64,000 bases of DNA, taken from NCBI GenBank assembly GCA_046563655.1, contig CM102285.1, forward strand, positions 4,650,001 to 4,714,000, read 5' to 3'. Below the pieces are notes generated by a model. That model was not told the DNA's origin. It did not search any database and worked only from the letters and a program-made list of their open reading frames with translations. The position numbers and the translations under genes were made by a program. Of this stretch, positions 1-64,000 are shown in pieces (the stretch's first letter is position 1; every line of letters starts with the position of its first letter). The DNA comes from Yuukianura sp. NJ FZ-2021 (Eukaryota).

Positions 1-300
1 GTGACTGCAATTTCGTCATTTGTCGCCGTTCTAGTGATTTCTTTCATGGTATTCGTGGTCTTATATGCGAAGCACACAAATAGGAAAGAAAGAAAACAAA
101 ACTCAATTGTAATTGAGCAAGAAGAGGCCATCATGGACGCTAGACGGAGGAAACACCTCTATGCCAACAGAGACAGCGTCAGGAGAGATGTGATAGTGGT
201 CGTCACTGATAATTGCGAAGCATCTTTTCCTGTAGACACAGGAGGTGACGCTTTAGTTCGATCTAATGGAGACGACGGAATGTCGAACTCCGCAGTTTAA
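1..300 (+). CDS. 3' end of an unidentified single-pass membrane protein gene (runs off the window start)
   Basis: Hydrophobic stretch ISSFVAVLVISFMVFVVLYA followed by basic stop-transfer KHTNRKERK and a cytoplasmic-type tail; stop TAA at 298-300. Confidence 0.5.
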   Translation: MTAISSFVAVLVISFMVFVVLYAKHTNRKERKQNSIVIEQEEAIMDARRRKHLYANRDSVRRDVIVVVTDNCEASFPVDTGGDALVRSNGDDGMSNSAV

Positions 301-766
301 GTGAAATCTCTGAACGGCAAACAAAAACGCCGCAGTCACTTCGTAGCCTTTACTGTCGAATCAGTGGCCAGAATCGAAGGAAAAAAGTGAATCTTAGACC
401 GTACGGTACATGGAAGACTTCATCGGAGACCAATATTACGTACGCTTCTGTGGAATCTCGAACTTGAAATAGAAAACAAAAATAACACGAGCGTAGGGTT
501 TAATCTTATACTTCCGCAAGCAACGTTTGCTGTCCTGCTATTACAAGTTCCGTACGTAGCTGAAAACTAAATACATTTTTATGATTTAAAAGACTAGTCG
601 CTAAATGTTAGATAATTAATCAAGAAAAGAAAGAAGAAGCTGAATGCCGAAACAACTAAGTTTAGAAGTTGTATCGCGGTTCAAAAAATATTGGTTGAAA
701 ATGATTAATGATACTTGCGTGATTCGGTGAGTTATTTTAAAGAATTCTAACGTTGTCTTCTTGTTC

Positions 767-2064
767 TTATTCTTGTCGTATTTCAACAACAATTGATTTG
801 GCAGCCAAGTCATACATAGTCCGTTGATGTTCAAATTGGAAGAGCGTGAAGCAGAAGGGGAAGAGAATTGCTAGACTCAAGTTCTTTATGCAGGAGCGAA
901 GGAGTGCCCTCTGGAACGGAAGAAAGGAGCCAGGAGAAACTAGAACTCGAGTTGCCGGAAGTCCACCGGCGTAAAACTGGATGTTGACGTTGTTATTTTG
1001 GTACATGTCGGCGGAGATGGGTATCACTTGGTTACTGCAGTCCAAGACTCTCAAACGCATGAATCCTTTTCCTGGAGTTGCACCGCCTTTGAACAAGCAG
1101 TACGTCTGTAAAGATTAAACAAAAAGTTAAGACGTCTAACAAAAGGAATTGGCAGATAATGGAACAGTGAGAGATGTTTTCAAATGTACCTCAAAAAAAC
1201 AAACAATAATACGGTGAGTAACTTCGAGTACGAACAATTCCCAAGAAATCGTCATTGCCAGTTCGATGAGGTCTCCAGATTCCTGTAAAGCTTCCAAATC
1301 CACGTTCTCGAGGTTTCTTGAAATTATAAACGGCAAATGAGTTATTACTAAGTTTGAACCATTCAAATTCATTAAAAGATTAATTTCAAATAAGTTTTTA
1401 AAGTCATACATGAGTTCAAAATTCTCGATGATGGAAAACGTAACAAAGAGTTTGACCACCAGGAGGAGTAGAAAGTCAATACATTCTGCGACGACTCTTT
1501 TCCACAGGGGAGCGATATTAAAATCTATATCGAAAGTAAAACATAGTAAGTTTACAGAAACCACGACTAGCACATAGGGTTTTCAAGCAGTTGAAATAGA
1601 ATAATCTTACCAAATGCAATGTTGTTCTGATTTGTTCGGATTCCGCGAACCAAAAAACGTCTGTATTGTGGATTTTGCATATTGAGGTTTGGCTCGACCA
1701 CATTGTTGTTGTTCAAACCCCGGAAATTCAGATTGTAGAACTCGCGACCAGGAAGGTTTGCATTTTGGGGTACAGAGGATGAGGAAGACGTCTGCATTCC
1801 GCGATGCCAAGGATACATCATTCCAAGGGCAGTGTAGTAAGCCGAAACTGCGCATTCTCTCTGCCAATATGCTCTTCCTAGCCAGTTTTCAAGCTGCTTG
1901 CAGTATTCTGCCATGTTTCCGTTATATGGTTTATATTCCATCACTGGATATTGCGAAGGTGGGATGGTAGAGTCGCTGTCTGTAGCTTGACTGGAAGAGC
2001 TTGGATCATTTCCATTGGAAGCAGCCGCTGGTTGTTGTGAATGATTATCCGCGTTGTCGTCCAT
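767..2064 (-). CDS. FAM8A1: FAM8A1-like RDD-domain membrane protein, 4 exons (2064-1611, 1524-1410, 1316-1190, 1105-767)
   Basis: Motifs EYCKQLENWL, IAPLWKRVVAECIDF, GGATPGKGFM, RALLRSCIKNLSLAILFPFCF and RTMYDLAAKSIVVE; GT-AG introns join in frame. Confidence 0.9.
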
Positions 2065-3177
2065 TATTGAGACAAGTAACCAGAAATCAAACGCGCCTTC
2101 TTTTCTTTCCAAGTACTAAATAACCTGTAAATTACAAACGTTGTTAATTGTTGTAAATTCTTCGCCCTATGCGTATGTTTACAATTTTTACACCTATTCC
2201 TTTTTCCTTTTCAAACAGTGGAAAGAGAATCCGAATGAAGTCTAGGGAACCTAGGTGAGGTTGTCAACGATTGTACGAAAAAAAGGAATCAATGGTAGAT
2301 AAAATGTTTAACTTTAAGCTTCATCAAACAATCAAATATTGAGAGTTATTGGAACCAACAGATTAGAAATCCAAACGAAACCTTACTCCAAGTCCAAATG
2401 ATAGTGCGATATTCGGGCAATATAAAAATATTTCTTACCACCGTTTCACACGAACCCCCCGTTCGGATTTTCGCAAATATCAAAACAGTACGAATATTTA
2501 TTGCCCCGCTTATTTAACTCACCGATCGATGCTCCGATGCTCGTGGAAATCAAATCACACGTGTACGACGTGTAAAATGCAGAATTGTAGCACCACAGGC
2601 GGACTGGAATCTGCAAATTATTTAGGCCGTGAAATCAATCAACGGAAGGTAGCCAGTGAAGTACAGTACAGGAGAGGGAAGACCAAGAAATAAAACAACA
2701 GCTGTGTGATCAATCATTAACCTAAATTCTATTCTAAACTAAATAGTAAGAAGATTTAAATTCAGATTTTTCAATTTAAGTAGGATTTCAAACTGTAGGG
2801 TTGGCGCCTCTTATTTAGAATTAGTCGGTTGAAGTACGGGTCAACAATTACGACTCTATTCACCATGAAAGTGTAGCAGGCAGACGCTGTGTAACGCCTT
2901 GCCTTACATTGCTAACCTAACCTACCCCACCAAGATAAATATATATGGGGAAAATATTTCCTTATTTCCTTAAAACAGGCGAAATGTTTAAGTATTAAAT
3001 ATTTTTAATCCAAAACCTCGAAATATTTACTTAATTAACATTAATGGTATGCGGAAAATCAATAAATATTTAGCAATAAAAACACCCAAAATATTGATGT
3101 CGTTAACATTACGGGCATGGATGCATAGTTTTTCCAGGTACATATAATGATAACGTATGTAGCCACACCTTAATGTA

Positions 3178-3583
3178 CTGTTCAGATCAAATAAGAAACC
3201 GCAAAAACACCTGCACGTCGCTATGTGCTTTTTTCCCATAAGAAAAAAGAAGCTACTCACTCCTGCCTTCTTTCCCTGAGAAAAGAGGGAAGATTCTTTT
3301 TTGACAGCGAAAAAGAAGAGAATTAGAAATTGCGCGGCATGCAGGTGTTATCTCTAGAAACTATTTTTTTTGTGAGTTCTTCCTTTAGAAAAAAAATCAT
3401 TTATTGGCGGTAACACCTGCAAGTCGCGCAACTGGAAATTCTCTTCCTTTTCGCTGTCAAAAAAGAATCTTCCCTCTTTTCTCAGGGAAGGAAGGCAGGA
3501 GTGAGTAGCTTCTTTTTTCTTATGGGAAAAAAGCACATAGCGACGTGCAGGTGTTTTTGCGGTTTCTTATTTGATCTGAACAG
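3178..3583. mobile_element. Foldback MITE with about 170-bp inverted arms and TA flanks (Tc1/mariner-pogo type)
   Basis: 3178-~3350 is the reverse complement of ~3410-3583 (the same peptide appears in opposite-strand ORFs); ends TA|CTGTTCAG...CTGAACAG|TA. Confidence 0.75.
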
Positions 3584-3697
3584 TAACTTAAGGTGGCGGT
3601 TACACCTAACTGCATGGTGTATACACCAGTTGTACCTGCGCCCTGCTGCAACACTCCAATCATCCAGTAAATCAGAATTCAACATTAAATATATGTA

Positions 3698-3841
3698 CCG
3701 TATAGTATTTTGCTAACGGGAATGAATAGGGTCCGACTATTCCCTAGACATGTGTTTTTCTCCTTTACCTCAATGAGAAAAAAGACGTGGCAGGGGAATA
3801 GTCAGACCCTACTCATTCCCGTTTAGCAAAATACTACACAG
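3698..3841. mobile_element. Small palindromic MITE with TA flanks
   Basis: TAGTATTTTGCTAACGGGAATGAATAGGGTC pairs imperfectly with GACCCTACTCATTCCCGTTTAGCAAAATACTA; TA on both sides. Confidence 0.65.
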
Positions 3842-4742
3842 TATATATCGGAATACAATGAGCAAAAAATATACGCCTGGCTAAACGTCGCATTTCGGAT
3901 TCCACGGAAATGTGCGATGGTGCGTACCGAGTTTAATAGGAAAGAAAGAGGCTTGGTTCTGAAAGAAAAAACGCTAACCAAATTGAAATATAATGTTATT
4001 GAAATATTACCGCAAATTCTCACTGACCGACTACTCTGGTGTAATTTTTAAGAATTCGAGGAGTCCGAAGTGTACAACGTACAATCCGAGGAACTTGATA
4101 CCACATCGCATACTCTGCACACATCGCACAACATCCGAGGAGTCCGATATCCGACGAATCTGGTCTTTAGCCGGACCAGAAATTTATTTGAATTTGCAAA
4201 GCGCCAAGATTGATGTGAGAATTCTGAATCTTTGCCGTGGTCGCGGTGCTTGAGAGTGCTGCTGCTGCTCCTTCTCCATCAATTCAATGGGTGAGGTTAC
4301 GTTTCTTTTCATCTTGTCTCCTCTCATCGCCATTTGGTAGTGTCTCCTCTGTCGTCTTCGTATCGTGGGACTGTTGTCGGTCGTCGGTGTCAATTTTCAT
4401 AAGTAGGGGTAACTTATAATTTGTAACTCATTGAACTTGAAGTTGGAGATAGTTAATCGGTGTGAAAGTGTAAGTTAGTAGTAAAAGGCTAGGTTACCTA
4501 ACCCAAAGAAACGTGTTGTTGACAATCTGCTCTTCTGCCCGTCGTAATCTGCTCGTCGTAAAGGAGCAGCAACAGCAATTAGTTTCCAGCAATAGTACAT
4601 AGGACTGTCAACCATCTTATAATCTTCATATTTTCCCTTATTCACAGCTGCCGGTAATGAAAAAATCTAGTGAGACGAATTTCATGATGAATTTGAATTG
4701 AAAGTGTAGTTTTGGTTTTTAATTGTTCAACAGGTTTTCGAG

Positions 4743-6984
4743 ATGTCTTTGAAGGATGCACTACTGGAGTGTATGGAAGGCACCCTATCTCCAGATGGAA
4801 CCCTTAGGAACGCTTCTGAAGAAAGACTGAAAGTGCTCGAAGTTACGGAACGCTTTGGAATCGACTTGGTTGAAGTGATTTTGGAACCTTCTTATCCCCC
4901 TCCTCTGCGACAGCTCGCCAGTGTCCTTCTTCGGCAGTACGTCGATATGCACTGGACTTCAGTTGCAGAAAAGTAAGTGATCATCAATCTATAACTTTTT
5001 AGCTACTAGAAAGAACTCGATCGAGTGCAGCGTACGTGGTGATGGTACTTCTCTATATTTAATTTACTGTGGGCTTTTTTTATGCGCTGCCTTAGAACAG
5101 CTGGAGCTGGAGCTGCGGAAAACATCCTAAGACCTCCGCCCTAAGAACGATTTATTATTAACCCATTTTATTTTCTAGGTTTTCTGTGCCGGAAGTAAGT
5201 GAGGAAGTAAAATGTGCTTTGAAATCCACGGTTCCACTCGCACTGACGGATCCAAACAGTAAAATCCGCAATTCGGTTGCTTCTGTGATTTCAAAAATTG
5301 CACATTGGGACTGGCCGGAGTGTTGGCCAAATTTGTTTCAAGTTCTGCTAGAAAATCTCAAGGATCCAAAGGTACGTTTATTTAGCATAAATATTTTTCT
5401 TGATGTTACATATTTATATTCAACTGCGTTATGTTCGCTTTGTGTTCATCAAGGGTGTGCAAGGGGCCATGAGAGTTCTTACGGAACTAATGAAAGAAGT
5501 TACTGATGCTCATATTGTACAAGTTGTGCCGATTATTTTGCCGGAAATGCTTCGAATCTTAGCTGACCCCCTAAATTACACTGTGGATACTCGCATGAGG
5601 GCGGTTGAAATTTTTCGGTAAGAAATCTACGAATTCAATCGATAAATTGCTTTTCGATTTTGACGATTTCCTTACTATCTAATGACAGCTTACAAGGTTA
5701 GTTCAGGGTTACGCGCTAGCTACCATAAATATCGAATGGGCAATGTGATTATCATGGAGCATCATTTGAAAGCCAATGAAATGTCTCTTTACTTTGTAGT
5801 ACTACGGTTCGTCTGATTACGACAGTGGCTGACGTTGACAAGACTGCTATAAACACATACTTGGGGCCGAGTTTGGAACCCTTTCTCCAGCAATTCGTCG
5901 TCTGCTTACAAGAGAAGAGCACAGAATATAAAGTTTACGGTCTTCAAAAGAGTATCGTTAAAGCCATCTCGTTCCTACTCCGTGAATGCCCCAAAAGGAT
6001 GGCTCCGTTTCTACAATTCATTTTGAAGCCCATTTGGGATATTCTCACTTCCAATATTGACGAATTTCGTCGCTACTATAATGGAGAAGCTGACGATCCG
6101 GACGTAGATTCCGACGGGGAGGAATGTGGGATTGAGGGAGCAGTTTTTTCCGTTTTTGGTCTTATCCAGATTATGCTGGAGAACCCGTCGATGAATGGAC
6201 TCGTCAAATCTGGACTTGTGGACTTGATTTACTACATCATATTCTACATGCAGGTTCCACAGGTAACGTAACCAAGCCAATGCAAATAGCTTTCTTAGTA
6301 TAAAGCCTTACCATTGTTAGAAATTGGGAATTGTTTAAAATTGACTATCATGATTAGGAGCGCGTCGAGACTTGGATTTCTTCACCATCTACATTTGCAG
6401 CGGACGAAGATGATGACAATGCGACTTACACACTCCGTGTTTGCGCTCAAGATCTACTTGTTCTTGCCTGCGATGAATTCCCTGAGTCGTATGCTGCGTT
6501 AGGGCAGGCCGTAGACAAACACCTCTCCGGGCCAACTGATTGGAGGCTTCAAGAAGCGTGTCTTTACGCCGTATGCTCGCTGGGCACGCGTATTGTGAAG
6601 CCTGTTGGTAAAGATGCTGAGGGTTCTCCCATTACGAACCAGGAGTATTTCAACATCCATGGATTTATTCAAGTAAGTTTACCCAAAATTCTGTCCGAGG
6701 CGACGTTTTGATTTTGCGTGGGATCTGAACTGTCTTTTTTATTCATTCAACAGAACATCGTGTTTCCTGGCCTGCAATCTCCTGACATTCTTTTAGCCGG
6801 AAGGTGCCTTGTGCTGGGAAGTAACTTTTGTACCGTTTTGACGCCGGATTTGACAAGACAGTTTGTCCAGGCTGCCGCCCAATGTATCATACAGCAGGAT
6901 CGAAATTTGATTTCCAAGATACTTGCTGCTAAAGCAATTAATACGTTTGTGGAGCAAGCCAAGGAGAACTTGACAGTGAAGATG
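4743..6984 (+). CDS. IPO9: Importin-9, N-terminal half, multi-exon, truncated by the assembly gap
   Basis: IBN_N-like start (RNASEERLKVLEV, LRQLASVLLRQYVDMHW), ISKIAHWDWPECWPNLF, GAMRVLTEL, VDSDGEECG and DLIYYIIFYMQ; canonical introns. Confidence 0.9.
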
Positions 6985-7093
6985 GTATGAACACTTAAAT
7001 AGCATTATATTACTCTTTACATCAAGACTGCCGTTTCCAGTGGAACTTATCGTGATGATGACGTAGTAATTAATATATGTTCATACTCTTTAT

Positions 7094-7193
7094 NNNNNNN
7101 NNNNNNNNNNNNNNNNNNNNNNNNNNNNNNNNNNNNNNNNNNNNNNNNNNNNNNNNNNNNNNNNNNNNNNNNNNNNNNNNNNNNNNNNNNNNN
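7094..7193. other. Assembly gap (100 N)
   Basis: Run of N; the IPO9 3' half and the DPP4 5' part are absent, so the real gap is probably larger than 100 bp. Confidence 0.98.
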
Positions 7194-7638
7194 TTTGCAA
7201 AATATGGAGTTTTGGACCTTCGTTCACGGTATGTTTTCTTAATTTAAAATCTTACAAGATATGAAAAATAGACAAAGAATCCAAATTCAACAAACGAGCC
7301 AATTTTCGGCAGTAAAAAAAAGCAGATTCACCTCCAAATTGTACCACGTAAAAAATACCGCTATGTTCCGTTTTGTTTCAGAACTTTTCAGAAAATTGTT
7401 AATCTATGCGTAGATTCAAAATGTAAATGATAATTCCTTGGATGAAAAACTAAAACTCCATTTTATGATACGGTTACTTTGAGTTGAACTTTGCCAACTG
7501 TATAAATGATTTGTACTTGAATACAGTATAGGATTACTACAATTTAATTCCCAATTCCAAGTGCCCCTACTGCTACTGTAGGCAATCTCCATTTTCTAAA
7601 GTAAAGTCTTTAAATTGTTTTTGTTTGTTCTTGCAGAC

Positions 7639-10521
<2,883 letters not shown>

Positions 10522-10908
10522 TATAAGCGATTAAAATGAGGGATAAAAATATTTCATAATTCATGCCTTTTCGTTTACTCGCGCCACTCAATCCAGATAA
10601 ACTACCTCATTCTCATCCCAAGCTGCGAATTATGCCAACAACGGTGCCTTGCGTTAAAATACTTTCGACGAAAAGCATGTCAAACTGTCGAATTTCTGGA
10701 TTCTCTCACTTTCCTGGATCACACAACAATAAATTTTATTTGTGTGACGATTGGAGATCACATCAGCCATAATGGAATAAATGGTTTGAATAACTTAACA
10801 ACTTCTGTGAAAACATTTGTATACGTAAAGCGAAGTACCTAAACGATTATGTAGTTAGTCGGAAGAAAACTTTGGCCTCGTACGAATATGAGAATGACTG
10901 ACCATGTA

Positions 10909-12051
10909 CTAAGCAGCAAAAACGGGTTCCTTCTCCGCGTTGTCCAAAGTGAGCTCGCCCAGACGATTGCCAAGAACTTCACTTTCGGTTTCGTCGCATT
11001 TTAGCTTCTTTGCAACAAACTCTGACGCGATTGTAGCTTGGGCAGTATTCAAAGTTTCAAGAGATGCTAATGCTTCTGCGTAGTTTCCATTGGAGCAGTA
11101 CCTATGGAAAGCATGAGAGAGAGTTTTGTAAACGTTCGGAATATATGCATAGTAATTAAAGTATTAAGTTAAGTTTAACTAAGTATTTTAGTATACAACA
11201 TTTAAACTTTTAACTATGTAATCCATTAACTATATAGGTACATATTTTGTTACCTCCCTCCCAGTGCCTTTAGTAGTAAGATATTAATAATTTTTATCAT
11301 TTGAAAAAAACTTACAATTCATGTGCAATTTGATACGAACAGATCTTCAAAAAATGGGCGGCGGCATCTTTCGATAACTCATCCACTTTCTTTGGCGTAA
11401 ATATCTTTGACAGAACAATTGCTTGCCGATAGTACTCCTTCTGAAGTGTTAAGGCTCGGATTGCTTGTTCTGGTTGATTAATCAGAAGGAAGTAGTTCAT
11501 AGCCCTCAACTTTTCTTCCTGAGTCAGTAACTGCCGGGCGTAAGTTTCCAGGACGCGGGTAAGAAGTCTACAGAATACACATAATCATAATCTAATAAGC
11601 CAACATATTCATTTGTGATTGAAAATGTTAAAAACCTTACTTCGGAAAATACGTCGATGCAACTCTGATCATTGACTCGTTGACTTTACCAAGGGAGATC
11701 CCCGTCATAATATCTGCTTCATTCATCATTCCCACACAGGCGGAATTCAGCAACTCGGAAACGTCGGCTCCATGGTTAGAGAAATCGTGATCTTGGGCTG
11801 TAAATGAAATGAAAGCATTCAAGAATGTATGAAATGTCCCGTCAAACAAATTAAATGCATAATGCTAATCCTATGATTTTTGTGTTTCTATTTTGTTCAG
11901 AAAATGTAAGTAAAACTTAGAAGCTTTACTTACATCCATGTTCTGTAAGCTTTCCGTTCTTCAGAATAAACAACCCAGCCATATAACGCTGTTCATGAGC
12001 GGAATAGTGTTCCCCGAAATCTCCAGCACCGCCTCCATTCCCTGAATATCC
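10909..12051 (-). CDS. Gemin5-like TPR/dimerization module, 4 visible exons (~12051-11934, 11787-11641, 11568-11316, 11101-10909); upstream exons not found
   Basis: Spliced translation ...GKVNESMIRVASTYFPKLLTRVLETYARQLLTQEEKLRAMNYFLLINQPEQAIRALTLQKEYYRQAIVLSKIF... resembles the Gemin5 segment [44 protein letters not shown] (from memory); splice phases are consistent. Confidence 0.65.
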
Positions 12052-12159
12052 TTTGAAAATTATAAATAAATACGAGTTTAAGTCTACGACGTGTCACAAC
12101 TTGCAGTTTTATTAGTATTATTATAAACGAAGAACTAAACCTCTCATCATTAAGTTAAC

Positions 12160-12662
12160 TCAAACGTAAGTCAAGTGTCTACCCAATTCGTTTGGAATAG
12201 GAATATGAAGGACTTGGGCAACTAAACTCAGCCAAGATATTAAGTAATTTAAAGAAGACTTGTGTTTGAGGTGGGACAATGATTTCATGATCTCCGATGT
12301 GTGACAAGGATGGAGGCAAAGGAAGGGGACACGGAGAACAGGGTGCTCCTGTTGAGAGAGTTCATATATGGATTTTTTAAAGTAAAGACCGACATCTTCC
12401 ACCGGAAGTAACTTGCCGGAGGAAGATGACATGTTGAAGTAAATTACGGGTACAGCGTAGCTAAAGCTGTACACTATATGGTAATCGCACTTTAAGATTG
12501 AGTTGTTGATCATTGTGTAGCGAGTGTGTGACAGAAATGATCCACCAGCAATTCCCGGTTGAGGGCATTCTAGTGTCCAAGAATCACCAAGAGCGTCTGG
12601 AACTTTTGAAAGGGCATCGATTGCAAGTACGAATTCATCCCATGACAATGAGCCGGAAAACT
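12160..12662 (-). CDS. ATG10: ATG10 (E2-like autophagy conjugating enzyme), main coding exon; first exon not resolved
   Basis: LSWDEF, DYHIVYSFSYAVPVIYFN, LSQQEHPVL, catalytic LHPCHT and NYLISWLS; acceptor ATTAACAG just upstream; AATAAA about 50 nt past the stop. Confidence 0.9.
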
Positions 12663-13136
12663 CTGTTAATTTAGTACATAGAAAGAGATTTTAGAAACTG
12701 CTTAACAAATCGCTCAGAATCGTCGTTCAACCTAATTAGGCATAGCATGAATGACTTTTGTTTTGACTATTCGGTCACTGAAACGTTTTGAAACTTAAAT
12801 TTTGGGAAAGGGACTGGAACACATCACATCCTTCATATTCTTACGCTTAAACCTTAACTTTCAAAAAACCTAGAGTACGTATTACCCGGACGGTACGCTT
12901 AAAATAGTGACACAGTGACCGACAGTGCATCGTCCATCTCATTCTAAACCTGAATTTTGACGTAATGTCGTATCCAATCCAAACCAACCATATCAAACAT
13001 TTCCAAAACAGTTATGCTTATGACCTTATTTATCTAAAAAATTCTCTTTATACCTTCAACTCCTAGAGCAGTATGTGATTGTTCCATTACAAATTCCAGC
13101 GCACTGTCAAATCACCAACCACGTCCTAGTCCTAGG

Positions 13137-13866
13137 TATGATTACTCCGTTTAACCAACATCTCTCGCGGTCCGCGACTCGCGGACTTTTTCTTTCTGTC
13201 CAGCCGTCGGCACTTTTTACACCTTCCGCTCAGCTCTTTCGCGGACATGATCCATTCAACTTTAACATACACAAAAACCGTTCTAAGTTTATTTTCATTA
13301 AATGTTACGTGAATTGATAAGAGCATAGGGTATGTTGCTCTAGTTTATACCTATTTTATAAGTCGGGAATGTCATGCTAAGTTAGAGTAGCAAAAACTGG
13401 TTTATAAAAAAAAAGCTTAGGTTTTTTTTGTACAAAAAAAATCAAACCCATTACAACTTTCCTTTCTAAATGCAAAGCAATTGACGCATTATTATAGAAG
13501 TGTGTAGCGGGTGAAGCATTTTAATAGACATATGTAGCTGTTGAAGCATACTAATTGAAATGCTTAATTACAACCAAATTCATGAAGAAACTTATAAACA
13601 TAAACGACAACAAAATCTACACTCATGGCACCATTTTTATTTCTTCTATTTTTGCAAAAGCTTCACATGGATTCACCTTGGTTTTCTTCAACTACAGCTA
13701 TTTCACGCAACACTTAATGAAAACAAACTTAGAACGGTTTTTGTGTAAGTTAAAGTTAAATGGATCATGTCCGCGAAAGAGCTGAGCGGAAGGTGTAAAA
13801 AGTGCCGACGGCTGGACAGAAAGAAAAAAAGTCCGCGAGAGATGTTGGTTAAACGGAGTAATCATA
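13137..13866. mobile_element. Non-autonomous TIR element (hAT-like) with long TIRs and an 8-bp TSD
   Basis: About 170-bp inverted arms starting TATGATTACTCCGTTTAACC; GTCCTAGG duplicated at 13129-13136 and 13867-13874. Confidence 0.85.
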
Positions 13867-14817
13867 GTCCTAGGTAACAGCGGTCGACGTCGACCGATTT
13901 CAATAAAAAATTAACAACAAAAATAAAAAAGAAACTGTCGTCTCTTTTGTGATATTATTGGTGAAGTACGCTTTAGCCTCACTCTTGGAACCACCGGTTA
14001 GCATTGTACTGTACGCCTCGCTTCCACAAGGAAAATCTAGCAAGCACAAATATGCCTTAAAAATTTACGTTCAGGGTTATCACGTGGTTCGGATTTTTGA
14101 GTTTGAAACTTTGGAGCAAGATAGGGTAATATGATACGTACGAATACAATTACTGATCACTAACCTTAAGTCAGCCTCTGTTGGACGGGCACGGGAGAGT
14201 CGCACTAAAGCAGGACTTCGAATCTGCAAATTCCTAGAATAAATTCCTCGCTCGTCGTATACAAATCGAACAATGACGTTCGTCGCGGTATTACAAAATA
14301 TAAAAATAAAACCTGGATCTACCTACATAGCTTAAGGACGTGTGGTATGCGTCTACTAAACAATAATCGTTAAATTTAGTAACCACGATAACCGAGCCTG
14401 TGCAGTTAGTAGAAGTTGCAGACATCGACAAAAAGAAACACCCTCGTGAGTGGTGAAAAAGCATCACTGCAAATACAGCGTGTCACACGTAAAACTGAAC
14501 ACCCTAAAATAATTTCCATGACAACCGCTTCAAAAGTTACAAAACATGGAGGGATAGTAGTTTCAATCTTTTAGAAAAATTCCAATAATAACTTTTCAAA
14601 CTTTTCAATAATTCAGAAATTGGCTCAGAAATCCCCTCATAGTTTAAAAAATAAATAAGTAGTTTACGCTGAAGGTGTTCGTTCAGTTTTACGTGTGACA
14701 CGCTGTATGATAAAGAAAAGTATGGACTTTCAAACAAACAAAATACTGACTCAACATTCAGTTGCCGTCGTTTGGGGTTTTGTCAACAACTTTACTGAGA
14801 ATGCGACATTGAATTTG

Positions 14818-15095
14818 AAAAATGGTTTTGCTCAGCGTAGGAATGCCGTACAGTGACCCACAATATCTCAAACTTTAGGAAAAGACTTGATCTAGTACTA
14901 TTACGTTTTAAAATTATGAAATTACAATTCTAACAATGAAAAAAATGGACACAAATATTCAACCGCTTTTCCTGCATAGTTACACTTGGAATTAAATAAG
15001 TTTGCAACGTAATAGTACTAGATCAGGTTTTTGCCTAAAGTTTGATATATTGTGGGTCACTGTACGACATTCCTACGCTGACCAAAACCATTTTT
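14818..15095. mobile_element. Foldback MITE with about 90-bp inverted arms
   Basis: AAAAATGGTTTTGCTCAGCGTAGGAATGCCGTACAGTGACCC pairs with GGGTCACTGTACGACATTCCTACGCTGACCAAAACCATTTTT. Confidence 0.7.
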
Positions 15096-16119
15096 GCGTG
15101 GCGGTGTTACAGCGGTATTTTGACCCCCCGTTTCCAGGGTATTCGTAAGCCTTAAAATCTAAAAGCCTATGTGACGGATTTATCCGGATTTTTTGAAAAA
15201 TCCGCAAAATTACCAAATCCGGATTGGTTAGGACCTAACCTAACTCTCACGGATTTGCGACCTATAGTGAAGATGTATCGACTTGACCTGAAGTCCTATG
15301 CTCCAGGTAACGTACGTGTAACACTATCCGTGTCCGGGATGAAAACGATTGACGAATCAACAGTCACTGGTTCTGAATCGCAATTAACGTCGCTCTCGCT
15401 AGTAAGTTGACAGTTGAACACAATTAGTTACCAAGTTGAGCACCTGTGTAATGTACGTGACGATTTAGTACGAAGAGCTTAGCAGGACCAATTAGTAATT
15501 CGGAAGGTTTTTGAAAACTGGAAATTGATTGTTAGTGAACCACTTTTAAAGAAAAATGTTTCGCAGGAACCTGACTGAAGACATTCAGTAGACCGTAGCT
15601 TGATCACGGATGATCACCTTCGCAATGTTCACTATAAATCTATGGAACACCAAATTGATGTTGACTGGAATTGTGGAATTTGTTCCAGCGTTTTTATTGA
15701 TTTTAACGCTGAACAACTTCTCGTAAGTATGATTTTAAAAATAAACGTTATAGTAAAGGTCAGTTGTCAATTTGATGATATTTTCGGTAATGCCTGTCAT
15801 TTATTAAATGACCTCTATAAAAAGCGTTCAACAGTTGAACTTCCACTGCATGAGTAGGCATTTGTTGTCCAATGGTTAGGTAACAACTAAACAACGATTA
15901 CACTTTCAAATTTTTATACTAATAAAAGTAAAATGAAACTTATGCGAAGTTCTAACTTCAATGGGCACTGAATCTAGTATTTAATAGTTTGTAATATAAT
16001 TAATTGCCTATGTTAATAAATAACTCACGACTGTTATTTTGTAGTGTTTTATTGGTTGTAAACTTGAATTTTAAAGCAATTGGTCTCCCTTAATGCTTTT
16101 TGTTCATTGAATCGCCGAA

Positions 16120-16290
16120 CCTACAGCGGATTTTAGCGAGCCAGCGATCCAAGCAGCTGTTTTTTTGGCTGGTTCGGCTCGGATCGCTGACTTTACTTTT
16201 TGGCTGGGCTCAGTTCGGATCGCGACAACAATTTGCTGGCTTGGCTCGGATCGGATCGCTGCAGTTTCTGTTGGCTCGGCGATCCAAGCA
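16120..16290. repeat. Degenerate short tandem repeats (GGCT/CGGATCG motifs)
   Basis: Recurrent ttggct..gctcggatcg units; probably a transposon subterminal region. Confidence 0.45.
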
Positions 16291-16713
16291 ATGCACAGGA
16301 GTGCTCATGCTAACTCGCGAATCACTGCGTTGGATGTCAAATTTGAGGCTCCTTCGCGGGTTTTTCTAAATTGGTATGGCGAAGTGGATGAGCCACTTCT
16401 GATACTCAATTCTCAAGTCGCCCCCACTCTTACTGACGTAATGCGAAATAATATATTGTAAATAAGAAATGCGTGGACTCTGACCCGATCAAGGTGGGTA
16501 AACAAGCAGATTGTTGATTGCTACAAGAGGTTATTCAGTAATTCTGGTTTCTGCGTTTCCTACGAAAATTCTCAAAAATGAAACCGACGCACGTCAGGCT
16601 TCTTTTCCATGGCAATTTTTTAAAATCAAATTCATTTTTTTCATGAAAGCTGAGATTTTATTAGAAAATTAAACTTAGAAAAACTGCATAAGTTAATATC
16701 ATTTGCCAAATTG

Positions 16714-17491
16714 CTATTGAGCTCTGCGTAGTGGGTCTCCGCCTAAAAGATACTGGTTTGCTTTTCCACTATTTCTAAATTTTCCCTTCAATGAACACAT
16801 TTTCTGGTTAAGGTATCTTATGCGTAAAAACGTCCGGACGCGAACATATTTCATGATGACCTTGGGGTCGACGTCAGGGAAGTCATGCATAACCATAACA
16901 TTAGCTTCTTTGTTCACTATTTGACCATGAAACCTGAAATCATCAAATCGAATTATTGTTTTTTTTAAATTCCAATTCGACGCAGTGTGGTGAATTCTTA
17001 TTTCTCACATTTCAAAGTAAACTTCCCATAGCTCTAAAAGTGCCATCATCCTGTCCGATGGGATAGTTAGCCCTCCGCGTGACACTTGATGATTCCAACT
17101 TTTTGGTAATCTTCAGTTGTTTCTTGGATTTCTTCCATTTCTGCCGAAAGGACATTTTCACTCTTCCATGACTTGTAGGAAATTTGCCTAGAAGAAGTTA
17201 AATGATATTTTTACCCATCACAATGAGAGAAGTGAAAGTAAAATGTTTTACCCTGTTCAATGTTGAGAGTTGGAAGCATGTTTTTAGGTAGTCGAACAGC
17301 ATCACGAGCAAGTTCAGGAAAATTACAGGAGCACACCCTGGAAGATTCCTTGAACTTAATTGAGAAAATGCTTTCCCATTGGTTACGAATCACTTGTCGT
17401 TTTAGAATTCGGAAAAACTTGCCTTTGACATTCCGCTCTGAACTTTGTAGGCGTTTTTCTCGCAGTCCGGAACTGAGCAACACACCACCAT
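16714..17491 (-). pseudogene. Internally deleted P-element/THAP9-type transposase remnant
   Basis: THAP domain MVVCCSVPDC...SF[frameshift]FRI...RNQWE...RVCSCNF...LPTL at 17491-17250, followed closely by C-terminal motifs VSRGGLTIPS (~17060-17090) and KYVRVRTFLRIRYLN; catalytic core absent; stop codon and frameshift present. Confidence 0.7.
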
Positions 17492-18296
17492 CAGGTAGTA
17501 ACTGGTTTAAGGTACTTAATTGAGTTTTAATTTAAACTGATGGGTTGACGGAGCGGACGCGGCAAAGGAAATTAAGGGACAACGATAATCAAAATACAAA
17601 ACTGGAGTAGTAAACAAAATTGGCGGAAAATTGTCGGAAAAAGATGTTTGCACTCAATTTTTTTAAAACTCGGAGGTATTGAACAACCTCTTGTAGCAAT
17701 AGAATTGGTTGCTATAGCAACCTTGGACCCAATCTTCAGTGCATCTCCTGTATGATTGGTTAGGCGCTCAAAAATCTACCACCACACTTTTCGCATTAGC
17801 ACACGCTGATAATCAAAACATCGGACAACTAGGTGACGAAAACAGTACCCTTCGTCCAGAAAACTTAGGTTTTCTGGATTTTCCCGAGGATTTCAGAAAC
17901 ATCTTACCGAAAACTTAAGCGCAAACATTTGTGCTCCGTAAGCAAGCATCCTTCTCTGGTAGGATTTCCCAAAACGTACGGTACCTTTGCAGCGGCATAA
18001 AGGAATTCGCAGGCACAAGTATACATCAAAAACACTAGTTTTACTAGTAACAACCGAAGAATCCAAGGTTTCTATAGCAACGGTTGCTTCACCCACCTGG
18101 GAAGAATCAATAAGCTTCAAATTTTTTAGTTTAGGTCCCGTGTATGGTTCGCGAGGACTGCACAACGGTAGTGAACAACTTTCTTAAACAAAGGTAAGTT
18201 CGCAATTGTTTTCGCAAAAGTTTCTTGTAATAAATACTAGTTCTTTTATTCTCGAAGTTTAAATCTGCAAAAACCCAATGTGATAATCTTATATAC

Positions 18297-18758
18297 ATGG
18301 CCAACGTTCGCGACCGAACTCAACGCGGGATCTACGAAGTTCATTCGTACATCACGATGAACAACGTGACCCCGGTCTACTGTTATGAATGGATGAAATC
18401 GGTCAATGCAAAACTTCTCAAAGACATCGACGGAGCAAGACTGAAATTCCAGCGGACATGCTCCATTGGACAGGAGAATTTCTCACCATCAAGTGTTCAG
18501 ACGTCTACTTTGACCATGGAGTGGTCACTTCCTTTACAGTTCAACGAAGAAAATTCATCATATCCTGACAGAGCAGGCGCTTCTAAGCGCGCCATTTGGC
18601 GTAATTGAGCACGTCGAACTTGGTCTTGGGTGTCATTACTCGGACGCAAGAACGGCAGAGTTCATGAGTCCCACAATGGACGTTCTGGTTATTATGGAGG
18701 TAAAGTTTCTGACTATACCACATGAACGGAAATTCTGCTTCTGTCAGTCCAACTTCCG
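18297..18758 (+). pseudogene. Unidentified degenerate coding fragment truncated by the LTR (possibly a retroelement ORF1)
   Basis: Overlapping open frames with coding-like composition (...ALLSAPFGVIEHVELG...VLVIMEVKFLTIP); ends at the LTR boundary; no firm family motif. Confidence 0.25.
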
Positions 18759-19451
18759 TGAAGAGTATTTTGCTCTTGTTCTGTGCTGGGCGGACTGTAA
18801 ACACCCAGGGTTCTTCAATGGACGGGAAACTAAAAGAGAAACACAACTGGGTGGACCCGAATACTGATGTATTGTATCAGACCCACTGTACACAAATGAA
18901 TGTCTTTGACCTTTGCTGTGACCCCAGGTAGATGGTTGGTTTTACTGGTTTATTGAAACAATGAACTGACTCCTGTTGGAGTAAAGACAATAGTAGAGGA
19001 TACCACACAAAGGAAAGGTTAGAGTCGTCTCTATAGGAGAGCAACGACGGACACAAGAGAGTTGACTCCGCAGAGGTCAACGGACACAAGAGTCGCCTCT
19101 GTAGAGGACGGCGGACACATGAAGACAGTGACTAGTTGAAAGAGAGAACACCAATGAAAGACTGTCCTCCCGAGAATCGCAGAGGACGGGAATTTATAGA
19201 GTAGCGGTCGACCTCAAGGGCTGACCTGGTCACAAGGAGGAAAAGACAGTTTGGGTTGGGTCGTAAATCCACCCCAATTGAAATGACGGTTTCTATGAAA
19301 AGACACAAAATGTAGGTTAAAACTAAAGAAGCTGACACGTGTAAACAAATGAAAGCATAAGTTAATCTTACTTCTAAGAAAGACTAAAATTAACATAGGA
19401 AACATAGGAAATTGCCTGAGACGACTCAGAAACCCTGAAAACGCTCCAACA
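18759..19451 (-). repeat. 3' LTR of the BEL/Pao-like element
   Basis: Direct repeat of 24438-25115; contains three ACGGACACA-type repeats. Confidence 0.85.
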
Positions 19452-22400
19452 TACCGCCACCCATGGCAAAACATCGGTTTTGCCATTAAACCCCAATTGA
19501 AATGAAGTTTAGAAAAACTAAAGGAAAGAATTGTCCCACTTCGTCGGAGGCTCAGATGGCAGGTCGGTGGGACTGTAAGGCAGGGCGAACCGTTAACCTC
19601 CTCCCCGTCAAAACTAAGGGTCGTCCCGTTTGCTTGACCTCCTGCCCCTTTCCAACCGAGAATGAACAACTACTTCCAGTAGCATGACACTGAATGAATT
19701 AAATGAAAACACGGTATGTTGCATTCTGGCTCGTCCCAAACCAGTGAAAGTTTGTGAAAACATAAAAGTTAAAAAGATGCTTAACTAAAGAGTTAAGGGA
19801 CATAAGAAAATACCTAACTAGTTGTCAAGCCACACAAGATGAAATGAAAACCAAATGAAAGTTAACCTAATTGCTAAGATACACAAACGAAATACATTGA
19901 AAGTACCTTAACCTAGTTGCTAAGTTACCGGACTATGAAAGAAAAGGACGTCTTGATTGAAGAGAGGCTCCTGAAGAGTCGACTCTGTTGTGGCAAGTAG
20001 CCGGACGTAATGATGGAATCCGAATGGTTTCCGTTCTGAATCTCCGAGTGACTGTAGTGTGCTCCTCGCGAGATGATCTTGAGTTCCAAATGTTGAGTCC
20101 CGCTGAATCTGTTGCTGCCGTCGTTCCCATCCAAACAACGATTGGGTGGTGAAAAGGCGATGATGGGTCGACCCGGTGAGAAGTGTCCAGGGAAGTTCCA
20201 AAGATGATAATGTGTTCTCCCGAGTGATCGCTGGTTCCGAGCACGATGCTGCTTCCAGTTGGGTCGAGCTCGAGACGAACAGTTCACGGTTGGTAGAGTG
20301 GCCAAGTTGCGATGATGGATTGATTGGACTGCGAGTGGTCCCATGACAGATCCATGACCCAGGGTAGAGTGGGTGTCGACTCTCATCCGGATTACTCTTC
20401 TGTTGAAGGGCCCACAAATGATTAGAAATCGGATGAGAGGATCCACCATGACATGAGTGTGTAGTAGTTCTTCCGTTGATACGAAAGACATCGAATGAGT
20501 TGAGGTCACGACGAGTTAGTCCACGTTCACATGAGAAAGAGGTTGGGTCGTCCCAAGGTGTACTTCGGTCCTTCCACTGAGTGGAACACTGGAGCAGCAA
20601 AGAGACAGCCTTGACACGTAACGCTGATGAGTCCTGAAAATAGTAACTCAAACACAAGTTACCGTTGGAGCCCGGTAGGACTCGCAACGACCTGATGAGA
20701 AAATGACAAAGTGAAATGTGAGTGTTACCGCCCTTGGGTTTTGACTCACTACCGTCTTGAACGGAGTTGAAAGTGCCAACAGTTGGGTTGCACTGGACAA
20801 GCACGAGCTGGGACGACCCAATGCAACCTGGCGTTGAATGGTCGTCTTCCAAATCGTTATGGTGAAGAGAACAAGTGATGGAAGCTCAGGAGAATTCGCC
20901 ACTCGCTGTGGAGGGTACTTCCGCCGTGTGTCCGTTTCCGTGGTTGTCGGTGGAGTGAAGTTGCCAATGAATCGGTGTCATACCCATTGTGGGATGACTC
21001 ATGGTGATGCCTGCAGTACCGTCCTTGACGGAGTAGAGGATGTTGACAATTGAATCCCGCTGAAGGAGAACCAATTGGGACGACCCAAGCGAACCCTGTG
21101 TTGCGTGGTCGTCTTCCATGTTGGCAAGGTCAAGAGAGCAATTGATGGAGGCACAGGAGAATTCGCCACTCGCTGTGGAGGGTACTTCCGCCGTGTGTCC
21201 GGTCCTGTGGTTGTGAGTTGAGTGGAGATGCCAATGTATCGTTGTCAAGCCTTGTGTAGGATGACTCATGCTGTGGTCTGGATCTGAAATCAAATGATTA
21301 GTATTCACGTCTTCATGACGGAGGTTCAGTTGGGACGACCCAAGTAACAACTCGCTCAATTTCTTGTGAACTGAGATGGCTAATTCGAATGAATCAGCGC
21401 TAAGTCTTAGATCGCCCTGATCATAGTTGTTTGTAGATCCATTGCATTCGTCTGTGTTTGTGAGACATTGGGACGACTCAATCAGTTTATCCAATCCCCT
21501 GTGGAATGGATTAGACGAGTTGAATGACTCGGCTCTGGTGATAAGTCCATCTGCTTGTCTGCTGCTGTGGATGTTGTGTCCACCTTGAATGAAATGTAAC
21601 ACCTGGAAAAAGTGTATCCAGGCGTCACTTAAATTAGATCCGGTTAGAACCGGTTTTTCGTAAATTCATTCATTTTGTTGTTTCCCAAAAATTAGCAGAT
21701 TTTAGAAAAATTAGTAGAGTCAAAAAGTGTCGTAAAATAGATAGTGAAGACTAGGGTTGAGACATTAATGGGATCAAAAGAGTTCAGCTCTAAATTTGCA
21801 GTTGCACTACGGCGCATAGGAAAACTCTAAGCTCAAGTCAACAGCAATTGAGATTGCTGATGGCTTGAACACGGTTTTAGATTATTAAAATACAAAGTTG
21901 CAAAATTTTCCAAAATTCGCGAAAATGATACAAAGTCAAAGTCGCAGGGTAGCAACCAAAAGTAACATCTATAAATATAGGGTGCAAGCATGCAGACGAT
22001 CATTTCCTTCAGTTAGATTTTCAGTTTAAGTTTACTTCTTAGCTTTTACTCTCAAATTAAATTTTCGAAATTTTAAAGTTCAAACTTCCTTTTTAAGAAA
22101 AATAAAATTTCGAAACCAAAATTTCGATTCGCTTCGCCACTTCACTCTTCATCATTTCTTCCTGCCACCAAGGGACAACATTGAGATCATTCACTGCGGC
22201 TTGGACCACTCAAGCAGTTAAGGAAACAAAAAGCCAAGGTACATAACAAACAAAACTTGACAATTAGATTATTGGTTAGGGATTTAAGGGACTGGGACTG
22301 GGACGGGTGCAGGGCCTGTCGGCTCCTGGACGGTTTTACCGTCAAAAGGTTAGGGTTCCCGCCCTCGGATTTCCCTTCGTGTTCCTCGCACCTCCGACGC

Positions 22401-23852
22401 GGGTAGTTGCGACTAACCCAAGGAGGTGGGGAGCACAGCTAAGTGGGCCCCTTTTCTTTTAGGAGTCCCTTCAGCGTCCACTCCGCGCCACCGACGCGGG
22501 TAGTCCGAGACTGCCCAAGGTGGCGAAGTGGGTCTGCTGAACGGAACTGCAGGACCCCTTAATGGTAAAAACTTCGATACCTACAAATACAATTGGCCTT
22601 TTCAGCGCCAGGTGACCACGCCCCTCCGCTAAGTGGTCGTCAGGGTAGGGCACTTATTCGAAGTGACCCCTTGACCTTTATGACCCTTACAGAAACCTCC
22701 TCCCTTATCTCTGATGTGGGCAGGAGCATCGACATTGAAAGAGTCTTGGGTATTTGCCTCCCAATGACTAACACACGATTGAGACGACTCAAATCCTTTA
22801 TCCATTCCACTGTGTGTTGGATTAGCTTTGCCCACTGACAAAGCTCTAGACTTGAGGCGATTAGAAAGACTGTGGCTTTGAATAATCGACAGAGCTGGGC
22901 TGTATACACCTTCCTGACTGATTTGACTGATTTGGATAGGAGCGTTTCTTCCAAAGGCTTGAGACGACTCAACACCGTTATCAAGCTTCTGTTGAAGTTG
23001 ATTAGGCAAATCAGTTGATTCTACCTGTGACTTGAGATCGTCTTGACTGCTGCTGTCTTCTTGGATGCTGAGTGATCCAACTGAAGACGTCGTTCCACCC
23101 TCACTGATTAGGGTAGGATGAACTGTGATAACGGTAGACGGCACCTCATGAGACTTTGCTTCCCAATGGCAACCGAGAAATTGAGACGACTCAACTCGTG
23201 TGTCCAATCCCCTGTGAACTGGATCAGGTAAATCCGCTGACTCGACCTTACGTGTTAGTCCATCTCCACAACCACCATTATCTGTCTTGTAACTTCCTTC
23301 GTCTCCGTTTGAGAGCAAAGGCCATGAATTTGCATTTGAACTTGTTACATTACCCACTGCACTATGGGCCGGGTAGGCCTCGTGGCTGGTATTTAGTCGA
23401 TGTAAGCGATTTTAGTGTTGCAGGCCTAAAAGTCTCTCCAGTAGGTGGACTTTTTTCACGCAAGGGCTAAGCTTTAGGGCCCTTCGTCATTTCATTATGG
23501 CAAGCGGAAGTTGGGATATAGCATTGCAGTGTATGGGCTTGTAGTAAATCAGCCCGTTCCCCTAGGTTCCACTATGTATTTTGAAACTCTAAGCGCTAAT
23601 AGGAAGGTCATACTCTATAGAGCATACACTGCTTCCCTTTTTGCATTTTCGCAGTAGTGCGTCTGAAACGGCCTATCGAAGGTCACCAGAGGTCAAGAGG
23701 TCATCCTATGACGACCCCACACAAACAAGGTGTCGTTGGAAAGCTCGTGACCTGCTGATTCCGAAAATATATAGGTCTCAATACTTTGGTTCAGCCGTTT
23801 AGTCGTAAGGGGTCACTGACTACATGTTATATTATTTCACTTATTATAATTT

Positions 23853-24401
23853 TTACCAAACACAAAGCCTATCCGGCCCATAGTGCACTGATGATAAGTA
23901 ACCTTGCTCCGTGTCGACACGCTTCCCTTTCTGTCGGCAAGGCTCACGCTCGCATTTGGCTGTTGCAAATGGGGTTCCCGACGCTAAACCTGAAATGGCT
24001 CGAACAGACTGGAGTGTAACTGTGTGTTCCCTCACCTGCACGAGAGCTGCTGCCAAGGTGACGTTCTGCGTACCGACATGATCAGTAGCCTCTGGTAAGG
24101 ATGATGACCTTGCTGCCGCCATCCCATCTCGAATGAGAACTTTGCAGGAAAAGAGGATGTCTTCTACCTGGCCAAGTTCAGATATTTGGTCGTCCAAATC
24201 TTCCTCCGACTCCACTATGCTGATGAAACTGTCCTCAAGGTCTTCGAACTTGACCTGTAAATGAGCGACCCGATGAAACAGGATCTTCACTTCTGAGGGT
24301 GGGAGAGTTCCTGACGATACTTTCTGCTTGAGGTCGACCTCTTACCTTGTCAGTTCAGAGGCCAACCCTGTTCGGAGGTTGATGAGACCAATCTTCGCCA
24401 T
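23853..24401 (-). pseudogene. Gag-like N-terminal helical region of the BEL-like element
   Basis: MAKIGLINLRTGLASELTR*...LQVKFEDLEDSFISIVESEEDLDDQISELGQVED lies immediately after the 5' LTR; in-frame TAA at 24342-24344. Confidence 0.55.
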
Positions 24402-24437
24402 TTGAGGTTGGGAGAAAACCTGTTCACTGATTAAAAA

Positions 24438-25115
24438 TGAAGAGCAGTTTGCTCTTGTTCTGTGCTGGGCGGACTGTAAACACTCAGGGCACCTTAATGG
24501 ACGGGAAACTAAGAGGGATACAATACTATTGTATTGTATCAGACCCACTGTACACAAATGAATGCCTTTGACCTTTGCTGTGACCCCAAGTTGATGGTTG
24601 GTCTTACTGGTTTATTGAAACAATGAACTGACTCCTGATGGAGTAAAGACAATAGTAGAGGATACCACACACAAAGGAAAGGTTAGAGTCGTCTCTATTG
24701 TAGAGCAACGACGGACACAAGAGAGTTGACTCCGCAGAGGTCAACGGACACAAGAGTCGCCTCTGTAGAGGACGGCGGACACATGAAGACAGTGACTAGT
24801 TGAGAGAGAGAACACCAATGAAAGACTGTCCTCTCGAGAATCGCAGAGGACGGGAATTTATAGAGTAGCGGTCGACCTCAAGGGCTGACCTGGTCACAAG
24901 GAGGAAAAGACAGTTTGGGTTGGGTCGTAAATCCACCCCAATTGAAATGACAGTTTCTATGAAAAGACACAAAATGTAGGTTAAAACTAAAGAAACTGAC
25001 ACGTGTAAACAAATGAGAGCCTAAGTTAACCCTACTTCTTTGAAAGACTAAAATTAACATAGGCAACATAGGAAATTGCCTGAGACGACTCAGAAACCCC
25101 GAAAACGCTCCAACA
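24438..25115 (-). repeat. 5' LTR of the BEL/Pao-like element
   Basis: Direct repeat of 18759-19451; begins TGTTGGAGCG on the minus strand. Confidence 0.85.
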
Positions 25116-25336
25116 GGTACGTAAAGTGGCCGCCGACTTCTACGTTGTTAATTTAATATTTAAGTGCAATGTACACCTAGTGAAAACTCTTCAGCCGTAC
25201 ATAACCCCCCGACGACGGTAGGGCTTATGTTTCAGTGGAAAGTGTACTAAAAAGTGTGACGGACGGACAGACAGACAAAGTCGTATCAATAGTCTTCTTC
25301 ACCACGTCGTAGACGTGCGTCTCCAGAAAACTAAAA
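25116..25336 (-). mobile_element. Truncated DINE-1/HINE-like Helentron copy (cut by the LTR)
   Basis: Same terminal block and GACG/GACA microsatellite as the full copies; begins exactly at the LTR end. Confidence 0.75.
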
Positions 25337-25367
25337 AATTTAAATTTAAAACTACAAAATAATATCA

Positions 25368-26340
25368 AACAAGGTAGGGCGATGCTCAAGGGTTGAGCAT
25401 AGGTGTTCTGGACGGAGGTGACAATTGGTGCGACTTAAACTGGCCTGCCTCAAAACTGTACAAGAATTGAGAAACCGTTTTCATGGAGTTGATGCACCAC
25501 GTCGTTCAAAATTTTCAGTGCGGATGTAAGGTCCTATTTTGTGCATGAGTTGCACCAAAATTGGGTTGGCAATTCTACCATTTAATTGCACCAAAATCAT
25601 GTTCCACGTTTTCAGCCCCAAAATATTTGCACTGAATTGATGTTCTTAAATTGCTGAGCTAGATACACATAATGTATTGTCGGTGTTGCTATGGCAATGT
25701 AATATTGGCGAAAAGAGCGTAAACCAAACGGTATCAAAATAATGATATCGAAATTGAGATTTGTGCACGATGCACAAATTTGAACGCTGAAGACGATGGG
25801 TCGAATATGGGTCCCTTCTTTTAAATGGCAATCGGTTCATGAAAATGCACAGTGTGTTAAATTAAGTGCATAAGTTATAGAGCCGAAAATCGCTTGTTTA
25901 TCCTCAAATTATAAAAATTTGGTGCAAAGGCAAATTTGAACCATGCCAATCACTGTTTACGTATTACGAATTCAAGCCGAAATTTCCACCCTCTAATAAG
26001 TCTCAATTTAACAACGTAAGTTAACATATTGTCAGAAAATGAGCAGATCAAAACATCGTTGTTAAAAAACATTTTGAGTACAATGCAAACCTAACACAAA
26101 AATTTTGAGGACTTAAGAAACAGCAACGCGAAGCAGCCGCATACTTTGGCGTTGTTAATTTAACACTTTGAGTGGAATGTAGACCTACTGAAAACTCTTG
26201 AGCCAAAGATCACCCCCCGACTGCGATGGGGCTAATGTTTCAGTGGAAAGGCTCCTAAAAAATGTGACAGACAGACAGACAAAGTCGTATCAATAGTCTT
26301 CTTCAGCACGTCCTAGACGTGCGTCTCCAGAAGACTAAAA
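25368..26340 (-). mobile_element. DINE-1/HINE-like non-autonomous Helentron, full copy 1
   Basis: On +: AACAAG, hairpin ATGCTCAA-GGG-TTGAGCAT, subTIR, core, (GACA)n, then TAGTCTTC...CTCCAGAAGACTA; sits in A/T runs with no TSD. Confidence 0.8.
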
Positions 26341-26386
26341 GGGTTTCTTTCATCGTTAAAATTAATTATTTATTTAAAACTTTTAC

Positions 26387-27320
26387 AAACAAGGTAGGGC
26401 GATGCTCAAGGGTTGAGCATAGGTCTTCTGGAGGGAGTTGACAATTGATACGACATGTAGACCGGCCTACCGCAAAACTGTAGACGAACTGAGAAACCGT
26501 TTTCATGGAATTGAAGCTCTAAAACGTTGCTAAAAATTTTAGTGCAAATATGAGATCCTATTTTGTGCATGAGTCTTGGCAATTTTACCGGTTATTTAAA
26601 CCAAAATCATGTTAAAGCTTTGAGGCTCAAAATACTTGCTCTGAATTGTTGTTAAATTGGTGTGCACAAAATGCACAAAATTGAACGCTTAGAAGGAGTC
26701 AAATATCATTCTTGATTGATGTTCTTAATTTGTTGAAGAAGATGCACATAATGTATTGTCGATGTTGTCATGGCAATGCTCAGGGTAGTTCTCAAACCTA
26801 CACAAACCTTCAATTGTGTGCATCATGCACAAAATTGACGTTGATAGGAATATTCGAAAGTGGTTTCTTTAAAATCAAAACCAAAAATTCCTTGTGAATG
26901 CAATTTTGACCCATTTCATTCACTATTCACATATTAAACATGTAAGCCGGATTTTCTACCCTCTAACTAGGCTTAAATTAACAACGTAAATTAACATATT
27001 GTCGGAAAATGAGCAGATCAAAACTTCGTTGTTAAAAAATATTTTGAGTACAATCGAGACCAAAAATGTTTTGCGGAGCCACGATACTGCAGGTACGTAA
27101 AGTAGCCGCATACTTTGGCGTTGTTAATGTACGACTTTGAGTGAAATGTAGAGCTAATGAAAATACTTGAGCCATACATAACCCCCGACTGCGATGGGGC
27201 TAATGTTTCAGTGGGAAGAGTCCTAAAAAACGTGACGGACGGACGGACAGACAGACGGACAAAGTCGTATCAATAGTCTTCTTCAGCACGTCGTAGACGT
27301 GCGTCTCCAGAAGACTAAAA
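26387..27320 (-). mobile_element. DINE-1/HINE-like non-autonomous Helentron, full copy 2
   Basis: Same architecture; subTIR AGGTCTTCTGGAG is inverted to terminal CTCCAGAAGACTA; (GACG/GACA)n microsatellite. Confidence 0.8.
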
Positions 27321-27689
27321 CGATATTTCTTTTGTTTTCGTGGTGTATTTTGAATTGTTTATGCCTTTTGTACTTAATTAATTCAAACCCAGCGGGTAAA
27401 GGTCCACCCTTTTGGATTCATCCATTTCTTCTACTGGATATCCAGCCGTGGACGAAATGCCGAAACGGATATATGCCAACACTGGAAGGCACCAGTGCAT
27501 AATTTTGTCTCACGTTAGTCATCCTCATCATTGTGTTTCAAACACAAACTCTCACTCACATTACCTAAACGGCTCACGACATACAGGTACCGAGAGTGTG
27601 TCACAAGGCCATGATACTGGTTTGGGTATGTAGTCGGCGAAAGATCTCGAAATCCAGATAGGAGAGATTACCACTTTTCAATATAAAAA

Positions 27690-27812
27690 TAAACCGGTTG
27701 TAAACCGCGCATACTGATAATAGCTCAGAAATAAGGGGCTGCCCCCCAGGGGGTGTTCCCTATACTTCCCTCCCCCGTGGGGGTGGGGGTGTGTTCCCCC
27801 ACTTTCCCGCCC
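27690..27812. repeat. Interspersed GC-rich repeat with an inverted copy at ~39450-39625
   Basis: AAACCGGTTGTAAACCGCGCATACTGATAATAGCTCAGAAATAAGGGGCTGCCCC matches the reverse complement of 39567-39622. Confidence 0.7.
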
Positions 27813-28356
27813 CAGCAAATTGAAGTATATGACTATATAGTACATAGGCATCTGCGTCATTCTGGTGAAAGTTAAAGAACTTGTTCTGTGCAGTTTATTG
27901 GGCATTAGCTACGCTTAAGCCAGTCTGAATACCCTGTCCAGCCAGTTGTACTTTCGGCTCCGGAATTCAAGCAGGATGCTGGAATCCCAGAGCGGTACGA
28001 GTACGACCGGTTTGATACAATCCTTATTTTTATTAAAATAAGGGCTATCCTTATTTTTCTTGCGTTTCTCATACGTAGGTTTATGATTTGTGTTTGAAAA
28101 GAAAATTTTTGCAAATGATAGGGGTCAGGCAGAAGATGTAGACCGTAACCCCCCAAGGTGTTTATAGTTTATAGGTTATTTAAAGTTCGAAATTGTGAAT
28201 AAGTGTCGAGGGTTGGGTCCCTTTACAACCAAAGTTGGCAACACCGCTGCCAATTATAGATGTTGGTTTTAAGGTTTTTTAGTGACTTTCTTTTGATTAG
28301 GTTATGTTTTTAATTGATTTTAGGTTAATTTGCGTTGGGCTAGGCTAACCACGCAC

Positions 28357-28510
28357 ATATCCCCTTTTATGGATCCGATTTTGTAAGGGTCCGCTTTTGT
28401 AAGGATCCGCTTTTGTAAGTATCCTCTTTTGAAGGGTACAAATTTGTATAGTAGCTTTTGTAAATTATCCGCTTTTGTAAGAGTACGATTTTGTATATCC
28501 GCTTTTGTCG
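28357..28510. repeat. Minisatellite, ~17-bp unit (ATCCGCTTTTGTA core)
   Basis: About 8-9 degenerate tandem copies. Confidence 0.7.
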
Positions 28511-28529
28511 GCGAGTCTTTAGTATAATG

Positions 28530-28780
28530 GAAACGTAACACAAAATTTTGAGGATTTAAGAATCATCATCGAGAAGCAGTCGCCCAATTCTACGTTGTTA
28601 ATATTACACTTTGAGTGCAATGTAGACATACTGAAAACACTGCAGCCATACATAACCCCCCAGAACAGATGAGGGCTAATGTTTCAGCGAAAAAGATCCT
28701 AAAAAATCGAATGGGCAGACAAAGTCGTATCAATAGTCTTCTTCAGGATGGCGTAGATATGCGTCTCCAGAAAATTAAAA
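28530..28780 (-). mobile_element. Truncated, diverged HINE-like copy
   Basis: CAGACAAAGTCGTATCAATAGTCTTCTTCAG...GCGTCTCCAGAAAATTAAAA terminal block; the other end is missing. Confidence 0.7.
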
Positions 28781-28970
28781 TCAACTCTTCAATTAGCTGC
28801 TTGTGTTAGCTCCTTTCAACTAATACAACGTCAAAAAACGACTGTTAAGTGCACAACAACAAGCTGAACAACATTATCCTTGAACCGTCGACTTCTCGAG
28901 TGAAGGAGACTCCTGGGCGTTACTAATACACTTCGTCATCCGACGTTTCGACGTAATCTTCTGTCAACCC

Positions 28971-29990
28971 AACAAGGTAGGGCGATGCTCAAGGGTTGAG
29001 CATAGGTCTTCTGGAGGGAGTTGACAATTCATACGACATAGACCGGTCGGCCGCAAAGGCGTTAAAAAAAACTATATGAAAAATCGTTTTCACGAAATTT
29101 CAGAACCGAAACGTCGTTCACAATTTTCAGTGCGGATGTAGGGGATTCTTGTGCACAAATTGCACAAAGATGGTCAAGAAGCGTCTGAAAACGTTTTTAA
29201 CAAAAATTGAAAAAAACCGTTTGCATAAAAAAAAGTGTTCAAATTTAGCTCTGAACAGTTTTCGCCCTCTTCAAAACTGTGTTACAAATTGTACTCTGGT
29301 ATGCACAAATTTTGAAATAACAACGTCCCTTACCCAGCGTCAAAATAACTGCGCAATACGACATTTATGTACATCTATTTATAAGTGTGCACAAAATCGA
29401 ACGTTGAGAGAAGCGGTCGAATATCGTTTCCTTAAAATCAAAATCGGTTCACCTAAATGCACAACTCAACCTTTATGGATCGCTTGTAGTCATAAGTGTG
29501 CGTCATGAACAAAATCGAACGTTGACGGTGAGGCATCGAATATCGCTTGTTTAAATTCAAAATTATAAAAATTTCTTGTGAATGCAGCCTGGAACCATTC
29601 CAAGCACTGTTTACATATTATGAATTTAAGCCAGATTTTCTACCCTCTAACTAGGCTTAATTTAACAACGTAATTAAAGTAACTGTCACAAAATGACCAG
29701 ATCAAAACTTCGTTGTTTAAAAATATTTTGAGTGCAATGCAAAGGTATAAAAAATTTAAGTCAGAAGAGTCGGCAATGGGAAGTAGCCGCCCACTTCTGC
29801 GTTGTTAATATAACACTTTGAGTGGAATGTAGACATAATGAAAACACTTAAGCGATACAGAACCCCCGGTCAATAATGGGGCTAATGTTTCAGTGTAAAA
29901 AGTCCTAAAAAGTGTGATACACAGACAGACAAAGTCGTATCAATAGTCTTCTTCAGCATGTCGTAGACATGCGTCTCCAGAAGACTAAAA
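28971..29990 (-). mobile_element. DINE-1/HINE-like non-autonomous Helentron, full copy 3
   Basis: AACAAGGTAGGGCGATGCTCAAGGGTTGAGCATAGGTCTTCTGGAG at one end and CTCCAGAAGACTAAAA at the other. Confidence 0.8.
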
Positions 29991-30233
29991 ACGTCAAATC
30001 GAGCAATGCTTCAAAAGACCCATGGAATCCATGTTTGACTGACGACTTCGCAGAGGCAATCTAATCGCAATGCAAATACTATGAATTTGGACTAGAGAGT
30101 TCTAGAAATACGGCGCCATTCGACTTTTGAAAGTTTATTGTCATACCTTAACAATAAGACAAGCCGTTGCTACTTGAAACTGATCTGCCCCATGAAAACA
30201 ACATCTTTTCCCGGAGCATATATCTCTAAAAGA

Positions 30234-30700
30234 TAGGGTTGCCAACGTTTCCGTGTTAAACGGGAAACAAAACGGACTTTCCGTGTTTTCCGTTTTCGTT
30301 TTTTGAATTTTTTGAAACTGCACCTTTTGTTTTCTTTCCGTTTTCCCTAGAAAACGAAACAAAAACGAAGATAAATAAACGGTAAAAACGCAGCAGAAAT
30401 ACCAGGAAAAATGCCCATTTTTGAGTCACCCCGTTCAAACAAATAAACCAAACGTAACAATTGTAGTCAATGCTAACAGTTTTGACCACACTTGGAATGA
30501 AAAGACATCGATTTTTAAAAGGTAGAACGTGAAATTCAATTTTTTGCAGCTTAGTTTTTGCATTCAACCGTTTTACCGTTTTCAAACCGTCTCGTTCCTT
30601 CCGTTTTCGCGTATCTATTTTATGGCCGTTTCCGTTTTGCAGCCTAGCGTTTTGTTTCGTTTCTACTACTTCGTTTCAACTACTAGTAGGGTTGCCGACG
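30234..30700. repeat. Degenerate MITE-like region with CCGTTT(T) repeats and TAGGGTTGCC motifs
   Basis: TAGGGTTGCC at ~30234 and ~30686; many internal CCGTTT/AAACGG motifs; termini not resolved. Confidence 0.4.
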
Positions 30701-31038
30701 GCTACCCATGGATGCATTTTTTTATATATTTGTAATTTTGAACTAGAGCTAGAGACACAATCAGCGAAAACTACTTCGTTTTTCTTCTTGTTTATGAGTG
30801 TTGAAAAAGCACTCACAATTTATATTTTTTTAGTTCAATAAGCGATGGCCTTCGCCACTGTCATCAACCAATTACATTTGCATTCGAGCAGTTTTTCCAC
30901 TAAATTAAGCTTCAGAAAATAAGTAAATTGTAGTCCAAATTTACGCCCTCAACTCTTGCAATTTTTACAATTCAAAAGTTACGACCCATCTTGGTTTTGA
31001 TTTTCGTTACAAGATCTATTGAAGGCGTAAATGACGAA

Positions 31039-34000
31039 ATGGCAGCATCATGCAGACACTCATCGGTAAAAACTAAATTATAGTTTTATTATTCTCGCAA
31101 ACTGTTTCTTTTACAAAGTCAAAATTGTGTTCCTAACTTATTACAATTTATACGTTATTAAATTCTTGCAGGAAAGGACTACTGCTGAGGAGCTGAAGGC
31201 AATGTCAAGACAATTGTTTGAAGAGGAATACTACTCAAGCACCCTTAAACGTCAAAAAAAGGCTGACCTTCATATCCGACTCCGTACGGGCGGAATTTTG
31301 GAAAATGTAGATTTGGAAGAGAAGATTCTGGAGGATGTTTCAAATTCAAATGGTCCATTGTCAACAGTGGTCCTTGGAGATTCGGGAACTGGAAAATCTT
31401 GGTTAACACTCACTTTAACCAAGAAATTGTACGACTCTACGCAACCGGAATTTCAAAACAAAATCCCTCTGTACATTCCGTTGGGGCGAATTGAGAAAAT
31501 GATTGCTCAGCAGAAAGCTCAACCGTCCAGCTGTTTCAGGTCGGACATTTTGTTTAGTTACATAATGAACCATAGAAATTACTTTCCAGCAAAAATTCAA
31601 GACGGGCAATTGCAAAATTTGTATTTGGATCTCTGCCGCTGCGAATTGATTTTAATTTTGGATGGCTATGATGAACTACAAACCAAGTCAAATTTGTGGG
31701 AAGAAAACAATTGGAGGACTAAGGATTTCAAGAATGTTCGAACAATAGTTTCTTGTCGACCGAATGCACTAGTTGGTGTTGACGTTTCGAAAATGTTTGG
31801 ATTTCCGAAAGAATTTCAATGTAGTTATGTCATATTGCCATTAGAGGGAAATGTTGTAGAGAGGTATATTAGTCAAGTTCCTGTATTTCTACATTCAGTT
31901 GAGTATAATTCAAAGGTCAATGATCCTTGGATGATGACCAAGTCTACTACAAAAGACTATCCGAAATGGGAATCTGCACAGGAGGATTCCGAGTACAAGT
32001 ATTGGTTTTTAGACAAACTTCCAGAATTGGAAGGACTGGCACAAAATGTTTTCATTTTGACAACAATTTGTCAACTGTTGCCAACATTAATTGAAACTGA
32101 GAGGATTGCTAGTAAGAAAGAAGACGTAACTGACGAATTTATGCAGAAATTACAGGAAATTTGTAGAACAGAAGTCCGTTTGTATGACAGATTTACCGAA
32201 ACTTGGTTCACATATCAAGTTGCAAGAATGGAACCAACTGGAGATGCGCATATTCTTTATGTAAACCGTTATGTCCTGCATCACTATATGGGTGGGTATG
32301 CACAAAATTTAGCCATGCGTTCTGCTCAACTTAACCAAGGAATGCTATCAAACGGTGAAATTTCAGAAGGTGAAACTTTGTTTTGGAACTTATGGACTCC
32401 TTGGAGTCCGAACTCAAAAGAATTTCATAGAGACGAAAGTGTAGAAAAACAACTTTTTCCGCAAGATGAAAATGACAGAAATGAAGGTCGACTAAGAAAT
32501 CTGAAACTTTTGAGGGATTCCTGTTTGCTGCGCTACGAGTCAGGCGCTAAAAAATTTCGATTTTTGCATATGTCTCTTTTTGAATATTTTTTGAGCAGAG
32601 AAGTTTTTGAAAAATATCGTGGTGCACTAAATTACTATTCGAATTGGAACAAAAGAAGGGAAGGAGTTAACTTTCTAATTAATGGAAACGATATTACTGA
32701 TCCAGTATTTAGCGGTGTTTTGTCCATGCTTGTTGGGAGAGCTGAAACAGATGAAACATTTCAAAGCACTTTGCTAGAAGCAATAAAAAGGTCTGCCACT
32801 TTGCCTGGAATTGAGCAAATGGCTTCGAATGCTTTGACGATTTTAAATTTGAGCGGTTACAGTTTTTCTGGGAGGAACAAAGACGGTGACAATTTTCAAA
32901 ATATACAAGTCCCGGGAGCAAATTTCAGAAATTCCATTTGTGGAAACAGTGATTTTAGTGGGGCAAATTTTAAAAATGCCAAATTGAATCAAGGGTGGTT
33001 TCAAGGATGTAAATTTCAAGGAGCAAATTTTTTGAATTGTTCTTTGGGACAAATTCCTCCAATTAGTCTGGACTTACAAACTTTCCTCATACACGACGTT
33101 TTATGTTGCAAAAGTCACGGATTTGAGCATGTCATCATCTGTTGTGAGGAACAAAGTCCATCAACGGAAAATGCAAAGCTTTATGTAAAAAATTACAAAC
33201 TAAACGAAAACTTTCAATTTGTAGAATGCAAATCATTTTTTGCTCAACCAATCGCGAAAGGCATAGAATATTTATTTTCCTTAGTAGAACTTCGCAACAG
33301 CATAATTCTTTTTGTGTTTGTTCCACGCGACCTAGAATGGCTAAGTAAGGAAGTTATGCTTCCTGAATCTTGGTACGAATTTGGTTCTAACTCGGTTTTG
33401 AATTTCGGAAAATTTAAAGAAACTAATTTGAACTTACAACATCACTTGAAAGTTTTGAAAGAACAGAACTCAGAACAAAAATTTATTCTCTTCTCCCCGA
33501 ATAAACTACCAGCATTCTGTGACGAGGAAACATTAAAATCAGTTTCTGAAAACAATCGAAGGAATGGCGTGCGTCCTTTGGACGCATGTGGAATTAAATT
33601 TACTTGGATGCCGTTTGGAAGATTTAAATTTATTGTTGCGATATCTTTTGGAAACGTGAACGAAATTGAAGGCATTCCTCTGATGGATAATATCGTACAC
33701 ATTTCGGTTTTACACAATTGGGCGCCGATTTTATGCAATAATGGAAGGGGTCCTTTGGAAATATTTTGGCAAGTTGACCATTCCGAAAATAAAGTAACGC
33801 ACGAAAAACTTTGCTTTCACGAAGTCGGTATACACTGTCGTGGATCATATTTTGATGGCGATGTGGTTTTGAGTTTTCCAAGTAGTGAAAATATTTACTT
33901 CTTTGACTTTAAACACAATAAAGTACCCATTGTATTGCAAAATACCCCTTTCCCTGGAAGCTTTTCAATTAATAACAGTACCACTTCTAAAAGAAAACGG

Positions 34001-34351
34001 GTTTCCCGCTACATAATACTACGCGACTCGGCTATACCACGACATATTGTAAACATTGCGACAAGTAGGAGTAGGGGTTGTTTTGTTTCCAAAGAATTTG
34101 ATTTTATTGCACTAAAAAAACTACTTTCAACAAAGGTGTTTAGCGTTGAAAATGGAACGTTTTCTCAAATTGTTCTTAAAGATTTCCAAACGCCAATTAG
34201 TTTTAAACGTTCAAAGGGAAGTACTTATTTGGTTTATATTGCTAAGGGCTCGTTACACTTTGAAAAAATTGAAGTAATTGATCTTGTTCCAAAAAAAACC
34301 CACATACCAAACTTCCTGTTCAAAGATATTTTTCAGAAGATGGTAGCATAG
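31039..34351 (+). CDS. NLR-like NACHT NTPase + pentapeptide-repeat protein, 5' part (exon 31039-31065, intron 31066-31171, large exon from 31172)
   Basis: Walker A VLGDSGTGKS, Walker B LILILDGYDE, IVSCRP, winged-helix motif FRFLHMSLFEYF, ASNALTIL, then pentapeptide repeats (ANFRN-SICGN-SDFSG-ANFKN-AKLNQ...); phase-0 intron joins MAASCRHSS to ERTTAEE. Confidence 0.8.
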
Positions 34352-36039
34352 GCATAGTTTTTCCTCTTACAGCAAGAATTCCCGTTTTTGATGTTTGGAA
34401 ATTTCAGAATGAGGCTAATGGTCACAGACGACAAGAAACTTTCGATAGGCGTATTCAGTATAGAAATTTTCGGTGCCCAAAATTTCATACTACGGCGAAG
34501 GCCGAAGTGTTAATAACACCAAACAACTTAGTTGTATATTATGTTTGCGTAATAGATCCTTTGGCTCCCGGGTACCAACATCAGCTAAATGCGTACGATG
34601 CAAAATGCAACAAAATATTTCGACTACACGGTATACCGTACGACAGAATGTCTACAAGAACTAATATTTTGATGTTTCAGGATTTTCAGAAAATTGCTTT
34701 CAAAAATGACAAGGAATTTGCTTGTTATAGCGTTACGGAAACTCCCTACGGTGGTATAGGGTTGGTTCATGACGTCACTTTTACCTGCAGTTTCGAACGT
34801 CCGGAGTTTGCATTTGATCCTAATGAACAACATACGTACGTTTTCTCCAAAATAAATACTTATAATGGTCGTATCGGTGTCTGGAATCTAGAAAACAGTA
34901 CGTACATGTTATATCAAGTCAAAAATCACAAAATTTTCCAACCTAATACAAGTCAATGCACAGTTCTCTTGGAAAATAAAATCATCCAAGGCTGCTGCAG
35001 AAACGGCTATTTTTACATAAACCGTTCAAAAGAATACAGCAAATTTCACCCAGAGAGTCCTGTATATGTTTCATCAAACTCAAAATTAGGTTGGATTGTA
35101 TCTCAGTTTCGTAATGGGGATTTAGTTATTTTAGAATCAAGAAGCTTAGAACAATTATTTTTCTTCTATGGATTTTTACCTGGGCATAAGTTTCAAATTA
35201 CACTTAAATCTCCTCATCAAGTCCGCATTGCGCTTGTTCAAGATTATGCTGGAGAGCTAGTATGGCTGAGTCTAAATGGTGTTTCTCTAGGGCAGTGTTA
35301 TCAGCACGGAAAATTAAAAGAATTCAAAGACTGGAAAGTTGATAAAAGTGACCTTCCAAGTTCTAGTCTCTCGTTGAGTAAAGTTGACATATCCTACTCA
35401 CGATCTATAGACAAGGGGTTTTTGTCACTGTTCAACTTTCATGGTTCGCTAGGTTCTCCATCAGAGAGCCATGAGTACAAACCATTTTGCAATTTATTTC
35501 TACCGGTAATAGAATACCAACATTCCATTCTAATAACATCTGACAACGAACAACCGATTGACTTGAGTAAAAATTGGACAGTGACAGTTATTACTAAAAA
35601 GAGTAAATCAAATATGCCGTGGATTTCCACGGAACCACATGCAGCTCTGATTATTGAAGGAATTTTACATGGGAGGCACTTTGTCATTAGAGCGGAACTG
35701 ACAAACAATAACAAAGTACTACAAATCAAATGTGAATCATATAGAGGGAAATCACAGTACGAAGAAATTGTTAAAAACTATGATGGAAAGCAAATACAGG
35801 TAGATTCTGAAATAGGAATGAAATTGTTGCAAAATATTTGGGTAGATACGTATAACCCACAATGGAAGTACAATTTGCTGTTTCACAATTGTAATAGCTG
35901 GTGTAAAGAAAAACTTCAGGTATTGAACATTGAAGACGAGTTTAAGTCTAAACCATACAGATTATTTGTTGACCTTCCAAAAGATTTTGAGTTGAAGGAA
36001 TTTAAATTTAGTAAATCTACTCACCAGAATGTAAAATGA
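34291..36039 (+). CDS. 3' part of the same gene (-1 frame from the A8 run): degenerate beta-propeller-like region + C-terminal permuted papain-like (PPPDE/LRAT-like) domain
   Basis: Frame is open from 34282 (…YFSEDGSIGIV…) into the listed 510-aa ORF; WD-like fragments (FAFDPNEQ, GRIGVWNLEN); HAALIIEG...YNLLFHNCNSWC. Confidence 0.7.
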   Translation, partial: KKNPHTKLPVQRYFSEDGSIGIVFPLTARIPVFDVWKFQNEANGHRRQETFDRRIQYRNFRCPKFHTTAKAEVLITPNNLVVYYVCVIDPLAPGYQHQLNAYDAKCNKIFRLHGIPYDRMSTRTNILMFQDFQKIAFKNDKEFACYSVTETPYGGIGLVHDVTFTCSFERPEFAFDPNEQHTYVFSKINTYNGRIGVWNLENSTYMLYQVKNHKIFQPNTSQCTVLLENKIIQGCCRNGYFYINRSKEYSKFHPESPVYVSSNSKLGWIVSQFRNGDLVILESRSLEQLFFFYGFLPGHKFQITLKSPHQVRIALVQDYAGELVWLSLNGVSLGQCYQHGKLKEFKDWKVDKSDLPSSSLSLSKVDISYSRSIDKGFLSLFNFHGSLGSPSESHEYKPFCNLFLPVIEYQHSILITSDNEQPIDLSKNWTVTVITKKSKSNMPWISTEPHAALIIEGILHGRHFVIRAELTNNNKVLQIKCESYRGKSQYEEIVKNYDGKQIQVDSEIGMKLLQNIWVDTYNPQWKYNLLFHNCNSWCKEKLQVLNIEDEFKSKPYRLFVDLPKDFELKEFKFSKSTHQNVK

Positions 36040-36929
36040 TTATGTACGTTATAATATAGCGTAGCTATATGTACATATATCGTAGTTATGTGTAAATTTG
36101 AATATTAAAAAAAGAATTCAATACTGTTAAGTATTTATTTTAAGCCAAGAACTTCAAATTGCTTTTATTATTAGAAATAAAAATTAACGCTGGCTATATC
36201 TTTTTCCACTGGGATTGCCTGGGGCTTTGCTGAAATTTTGAAAAATCTCCGGATGATGATTCTGTAAGAAAGAAAATAAATAATATTTTCTAAGTCTTAA
36301 TTTAACTTTGTCAAATGTTATAGGTCTCCTGTTTTTTTGAATGCCATTTCTTCGAAAACAAAATATGTCTTCGAGTTATGGCCTATTAACTTAGAAATTA
36401 TAAGATTTTTAAAATTGTGTGCAGACGTCATTTAGAAATGTTTTTGAAATACTTGTTTTTCCATACGAGTCGGAGTGCAAAAAAACAATGAGAAAAGACC
36501 TTAAAAAATAGACAACAAATTGTGGAATGAATTTATTTATAGCCCAGTTTCAAATCATTATCGTAAACTGTATAACAATAACCTTGGCAAGATCTAATTT
36601 GTAACATCTACTGTAACGGTGTAACTTTCAACATGATGATGTAACCTAATGCTGTCATGATGCGACTTACTTTGTAGTGTCTGATGAAGTTTGACGTCAC
36701 ATCTGACGACATCAACTTTAAACCAAAATTCAAAAATTTACCAAGGGTTTGATGCAGACGTGGTGCATATCGGTTCACAATTCGATTTCATGGAGGCGCA
36801 GCACGCAGTAACAGAAGGTACTTTTAAGTGTAAAAATTTTTGTTTTAGATTCACTTTATTAGATTATTTTTGAAGATGAATACAGAAATATAAAAAAACA
36901 ACTTTCCTCAATAGTAGAAGTTCAACGTT

Positions 36930-38060
36930 AATTTATTCCTTGTTCTCAGCCTCGTACTCCAAGTACAGCTCCGGAAGCATTTTCCAAAATGTTCAACCAC
37001 AAATTCAATGTGAAAATTTCCTTTTTAACCTTGACTTTTTTAAACAAAAAAATCGTCTTTTTACGAAGACAAAAACGTTCAAGTGATGATGAAAGTTAGA
37101 AGTCATGTAGGCAGTAATGGTACTTCCACAAGCTCTGCAAACTGCGCGGTACTTGAACTCTCGAAATCCACGAACATGAACTTCAGTTCTTGCAACTACT
37201 TGGATATACTTCCAATTAAAAATTCTCGGTCCAAGTAAGCTACCTAAAAATTTATCAAGAAAATTTAAGGAAATCGAACGTTTTCAAATTTACAGAACGA
37301 TCAGTCAGGAGACGTTCACCACAAACGGTTAACACTTAAAGCACAAATTCCGAAGCCATTTCTATTTTAGTATGAACAATTGTAAATAAAAAAATAGCAG
37401 TTAAAACTTCTGCAATTTTTTTATGAACTAGTCTTTGCACTAAGGTTTTTATTTACACGAAATTAATTATAGTGAACTTTTAAATTGGTTTTTACAAAAC
37501 CAACGAGATTACAAGAAATCATAAAAAATTTCAAAATTTCATGCAAATTCAAAAGTACAAACGGCAGAATGTACAAATTTAGAAACTACAAATTGCTTCA
37601 GAACTTGTTGAGGACTTAGTATAAAGAAACAAACTGAGTTGATTTAAGTAGTACAACAACAATTACTAAACTAGAGCAATCGATTCCATAAAGCAAATCA
37701 ATTTTTCAACTTCAAAGTCTATATTACATTTGGCAAAGTTGAAGCCTTGTGGCGCCATATTTCCAATCCAACTCAATTCTTCGACTTCTCCAACGCTCTC
37801 TGGTGCACATTTCGTATGCCTCTGGATGTAATCTCTACTAAAAAAAAGGACAGATTTTTTTTTAAATTCTTGAAGTTGTGTCAGATCATGAAAATACGTG
37901 TAGTTTGGAAATATATTGACCTTCAAATGCATGTAGAAATGCGAGGTTATGACCTCTTTAATAATTCTTCCATAAGACTGACAACGCTGTCTTCACATCT
38001 TCCACATCTTGGATCCAGTACTATTTGGCTTGTTGGAACGAATCGGTGCGACAGGAGTGA
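36930..38060 (-). CDS. Possible multi-exon or degenerate BED-type zinc-finger gene fragment
   Basis: Exon starting after TTTTAG at ~37243 reads ...KYRAVCRACGSTITAYMTSNFHHHLN; downstream PELYLEYEAENKE*; upstream segment has RCGRCEDS. Gene model not resolved. Confidence 0.4.
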
Positions 38061-38251
38061 AATATGTTTTTTTTATTTCTGTTTATTAATATTCTTTGAT
38101 TCACATGTAGTTGTGCATATTATTAAAACCCACCACTAATGGTTTTTTGTCTTAATAACCTATATGTTGAATTGAGATTATTTTAAATGTATAATTATAA
38201 TACATTTAAAACTATACTTAAACTTGCGATTTCTTTTATACTTACTAGATA

Positions 38252-38507
38252 CTGTCTCTCACAAGCTACGAATCGACCTCCGGAAATGAGGAATTATAGT
38301 GGCTAGCAAGAAAACGAGGTCCACAAAATAAAATTCACCGTTTTTTAATAAAGTGGCTTTGGTTCGACAGATTGGTGAAAATAATTCCTTTTTTCATTTT
38401 GAAAAGAAGTTCAAAATTTTGAAAAAAGTACAAAATTTTAATTTGTTTCTTGCTAACCACCATAATTCCTCATTTCCAGAGGTCCATTCTTAGCTTGTGA
38501 GGGACAG
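38252..38507. mobile_element. MITE with ~65-bp TIRs and TA TSD
   Basis: TA|CTGTCTCTCACAAGCTA...TAGCTTGTGAGGGACAG|TA. Confidence 0.75.
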
Positions 38508-38959
38508 TAGTCTGGGCATAATTTTCCCGTTTAATTTTCCCGTTAACCTTGGATGTTTGGAAATTGCAGAGTTAGGTGATAACGTTTGGAAGGAAAGTTT
38601 CGACTGGAAACGTTCAGAAGCAGCAATTTAATACGAAAGAGCAGGGAGTGATATTCCAATTTCAGTTTCAATTTATTCTACAGAAGCTTCCTGCAAGCAG
38701 GTCGTTACACTTCCTGAGTTTGTGGACAGTTTGTAAATATTAGCGAATGTTATGTCCAGTTCATTACAGTTGATTGTAAAACTTAATAGCTATGCTTTTT
38801 AGGGCAGAAAAAGTGAAAATTAGTCATAATTAGAGTAAAAATTAAGAGTAAAAATTAATGGTGAAGTCTTAATACGGAATTAATACATGAAAGATGACAT
38901 AAGTTGCTAGTGTCAGACGTTTCACGAGAAACATGAGAGGTGCATGCTTAATATAAGTT

Positions 38960-39440
38960 TGAACATAATTTTCCTAGTTACATTAACATTAGAATTAAAA
39001 TTCGTATCGGCGTTTAGGTTGGCGACGATTCGCGTAATTGCTGGAACAAATGATTTGTGAAAGAAATATGAATTTGAAGGGTAGGAGCGACTTCGACCTA
39101 AAATAGGTTATAGGCGACCTAACCACGAAACGGTAACCTGTTTAGCTCACTGGGAATTAAGGCGCTGTTGTCTTGGTGGAGATGTCCAGAACAAAACCAG
39201 CACATCTTCGGTAAAGTCGGTTTACCTTTTTCAGCTTAGTTTTTGCACATTGTGAGTAGATTACAATCATGTAGCGAAGAATGGGAAGCACATAAGTAGT
39301 GACATGAATCTTTCTGTTGCTTTCGTTCACTAGACATTGTGGTGGTGGAATCAAATTCCAGAGAGCGCCATTGCCTTTCTTGACAACAAAATTGATATGT
39401 TGACTCCAAGACAGTGACTCATAAATCAAAAGTGAGGCAA
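38960..39440 (-). mobile_element. 5'-truncated non-LTR retrotransposon (CR1/L2-like) ORF2 3' fragment
   Basis: LSWSQHINFVVKKGNGALW...TYVLPILRYM...KVNRLYRR is a typical post-RT region; ends with NKSFVPAITR. Confidence 0.65.
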
Positions 39441-40459
39441 AAAGTGAGGGGAACACACCTCTACTGGCCCTGAGGAGGGGGGGAGGGGTAAGGAACACTC
39501 CCCTACTCCCCCTGGGGGAAGGAGCGAAAAAATGGAGGGAACACTCCCCACAGCCTGCCACAGCCAGGGGCAGCCCCCTATTTCTGAGCCATTATCAGTA
39601 TGCGCGGTTTCCAACCGGTTTATTGTCTTCATTTTTAACCTATTTTTATCTTTTCACTTGCACACACATCATTCCTAATTAGCAGGGCTGCAAAAAATAT
39701 GTTCTTAAATATTAAATATTTTTATATTCCGCCATTTTAAAAAATATAAATATTTTTCTAAATTTCTGGCTGTTTTTGAAAAATAAACAATATTTTGTGT
39801 AAATTTTTAGCCGTTTCAGTTTTTTTCGGACCAAAATTATTTGGTCCGAATATCACCTATATTGGTGATATCTGTCGTCCGCAGTTAACAATTTTTTTCT
39901 TTTTCAACCGATAAAGAAACACCAAAGCCATCCTTGAACAAATTCGATATCCTGCTAACTTTTAACCCAAGAAAGAAAATATAGTTCAGGTTCAAGGTAA
40001 ATAGAATACTTATAGGTAAGGTCCCTTAAAATTGTTTTTTCAAAACCTAGTTGCTATGGGAATTTTTTCACTCCCATTCACGCCATGTACAGTGCTACTA
40101 AACAATTTTATCATTTTAGCCTAAAAACTTTCGCCACTAACGCAAAAGTATAATAAAAAGTTGGATGAACCTGTATTTTCTCTCGGAGTGACGTCACTGC
40201 GAGTGAAATGTAAACAACTCAAGAATCGGTTTTGGTCGCTAGGGCACTTTTGCCGCTAGCTGGTTCAGGTTAGCAATACTCAAAATCCCGGTTGCGCTAA
40301 AGGCATCAGTGACAATTTGTCACTGACAAATTAACAAAGGCCAACTGAATTTATGTGATTTCAAGGTAAAATTTTGTAAATATTGACTGGGTTAGTAAAT
40401 ATTTGCTTAAATAAAGTGCCGTTTTTCAGTAAATATTTCAATAAATGTTTTGGGGGTTT

Positions 40460-40873
40460 TGTAGCACCTCGTGCTACGCAAACTGCCAAAGATGGCCTCA
40501 GACAAACGATCCGAGCACTGCCGGACTCATGCAACAAACTGAGGAACCAAAGAACACCAATGAGACAACACGAAAGGCAACACAAAGACACGAAGACAAA
40601 TAAATATAAAATATATTTATTTGTACAAAAGATACAAAGTCTTCAGCTCATGCTGAGACAAACACCAAACACCGACTGACTAGCACAACTAGTCTCAATA
40701 CTCTCCTGACTCTCCTCTACCACGCTAACTCTCTCAAAACTCGCGCTAAGCGCTAAACCAAATCTCAACTAACGCTAAGACTAAACCATAGCCTAACTAC
40801 ACTAACCTAAGGCCACTCCCTAACCTCAAGGGGCAATTGACCCTAACCTAAAGGGGAAAACCGGGGCACTTCA
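40460..40873 (-). repeat. Gypsy 3' LTR
   Basis: Differs from 50185-50599 by one substitution and one G in a G-run by manual comparison; preceded on the minus strand by the PPT (40874-40886). Confidence 0.95.
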
Positions 40874-40993
40874 CCTTCCTCCTTCTAAAGATCGGGTTCC
40901 GGGGCATTCCTCGGGACACGATCTCCATCCTCCTCTGCTTCTCGGGCTGCACGTTCCGCTTCTCGTCGCAAGCGCTCCTCCTCAGCACGAATA

Positions 40994-42998
40994 CCGTATT
41001 TTCCCTAATAGTACACCATACCTAAATAGTACACCAGGTCCCTAATAGTACACCACCCCCAGAAGTCGAAAAATTAATTAGTACACCGTCCCAAATAGTA
41101 CACCAGGTCTCTAATAGTACACCAGGGTCTTTGGGAATGTAGCATTAGGAGTATACCACCCGGAGCAGTTAGTTGAGCTAATATTATAGCTCTTCCTTTG
41201 TTGTGTTTGGCCCCACGTTACTTCTCTCCAAATTGTTTTACTTAAAATTCGTATTCTTACTTTAAAATGTCTCCCAACAAAAAAAGATCATTTGACCTGG
41301 AGTTCAAATTGAAAGTGGTGAAATTGGCCAAGGATAAATCAATTGCGGCAGCTGCTAAAGAATACAACATTGATCGACAGAGTATTCGGACATGGATTAG
41401 AAAGGAAAATGATTTAGGTGAGTAATTTATTGTGAATAAAATATTTTTTCCTAATTATTACATTCATACTGAAACAGTATTTTGTTTACAGTGTCAAACG
41501 TGAAATCATCCAAGATCAAACACAAAAGGTTGATCGGCGCTGGACGGAAACGATTGATACCTGAGTTGGATGATTCACTCTTTTACTGGATTATGGAACA
41601 ACGAAACAAATCGTTAAGAGTCTCACGGCGTTCGATTCAAGAGCAGGCGAAGAGGATTTTCCCAACATTGGATAACGGAAACAGAACGAAGTTCGTCGCA
41701 AGTTTGGGCTGGCTAGATCGTTTTCTCAAAAGACACTCATTATCATTAAGACGGAGGACTACAGTTGGACAAAAGGATCCGGATCAATTGTTTTCAAAAG
41801 TTGCTGATGTGGCTATATTTATAAGTAAAGTCGTACGCCAGCGTAAGATCGAACCGGCACAAATTATTGCAATGGACGAAACCAGTTTGTGGTTCGACAT
41901 GCTGAGCAACACAACAATTGCTCCGACTGGATCTAAAACTGTTCAACTAAAGTCGACTGGAAATGAGAAGGCACACGCTACGCTTGTTCTAGCGGCCAAA
42001 GGTGACGGAACAAAGCTGAAACCATTCATCGTTTTCAAACAGGGAATTCGAGAGGTAGCGAAGCTTCAATCTGAAACTGGGATCGTAATTCGTAGCAGTT
42101 CAAATGGTTGGATGAACGATGATCTGACCTGTGAGTGGTTGAAAACTGTGTACACACGATTTTCCTTCAAACATCGTTTGTTAGCTTGGGATTCTTACAA
42201 ATGTCACATCAGTCAATCTACTAAAAATGAACTCATTGGATACAACACCACAATGGCAGTCATTCCTGGGGGATGTACAAAGTATATTCAAGCTCCAGAT
42301 TTGTGCTGGAATAAACCCTTCAAGGCTCGTATTACCGAACTTTACGATTCTTGGCTAGCAGGAGATTCCGACAAGGAATATACAAAAGGAGGAGGGAATT
42401 TGAAGGTATTTCATAACTAATAATTTGTACGGTCGTATGTTTCTTTTAAATATAATTTGTATAAATTCTTAATTTTTAAGGCTCCATCCAAGAAATTGAT
42501 GACTCAATGGGTGAAGATTGCCTGGGATTCATTGTCACCTGAACTAATCAAAAACTCATTCAAGTCTTGCGCCCTTACTGTCGCTAGTGACGGATCTGAA
42601 GATCACAAGATCCACTGCATGAAGGAAGGCCAGCCATGTTTTCCAGCATTAGCAATTCTGCAAGCCAACAGACTGACTGAACAACTTCAAGAACTGCAGA
42701 TTTGTGAAGATCTTGAAGAAGACAACAACAACGAAGTGTTAATTGACTCAAGCGGAGAAGAAGAATACGAGCTGGACACTGTGGATACGGATTCTGAAAA
42801 CGAAGTGGAGTAGTTTTTAGTAATTTAGAAATTATTTTCTCCTGATTCCTAAACGTTTTAGCTAAGAATAAAATCCTCATTCTTAAAAAATTAATTAGTA
42901 CACCGTCTCTAATAATACACCAGGTCCCTAATAGTACACCACCCCCAGAAGTCGAAAACAAAATTAGTACACCAGGTGTACTATTTGGGAAAATACGG
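40994..42998 (+). mobile_element. Intact pogo-superfamily DNA transposon (DD35D, Passer/POGK-like) inserted in Gypsy ORF3
   Basis: TIRs CCGTATTTTCCC(T/A)AATAGTACACC; TA TSD at 40992-40993 and 42999-43000; multiple subterminal AATAGTACACC copies. Confidence 0.95.
41267..42813 (+). CDS. pogo transposase, 3 exons (41267-41417, 41492-42405, 42481-42813), 465 aa
   Basis: Brinker-like HTH (RSFDLEFKLKVV), CENP-B HTH (FVASLGWLDRFLKRH), catalytic MDET...AWDSY...QAPD with 35 residues between the second and third Asp; introns splice in frame. Confidence 0.92.
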
Positions 42999-44910
42999 TA
43001 CGAAGATTTCGGCGTCGATTCATATTGAGACGCCGGCGGCGGTGACGTCTTCTCGCTTCTGGTTCTGGCAGATCCCGGAATCGGCAGAACATCACGTCAG
43101 TATGCCGCTCGCTACCACAATGGGGACAGTTCCGGCGATTTCGCCGATCTCTTCGTTCGGCTGCAGCTACTTCTTCTTGGGGCTCCTCCTCCATCGCATC
43201 CATCACTTCTTGGGGCCCTTCCAGTGGAACTTGTGGTTCGTAAACCACATTCGCAATTTCTTCTTGTGGTAATCCTACCACCTCACGCAAATCATCTTCG
43301 GAAACGGTGACGATCAGCATCTCACCGTCATCACTGTCACTAAATTCCTGGACGTTGCACTCCACGTCCACTTCCGGCTCAGCAACTTCCTCCTCCAATG
43401 GTTCGTCAGAAACGTCTGACAGATCGGAAACATCCGACAAACCATCGATATCTACAAGCACTGGAGCACAAATATTTACATTGTGGGAAGTTGTTTTACC
43501 AACTTCCGCCTCCATTCTAGCAATATCCTCTCTGGTGACTGGCGTATCCCAGTCGAATGCAGACAAATCCAGAGTCACTTTTTGCACTGCAGCAGGAACA
43601 TTAGCACTTTTGGAAGTTGATTGAGCAACTTCCTGTTCCATTCTTTGTACATCTTCTTTAGTGATTGGTGTATCCCAATCAAACACCGATAAATCCAGAG
43701 TCACTTTTTGCACTGTAGAAGTTGTAGCACCAACTTCTGTGACTCCGCCCACCACTTTTGTAGACACAAAAACTTCAAGTAGCATCTCCAAATGACCAAG
43801 TGACAAAACATTTTTGCCAATCATTCTTTCAATGTCCAACCTATTTTTAGGCCCTTCCTTGACCAATTGAGCACAAGTAACATCAGCAATGACTTCTTTT
43901 GGTTGAACGTCCATCTCCCTGGCAACCATGTCTCTCCAGCCGACAACTTGCTCCATCACACTTACACTTAAAGTGGGCATGTCCACTTTAGCCAGAATCT
44001 CACGGGCACTTGGATTAGGCTTAAACTGGTACACTTTTAAGCACAGCTTATTACACAACTTGACAACCTCATTCCACTTAACACTTTCACTTTTGAAGTC
44101 ATGACGTTGCTTCATGACTTCAAACACACGTAATAACAAATGTGTGTCACTCCTGGCATACTGGATCATGTCTGGATGCATGTTCTGAATAGGACGAATC
44201 CTAAAATCAGCAAGTTGACAATCCTTGCTCACTGTCACACCAGGCAAGTAGTCACGAATCACTTTGTCCAGTCCACGTCCTTGAGTCCCTCCGAAGACAG
44301 AATCCACAATTTGAGTGTCGATTACACCCACGAAGAAGATTTGGTAGTGGAGCTGGAACATGAGTATGTCATTAACACTTCCATGCAGAATCTTGATGTA
44401 GTTGCCATTGGAGAAGATTTCCCTCAGCATTTGCATCTGGATTGGCACTACGAATGGATCAATGATGTAATCCGATTCCTTGGTCGAAATCTGCAAAGAA
44501 CAAACATAACGATCACGATAGCCTTTGTCATGACTAAACTCCATGTCCACACCGATAACTCGTTCGGCTCTCAACAAATCAAGCATAACCATGAACTTAG
44601 CCTCCGTATCAATAATACGAATAGGAACAGATGATCTCTGGTCAACAATTTTTTCCTTAGACGGCTCCATGACTGCATCCCACAACCGAAACACTTTCAC
44701 TAATGACGTGTGAGGATGATCTTTGTACGGGAATTCATCCCATGAATTACGTTGAGCCGCTTCAGATAAAAACATGTCCTTACGTTCCTGTGGACTCTTA
44801 TCCGCGGCACCATACTTTAGTTCGCACTCACGTCTCTTCTTCCAGTAATCTTGAGTTTTCTTTTTCTTTGCACTAACTGGCACCACATCACTAACGACGG
44901 ATGATGGCAT
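42964..44910 (-). CDS. Gypsy ORF3: Rrp6/EXOSC10-like DEDDy exoribonuclease + HRDC + acidic region + CCHC knuckle (native C-terminus displaced to 40991-40885 by pogo)
   Basis: ExoI VIGVDMEF, CSLQIST, DYIIDP, ExoII KILHGSVND, IDTQ, QLADFRIRP, ExoIII YARSDTH; HRDC WRDMVAREMD; CPHCGSERHTDVMFC; first ATG at 44910. Confidence 0.9.
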   Translation of the reverse strand: MPSSVVSDVVPVSAKKKKTQDYWKKRRECELKYGAADKSPQERKDMFLSEAAQRNSWDEFPYKDHPHTSLVKVFRLWDAVMEPSKEKIVDQRSSVPIRIIDTEAKFMVMLDLLRAERVIGVDMEFSHDKGYRDRYVCSLQISTKESDYIIDPFVVPIQMQMLREIFSNGNYIKILHGSVNDILMFQLHYQIFFVGVIDTQIVDSVFGGTQGRGLDKVIRDYLPGVTVSKDCQLADFRIRPIQNMHPDMIQYARSDTHLLLRVFEVMKQRHDFKSESVKWNEVVKLCNKLCLKVYQFKPNPSAREILAKVDMPTLSVSVMEQVVGWRDMVAREMDVQPKEVIADVTCAQLVKEGPKNRLDIERMIGKNVLSLGHLEMLLEVFVSTKVVGGVTEVGATTSTVQKVTLDLSVFDWDTPITKEDVQRMEQEVAQSTSKSANVPAAVQKVTLDLSAFDWDTPVTREDIARMEAEVGKTTSHNVNICAPVLVDIDGLSDVSDLSDVSDEPLEEEVAEPEVDVECNVQEFSDSDDGEMLIVTVSEDDLREVVGLPQEEIANVVYEPQVPLEGPQEVMDAMEEEPQEEVAAAERRDRRNRRNCPHCGSERHTDVMFCRFRDLPEPEARRRHRRRRLNMNRRRNLRTVFSQIVHLVY

Positions 44911-44970
44911 GATGGAAGTCAGGAAATGACTTCCAAAACACTGAAAAAGAACAACTGAACAGAGCACGTT

Positions 44971-47900
44971 TTAGTTTCTGTATCCAGCGAGCGTGCGATA
45001 GTTGAGCCGAACTTTTTTCCTCAAAGTTCTTCCTCCAGAGTTCGCTTCCTCCTCCGAGTCCGACCAATCCTCTGACTTAGTGGGAATTTTCGGAACCGCA
45101 AACTGCGACGTGCGAACAGTATAAGGCTTCAACTCCGACACATGACGCTTTCCAAAATTAGTTTTCTCCGGCAATGTCACAAGTTTGAAGGTCACTGGGG
45201 TTAACACTTCACTAATTTGGTATGGACCAATGTAACGAGGGTCTAATTTTTTTGCAATGCCTTTCTTCTTGTCTGACAACGAATGATTTTTAATAAGCAC
45301 TAAATCACCAACTTGAAAGTTCTCTTCTTGATGTTTAGAGTCATAATGCTTGATATTATGCTCATGTGCTTCTTCCATGTTCTTCCTCACGAACTGAATA
45401 ATTTCTTCTAATTGAGCAGGCAGAAGTCCTAACTTCCGGACTTCCCTGTCACCATCACTTTGTAAGTTCCTATCAAGGGGCAGCGGAATCTCACGACCTA
45501 AATTCAGTAACGCAGGAGTCACTTTAGTAGTCGAATGTACAGAAGTTCTAAGAGCCAACGCGAACTTCTGGAGATGCTGGTCCCATGATCTATGATTCTT
45601 GTCGACATAAGCCTGGAGCATAGGCTTAAGGTTCCGATTGACCCTTTCGACTGTGTTAGCTTGCGCATGGTACGGACTAACAGGAACATGGTTGATCTTC
45701 CAGTCCTTAGCCATTTTAATCATCACTTTGGAGAGAAATTGGCTTCCATTGTCCGACACAACTGTTTTTGGCGTACCATAACGACAAAAAATTTCATCCA
45801 CTAACACTTGCACAACTTTTTTCGATTTGGCTTTCCGCATCGGGAATAACTCCACCCACTTGGATAAATCGTCTTCCACGACGAACAAATACTCATTTTG
45901 ATTTGAAGATCTTGGCAGTGGTCCTAGAAAATCGATGTAGATTTTCTCAAACACTTTAGTTGGAGGCACCACTGCTTGAAGTAAACCAAAGGGCTTGTAG
46001 TTGCAAGACTTGACCGCTTGACAAACTGGACACGATTTTACATAATCACTGATGTCCTTATTCATGTTTCTCCAGAAAAATCTTCTCTTGATTTTTACTT
46101 TTGTGGCTTTGATGCCAAGATGCGCTGCTTCTGGCACATCATGTAGTAACTTCATTATTTCGGGTATCATGACCCTTGGTACCACTGGCACCTGAATGAG
46201 CTCACTTGTACGAGCTGAGGAACTGCTGAACTCTTTTTCGTCAACGTCCTCTAGAGTGATGTCGGAAGATTGAGGCCTCGTTTTCGCACACCGCCCCTCG
46301 ATAATGTCTCCGCAGAAACCATTATCGGAATAGAAGTCAAATCCCATGACTTCTCTGCCTAGTACGCCATTCTTTAGGACGTAACTTTTAACACTTTTAC
46401 CACTTTCGATGTCACTGATCACTTTCACTAAATCAGGATCTCTTCGTTGTTCGTCTTTCATCTTCTGGATCGTAGGAGTATCAAACGACAGTAACGCCAC
46501 GGCCGTTGGCGAGTTCATGTACGCCGGGGAGTCATCTTCAAAATCGAGATCCGCTTCATCGACAGGAACTGGAGCACGTGAAAGCGCGTCCGCCTCCACA
46601 TTATCCTTCCCGGAGCGATGCTTGATCTCGACACCCCATGACTTGATCTCCGTATCCCACAAAGCCAATTTTGCTTTCCGCTCCTTCATCTTGTTGAGGA
46701 ATGATAAGGCTTTGTTGTCAGTAATAATTGTGAACTTCTGACCTTCAATGTATTCTCTGAGCTTCCGGTAGGCCCAAATAATCGCGAACAACTCTTTTTC
46801 GTAAATGTGGTACCGAATTTCTGATTTTCGGAGTGTTTTACTAATAAACATCACTGGTCTCTCCACACCATTAATCACTTGAGTTAAGGCCGCACCTAAC
46901 CCATAATTCGACGCATCACACTTTAACAAAATCGGATGGTCGTAGTCAACTGCATGTAACATCACATCGTTGCACATTGACTCTTTTAGTGACTGGAACG
47001 ACTTCTCCTGTTCTTCTCCCCAAATCCATGGTTGATTTTTTCGTAGAAGTCGGTACAGTGGCTCTGCCTTTGCAGCAAAATGTTCAATAAACGGAGCATA
47101 CCACTGAGTCATTCCATGGAAACTTTGCACTTCTTTGACGTTCTTCGGAGTAGGAAAATCCACTATGGCACTCACTTTCTTAGGACACTTTTGTAGACCA
47201 TGTTCTGTCAAACGATGGCCCAACACATCAACCTCTCTCCTACAACACTGCAACTTTTGAGGACTAATGGTGAGTCCTGCCATCTTCAACCTACTCAGCA
47301 CTTTTTCTAAATGCACTAAATGTTCATCCAGAGTTTTACTGAACAAAATGATATCGTCCATGTAGCACTTTGCAAACTTGGAGAATCCTTGGATGACTTT
47401 CCGCATCAACTGCTGACACGTCTTTGGACTATTCTTTAATCCGAATGGCATCACTAAAAACTCGTAGTGGCCATCTTGAGTCACGAACGCTGACTTTTCT
47501 ACACTGTCCGGATGCAACTTGACTTGCCAATAACCTTTCGCAAGATCAATCACTGTGTACCAATAACCAGCAGGAATTGTGTGTAAAATGGAATGAGCAC
47601 TTTCCATTGGCGCAGCATTCGTCTTCGTTTGCTGATTCAGCAACGTATAGTCCACACAAAGTCTCTTACTGCCGTCTTTCTTTGGTACCACCACAACTGG
47701 AGCTGCATACGGTGACCTTGAAGGTCTGATTAGACCTTCCTTCAGCATTTCTTGAATTTGATCATTAATGATCTTTTGCATTTCTGGTGACCTTCTGTAA
47801 GGGTTCCTTGCCGGGGGACACCCTTCATCTTCTATGATATGATGAGTCAGGTCCGTCCTTCCCAACTTCCCATCACTCCGGACGACCGTTGGAAATTTCT

Positions 47901-48417
47901 CTAGGACACGCTGAACTCTCACTTTCACTTCACTATCTTGATTGTGACTTTCTGGTAAAGCCACTGAAAACAACGCAGTACCGGTTGTTTCTGTAGTGGA
48001 AGTCAATTTAAATTTCTGACTTCCATTGTCACCAAACCAAAACTCCTTACTTTTCAATCTAATTACAATGTCATTCTGAAAACAAAAATCAGAACCTAAC
48101 ACACACTTTACTGGCAAACCTTCCGCCACATAGAACTTTGACTTAAAAGTTCGACCACCAATTTTTATATACACAAAACAGAAGCCAATGAGACGCAGCT
48201 TCTGACTATTCATCATTGTTGTAGACTTATTTTTTAATGGAACTACAACTGATTTTAATTTTTCACATAACTGTACATCAATGAGTGACTGCGAACATCC
48301 CGTGTCGAAAATAGCCAAAAATTTCGAATCTTCATTCGCCACAGTCACAAAAGGAATTAAATCGTCCGAAACTTGAACTAAGGTAGGGTGAATGATGGAC
48401 GACTTCTCATTCACCAC
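44971..48417 (-). CDS. pol: Gypsy Pol polyprotein (protease, RT, RNase H, integrase), probably via -1 frameshift from gag
   Basis: FDTGC, RLCVDY, MPFGLKNSP, YMDD, CDASNYGLGA, integrase HHCC (H..AAHLG..CPVC), IDFLGP, SDNG, ERVN and GPY; no stops; -1 frame relative to gag with G-TTA-AAC just before the gag stop. Confidence 0.97.
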   Translation of the reverse strand: MVNEKSSIIHPTLVQVSDDLIPFVTVANEDSKFLAIFDTGCSQSLIDVQLCEKLKSVVVPLKNKSTTMMNSQKLRLIGFCFVYIKIGGRTFKSKFYVAEGLPVKCVLGSDFCFQNDIVIRLKSKEFWFGDNGSQKFKLTSTTETTGTALFSVALPESHNQDSEVKVRVQRVLEKFPTVVRSDGKLGRTDLTHHIIEDEGCPPARNPYRRSPEMQKIINDQIQEMLKEGLIRPSRSPYAAPVVVVPKKDGSKRLCVDYTLLNQQTKTNAAPMESAHSILHTIPAGYWYTVIDLAKGYWQVKLHPDSVEKSAFVTQDGHYEFLVMPFGLKNSPKTCQQLMRKVIQGFSKFAKCYMDDIILFSKTLDEHLVHLEKVLSRLKMAGLTISPQKLQCCRREVDVLGHRLTEHGLQKCPKKVSAIVDFPTPKNVKEVQSFHGMTQWYAPFIEHFAAKAEPLYRLLRKNQPWIWGEEQEKSFQSLKESMCNDVMLHAVDYDHPILLKCDASNYGLGAALTQVINGVERPVMFISKTLRKSEIRYHIYEKELFAIIWAYRKLREYIEGQKFTIITDNKALSFLNKMKERKAKLALWDTEIKSWGVEIKHRSGKDNVEADALSRAPVPVDEADLDFEDDSPAYMNSPTAVALLSFDTPTIQKMKDEQRRDPDLVKVISDIESGKSVKSYVLKNGVLGREVMGFDFYSDNGFCGDIIEGRCAKTRPQSSDITLEDVDEKEFSSSSARTSELIQVPVVPRVMIPEIMKLLHDVPEAAHLGIKATKVKIKRRFFWRNMNKDISDYVKSCPVCQAVKSCNYKPFGLLQAVVPPTKVFEKIYIDFLGPLPRSSNQNEYLFVVEDDLSKWVELFPMRKAKSKKVVQVLVDEIFCRYGTPKTVVSDNGSQFLSKVMIKMAKDWKINHVPVSPYHAQANTVERVNRNLKPMLQAYVDKNHRSWDQHLQKFALALRTSVHSTTKVTPALLNLGREIPLPLDRNLQSDGDREVRKLGLLPAQLEEIIQFVRKNMEEAHEHNIKHYDSKHQEENFQVGDLVLIKNHSLSDKKKGIAKKLDPRYIGPYQISEVLTPVTFKLVTLPEKTNFGKRHVSELKPYTVRTSQFAVPKIPTKSEDWSDSEEEANSGGRTLRKKVRLNYRTLAGYRN

Positions 48418-49943
48418 TGAGCGTTTAACTTCTCATTAGAAGTCGACGCTTCATGCTTTTCAGGTGGTTCCTTCTTCTTCTTTGGAACTGGAGGTCCTTG
48501 TTGAACCTCCTCTTGAAATGACCCCAAGGCCAAACCAACACCTGATGGACACTGAAACTTACGATGCCCATAACCATTACACTTGAAACACTGAACATCA
48601 CTTAAATCTTGCCTAGAGGTCTGACCTTGACCTCTGCCTTGACCACCACCTCGGTCGTTGTCATTAGAAGAACCACGATTACCACGGTAACCGCCCTTCC
48701 CACGTGCAGATGATTCACTTTGAGGCTGCACTGAATTCTTGTCATAATTTGATTTCGAACTTTGACCTTGTGGCTGATCATTAGTTGAAGTCGAGGAATG
48801 TCCACTGTTCGGACTTCCATTACTTCCATTAGACGGGGATTGATCACTGGAATAATTCTTGTAGCCATTTCCCTTGCCTTTCCAGTGTCCACGGAAGCCA
48901 TTATTCTTGGCTTCCTTCCCACGAAACCAATTATTCCCATTGGAAGTTCCAGCAGAACTTCCAGCATTTGAATTTGTGGAATTATCATCTTTCTTGACTG
49001 ACTCTGACGTTGAGTCGACCTTGACAATTGGAGGTAATCCGAATTTGTTTTTTGTGATTCTATCTTCTGCTGTCAAATTAGCATGTGCAATTCGACATGC
49101 ATCAAAAAGTGATTCCACTGTGTCGAACTGTTGAGTTCCTAGGGCTGTGCGAATCCTCGGATTCAAACCTAATTTAGCACGTAACACTGCATCAGCCACT
49201 GACTCATGTGGATAAATTAATCTGGAGCACCGAACCACATCATACAAATAAAATTCAACAGACTCGTTGAACTGTTGTCTTCTTGTGTGCAGAAGCCTCG
49301 TTCGTTCTGCCACGTCCATCCAATTATCATATCTGCTGATAAAAGCATCTTTGAATGCATCCCAGTCCGTCACTGTCACTAGGATGTGGTCGAGCCATGG
49401 TTGAGATTCTACAGGCAAGACCGTCTTCACAAGATAAAGAAACTGCCTTTGCTCATGTCCTTGAGCTGTGAAGTAACGCTCTACTTCACTAAGGTAGCCT
49501 GCCGCTGACATCTTCTTTGGATCAAAACTCGGCACAGGCAATTTAGATGATAATGATGTGAACTTGATACTCTTCAATGCTGTTATCAATGCTTGGGTCT
49601 GACCAACTGGATCTGCCTCCGCAGGGGCTGGAGTCACCGCAGCGACTCCACCGGTCACCCGCTGAACTAATCTCTGCTCCACGCCGCGCACGGCATGGGC
49701 CACGGCCTCGGCCACTAATCTGTCCACTTCCTCCTTGGTGTATGTTGCCATGGTTACTGATGAACCTGGAGCACTAACGATGATTTTTGGGGATGTACTT
49801 GGAGTCGGAATCTTAGAATCTTGACTTCGGAGAAACGGTCCTTCCGAATCTGATGTTGGACTATGCTCTGGTAGCTTAAATGTCACTGTAGGATCAATTT
49901 CCAATTTTTTCAATTCTTTACTTACTGGTTTTTTGTCTGACAT
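48411..49943 (-). CDS. gag: Gypsy Gag (capsid + CCHC nucleocapsid knuckle)
   Basis: WDAFKDAFISRY, RRQQFNESVEFY, RGG-rich region and CFKCNGYGHRKFQC. Confidence 0.93.
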   Translation of the reverse strand: MSDKKPVSKELKKLEIDPTVTFKLPEHSPTSDSEGPFLRSQDSKIPTPSTSPKIIVSAPGSSVTMATYTKEEVDRLVAEAVAHAVRGVEQRLVQRVTGGVAAVTPAPAEADPVGQTQALITALKSIKFTSLSSKLPVPSFDPKKMSAAGYLSEVERYFTAQGHEQRQFLYLVKTVLPVESQPWLDHILVTVTDWDAFKDAFISRYDNWMDVAERTRLLHTRRQQFNESVEFYLYDVVRCSRLIYPHESVADAVLRAKLGLNPRIRTALGTQQFDTVESLFDACRIAHANLTAEDRITKNKFGLPPIVKVDSTSESVKKDDNSTNSNAGSSAGTSNGNNWFRGKEAKNNGFRGHWKGKGNGYKNYSSDQSPSNGSNGSPNSGHSSTSTNDQPQGQSSKSNYDKNSVQPQSESSARGKGGYRGNRGSSNDNDRGGGQGRGQGQTSRQDLSDVQCFKCNGYGHRKFQCPSGVGLALGSFQEEVQQGPPVPKKKKEPPEKHEASTSNEKLNAQW

Positions 49944-50184
49944 GGAGTGGATCCAGTGGAAGTTGTTTCGGCAACTTCCTCCTTCTATGTACAGAATTTA
50001 CAGATGATCCACTTCTGAATTATGGCCAATTCCCTCTGACCAAGGGTAACGTCCACGCACGAACAATTACATGACGTCTTGATTCCACTTGACACAGAAT
50101 AAAAGTTTTTAAACACTCACCATGTGTTGTTACACCATTGTGACCTTTGACCTCAGCAGTAACACTCACAAAACGGTCGCCATG

Positions 50185-50599
50185 TGTAGCACCTCGTGCT
50201 ACGTAAACTGCCAAAGATGGCCTCAGACAAACGATCCGAGCACTGCCGGACTCATGCAACAAACTGAGGAACCAAAGAACACCAATGAGACAACACGAAA
50301 GGCAACACAAAGACACGAAGACAAATAAATATAAAATATATTTATTTGTACAAAAGATACAAAGTCTTCAGCTCATGCTGAGACAAACACCAAACACCGA
50401 CTGACTAGCACAACTAGTCTCAATACTCTCCTGACTCTCCTCTACCACGCTAACTCTCTCAAAACTCGCGCTAAGCGCTAAACCAAATCTCAACTAACGC
50501 TAAGACTAAACCATAGCCTAACTACACTAACCTAAGGCCACTCCCTAACCTCAAGGGGCAATTGACCCTAACCTAAAGGGGGAAAACCGGGGCACTTCA
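50185..50599 (-). repeat. Gypsy 5' LTR
   Basis: Direct repeat of 40460-40873; followed on the minus strand by CA-TGGCGACCGT (PBS). Confidence 0.95.
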
Positions 50600-51190
50600 G
50601 TTTTTAGTAAATATTGTTTGCAGCCCTGCTAATTAGTTAGTTGCTTAATGGGATTCTTTTAATTATGATTTCTAGTGTTAAAGATTATGTTTCAATTATG
50701 TAAAATAAAATTGGTTTTGTAATAAAAATTTGGCAGGAACATATTTTGACATTTGATTTACCTATTATTCCTACCTTAAGCATTTCGCGTCCTACAAGAC
50801 AACTTTGGCATAAATCAATGAATGAAAAACGATTAAAATTATATTCTAAATGCTTTTTAATAATTATTACCATACTTAATTCTTAGATCTCTTAACCTGC
50901 TACTGGCAGGTGTAAGTTATACTAATGTTTCGCTTCAATAAATTACAACTTATAAGTAAATTAAATACCTATTTTCAGTTCAAATGAACTACGCCCTTTG
51001 CTCTGTAACGGCAATGTTTAGCTTATTTATGATGATTACTTATTTGGCAAAACTTTCATCAACAGACTCAGGAATAGTTCATTACATAGTGAACAAATGA
51101 CATGATAGACTACAATGAAATGGTAAACTAACTCACTTTGTCACCTAACAATTAAAAATTAACTCCTTTAAATCTGGTGTAACCTGTATT

Positions 51191-52172
51191 ATACCCCGAA
51201 AATTCATGGTTTCAAAAATTTTAGGCGCCTAAAAAGCCCTTAAAAATAGCCTAAAAAGTCCTTAAAACCTGAAAAAAGTTCTAAAAATCCTTTGACATTG
51301 AACCTGAATTAATTTTTTATATGTGCACCTCAAGCGGCTTATTCAAGGCAAGTTCGAAACAGTTAAAACCAGAAGTGCAAAACAGGAAATTTTACGATGT
51401 TTGTAGCTGTGGTTGATTTGCTGCCTGTCATTGGTTGACTTTGTGAGTCAACCAGAGGCAGGTTGTGAATACATAAAAAAGAGTGAGACGCCAAGGTCAA
51501 AGTGAGCTTGACATTGGCGTGGACTTGTCCAGGTTTCTCCTGGACATGTGGAGCCTTGTGCTTCACAAGAGAACGTGTCCAGCCACCGAGCCACCAACAT
51601 CTCTCTCTCCTTCCTGTCTGTCTGTGTGTGTGATCAAAATTATTGTTAATTTTAAGAAATCTTTAACCTTGAGCAAATAAAGTGCTCATAAAATTGGATT
51701 TGCTGTGCCACACATCGTTTTCTCAAATTCAAACAATTGACAGTTCAAGGTTAGGTCCCTGAAGTGACCAAGTCACAAACATACGAATTTCATACAGCAG
51801 TGACAGTTCAATAGATAAATGTCCCGTTATTAATCATAATTTTCTGCTGCAATAACTCGCCATCTAAAATATAAGTTGATAAAATTTTTTAACACATTTT
51901 TACTCGAAAAAAGGGTTGCACTGGTACGGCGTTTGTCTCACTCATCATAAGTTGGTCAGAGAGTCGAATACAATTGCGTTATTTTTAATTTTTTTTTCCA
52001 GTTTTAACGAACATGTCGATAAAATCTCTAAAAAAAAGTATGGTTTTTAGGCAATATTTTACAAAAAGGTTCTTGCCTAGGATTTTAGGCTTTTAAGTCC
52101 AAAAAGGCATCTATAGGCTTTTAAGGTTTTTCAAGTCCTAAAAAAGGTTAGAACATGCTTTTGCGGGGTGTG
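51191..52172. mobile_element. Possible MITE with short imperfect TIRs and CCTAAAAA subterminal repeats
   Basis: ACCCCGAAAA at the left and TTTTGCGGGGT at the right; CCT(T)AAAA repeats at 51225-51290 mirrored by TTTTA(A)GG at 52040-52130. Confidence 0.4.
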
Positions 52173-52818
52173 TGTATGACACACAATAATAAACAGAGTC
52201 CCAAAAAATATTTTCTATAAACTACCGAAATATTTATTTACTAAAAACTGGCAAAATATATGCTTAAATATTTACTAAAACCTAAATATTTCTGAAAATT
52301 ATTGCATTTAGACGCCCAAAAACATACAAAAGGTGGTTTAACCTTGTAATTTCTATTCGAGCTGTTAATTTGTGCCGTTGTTTTACTCTAGAAGTCATTT
52401 CCTGTTAAATATTTATACCGTAGTTTTCGTTTTACTAAACCCGGTGAAGCAATTTCGCCAACTCCCATACAAAACTCTTACCTGAATACTGTGTGTTAAG
52501 TACGGCATAAGGTCATGTACCGAAAAATATTGGTATTTACCATATAATATACTAGCCATCGCTCCGCCGTTCCGGCGGAGCGGATAGCTAGATTATTGCG
52601 AATGTAGCCAGATTGATGAACTAACCACTCAAATAATGATACCAGAAGCGATAGCTTAACAACAAAATCATGGTTGAGCGCACTTGTAATCTGCCCCAAA
52701 GGCCCTGCCCATGCCCATTGTTTGGTCCGTAGACCGGGGATAGGAGTTAGTCCCTCATTTTCTCACTTTGGAGTCATTTTTGAAAGTTGTGTCTATTTAT
52801 CAATGCGTTTTATGGGCT

Positions 52819-54225
52819 TTACGCAAAGATTTCTTTGTAAACACAGTTAACTGTAAACCATTTATTTACTCCAGGCACCAATTTCCCTTGATTTTCTCGG
52901 GAAATCAATTTTACCCGTACGTTTTCTTGCTTGGTGCACCTAGAGAATGCTACGTATAATTGACCGTGGCTGAACACAGGAAATGGTAAGTAAATACCAA
53001 CAGAATCCAGTGACTGTCCTTGGGCTTTGTTAATGCTCATAACGAAAGCCAAGGCCACTGGAAACTGGCGTCTTCGAATTTCAACCGAAAAGTCACTTTC
53101 GGAGGAGATCAAATCAATTCTAGGTAGAAGGACTTGGTGTCCTTCGTGTCTTCCCTGTAGGATCTCTGCACAAATAACATTTGGCTTTAGGGACTTAATG
53201 ATAAGTCTTGTGCCGTTACAAAGGCCACGCCTTTTATTCAAATTACGCAGAAGCATAGTTATGGCTCCAACTTTGAGCTTTAGCTCGTGCAGTGGAAACC
53301 CAGATGGTGTCAGGGTGTTGATGAATTCGACAGGGTAGTCCTCTACCGAACCTTCGCCGTCATCATCGACGGAATCTGTACTGAAGTAAGCGACTTCTTG
53401 TCCTTCACTTCGGTGTAATATTTGTTCATTTAGTTGATGAACATGTTCGTTCTTTGGCGTTAGTATCGCTTTTTTAGCCAAACCTTTTACATTTTCTTCA
53501 TCCAGTGAAATCTTTTCGCCAAAAATGGAAGAAATTATATCATTTTCTTCGATACAATTCCTTGGGAGTTCAATTACGTCTTCTCCTAATTCGTATTCAT
53601 TGGACAATTTTCCATCCCCGAGATCAAGGAGCCATTTATTGTATTCAATTTCTGCGGGGCCAGTACGCATATTTTCAAGAAGCTTAAGAGGTCTGAAATA
53701 CCTCCAAACTTTGCTTCTTTTAAGCGAAGCTTGAACTATCAGTGCACGTTTTCCATGCTTGACAATTGGGAGTGTTTGCCTGAAATCACCTCCAATTAGG
53801 AACAACTTATTCCCGAAAGGTTTATTTACTCCCATTATTTCTCGGAATAAACGGTCAACGGCGTCCATGTTATAGCATGGGGTCCTTGTGACCTCGTCCC
53901 AAATAATAATAGAGGCTTCACGTAGAAGCTTCGCTTCTTTAGACGTTGGCTTAGTTTTGGACGTTGTTGTTTCATTTGTATGAATCCCAAGTCCAAATCT
54001 AGAGTGGTACGTCGTACCAACTTCCAGGAGTGTGGCTGCCAAACCAGTCGATGCAACTAAGCAAGTTTTCAAACCTCTACCTTGAAAGGTTTTATCAAGA
54101 GTATTATACAGGAAGGTTTTACCACTTCCTCCAGGGCCGTCAATAAAAAAACATTTGCTGTAAGTTTCAGCATTCTCTGCAGCAAAAATTGCATCATAGG
54201 CTTTCTTCTGCTCGACGTTTAACAT
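52819..54225 (-). CDS. Helitron PIF1-family helicase domain
   Basis: FIDGPGGSGKT, IIWDE, GGDFRQTLP, LLRNLN..GLCNGTRL, RRQFPV, INKAQGQS and FSHGQLYVAFSR. Confidence 0.93.
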   Translation of the reverse strand: MLNVEQKKAYDAIFAAENAETYSKCFFIDGPGGSGKTFLYNTLDKTFQGRGLKTCLVASTGLAATLLEVGTTYHSRFGLGIHTNETTTSKTKPTSKEAKLLREASIIIWDEVTRTPCYNMDAVDRLFREIMGVNKPFGNKLFLIGGDFRQTLPIVKHGKRALIVQASLKRSKVWRYFRPLKLLENMRTGPAEIEYNKWLLDLGDGKLSNEYELGEDVIELPRNCIEENDIISSIFGEKISLDEENVKGLAKKAILTPKNEHVHQLNEQILHRSEGQEVAYFSTDSVDDDGEGSVEDYPVEFINTLTPSGFPLHELKLKVGAITMLLRNLNKRRGLCNGTRLIIKSLKPNVICAEILQGRHEGHQVLLPRIDLISSESDFSVEIRRRQFPVALAFVMSINKAQGQSLDSVGIYLPFPVFSHGQLYVAFSRCTKQENVRVKLISRENQGKLVPGVNKWFTVNCVYKEIFA

Positions 54226-54239
54226 TTCTGTTTCTGATC

Positions 54240-55202
54240 TAAAGTAGAGTCATTCACAATAGACATTGAAACTTGATGAGGGACTCGGCCTTCTTGCCGT
54301 GCTAGTTCCTCTTCTTGAATTTCGAATTCTCGCATCATTTTAAATGCCTGCGCAAATGGATTAATAGTGCGCATGAGAATATCTAGTTAATTCATTAGGG
54401 TTGGAATACAACCCTTATTTGAATTTTGTCCTGTCCGATTCATTAACGCCTCCTCTGTATCAATAATGTACAGTTGGGCGTACTCGGGCTGCTCCCCGTC
54501 ACGTGGGTGCAGTGGTCCAGTTAAATGATAAATTTGTCCGTGAATTCGAAAGCAGTATGGTCCATAGCCAGGAGGTGGTGCGATTTGTGCACCCAAAGAA
54601 GCAAAGGCTAAGGCACTATTGTATGACCTTATATTCTCCGTAAAATTGTTTGAATTCTCATGCTCACCCTTCATCAGCCTCATAATAAATTCATTAGAGC
54701 GTAGGTTAGGCAATACAATTCTACCATTCTCACAGCATGACGAAAACTGCTTGGTAGTAGTTGACCTCTCTCCCTCAAAATTTTTTGAGTTACAATGCCC
54801 GCATCGTGCACTCATCCTGCCTACAGAATACTCTTGTACAATGACCTCATTCGGCAGGTTCAAATTTACAGTGCATCCTGTATGTATAGTCGCCCTTTGC
54901 AGAAAATTGGAATTTTGCAAATTTGAGCGACTTGTTGTTATCGCCCTGTGGCGAACAGTATCAGCTTCACGCCGCTCTGCTGTTTCTTGTTCTGATTGGT
55001 TAGCTCTAAACGTACGTAAGCGCAAAATGTCAGATTCACGACGCAAAGCAGTCTCACTTTCTGATAGGTTAGCTCTTGCCACCCTTTTACGCGCGGCATC
55101 ACGCTATCGACGTTGAGCTGCCTCTTGAGAATCCTGGGCTCGGGCGAGTCTTTTCCGAATGGCGCTAGGAGTCTGGGATAGTTCCCGCTTCCTTCCAGAC
55201 AT
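54240..55202 (-). pseudogene. Helitron RepHel N-terminal region with in-frame stops
   Basis: Charged repeats, CGHC...CCENG zinc motif, NIRSYNSALAFASLGA, GPYCFRIHGQIYH, YAQLYIID and INPFAQAF; stops at ~55105 and 54387-54389. Confidence 0.85.
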
Positions 55203-55407
55203 TGCTATTTTCAGTGTATAAACTATGAGCGTTTGAATTAAGAAACAGTTGGAACAATTTATTTACTTCCTCCTACTTTTATGTTAGGTAAGGCAATCGT
55301 GTCGTATTCTGACAATAACCTTTGCCCTGGATATTGCCGACAACTTTAGCCTATTATTCGAAATAGGAATTTCCCTCTAATTGAGGGACTGTTGCCTATT
55401 AATTCAA

Positions 55408-55560
55408 ATAGGACTTTGCCTTCCAATCAAAAAAGGACTTCGCCTTTTACTCAAAAAAGGACTTCGCCTTCTATTCAAAGAAGGACTTCGCCTTCTATTC
55501 AAAGAAGGACTTCGCCTTTTACTCAAAGAAGGACTTCGCCTTTTACTCAAAAAAGGACTT
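55408..55560. repeat. 24-bp minisatellite (AAGGACTTCGCCTTTTACTCAAAG-like), about 6 copies
   Basis: Directly visible tandem array upstream of the Helitron ORF. Confidence 0.9.
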
Positions 55561-56059
55561 ACGATGCTCTGAAATATTTCTAACCTAACAAAAGCAATAC
55601 TTTAACAATAAAACTTTACTTTAAATTTGAATTACGTTAAATTACGTTAAATTATGACGAAAAGAAACAACTTTACGTTATAACTTTGGAAACAATTGAA
55701 ATTGAAATGTTTGAGAAAATTAGCCTGCCTTCTCAACTGAAACTCCAAACTTGGAATAAAAGATAAACTTTTTGGTGTGGTGGTAGGCGCAGGTTAGGAC
55801 GTGTATTGCATGAGTTCTGTATGTGCATTACCAAATGACATTCACATGCGCACTCACTATAACATAGTTGGATATATGAGTCTGGAGTTTTGGATAGCAC
55901 TCACATCCCACGCGCTATCGCCTTGCATGGTCGAAGGAATTACGCTTCAATCTAATTCCCAACAGACAACAGTGGCGTGTGAAACCAGATCGTGTCAGTT
56001 AGCTCCTTCTCTGAATCATAATCGTTCAACACGTCACAGTTAGGTTAGTCACTAACCTA

Positions 56060-57380
56060 TTACCGTCATGTTTACTCTGGTCAAACCTCAAATCGAGGTC
56101 GTGGTCGTGGAGGCAAGCGACCATTCGAGAACAGCAGCAACCTGGAACCTCAGTTCAGTCTGAATTGCTACTGTATCTATTGCGGTCAACTCATTCCAAT
56201 CAAGCTTTAAGGAAGGACTGTAAGTTAACTACGGCATAACATAACCACCATTTAATACTATGGCAACATTAGCCTGATCGAAGCTAACCTAAATATATAA
56301 ATCAATTGCAGTAGTGTGCCCAAACCCTAATTGTAAGATCCCGGCATAAACAGTACCGAGCCAACGAAGTGGATGGGTTCACTGCCGCTACTGTGACCGG
56401 TTCACGCATCGTAACTAACCAAACAACACGTTCTTATTTCTATTTTGTAAATGTATAGATAGGTTAGCATTTTATATTTACGTTTATTTTTTTGTAGCGG
56501 AATACTACTTCTGTATGAATTGTGGTGATGAAGGCGGAGACGGCAAAGCGGGCTTCGTGTTGGCCAAACGGACTTTGATGGCTCGGCGTCCGGAATTAGT
56601 CGCCCAGGGAAAGAATGTATCGTTGAGAGAGCATGGCGGCGAAAAGCTGCTTGGAACACCATCCAAACCAAAAACTACACGGGTGGTAGTTTACCCGAAG
56701 AAGACGGATGGTTTTGACGCCGCTGGCGACCAACTGCTGATGCAGGTAGAACTGCCATCGGTGAGATTTGCAAAAGCCTAACCTATGTGTAGTTATAGTT
56801 GAACTGGGGACTCATTCGACATTAACATGAAGCTGAATGTTTTTCACAGATTGAGAGTACTGCTGAAACAGGAAACAATGCTGGTAGTTCTAAGCAGGGC
56901 TCAAACACGGTAAGCCAACTTTCATAGGTTACATATTCTCTCTGTTCGAATGTGCAAGCTACACCGTGAATTTAACCTATTAACATCGTGTTTTTCAGGA
57001 TCTGGCAGAAGGCGGCACTACTTCAAAGAAGCAGAAAGTAAGAACAAATCTCAAAATATATGTATTTGGAATTCACTGTTGAGTGGTCAAACCCAGTTTA
57101 GCGAGCGGGTTATCTTCATCTGTATATGGCCATACATCTGGATATGTATATCGGTATATTTTTTCATAGGTTGATGATGGCTCTAACAATGTTAGCTCTG
57201 TGCAAAACTCGACGCCCGCTTGTGACAAGGTAAGTGTTGATTATCTTAATTATTAGTCTGATTTAAGCATGACTAACCTTTACTATAGTCGGATTTAAGC
57301 ATAACTAACCTATTACTGTGTAAATTAGGAAACTGCAACTGACGGAAGTCAAAAAGAAGGTGCAGAACCTGACTCATGCT
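56060..57380 (+). pseudogene. Unidentified multi-exon Cys-rich gene or pseudogene
   Basis: Exon-like blocks bounded by AG/GT encode RGRGRGG, CYCIYCG, HCRYCD and FCMNCG; stop codons prevent a clean model. Confidence 0.3.
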
Positions 57381-57745
57381 AAGAGCCGAACTAACGAATT
57401 CCAAGGGCCGGCCGTTAATCAAATCACTTTTATTGTAGGCCACAACGATTGATCAGAAGTTTAAGAAATGTATCTTACATAGATTCACCGGCCTTTGGTG
57501 GTTATAATAGGTTAGAAGACAAAACAATATACTTAATACCAATAAATTTGTTGCACCCTGGGAATTAAACGATGTTGTCTTTTTGAAGTTTTAGAATCGT
57601 GTGTCCTTAGATATTATTGTTTATTTGACTAATAAGAGTAAACAAGTTCGCATGCTATAATTGGAATGTTTAAAGAATTAGTTTATTGTTATAAAAGAGC
57701 AGTATATATTGTCCAGAAAATGTATTTTGTTCTAACCTATACGAT

Positions 57746-58794
57746 TTAGAGTTTTTTAACTACGGTGATCACCGACCCGTCATCGGAAGAGCTATCGTCA
57801 TCATTGTCCTACAATCCGAAAAGTAAGATTGAAAACCTATGAACAGCTGCTGATTAGCAAAATAGAAATACCACATACAGATCCCGTAAACGAAATCAGA
57901 TCTTGATCTGGACCACCGATGGAATCAGCAGGAGACGTGTCTGCACTGAATGTTGAAAATGGCAAAAGTAATTCACTATCTGAATTTCGTGGTCGTGCTC
58001 GCTGTATTTCCACCTGATACGATAGATATAGGTTAGGTTTAGGATAAGATTAGATTAGGATTAGATAAGATTTAAGCAGTGCTAATACTGTGCAATTTTA
58101 CCTCTTTGCCATTAATACGCAGAAACCGCCTTCCAATAAGTGTATCAGCAACAGTCTGTTCCTCGAAGGAAACAAAGGCGATACCTACAAAATGAAAAGT
58201 AGGATGAGTTAGGTAGGATAGTCGGTTGTCATGAAAGTACACTAACCTGTCAATCTTCTGTCGTCCTTAATAACGATAACAACGTCTATCACTCTTCCAA
58301 ATTCCTGAAAGATTAGCCGCAGTTCACTCTCCGTAATGTTCGGTGGCAGTCCTCCTAAAAAAACTCTGGGAACGTTCGTTCCAACAAACACTTTCGGCCG
58401 AGCATCTTCGCTTGACATCGACCTGTGTCAATAGGTTAGATAAAAATCTAAATTAAAAAAATAGTACGATTTGTCATGCTGGGAGTACATGTTAGGTTAG
58501 ATTACAGTTCTTCCGTCAAGTTGATGCGGTCGATGATTAACTACGGCGTCTGTAGTACTCAGGTCACGAAATGAAACAAATCCAAATCCACGTGAACGTC
58601 CTGTGACTCTGTCCGTCACAACTTGACAATTAGCGATTTCACCATATTGAGAAAAATATGCCGCTAGTGTTTCAGTTCTAGTAGTCCAGCTCAGACCTCC
58701 GACGAACACTTTCCTAAAATAAAATGAAATTACTTTTTATTCTATTTACAAAGTATAATTTTCATGTAATAACTTACCTTTGATTTATATCCAT
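57746..58794 (-). CDS. Two-RRM RNA-binding protein, DAZAP1/Hrb27C/Musashi-like, divergent, with an apparent frameshift in exon 3
   Basis: RRM1 KVFVGGLSWTT...RSRGFGFVSF...HQLDGRT; RRM2 RVFLGGLPPNITESEL...GIAFVSFEE...INGKEVEIQRARPR; exons 58794-58778, 58713-58506, 58422-58247, 58184-58102, 58013-57879 and a last exon ending 57746. Confidence 0.8.
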
Positions 58795-61515
58795 TTCTGA
58801 CACCCACAAGAGACACACCCAACCTATTAGTCGATTTTCTAAATATATTTATTTGTTGTGATGTAATGGGAATAACTTTAACTTATTGAGTGAATGGGGA
58901 GAGCAGTTTTTCATGTGCGTGAGCGAGAGTGTTGACTGTTTGTGTTCTACTCCTCTACACACAAAGCAGTGAGTCTGAATGAGAGGGGTTTTGTCCTCAC
59001 TCCACTCACACGAGGTCGGACGACAGAAATGCTGCAATAATAGTATGATGATAATATATAATACCCTGGAGCCACGATCACACAGGAGCATTAGCGGAGT
59101 TTAATGCCGGGTTAGGAAAAATGGACGATCACACCAAAACCGATAAACTGTTTTTTTCCAGATTATCCTTAATCGTGAGATAATCTTGGGATAACCCCAA
59201 AAATTCTGGTTAGGGTGTGATCGACCTCAAACTTATTACCGATTTAGAAGTTTGGAGATCACACCTCACTTTTCTAACCAGATTTTAGTTCCAAACTAAT
59301 AACCAGTCCGATCAGTTTTATCTCGGTAATAACGTGAAGCTCTCTACCATATCCTATCTCCATCGAGTCACGACCATTCTTTTGAGTCACGACCGATGCC
59401 GTTTTCCATATTTTTGTGTAACGTTTACATTAATCCACCAAAAGGGCTGTTGGCCCGTCTCCATTATGAACCCTCGAAGTACTAACGTACGATCTCAACT
59501 CTTGTCATCACTACTCGTTTCCATTCGGAGTCTACTCGGTGCTTGATGTATCATCCATCACTATTCGGTTCTATATTCTGTCTACTCGGTACTTAATGTA
59601 TCATCCCACCTCATGCCGTCACTACAACTATTCATGTGGCCTTGACTCGTCTAAATAGACGCCCGTGACTCACATGCACTTGACTGATCTTTGCCCAGAA
59701 GGTAGACTCACATTTTACTTACGTCCTTGTACTCCTAACCGTTTGGGGGAGAGATAATTGACTATGTAATGACAAGGACACCGATTTAGGCATTAACAAT
59801 GAAAACGATGGCTACACTGCGAGTTTCGGCCAACTAGTACTATACTAGTTGAGTCACAACCGCAATTAAGCCACGGAATGGTATTGGTACCTAATTGAAT
59901 TGATCAGTGATTCGTTGGAAGTAAGTTGATGAGATTTGAACTTGATTGTGTTTGTAAGCAGCTGCTGTTTGTTTACATTGAAAGTTTTCAAATACCGCGC
60001 GTCACATGTCACGATGACAAACTGATTAGGTTAAGGGCTAAACCAAAGGTTATCTTGATCTAACCAATTTTTGGAGTGTGATCTCTAAATGAAACCAAGT
60101 TTTTCTTCTGGTTAAGGTTAGGTTACGCTAATTCAAATTTTAATGCTCGAAGTGTTATCGTAGCTCCTGGTTTTTACCCAAAATTTGGCTTAAAAAACTA
60201 GTACTTCTTCAAACACCCTAAAATATTTAATAAGTATTTCTTATTTTCAAAAATATTAATAAAAAATTAATATTTAAAATATTGTTAAGAAATATTTTTT
60301 GGGGCTCTGATAATAAATAACCAACGTAAATCACTTTCACAAAGCGCTTGCTACTCCCTCTTTACAGACTAACTTTGACCTTGAAGGAGGTCAGGTTTCG
60401 CTTAGGGCCATGAAACATTAAAATTGTACAGCTCCAGGAGAGGTGAATAACTGATTTAAGCAGTTTCTGCGCGAATCGATAACACCAACAAAAGACATAC
60501 CGAACGGAAATTGTATTAAAATTAGGAAATTACCTGCAGTACTTCTATATAATCTGCGTAAAAACATTTTACAAGAAAAAATCATTTTTTTTGGGCTAGT
60601 TTTGTTGCTTATATTTGACAAGTAGATTCAGTGATGCGTTGGCTAGTGAAGGTTAGGCGGTTATTTTAATATTAAATTGCGTATAATGCCTAATAAAGTA
60701 TTCTATTTACCTTGGTATAATGCGAGCTTTTTACGTTAGTGGATTGTTTTAAGGCAATCCATTTCATTGCAGCGTTCGTGGTAAGGGACTGAGGAAGGAT
60801 TGGGTTTGTGTGTTCTTTTTTTTTTTTTGTTCCATTACAATTCCTATCCATATTTAGGTCTAGTAGTTCGAGCCTATGTAGTGATGTTGAAGACTATGAA
60901 AATTTCCCAATTTCAACAAAAAAATAAAATAAAAATTACCTTTGATCTGGCTGCAATTACCTTTGACCTCTGTCACCCTGGTTCGCCTCTTTTTACTCAT
61001 CTCGTGCATGTCAATTTCATCTGCATACGTTGATCCCACGTTAAGTTATGTTCCCTTTAAAGTTTAGTACGGAGCCAAGGGTACTGCCTTTTGAGTCAAC
61101 TTTAACCCCAAAATGAAAGGGTCAAATGAAAGCGTTTTAAACCGAATTTGTTTTCAAAGTACGTCCCGCATGTTACTCTTACTGACGAAGAGTAACATTT
61201 TAAAAAGTATGTTAGCAAATAGTTCAAAAAATTTAAAAATGTAGAAACTCAGTTGAAAATCTTACCTGTTTAGGAGCAAAAGGCTGTCATAACTCGAGAA
61301 CGCCTTGCCCGATTAATTCGGGACCAAGACCAACAGATAGAGGCATTCTAAAGGAACAAATTGCATAGATCATTTAAATTTGGAATGTGTCATACTGGCT
61401 AGATTTTTAAAAAATTTTGTAAAAACAAAACACAATATGATGGTCGGAGAGAGTGACGATTTTGCTGGCTTCGGAGGGAAAAACAGGATTGGTTTCTCCC
61501 CCGTTCGCACAAGTC

Positions 61516-61673
61516 TATAAAAGGTTTGGAGACGACGCCACTCATCTGTAGTTGGCAAGACGCAGTTCTGTTGATGTGGTAAGAGACGAGGATTCTAGGT
61601 CAGTACAACAAAAACAAACGAGGTCAAGGCAAGGGCAAACACCAATCGCGTATATCCCTCCATTTTTAAACGG
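61516..61673 (+). promoter_or_regulatory. TATA box and non-coding first exon of histone H1
   Basis: TATAAAA at ~61516; donor CG|GTAAGT at ~61673; acceptor TTTGCAG at ~62034 just before the H1 ATG. Confidence 0.55.
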
Positions 61674-62059
61674 TAAGTATGAATTTGCAGTCGCTGTTTT
61701 TTTTTAAATGAAATTCCCAAATAAATTCCTACTTTCCTGAACTATTTTATAATTTCGCAAACGAGTGGGTACAAGGGTACAGTAACGCCACAATTTTTTT
61801 TAATCTTGGAAATTTTTGGTTGGTAATTCATTACCGAAAAGTAAGATGAAAATCCTCCTTTCAAAATAAAATTTCTTTTACGTATTGTGAAATAAAATGC
61901 TTTTGCGCCTTTTCATTATCACTGAAGTCGAAAAATAAAACCCTTTTTCAACCTTTAAAAATTTCCTAATTTAAAAAATGTAGTTATGCCTTTGGATTTT
62001 TTGATTAAGTGTATTTGAATTTGTTGATTTGCAGAGTTAAACTGATGCGACAAACAAGA

Positions 62060-62728
62060 ATGGCTGACACGGCCATCGCTACACCCGACGCACCAGCGTC
62101 ATCTGACGCTCCAAAGAAAGTTACGAAGAAGGCTCCAGCAACTAAGAAAACCGCAGTTGCTAAAACCCCCAAAATCAAAGCTCTAAAAGTCACGAAGAAG
62201 GCGACGACTCATCCCAAGATTTCCATCATGGTGGATGACGCCATCAAAGGCCTGGGTGAGAGAGGCGGATCGTCCCTTAAGGCCATCAAGAAGTACATTC
62301 TGACCAAGTACAAAGTGGATGTCGAGAAGCTTGCCCCCTTCATTCGCAGATACCTCAAATCTGGGGTAAAGAGTGGATCCATTGTACAGGCCAAAGGGAA
62401 GGGAGCCAATGGGTCATTCAAGCTTCCACACAAAGGGGGCGCTGCAAAGGCATCTTCCGCAGCTCCAGCTAAACCAAAGAAGAACATTGCAGCCAAGAAG
62501 GCCAAGACTTCACCAAAGGTTAAGGTCACTGGAGCCAAGGCCAAGAAGGAGAGCATTGTAGGAACTGCTGCAAAGAAAGCGTTGCCACCGAAACCGAAAA
62601 AGATGACGACCACGAAGAAAGTGGCGGTTAAGAAGGTCGCCAAAGCAAAGTCGGCGGTTAAGGCTCCCAATCCAAAGCAAGTGGCTACAAAGAAGCCAGC
62701 TCCCAGAAAGGCCCCAAGCAGGAAGTAA
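62060..62728 (+). CDS. H1: Linker histone H1
   Basis: Globular domain [31 protein letters not shown]...[14 protein letters not shown]-rich tails; alternative in-frame ATG at 62045. Confidence 0.95.
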
Positions 62729-64000
62729 GCGGCAGCGATTTGCAGCGCAGTGGTGAACTACAGTTTTAGTGAAGGTCGTCACTAACCTCGAAGTTCAAGT
62801 ACCTCTTAATTGTTTTAAGATTAGTTAAAATTATTATTAATTTAATTACATATAGTTGTTAAAGTATCTAGATAATTTAGTATTTTAGAAATTTATATTT
62901 TCTTCCACTTTAGCCTTGAAAGTAGCGATAGAATTTGGTAATTAGCTTAAAATTTATTATCGATAAGGCTTTATTTTTATTTGAAAATTCCTTCAACCGC
63001 AACCAGAAGAGCGAATCTGTCGATTCAGTATTTAGACTATCCAGTGACGACATAACTTCGCGTTTATACTTACACACAAATACCCATAAGTAAATACTTT
63101 AATCGCTTCTTATGCTTTACATGGCAAGTTAAATATTATTGCCATCGTTGATGATTGTATTATTTGAGACAAGCTGAGTCAACGAAATTTGAAAATTTTG
63201 AACGTGGCGTCTCCCTCGTTCTCGTTGTTTAAACGCTTGCTGCTGCCGACGTTTTGTTTAATAAAAGGCAATAACTTTCTTTTACTATATCGTCTGAAAC
63301 TCGAAATGTAATCTTCGGAGAGACATGCAGTATTACAACAACAGTGGTTACGTTTGACGTTTGTTATGTTTCACATTTGGTTATGTCAGCAAGTTCGACA
63401 TGTTTACATTTACTAAAAGAAAATTACTACTCTTCAAAAGGCGCCTGTTTCAAAAATAATGAGCAAGAAAAAAACGATTTAAATAGTAAAGTCGAACTTT
63501 TTGCAAGGAGCGACAGTAATTTATTAGAATATAGACGCTGAAGTCAGCAGTAAACCAAAACAACAAATGTCATAATTGTAAACTAATTTCTACCAATAAC
63601 TAGTGAATGGCATATTGGAATTAAATAATTATCGACGGCTCGGATATAGTGTGGACGAGTACCGAAATTGGCAGATTTGTTCAAGAAGATAAATTGCAGT
63701 AATGAGGTTGGTCGAATTCATGGTTGATTCTCTAAGAACGCAAATTACACGTTAGATTCAAACGACGGAAGTCTAAATTAAGATAAGACTACATGAATGT
63801 TCTGTAGTTTTACCTTCAGGAATGGACAATGACAGTGGTTGGAGCTCCAGCGAAGTTTCTACGTTTCGTGTTGTCTGAAATGACGCAACAGGCGTGGATT
63901 ATGCCTGGCAAAATCAAGAGACAGGTCAGGATGATATTGATCAACAGATCTGATCCGCACCCGCTTGACATGAGAACAGCAAATGGTGGGAAGATGCAGG

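Follow-up and report, generated by a model that had tools for sequence, protein, structure and literature searches.

What does an exonuclease of the kind that serves RNA surveillance do in the env position of a retrotransposon, and does it belong to the element or was it swept up by a single copy? The question is raised by the third open reading frame (ORF3) of an element on the minus strand at 40460-50599 of the window, the whole 64,000-nucleotide stretch of DNA that was analysed (Table 1). This element shows the anatomy of a Ty3/Gypsy retrotransposon, with a pair of LTRs, a target-site duplication, a primer-binding site, a polypurine tract and open gag and pol genes. The LTRs were 99.5% identical over 415 columns, differing by one substitution and one indel, and a GTTT(T) duplication lies on either side of the element, the joint sharing five letters. 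Pol matched the Pfam families RVT_1 (177-336), RT_RNaseH (399-524), Integrase_H2C2 (679-737), rve (754-850) and SH3_Tf2-1 which, together with a protease seen as an FDTG motif, give the Ty3/Gypsy order protease-RT-RNase H-integrase. The pol frame is -1 relative to gag, with an overlap of 22 nt, and the zf-CCHC match of Gag (E 4.8e-4, 20.5 bits) was marginally below the Pfam cut-off of 20.8. We are highly confident that this is a young Ty3/Gypsy retrotransposon, and that its third gene comes from a family of Rrp6-like exonucleases (3'-5') that is carried by transposons.

Table 1. Features of the element and of the transposon nested in it (window positions).
Feature	Position	Strand	Remarks
5' LTR	50185..50599	-	415 nt, TG..CA; direct repeat of 40460-40873
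Primer-binding-site-like stretch	50169..50182	-	begins TGG, 2 nt past the LTR (read from sequence)
Two GTGAGT splice-donor-like hexamers	50164-50169, 50115-50120	-	within the 241-nt leader
gag	48411..49943	-	510 aa, with CCHC knuckle
pol	44971..48432	-	1153 aa, open stop to stop: protease, RT, RNase H, integrase, SH3_Tf2-1
Pyrimidine tract and CAG, 3' splice-site-like	44941..44955	-	between pol TAA and ORF3 ATG, roughly 30 nt upstream of the latter
ORF3 as it stands	42964..44910 (44910..42964)	-	648 aa; env position, between pol and 3' LTR
Rrp6-type catalytic core, aa 36-396	43723..44805	-	N-terminal wrap, DEDDy EXO (aa 98-268 by Pfam), HRDC
Tandem duplication, 126 nt	43458..43709	-	75% identity; within acidic linker; doubles ..FDWDTP.. 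motif
C-terminal CCHC-type zinc knuckle, aa 595-609	43084..43128	-	C-x2-C-x4-H-x5-C, then basic tail
pogo/Tc5-like DNA transposon	40994..42998	+	2005 bp; 24-nt inverted ends; TA duplication 40992-40993 / 42999-43000
Rest of ORF3's original tail	40885..40989	-	34 open codons and TAG, phase continuing the cut codon
Polypurine tract	40874..40886	-	adjoins 3' LTR; overlaps TAG of ORF3's original frame
3' LTR	40460..40873	-	414 nt, TG..CA

The earlier note on this DNA had read ORF3 as an Rrp6-type exonuclease with an HRDC domain, lodged in the env slot of a young Gypsy element, and this reading was borne out by Pfam, by the PDB search, by the predicted fold and by the similarity of the LTRs. ORF3 matched the exonuclease family PF01612 (E 1.1e-27, Pfam), its HRDC match remained under the cut-off (E 0.0016, 18.8 bits against 23.8), and a sequence search of the PDB retrieved yeast Rrp6 (2.4e-27) and human EXOSC10 (5.3e-22). 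The structural model reached a pLDDT of about 87-98 over residues 10-390 and was of low confidence after aa 396. Residues 36-396 of the model were superposed on residues 179-588 of human EXOSC10 with a Z score of 33.0 (rmsd 4.8, 349 residues aligned) and on residues 127-516 of yeast Rrp6 with a Z of 31; the score for RNase D was 23.8, and the ten best Foldseek matches were all Rrp6/EXOSC10. The model thus supports an HRDC fold despite the sub-threshold Pfam score. ORF3 shares with Rrp6/EXOSC10 the N-terminal wrap and the EXO and HRDC core (Z 31-33 over 341-349 residues, 23-25% identity) and the five catalytic residues, its DEDDy set being complete (D122, E124, D181, Y251 and D255).

Unlike Rrp6/EXOSC10, ORF3 is intronless, lies within LTRs, falls in a separate clade, has a knuckle and a basic tail added and lacks PMC2NT, the domain that ties cellular Rrp6 to Rrp47. 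That PMC2NT is not recognizable, as the earlier note had it, was confirmed by Pfam, which gave no match to it in ORF3, and the structural alignment only begins at EXOSC10 residue 179. Beside the core, ORF3 comprises a basic helix at the N-terminus, an acidic linker, a CCHC zinc knuckle similar to that of the Gag nucleocapsid and a basic tail; what had been taken for a free NLS-like basic patch is part of the N-terminal helix, which is conserved in the family and well modelled. Among about 130 cellular matches listed, nearly all of the best ones stop before aa 450, the exceptions being P0017, which reaches aa 504, and P0073, which reaches aa 534, with nothing cellular beyond about 534. Since cellular matches are nearly absent after about aa 445, there is no sign of an exosome-binding C-terminus in ORF3, although short linear motifs could escape detection. 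Neither a signal peptide nor a transmembrane segment, as found in retroviral or errantiviral env, was detected in ORF3, and it contains no hydrophobic 19-residue stretch (the highest Kyte-Doolittle mean was 1.32), so that ORF3 is not env-like; the model points to a soluble nuclease fold.

A phylogenetic analysis carried out with IQ-TREE on 59 rows grouped ORF3 with 20 other representatives, and a single branch (SH-aLRT 98) splits this 21-row clade from cellular Rrp6; the tree was unrooted, had SH-aLRT as its only support and left out about 88 of 147 rows. With FastTree, on the 147 rows, ORF3 fell within a starred set of 24 rows (SH-like 96), of which 22 have the short form. A zinc knuckle of the same kind was present in 16 of the 21 family rows vs. 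2 of 134 other rows, PMC2NT was found in none of the 20 family rows scanned vs. 12 of 23 other rows in the same scan, and the Pfam cut-off for HRDC was passed by 8 of 20 family rows. The named family members come from the springtails Orchesella dallaii and Allacma fusca. In the O. dallaii protein P0005, residues 3-137 matched the C-terminus of the window's integrase (33% identity, 7e-22) and residues 165-488 matched ORF3 (29% identity, 7e-43); one gene model fuses a Gypsy integrase C-terminus to the exonuclease, although faulty gene prediction may have produced this join. The linkage of the exonuclease to Gypsy pol was seen at these two places only, the window and the P0005 gene model. Two metagenome contigs (L001 and L002) carry an ORF3 homologue; by tblastn both lacked a pol match, and Pfam scans of the L001 ORFs of at least 70 aa and of six L002 ORFs found neither RT nor integrase.

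These data bear on the possibility that ORF3 is a host gene copy caught by chance, useless to the element and decaying. In its favour, the ORF3 of this copy is interrupted (see below), and neutrality was not rejected for the comparable ORF3s of bdelloid rotifers, whose authors saw neither a clear deviation from neutrality nor a clear relation to copy number (Rodriguez, Kenefick & Arkhipova 2017, PMC5408684). Against it, the clade is deep and separate, its architecture and catalytic residues are conserved, and a springtail shows the same order of pol and exonuclease at 29-33% identity. The same idea is opposed by an excess of synonymous variants between copies. In four of four runs (two studies, two organism labels), contigs at least 85% alike spanned the stretch in each of its 30 bins, and their more than 1000 variant places imply several diverged copies. 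Of the 22 ORF3 variants listed, 11 were synonymous, against an expected share of 0.26 (binomial P = 0.015), a count drawn from the 40 variant places listed out of 1026. We regard a useless passenger, already disfavoured, as highly improbable. Nor is a recent capture from this host supported, the clade being deep and present in other genomes; and ORF3 is no isolated acquisition, since it groups with 20 other representatives. What did hold is that ORF3 is kept as an accessory gene of the lineage, as indicated by the 21-row clade, the retention of its catalytic residues and the integrase-exonuclease join of P0005.

The retention of the catalytic residues also speaks to whether nuclease activity is under selection at all. 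Among 23 aligned rows, D122, D181, Y251 and D255 were each kept in 22 and E124 in 21, and all five residues were present in 20 of the 23 rows. As these rows share no more than about 21-33% identity with ORF3, such retention would be difficult to account for if catalysis were not under selection. The deviating rows are P0014, without four of the five residues, P0003, without one, and P0035, with a D to E change. It could still be proposed that ORF3 serves to bind RNA or in a chaperone-like capacity, or that it draws off cofactors of the host exosome as a decoy. Indeed, PMC5408684 describes Maelstrom and EXD1 as DEDD derivatives that are no longer active but still bind RNA, and P0014 still has the knuckle and an open frame. 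A decoy of the exosome would have nothing obvious to offer, because the Rrp47-binding domain PMC2NT is absent, and in view of the conserved catalytic set we find a non-catalytic role very unlikely.

How ORF3 is expressed can be approached from the signals around it. GTGAGT occurs 32 times over the 64 kb on both strands, not above chance overall, and two of these matches lie in the leader. Read as donors, these hexamers could pair with the pyrimidine-CAG stretch upstream of ORF3 as a putative acceptor. Such donor-like and acceptor-like signals, arranged as in env-type gypsy, suggest a spliced subgenomic mRNA. In this respect, as in the presence of a third ORF that separates pol from the 3' LTR, the element resembles Drosophila gypsy, from which it differs in that the ORF3 product, without signal peptide or transmembrane segment, is predicted to be a soluble nuclease. 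ORF3 would accordingly be translated from its own ATG, probably off a spliced subgenomic mRNA in which a leader GTGAGT is spliced to the pyrimidine-CAG site roughly 30 nt upstream of that ATG. Alternatively, a Pol-ORF3 fusion might arise by read-through of the single TAA, a reading that concerns expression only and would dispense with an mRNA of ORF3's own: both genes are in one frame, separated by a single stop and 19 codons, and P0005 is an unbroken integrase-exonuclease protein. This protein may be a prediction artefact, though, and the 3' splice-site-like tract lies between the pol stop and the ORF3 ATG. Furthermore, in 23 of 24 relatives aligned with ORF3 the conserved N-terminal motif starts about 10-20 residues or less from the first Met, so that the relatives look like separate ORFs, and a TAA with A after it is not known to be leaky. 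We consider read-through unlikely.

As for the function of the protein, our best guess, which we hold tentatively, is that ORF3, made from the spliced mRNA, is a stand-alone RNase independent of the exosome that works on 3' ends in the service of the element's replication. The knuckle and the basic tail would bring the protein to RNA, and the enzyme would trim 3' ends of the genomic RNA, of the primer or of single-stranded cDNA. A possible but rather unlikely alternative is that the nuclease acts in counter-defence, as a silencing suppressor degrading antisense transcripts, precursors of piRNA or siRNA, or small RNAs that target the element. The enzyme class would suit this role, since Nibbler, which trims small RNAs (Z 21), and the piRNA factor Exd1 (Z 18) are among the folds that rank behind Rrp6 and RNase D, and the knuckle and tail would be expected to bind RNA. 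On the other hand, the nearest fold is the Rrp6 core, not Nibbler, and no feature of the sequence indicates a small-RNA substrate; the Rrp6 core acts on the 3' ends of long RNA. Certain RNA viruses do use exonucleases to dampen sensing by the host, according to 10.1101/2021.02.01.429129, which counts for counter-defence; and the presence of the same ORF type in unrelated retroelement classes of bdelloids (PMC5408684) favours it too, but fits a function in replication equally well. It is improbable, in our opinion, that a widespread Gypsy lineage of soil arthropods, undescribed in the literature searched, uses a knuckle-guided host surveillance-nuclease core against RNA silencing. If this were true, its role would be the destruction of antisense or piRNA-precursor transcripts, and it would be the first case of a transposon encoding a nuclease that suppresses the piRNA/siRNA pathway.

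Precedents for a mobile-element exonuclease lend themselves to the same comparison. The earlier note knew of no described Gypsy family with such a cargo, a statement that has to be corrected, as ORF3s encoding DEDDy exonucleases were published in 2017 for the LTR retrotransposons Juno and Vesta of bdelloid rotifers, and also for Athena/Terminon retroelements (PMC5408684). According to that report, Juno and Vesta, which are Gypsy-like LTR elements, likewise have an enzymatic ORF3 of the DEDDy type where env would lie, and it lacks transmembrane and coiled-coil parts; the transposon copies are nearer to one another than to RNase D, mut-7, WRN or Rrp6 of cellular origin; Vesta2 and Vesta5 were noted to have a Cys/His zinc motif, reminiscent of the ORF3 knuckle; and the function was unknown to the authors, who suggested 3'-end processing. 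The bdelloid ORF was detected by HHpred only and has the motif DEED, whereas ORF3 was recognized by Pfam and has DEDD-Y intact. Here the whole Rrp6 core was modelled with HRDC and is followed by a C-terminal CCHC knuckle and a basic tail, and HRDC is never mentioned in PMC5408684. The named relatives are springtails for ORF3 and rotifers for Juno and Vesta, the two groups being compared here by their described features. The type of cargo was therefore already known from rotifers, and the springtail-related Rrp6-like form with HRDC and knuckle looks like a new variant. In Dada DNA transposons, too, a mobile element carries a DEDDy exonuclease whose catalytic residues are intact and for which a role in 3'-end processing is assumed; unlike in ORF3, it is embedded in the DDE transposase of a DNA transposon, and HRDC is not reported (Kojima & Jurka 2013, PMC3706591).

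The 2.1 kb that separate ORF3 from the 3' LTR are not empty; they are filled by a second element inserted into the C-terminal tail of ORF3, which the earlier note had overlooked, as it had the zinc knuckle with its basic tail and the wider family of ORF3. Its inverted repeats, TA duplication and transposase domains (HTH_Tnp_Tc5 and DDE_1, in a broken ORF) are all present, and it is a member of the pogo/Tc5 group of Tc1/mariner. Codons 1-636 of ORF3 (44910..43003) are native, codon 637 is made up partly of the target-site TA and partly of the transposon end, which also supplies the later codons and the stop and in this way accounts for the last 12 codons of the 648-aa frame. Because the transposon sits inside ORF3, the ORF3 of this copy is cut in its tail, after the nuclease, HRDC and knuckle; the phase of the tail beyond the insert was deduced from the sequence at the borders of the insertion. 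The pogo-like transposon struck this copy later, severing the last 35 codons of ORF3 and sparing the nuclease, HRDC and knuckle. An insert-free form was found in one contig (run X1), which joins 40991 to 42999.

The interval 40460-50599 is a Ty3/Gypsy element on the minus strand, whose pol encodes an FDTG protease motif together with RVT_1, RNase H, Integrase_H2C2, rve and SH3_Tf2-1 domains. The earlier note had described a young element with near-identical LTRs, an intact target site duplication and open gag and pol, and this description was confirmed throughout, both frames being open. Because the identity of the LTRs is so high, the element probably inserted recently; at the usual invertebrate rates one substitution in 414 nt would place the insertion at most a few hundred thousand years ago, a figure that is extrapolated and not measured. 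Among the four sequencing runs whose contigs were aligned to the window (X1-X4), a joint from 40455 to 50600 that fits an unoccupied site was present in two contigs of X2, one of X3 and one of X4, with five letters shared; as its shorter side has 28 letters, below the tool's caution line of 30, and its left flank is repetitive, this joint hints only weakly, if at all, at insertion polymorphism.

Coordinates of the Gypsy element, its genes and the transposon nested within it (window positions unless stated)
Feature	Position	Strand	Description
LTRs	40460-40873 and 50185-50599	-	99.5% identity over 415 columns; differences are one substitution and one single-base indel
LTR termini and flanks			TG start, CA end; GTTT(T) on either side
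PBS-like stretch	2 bases past the 5' LTR	-	TGG-initiated; read in sequence
gag	49943..48411	-	510 aa; CCHC knuckle
pol	48432..44971	-	1153 codons, open stop to stop; -1 frame, 22-nt overlap with gag
ORF3	44910..42964	-	648 aa; starts 60 nt past the pol stop, same frame as pol
Zinc knuckle	ORF3 residues 595-609	-	C-x2-C-x4-H-x5-C; basic tail after it
Polypurine tract	adjoining the 3' LTR	-	13 nt; read in sequence
Pogo/Tc5-like DNA transposon	40994-42998	+	24-nt inverted ends, TA duplication, broken HTH_Tnp_Tc5 and DDE_1 frame

Enzymes other than protease, reverse transcriptase, RNase H and integrase are rare cargo in retrotransposons. ORF3, the third gene of the element, which lies in the env slot, had been read as an exonuclease with an HRDC domain, both expected to be visible by profile. 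The exonuclease was borne out by a DNA_pol_A_exo1 match (1.1e-27, Pfam), whereas the HRDC match stayed under the Pfam cut-off (0.0016) and it was the structural model that supported this domain. The closest solved proteins by sequence were yeast Rrp6 (2.4e-27), Trypanosoma Rrp6 and human EXOSC10 (5.3e-22), with E. coli RNase D reaching only 8e-8. In an AlphaFold2 model built from a 67-row alignment, residues 10-390 had a pLDDT of about 87-98, and the best 10 Foldseek matches to this model were all Rrp6/EXOSC10 (10/10). Structural comparison aligned residues 36-396 to human EXOSC10 179-588 (Z 33.0, rmsd 4.8, 349 aligned) and to yeast Rrp6 127-516 (Z 31), scores being lower for RNase D (Z 23.8), Nibbler (21) and WRN (19). 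Together, the Pfam, sequence and fold matches imply that ORF3, as modelled, contains a complete Rrp6 catalytic core, the N-terminal wrap and the HRDC included. PMC2NT, the domain through which Rrp6 is held to Rrp47, had no match in the Pfam scan of ORF3, in agreement with the earlier reading.

Beyond residue 396 most of the model has low confidence; residues 397-594 are acidic (D+E 25%), and almost no similarity to cellular Rrp6 was found past about aa 445, with two stretches extending to aa 504 and 534. A tandem duplication in this part of the protein (window 43458-43709, minus strand; ORF3 aa 401-484) doubles a ..FDWDTP.. motif, and similar acidic-Trp-acidic motifs were found past the HRDC, using a loose pattern, in 10 of the 21 rows of the family formed by ORF3 and its 20 relatives. 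These motifs are presumably similar to the W-acidic motifs recognised by kinesin light chain. No stretch of ORF3 was sufficiently hydrophobic for a membrane anchor.

The earlier note, whose observation was otherwise sound and whose interpretation stood in part, missed that a pogo/Tc5-like transposon occupies the 2.1 kb separating ORF3 from the 3' LTR, and that its insertion point is inside ORF3. The transposon end contributes the stop of the 648-aa frame and the 12 codons before it; past the insertion, the original frame runs on in the correct phase for 34 more codons, to a TAG overlapping the polypurine tract. An X1 contig without the transposon joins 40991 to 42999 (shorter side 40 letters), and a joint from 40926 to 43010 occurs in X1 and X3 on a contig of greater divergence; insert-free copies thus exist as DNA. 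The ORF3 of the window copy has lost only its extreme tail, and its nuclease, HRDC and knuckle are intact. The nested transposon is itself a member of a very abundant family. The summed contig depth of its end regions, which is not taken as a copy number, is far above that of the interior, and 70-712 internal bases are passed over at many joints, a pattern that fits MITE-like deletion derivatives. Each end region also holds several direct copies of a ~20-nt subrepeat.

Judged from the sequence comparisons, ORF3 belongs to a family and is not a one-off. An exhaustive HMMER search with ORF3 returned 4413 proteins at E <= 0.001, the top matches sharing its layout, namely a conserved region starting no more than about 10-20 residues from the first Met, the EXO domain from about residue 85 and no PMC2NT; cellular Rrp6 proteins bearing PMC2NT ranked below these forms. 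In an IQ-TREE analysis of 59 rows (the 21 family rows, the matches P0016 and P0028, and the first 36 others, omitting P0153, P0023, P0035 and all further cellular rows), the family formed one side of a branch with an SH-aLRT of 98. FastTree recovered the same core group from 147 rows (SH-like 96), with P0016 and P0028 falling outside. A C-terminal knuckle was present in 16 of the 21 family rows, the five rows lacking it being all short or cut, and in only 2 of 134 other rows, one of which sits in a family cluster. The named members are springtail proteins (Orchesella dallaii, Allacma fusca), the others coming from metagenome or run assemblies. Among the matches listed by a word-indexed protein search (run with ORF3 in a near search, with ORF3 in a longer search on region 20-420, and with the profile of the family) there was one fungal Rrp6. 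The ESM Atlas held no ORF3 entry, and when queried with P0005, a family member from Orchesella, it gave general Rrp6 and RNase D clusters only.

The DEDDy catalytic residues are conserved over this deep family, and this conservation is the stronger argument for selection on ORF3. In the alignment of ORF3 with its relatives (23 rows, P0016 and P0028 excluded), D122 was kept in 22 rows, E124 in 21, and D181, Y251 and D255 in 22 each; the exceptions were P0014, which lacks four of these residues, P0003, which lacks one, and P0035, with a D to E change. The tool listed 40 of 1026 variant places among the copies, 22 of them in ORF3, and 11 of these 22 were synonymous, against an expected share of 0.26 at the observed transition bias (binomial P = 0.015); in this small, tool-chosen sample the count is a hint of purifying selection, and nothing more. 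Internal deletions occur in sibling copies, as 186 or 119 bases in the HRDC region of ORF3 (window 43833-44020) are skipped by some contigs.

Two observations speak for a link of the exonuclease to Gypsy sequences beyond the window copy. Residues 3-137 of Orchesella P0005 match the C-terminus of the window integrase (33% identity, 7e-22) and its residues 165-488 match ORF3 (29%, 7e-43), an integrase-exonuclease order like that of the window. In each of the four runs, contigs at least 85% alike span gag, pol and ORF3 in every bin, with more than 1000 variant places, X1-X3 representing one sample, possibly the window's own source, and X4 another study and organism label. A second Orchesella protein, P0154 (1386 aa), was considered as a pol fusion and rejected, its exonuclease being N-terminal and its pol matches having E values of 0.11 or worse.

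A scan of metagenome contigs with the family member P0007 found two loci, in contigs L001 and L002; no loci were found in viral contigs scanned with ORF3, P0003, P0010 and P0082, or in genome contigs scanned with P0002. The two contigs (L001 9519-10640; L002 6441-7547) hold P0007 and an 80% copy of it, both without the zinc-knuckle tail. They are collinear over ~8 kb at about 77-87% identity, the frame of the L002 copy is broken, and in both the region upstream of the family member holds an ORF with a C2H2 finger. Against a link to Gypsy, a tblastn search for pol in either contig gave no match, and no RT or integrase Pfam domains were found in the ORFs scanned, which comprised all those of at least 70 aa in L001 and six in L002. 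These loci could be another kind of nuclease-carrying mobile element, or a domesticated and duplicated gene.

Such cargo has a described precedent, of which the earlier note knew none. DEDDy-type exonuclease ORF3s were published for the bdelloid LTR elements Juno and Vesta and for Athena/Terminon retroelements by Rodriguez, Kenefick and Arkhipova in 2017 (PMC5408684); they were found by HHpred, have the motif DEED and are nearer to one another than to cellular enzymes, and their function is not established there. The same account is repeated in the later texts PMC6431247 and PMC6338049. Dada DNA transposons have a DEDDy domain within the transposase (PMC3706591). A pufferfish LTR paper seemed a precedent, but the phrase "ribonuclease domain" had matched it falsely. 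The bdelloid case was built on remote homology; the family of ORF3 combines an unmistakable Rrp6 core with a clear extra RNA-binding module. In the literature searched, whose coverage leaves out most subscription journals and Repbase/Dfam, no Gypsy ORF3 outside bdelloids was described as Rrp6-like, HRDC-bearing and knuckle-tailed. The element type is already known, and the ORF3 family appears to be a new, well-defined variant of it in another animal group.

Regarding the expression of ORF3, the stretch separating the pol stop from the ATG of ORF3 contains a pyrimidine tract ending in CAG, ~30 nt ahead of the ATG. The 241-nt leader contains two GTGAGT hexamers (50164-50169 and 50115-50120), one directly past the PBS-like stretch; across the window this hexamer shows no excess over chance (32 found vs 28 expected), and two in so short a leader are no more than suggestive of splice donors. 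We propose that ORF3 could be expressed through an env-type subgenomic splice from a leader GTGAGT to the pyrimidine-CAG site. An alternative to splicing is that ORF3 is made by read-through of the single TAA after pol.

Under the simplest reading, ORF3 would be a stand-alone 3'-5' RNase reaching RNA via its own binding module: the catalytic needs of Rrp6 are kept, the Rrp47-tying domain is absent, and a basic tail and a knuckle like that of nucleocapsids are added. Such an enzyme might serve the element itself during its cycle, by trimming genomic RNA, the primer or cDNA at the 3' end, a role that we favour tentatively. A counter-defence in which ORF3 acts against antisense or small RNAs can also be envisaged, although we consider it rather unlikely; non-catalytic or neutral readings take up the rest of our expectation. 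The nuclease carried by this young element comes from the pathway that normally disposes of unwanted RNA, and its catalytic residues are conserved throughout a deep family. The ORF3 family represents a clean system to address how a nuclease benefits retroelements, by 3'-end processing in replication or by anti-silencing defence. Furthermore, as a natural minimal Rrp6 without recognisable exosome-binding parts, ORF3 lets the abilities of the core on its own be studied.

Elsewhere in the window, which contains 100 N, an open frame just past the element (52819-54249, minus strand; 476 aa) has PIF1-like helicase and Pif1_2B domains and is possibly part of a Helitron. A long open frame at 31070-36039 (plus strand) has NACHT and pentapeptide-repeat domains, and the 585-aa frame after it had no Pfam match. 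Ordinary host genes are represented by an exon-sized Autophagy_act_C (Atg3/Atg10-like) frame at 12160-12690 (minus strand) and by a linker histone H1 frame at 62009-62728 (plus strand).
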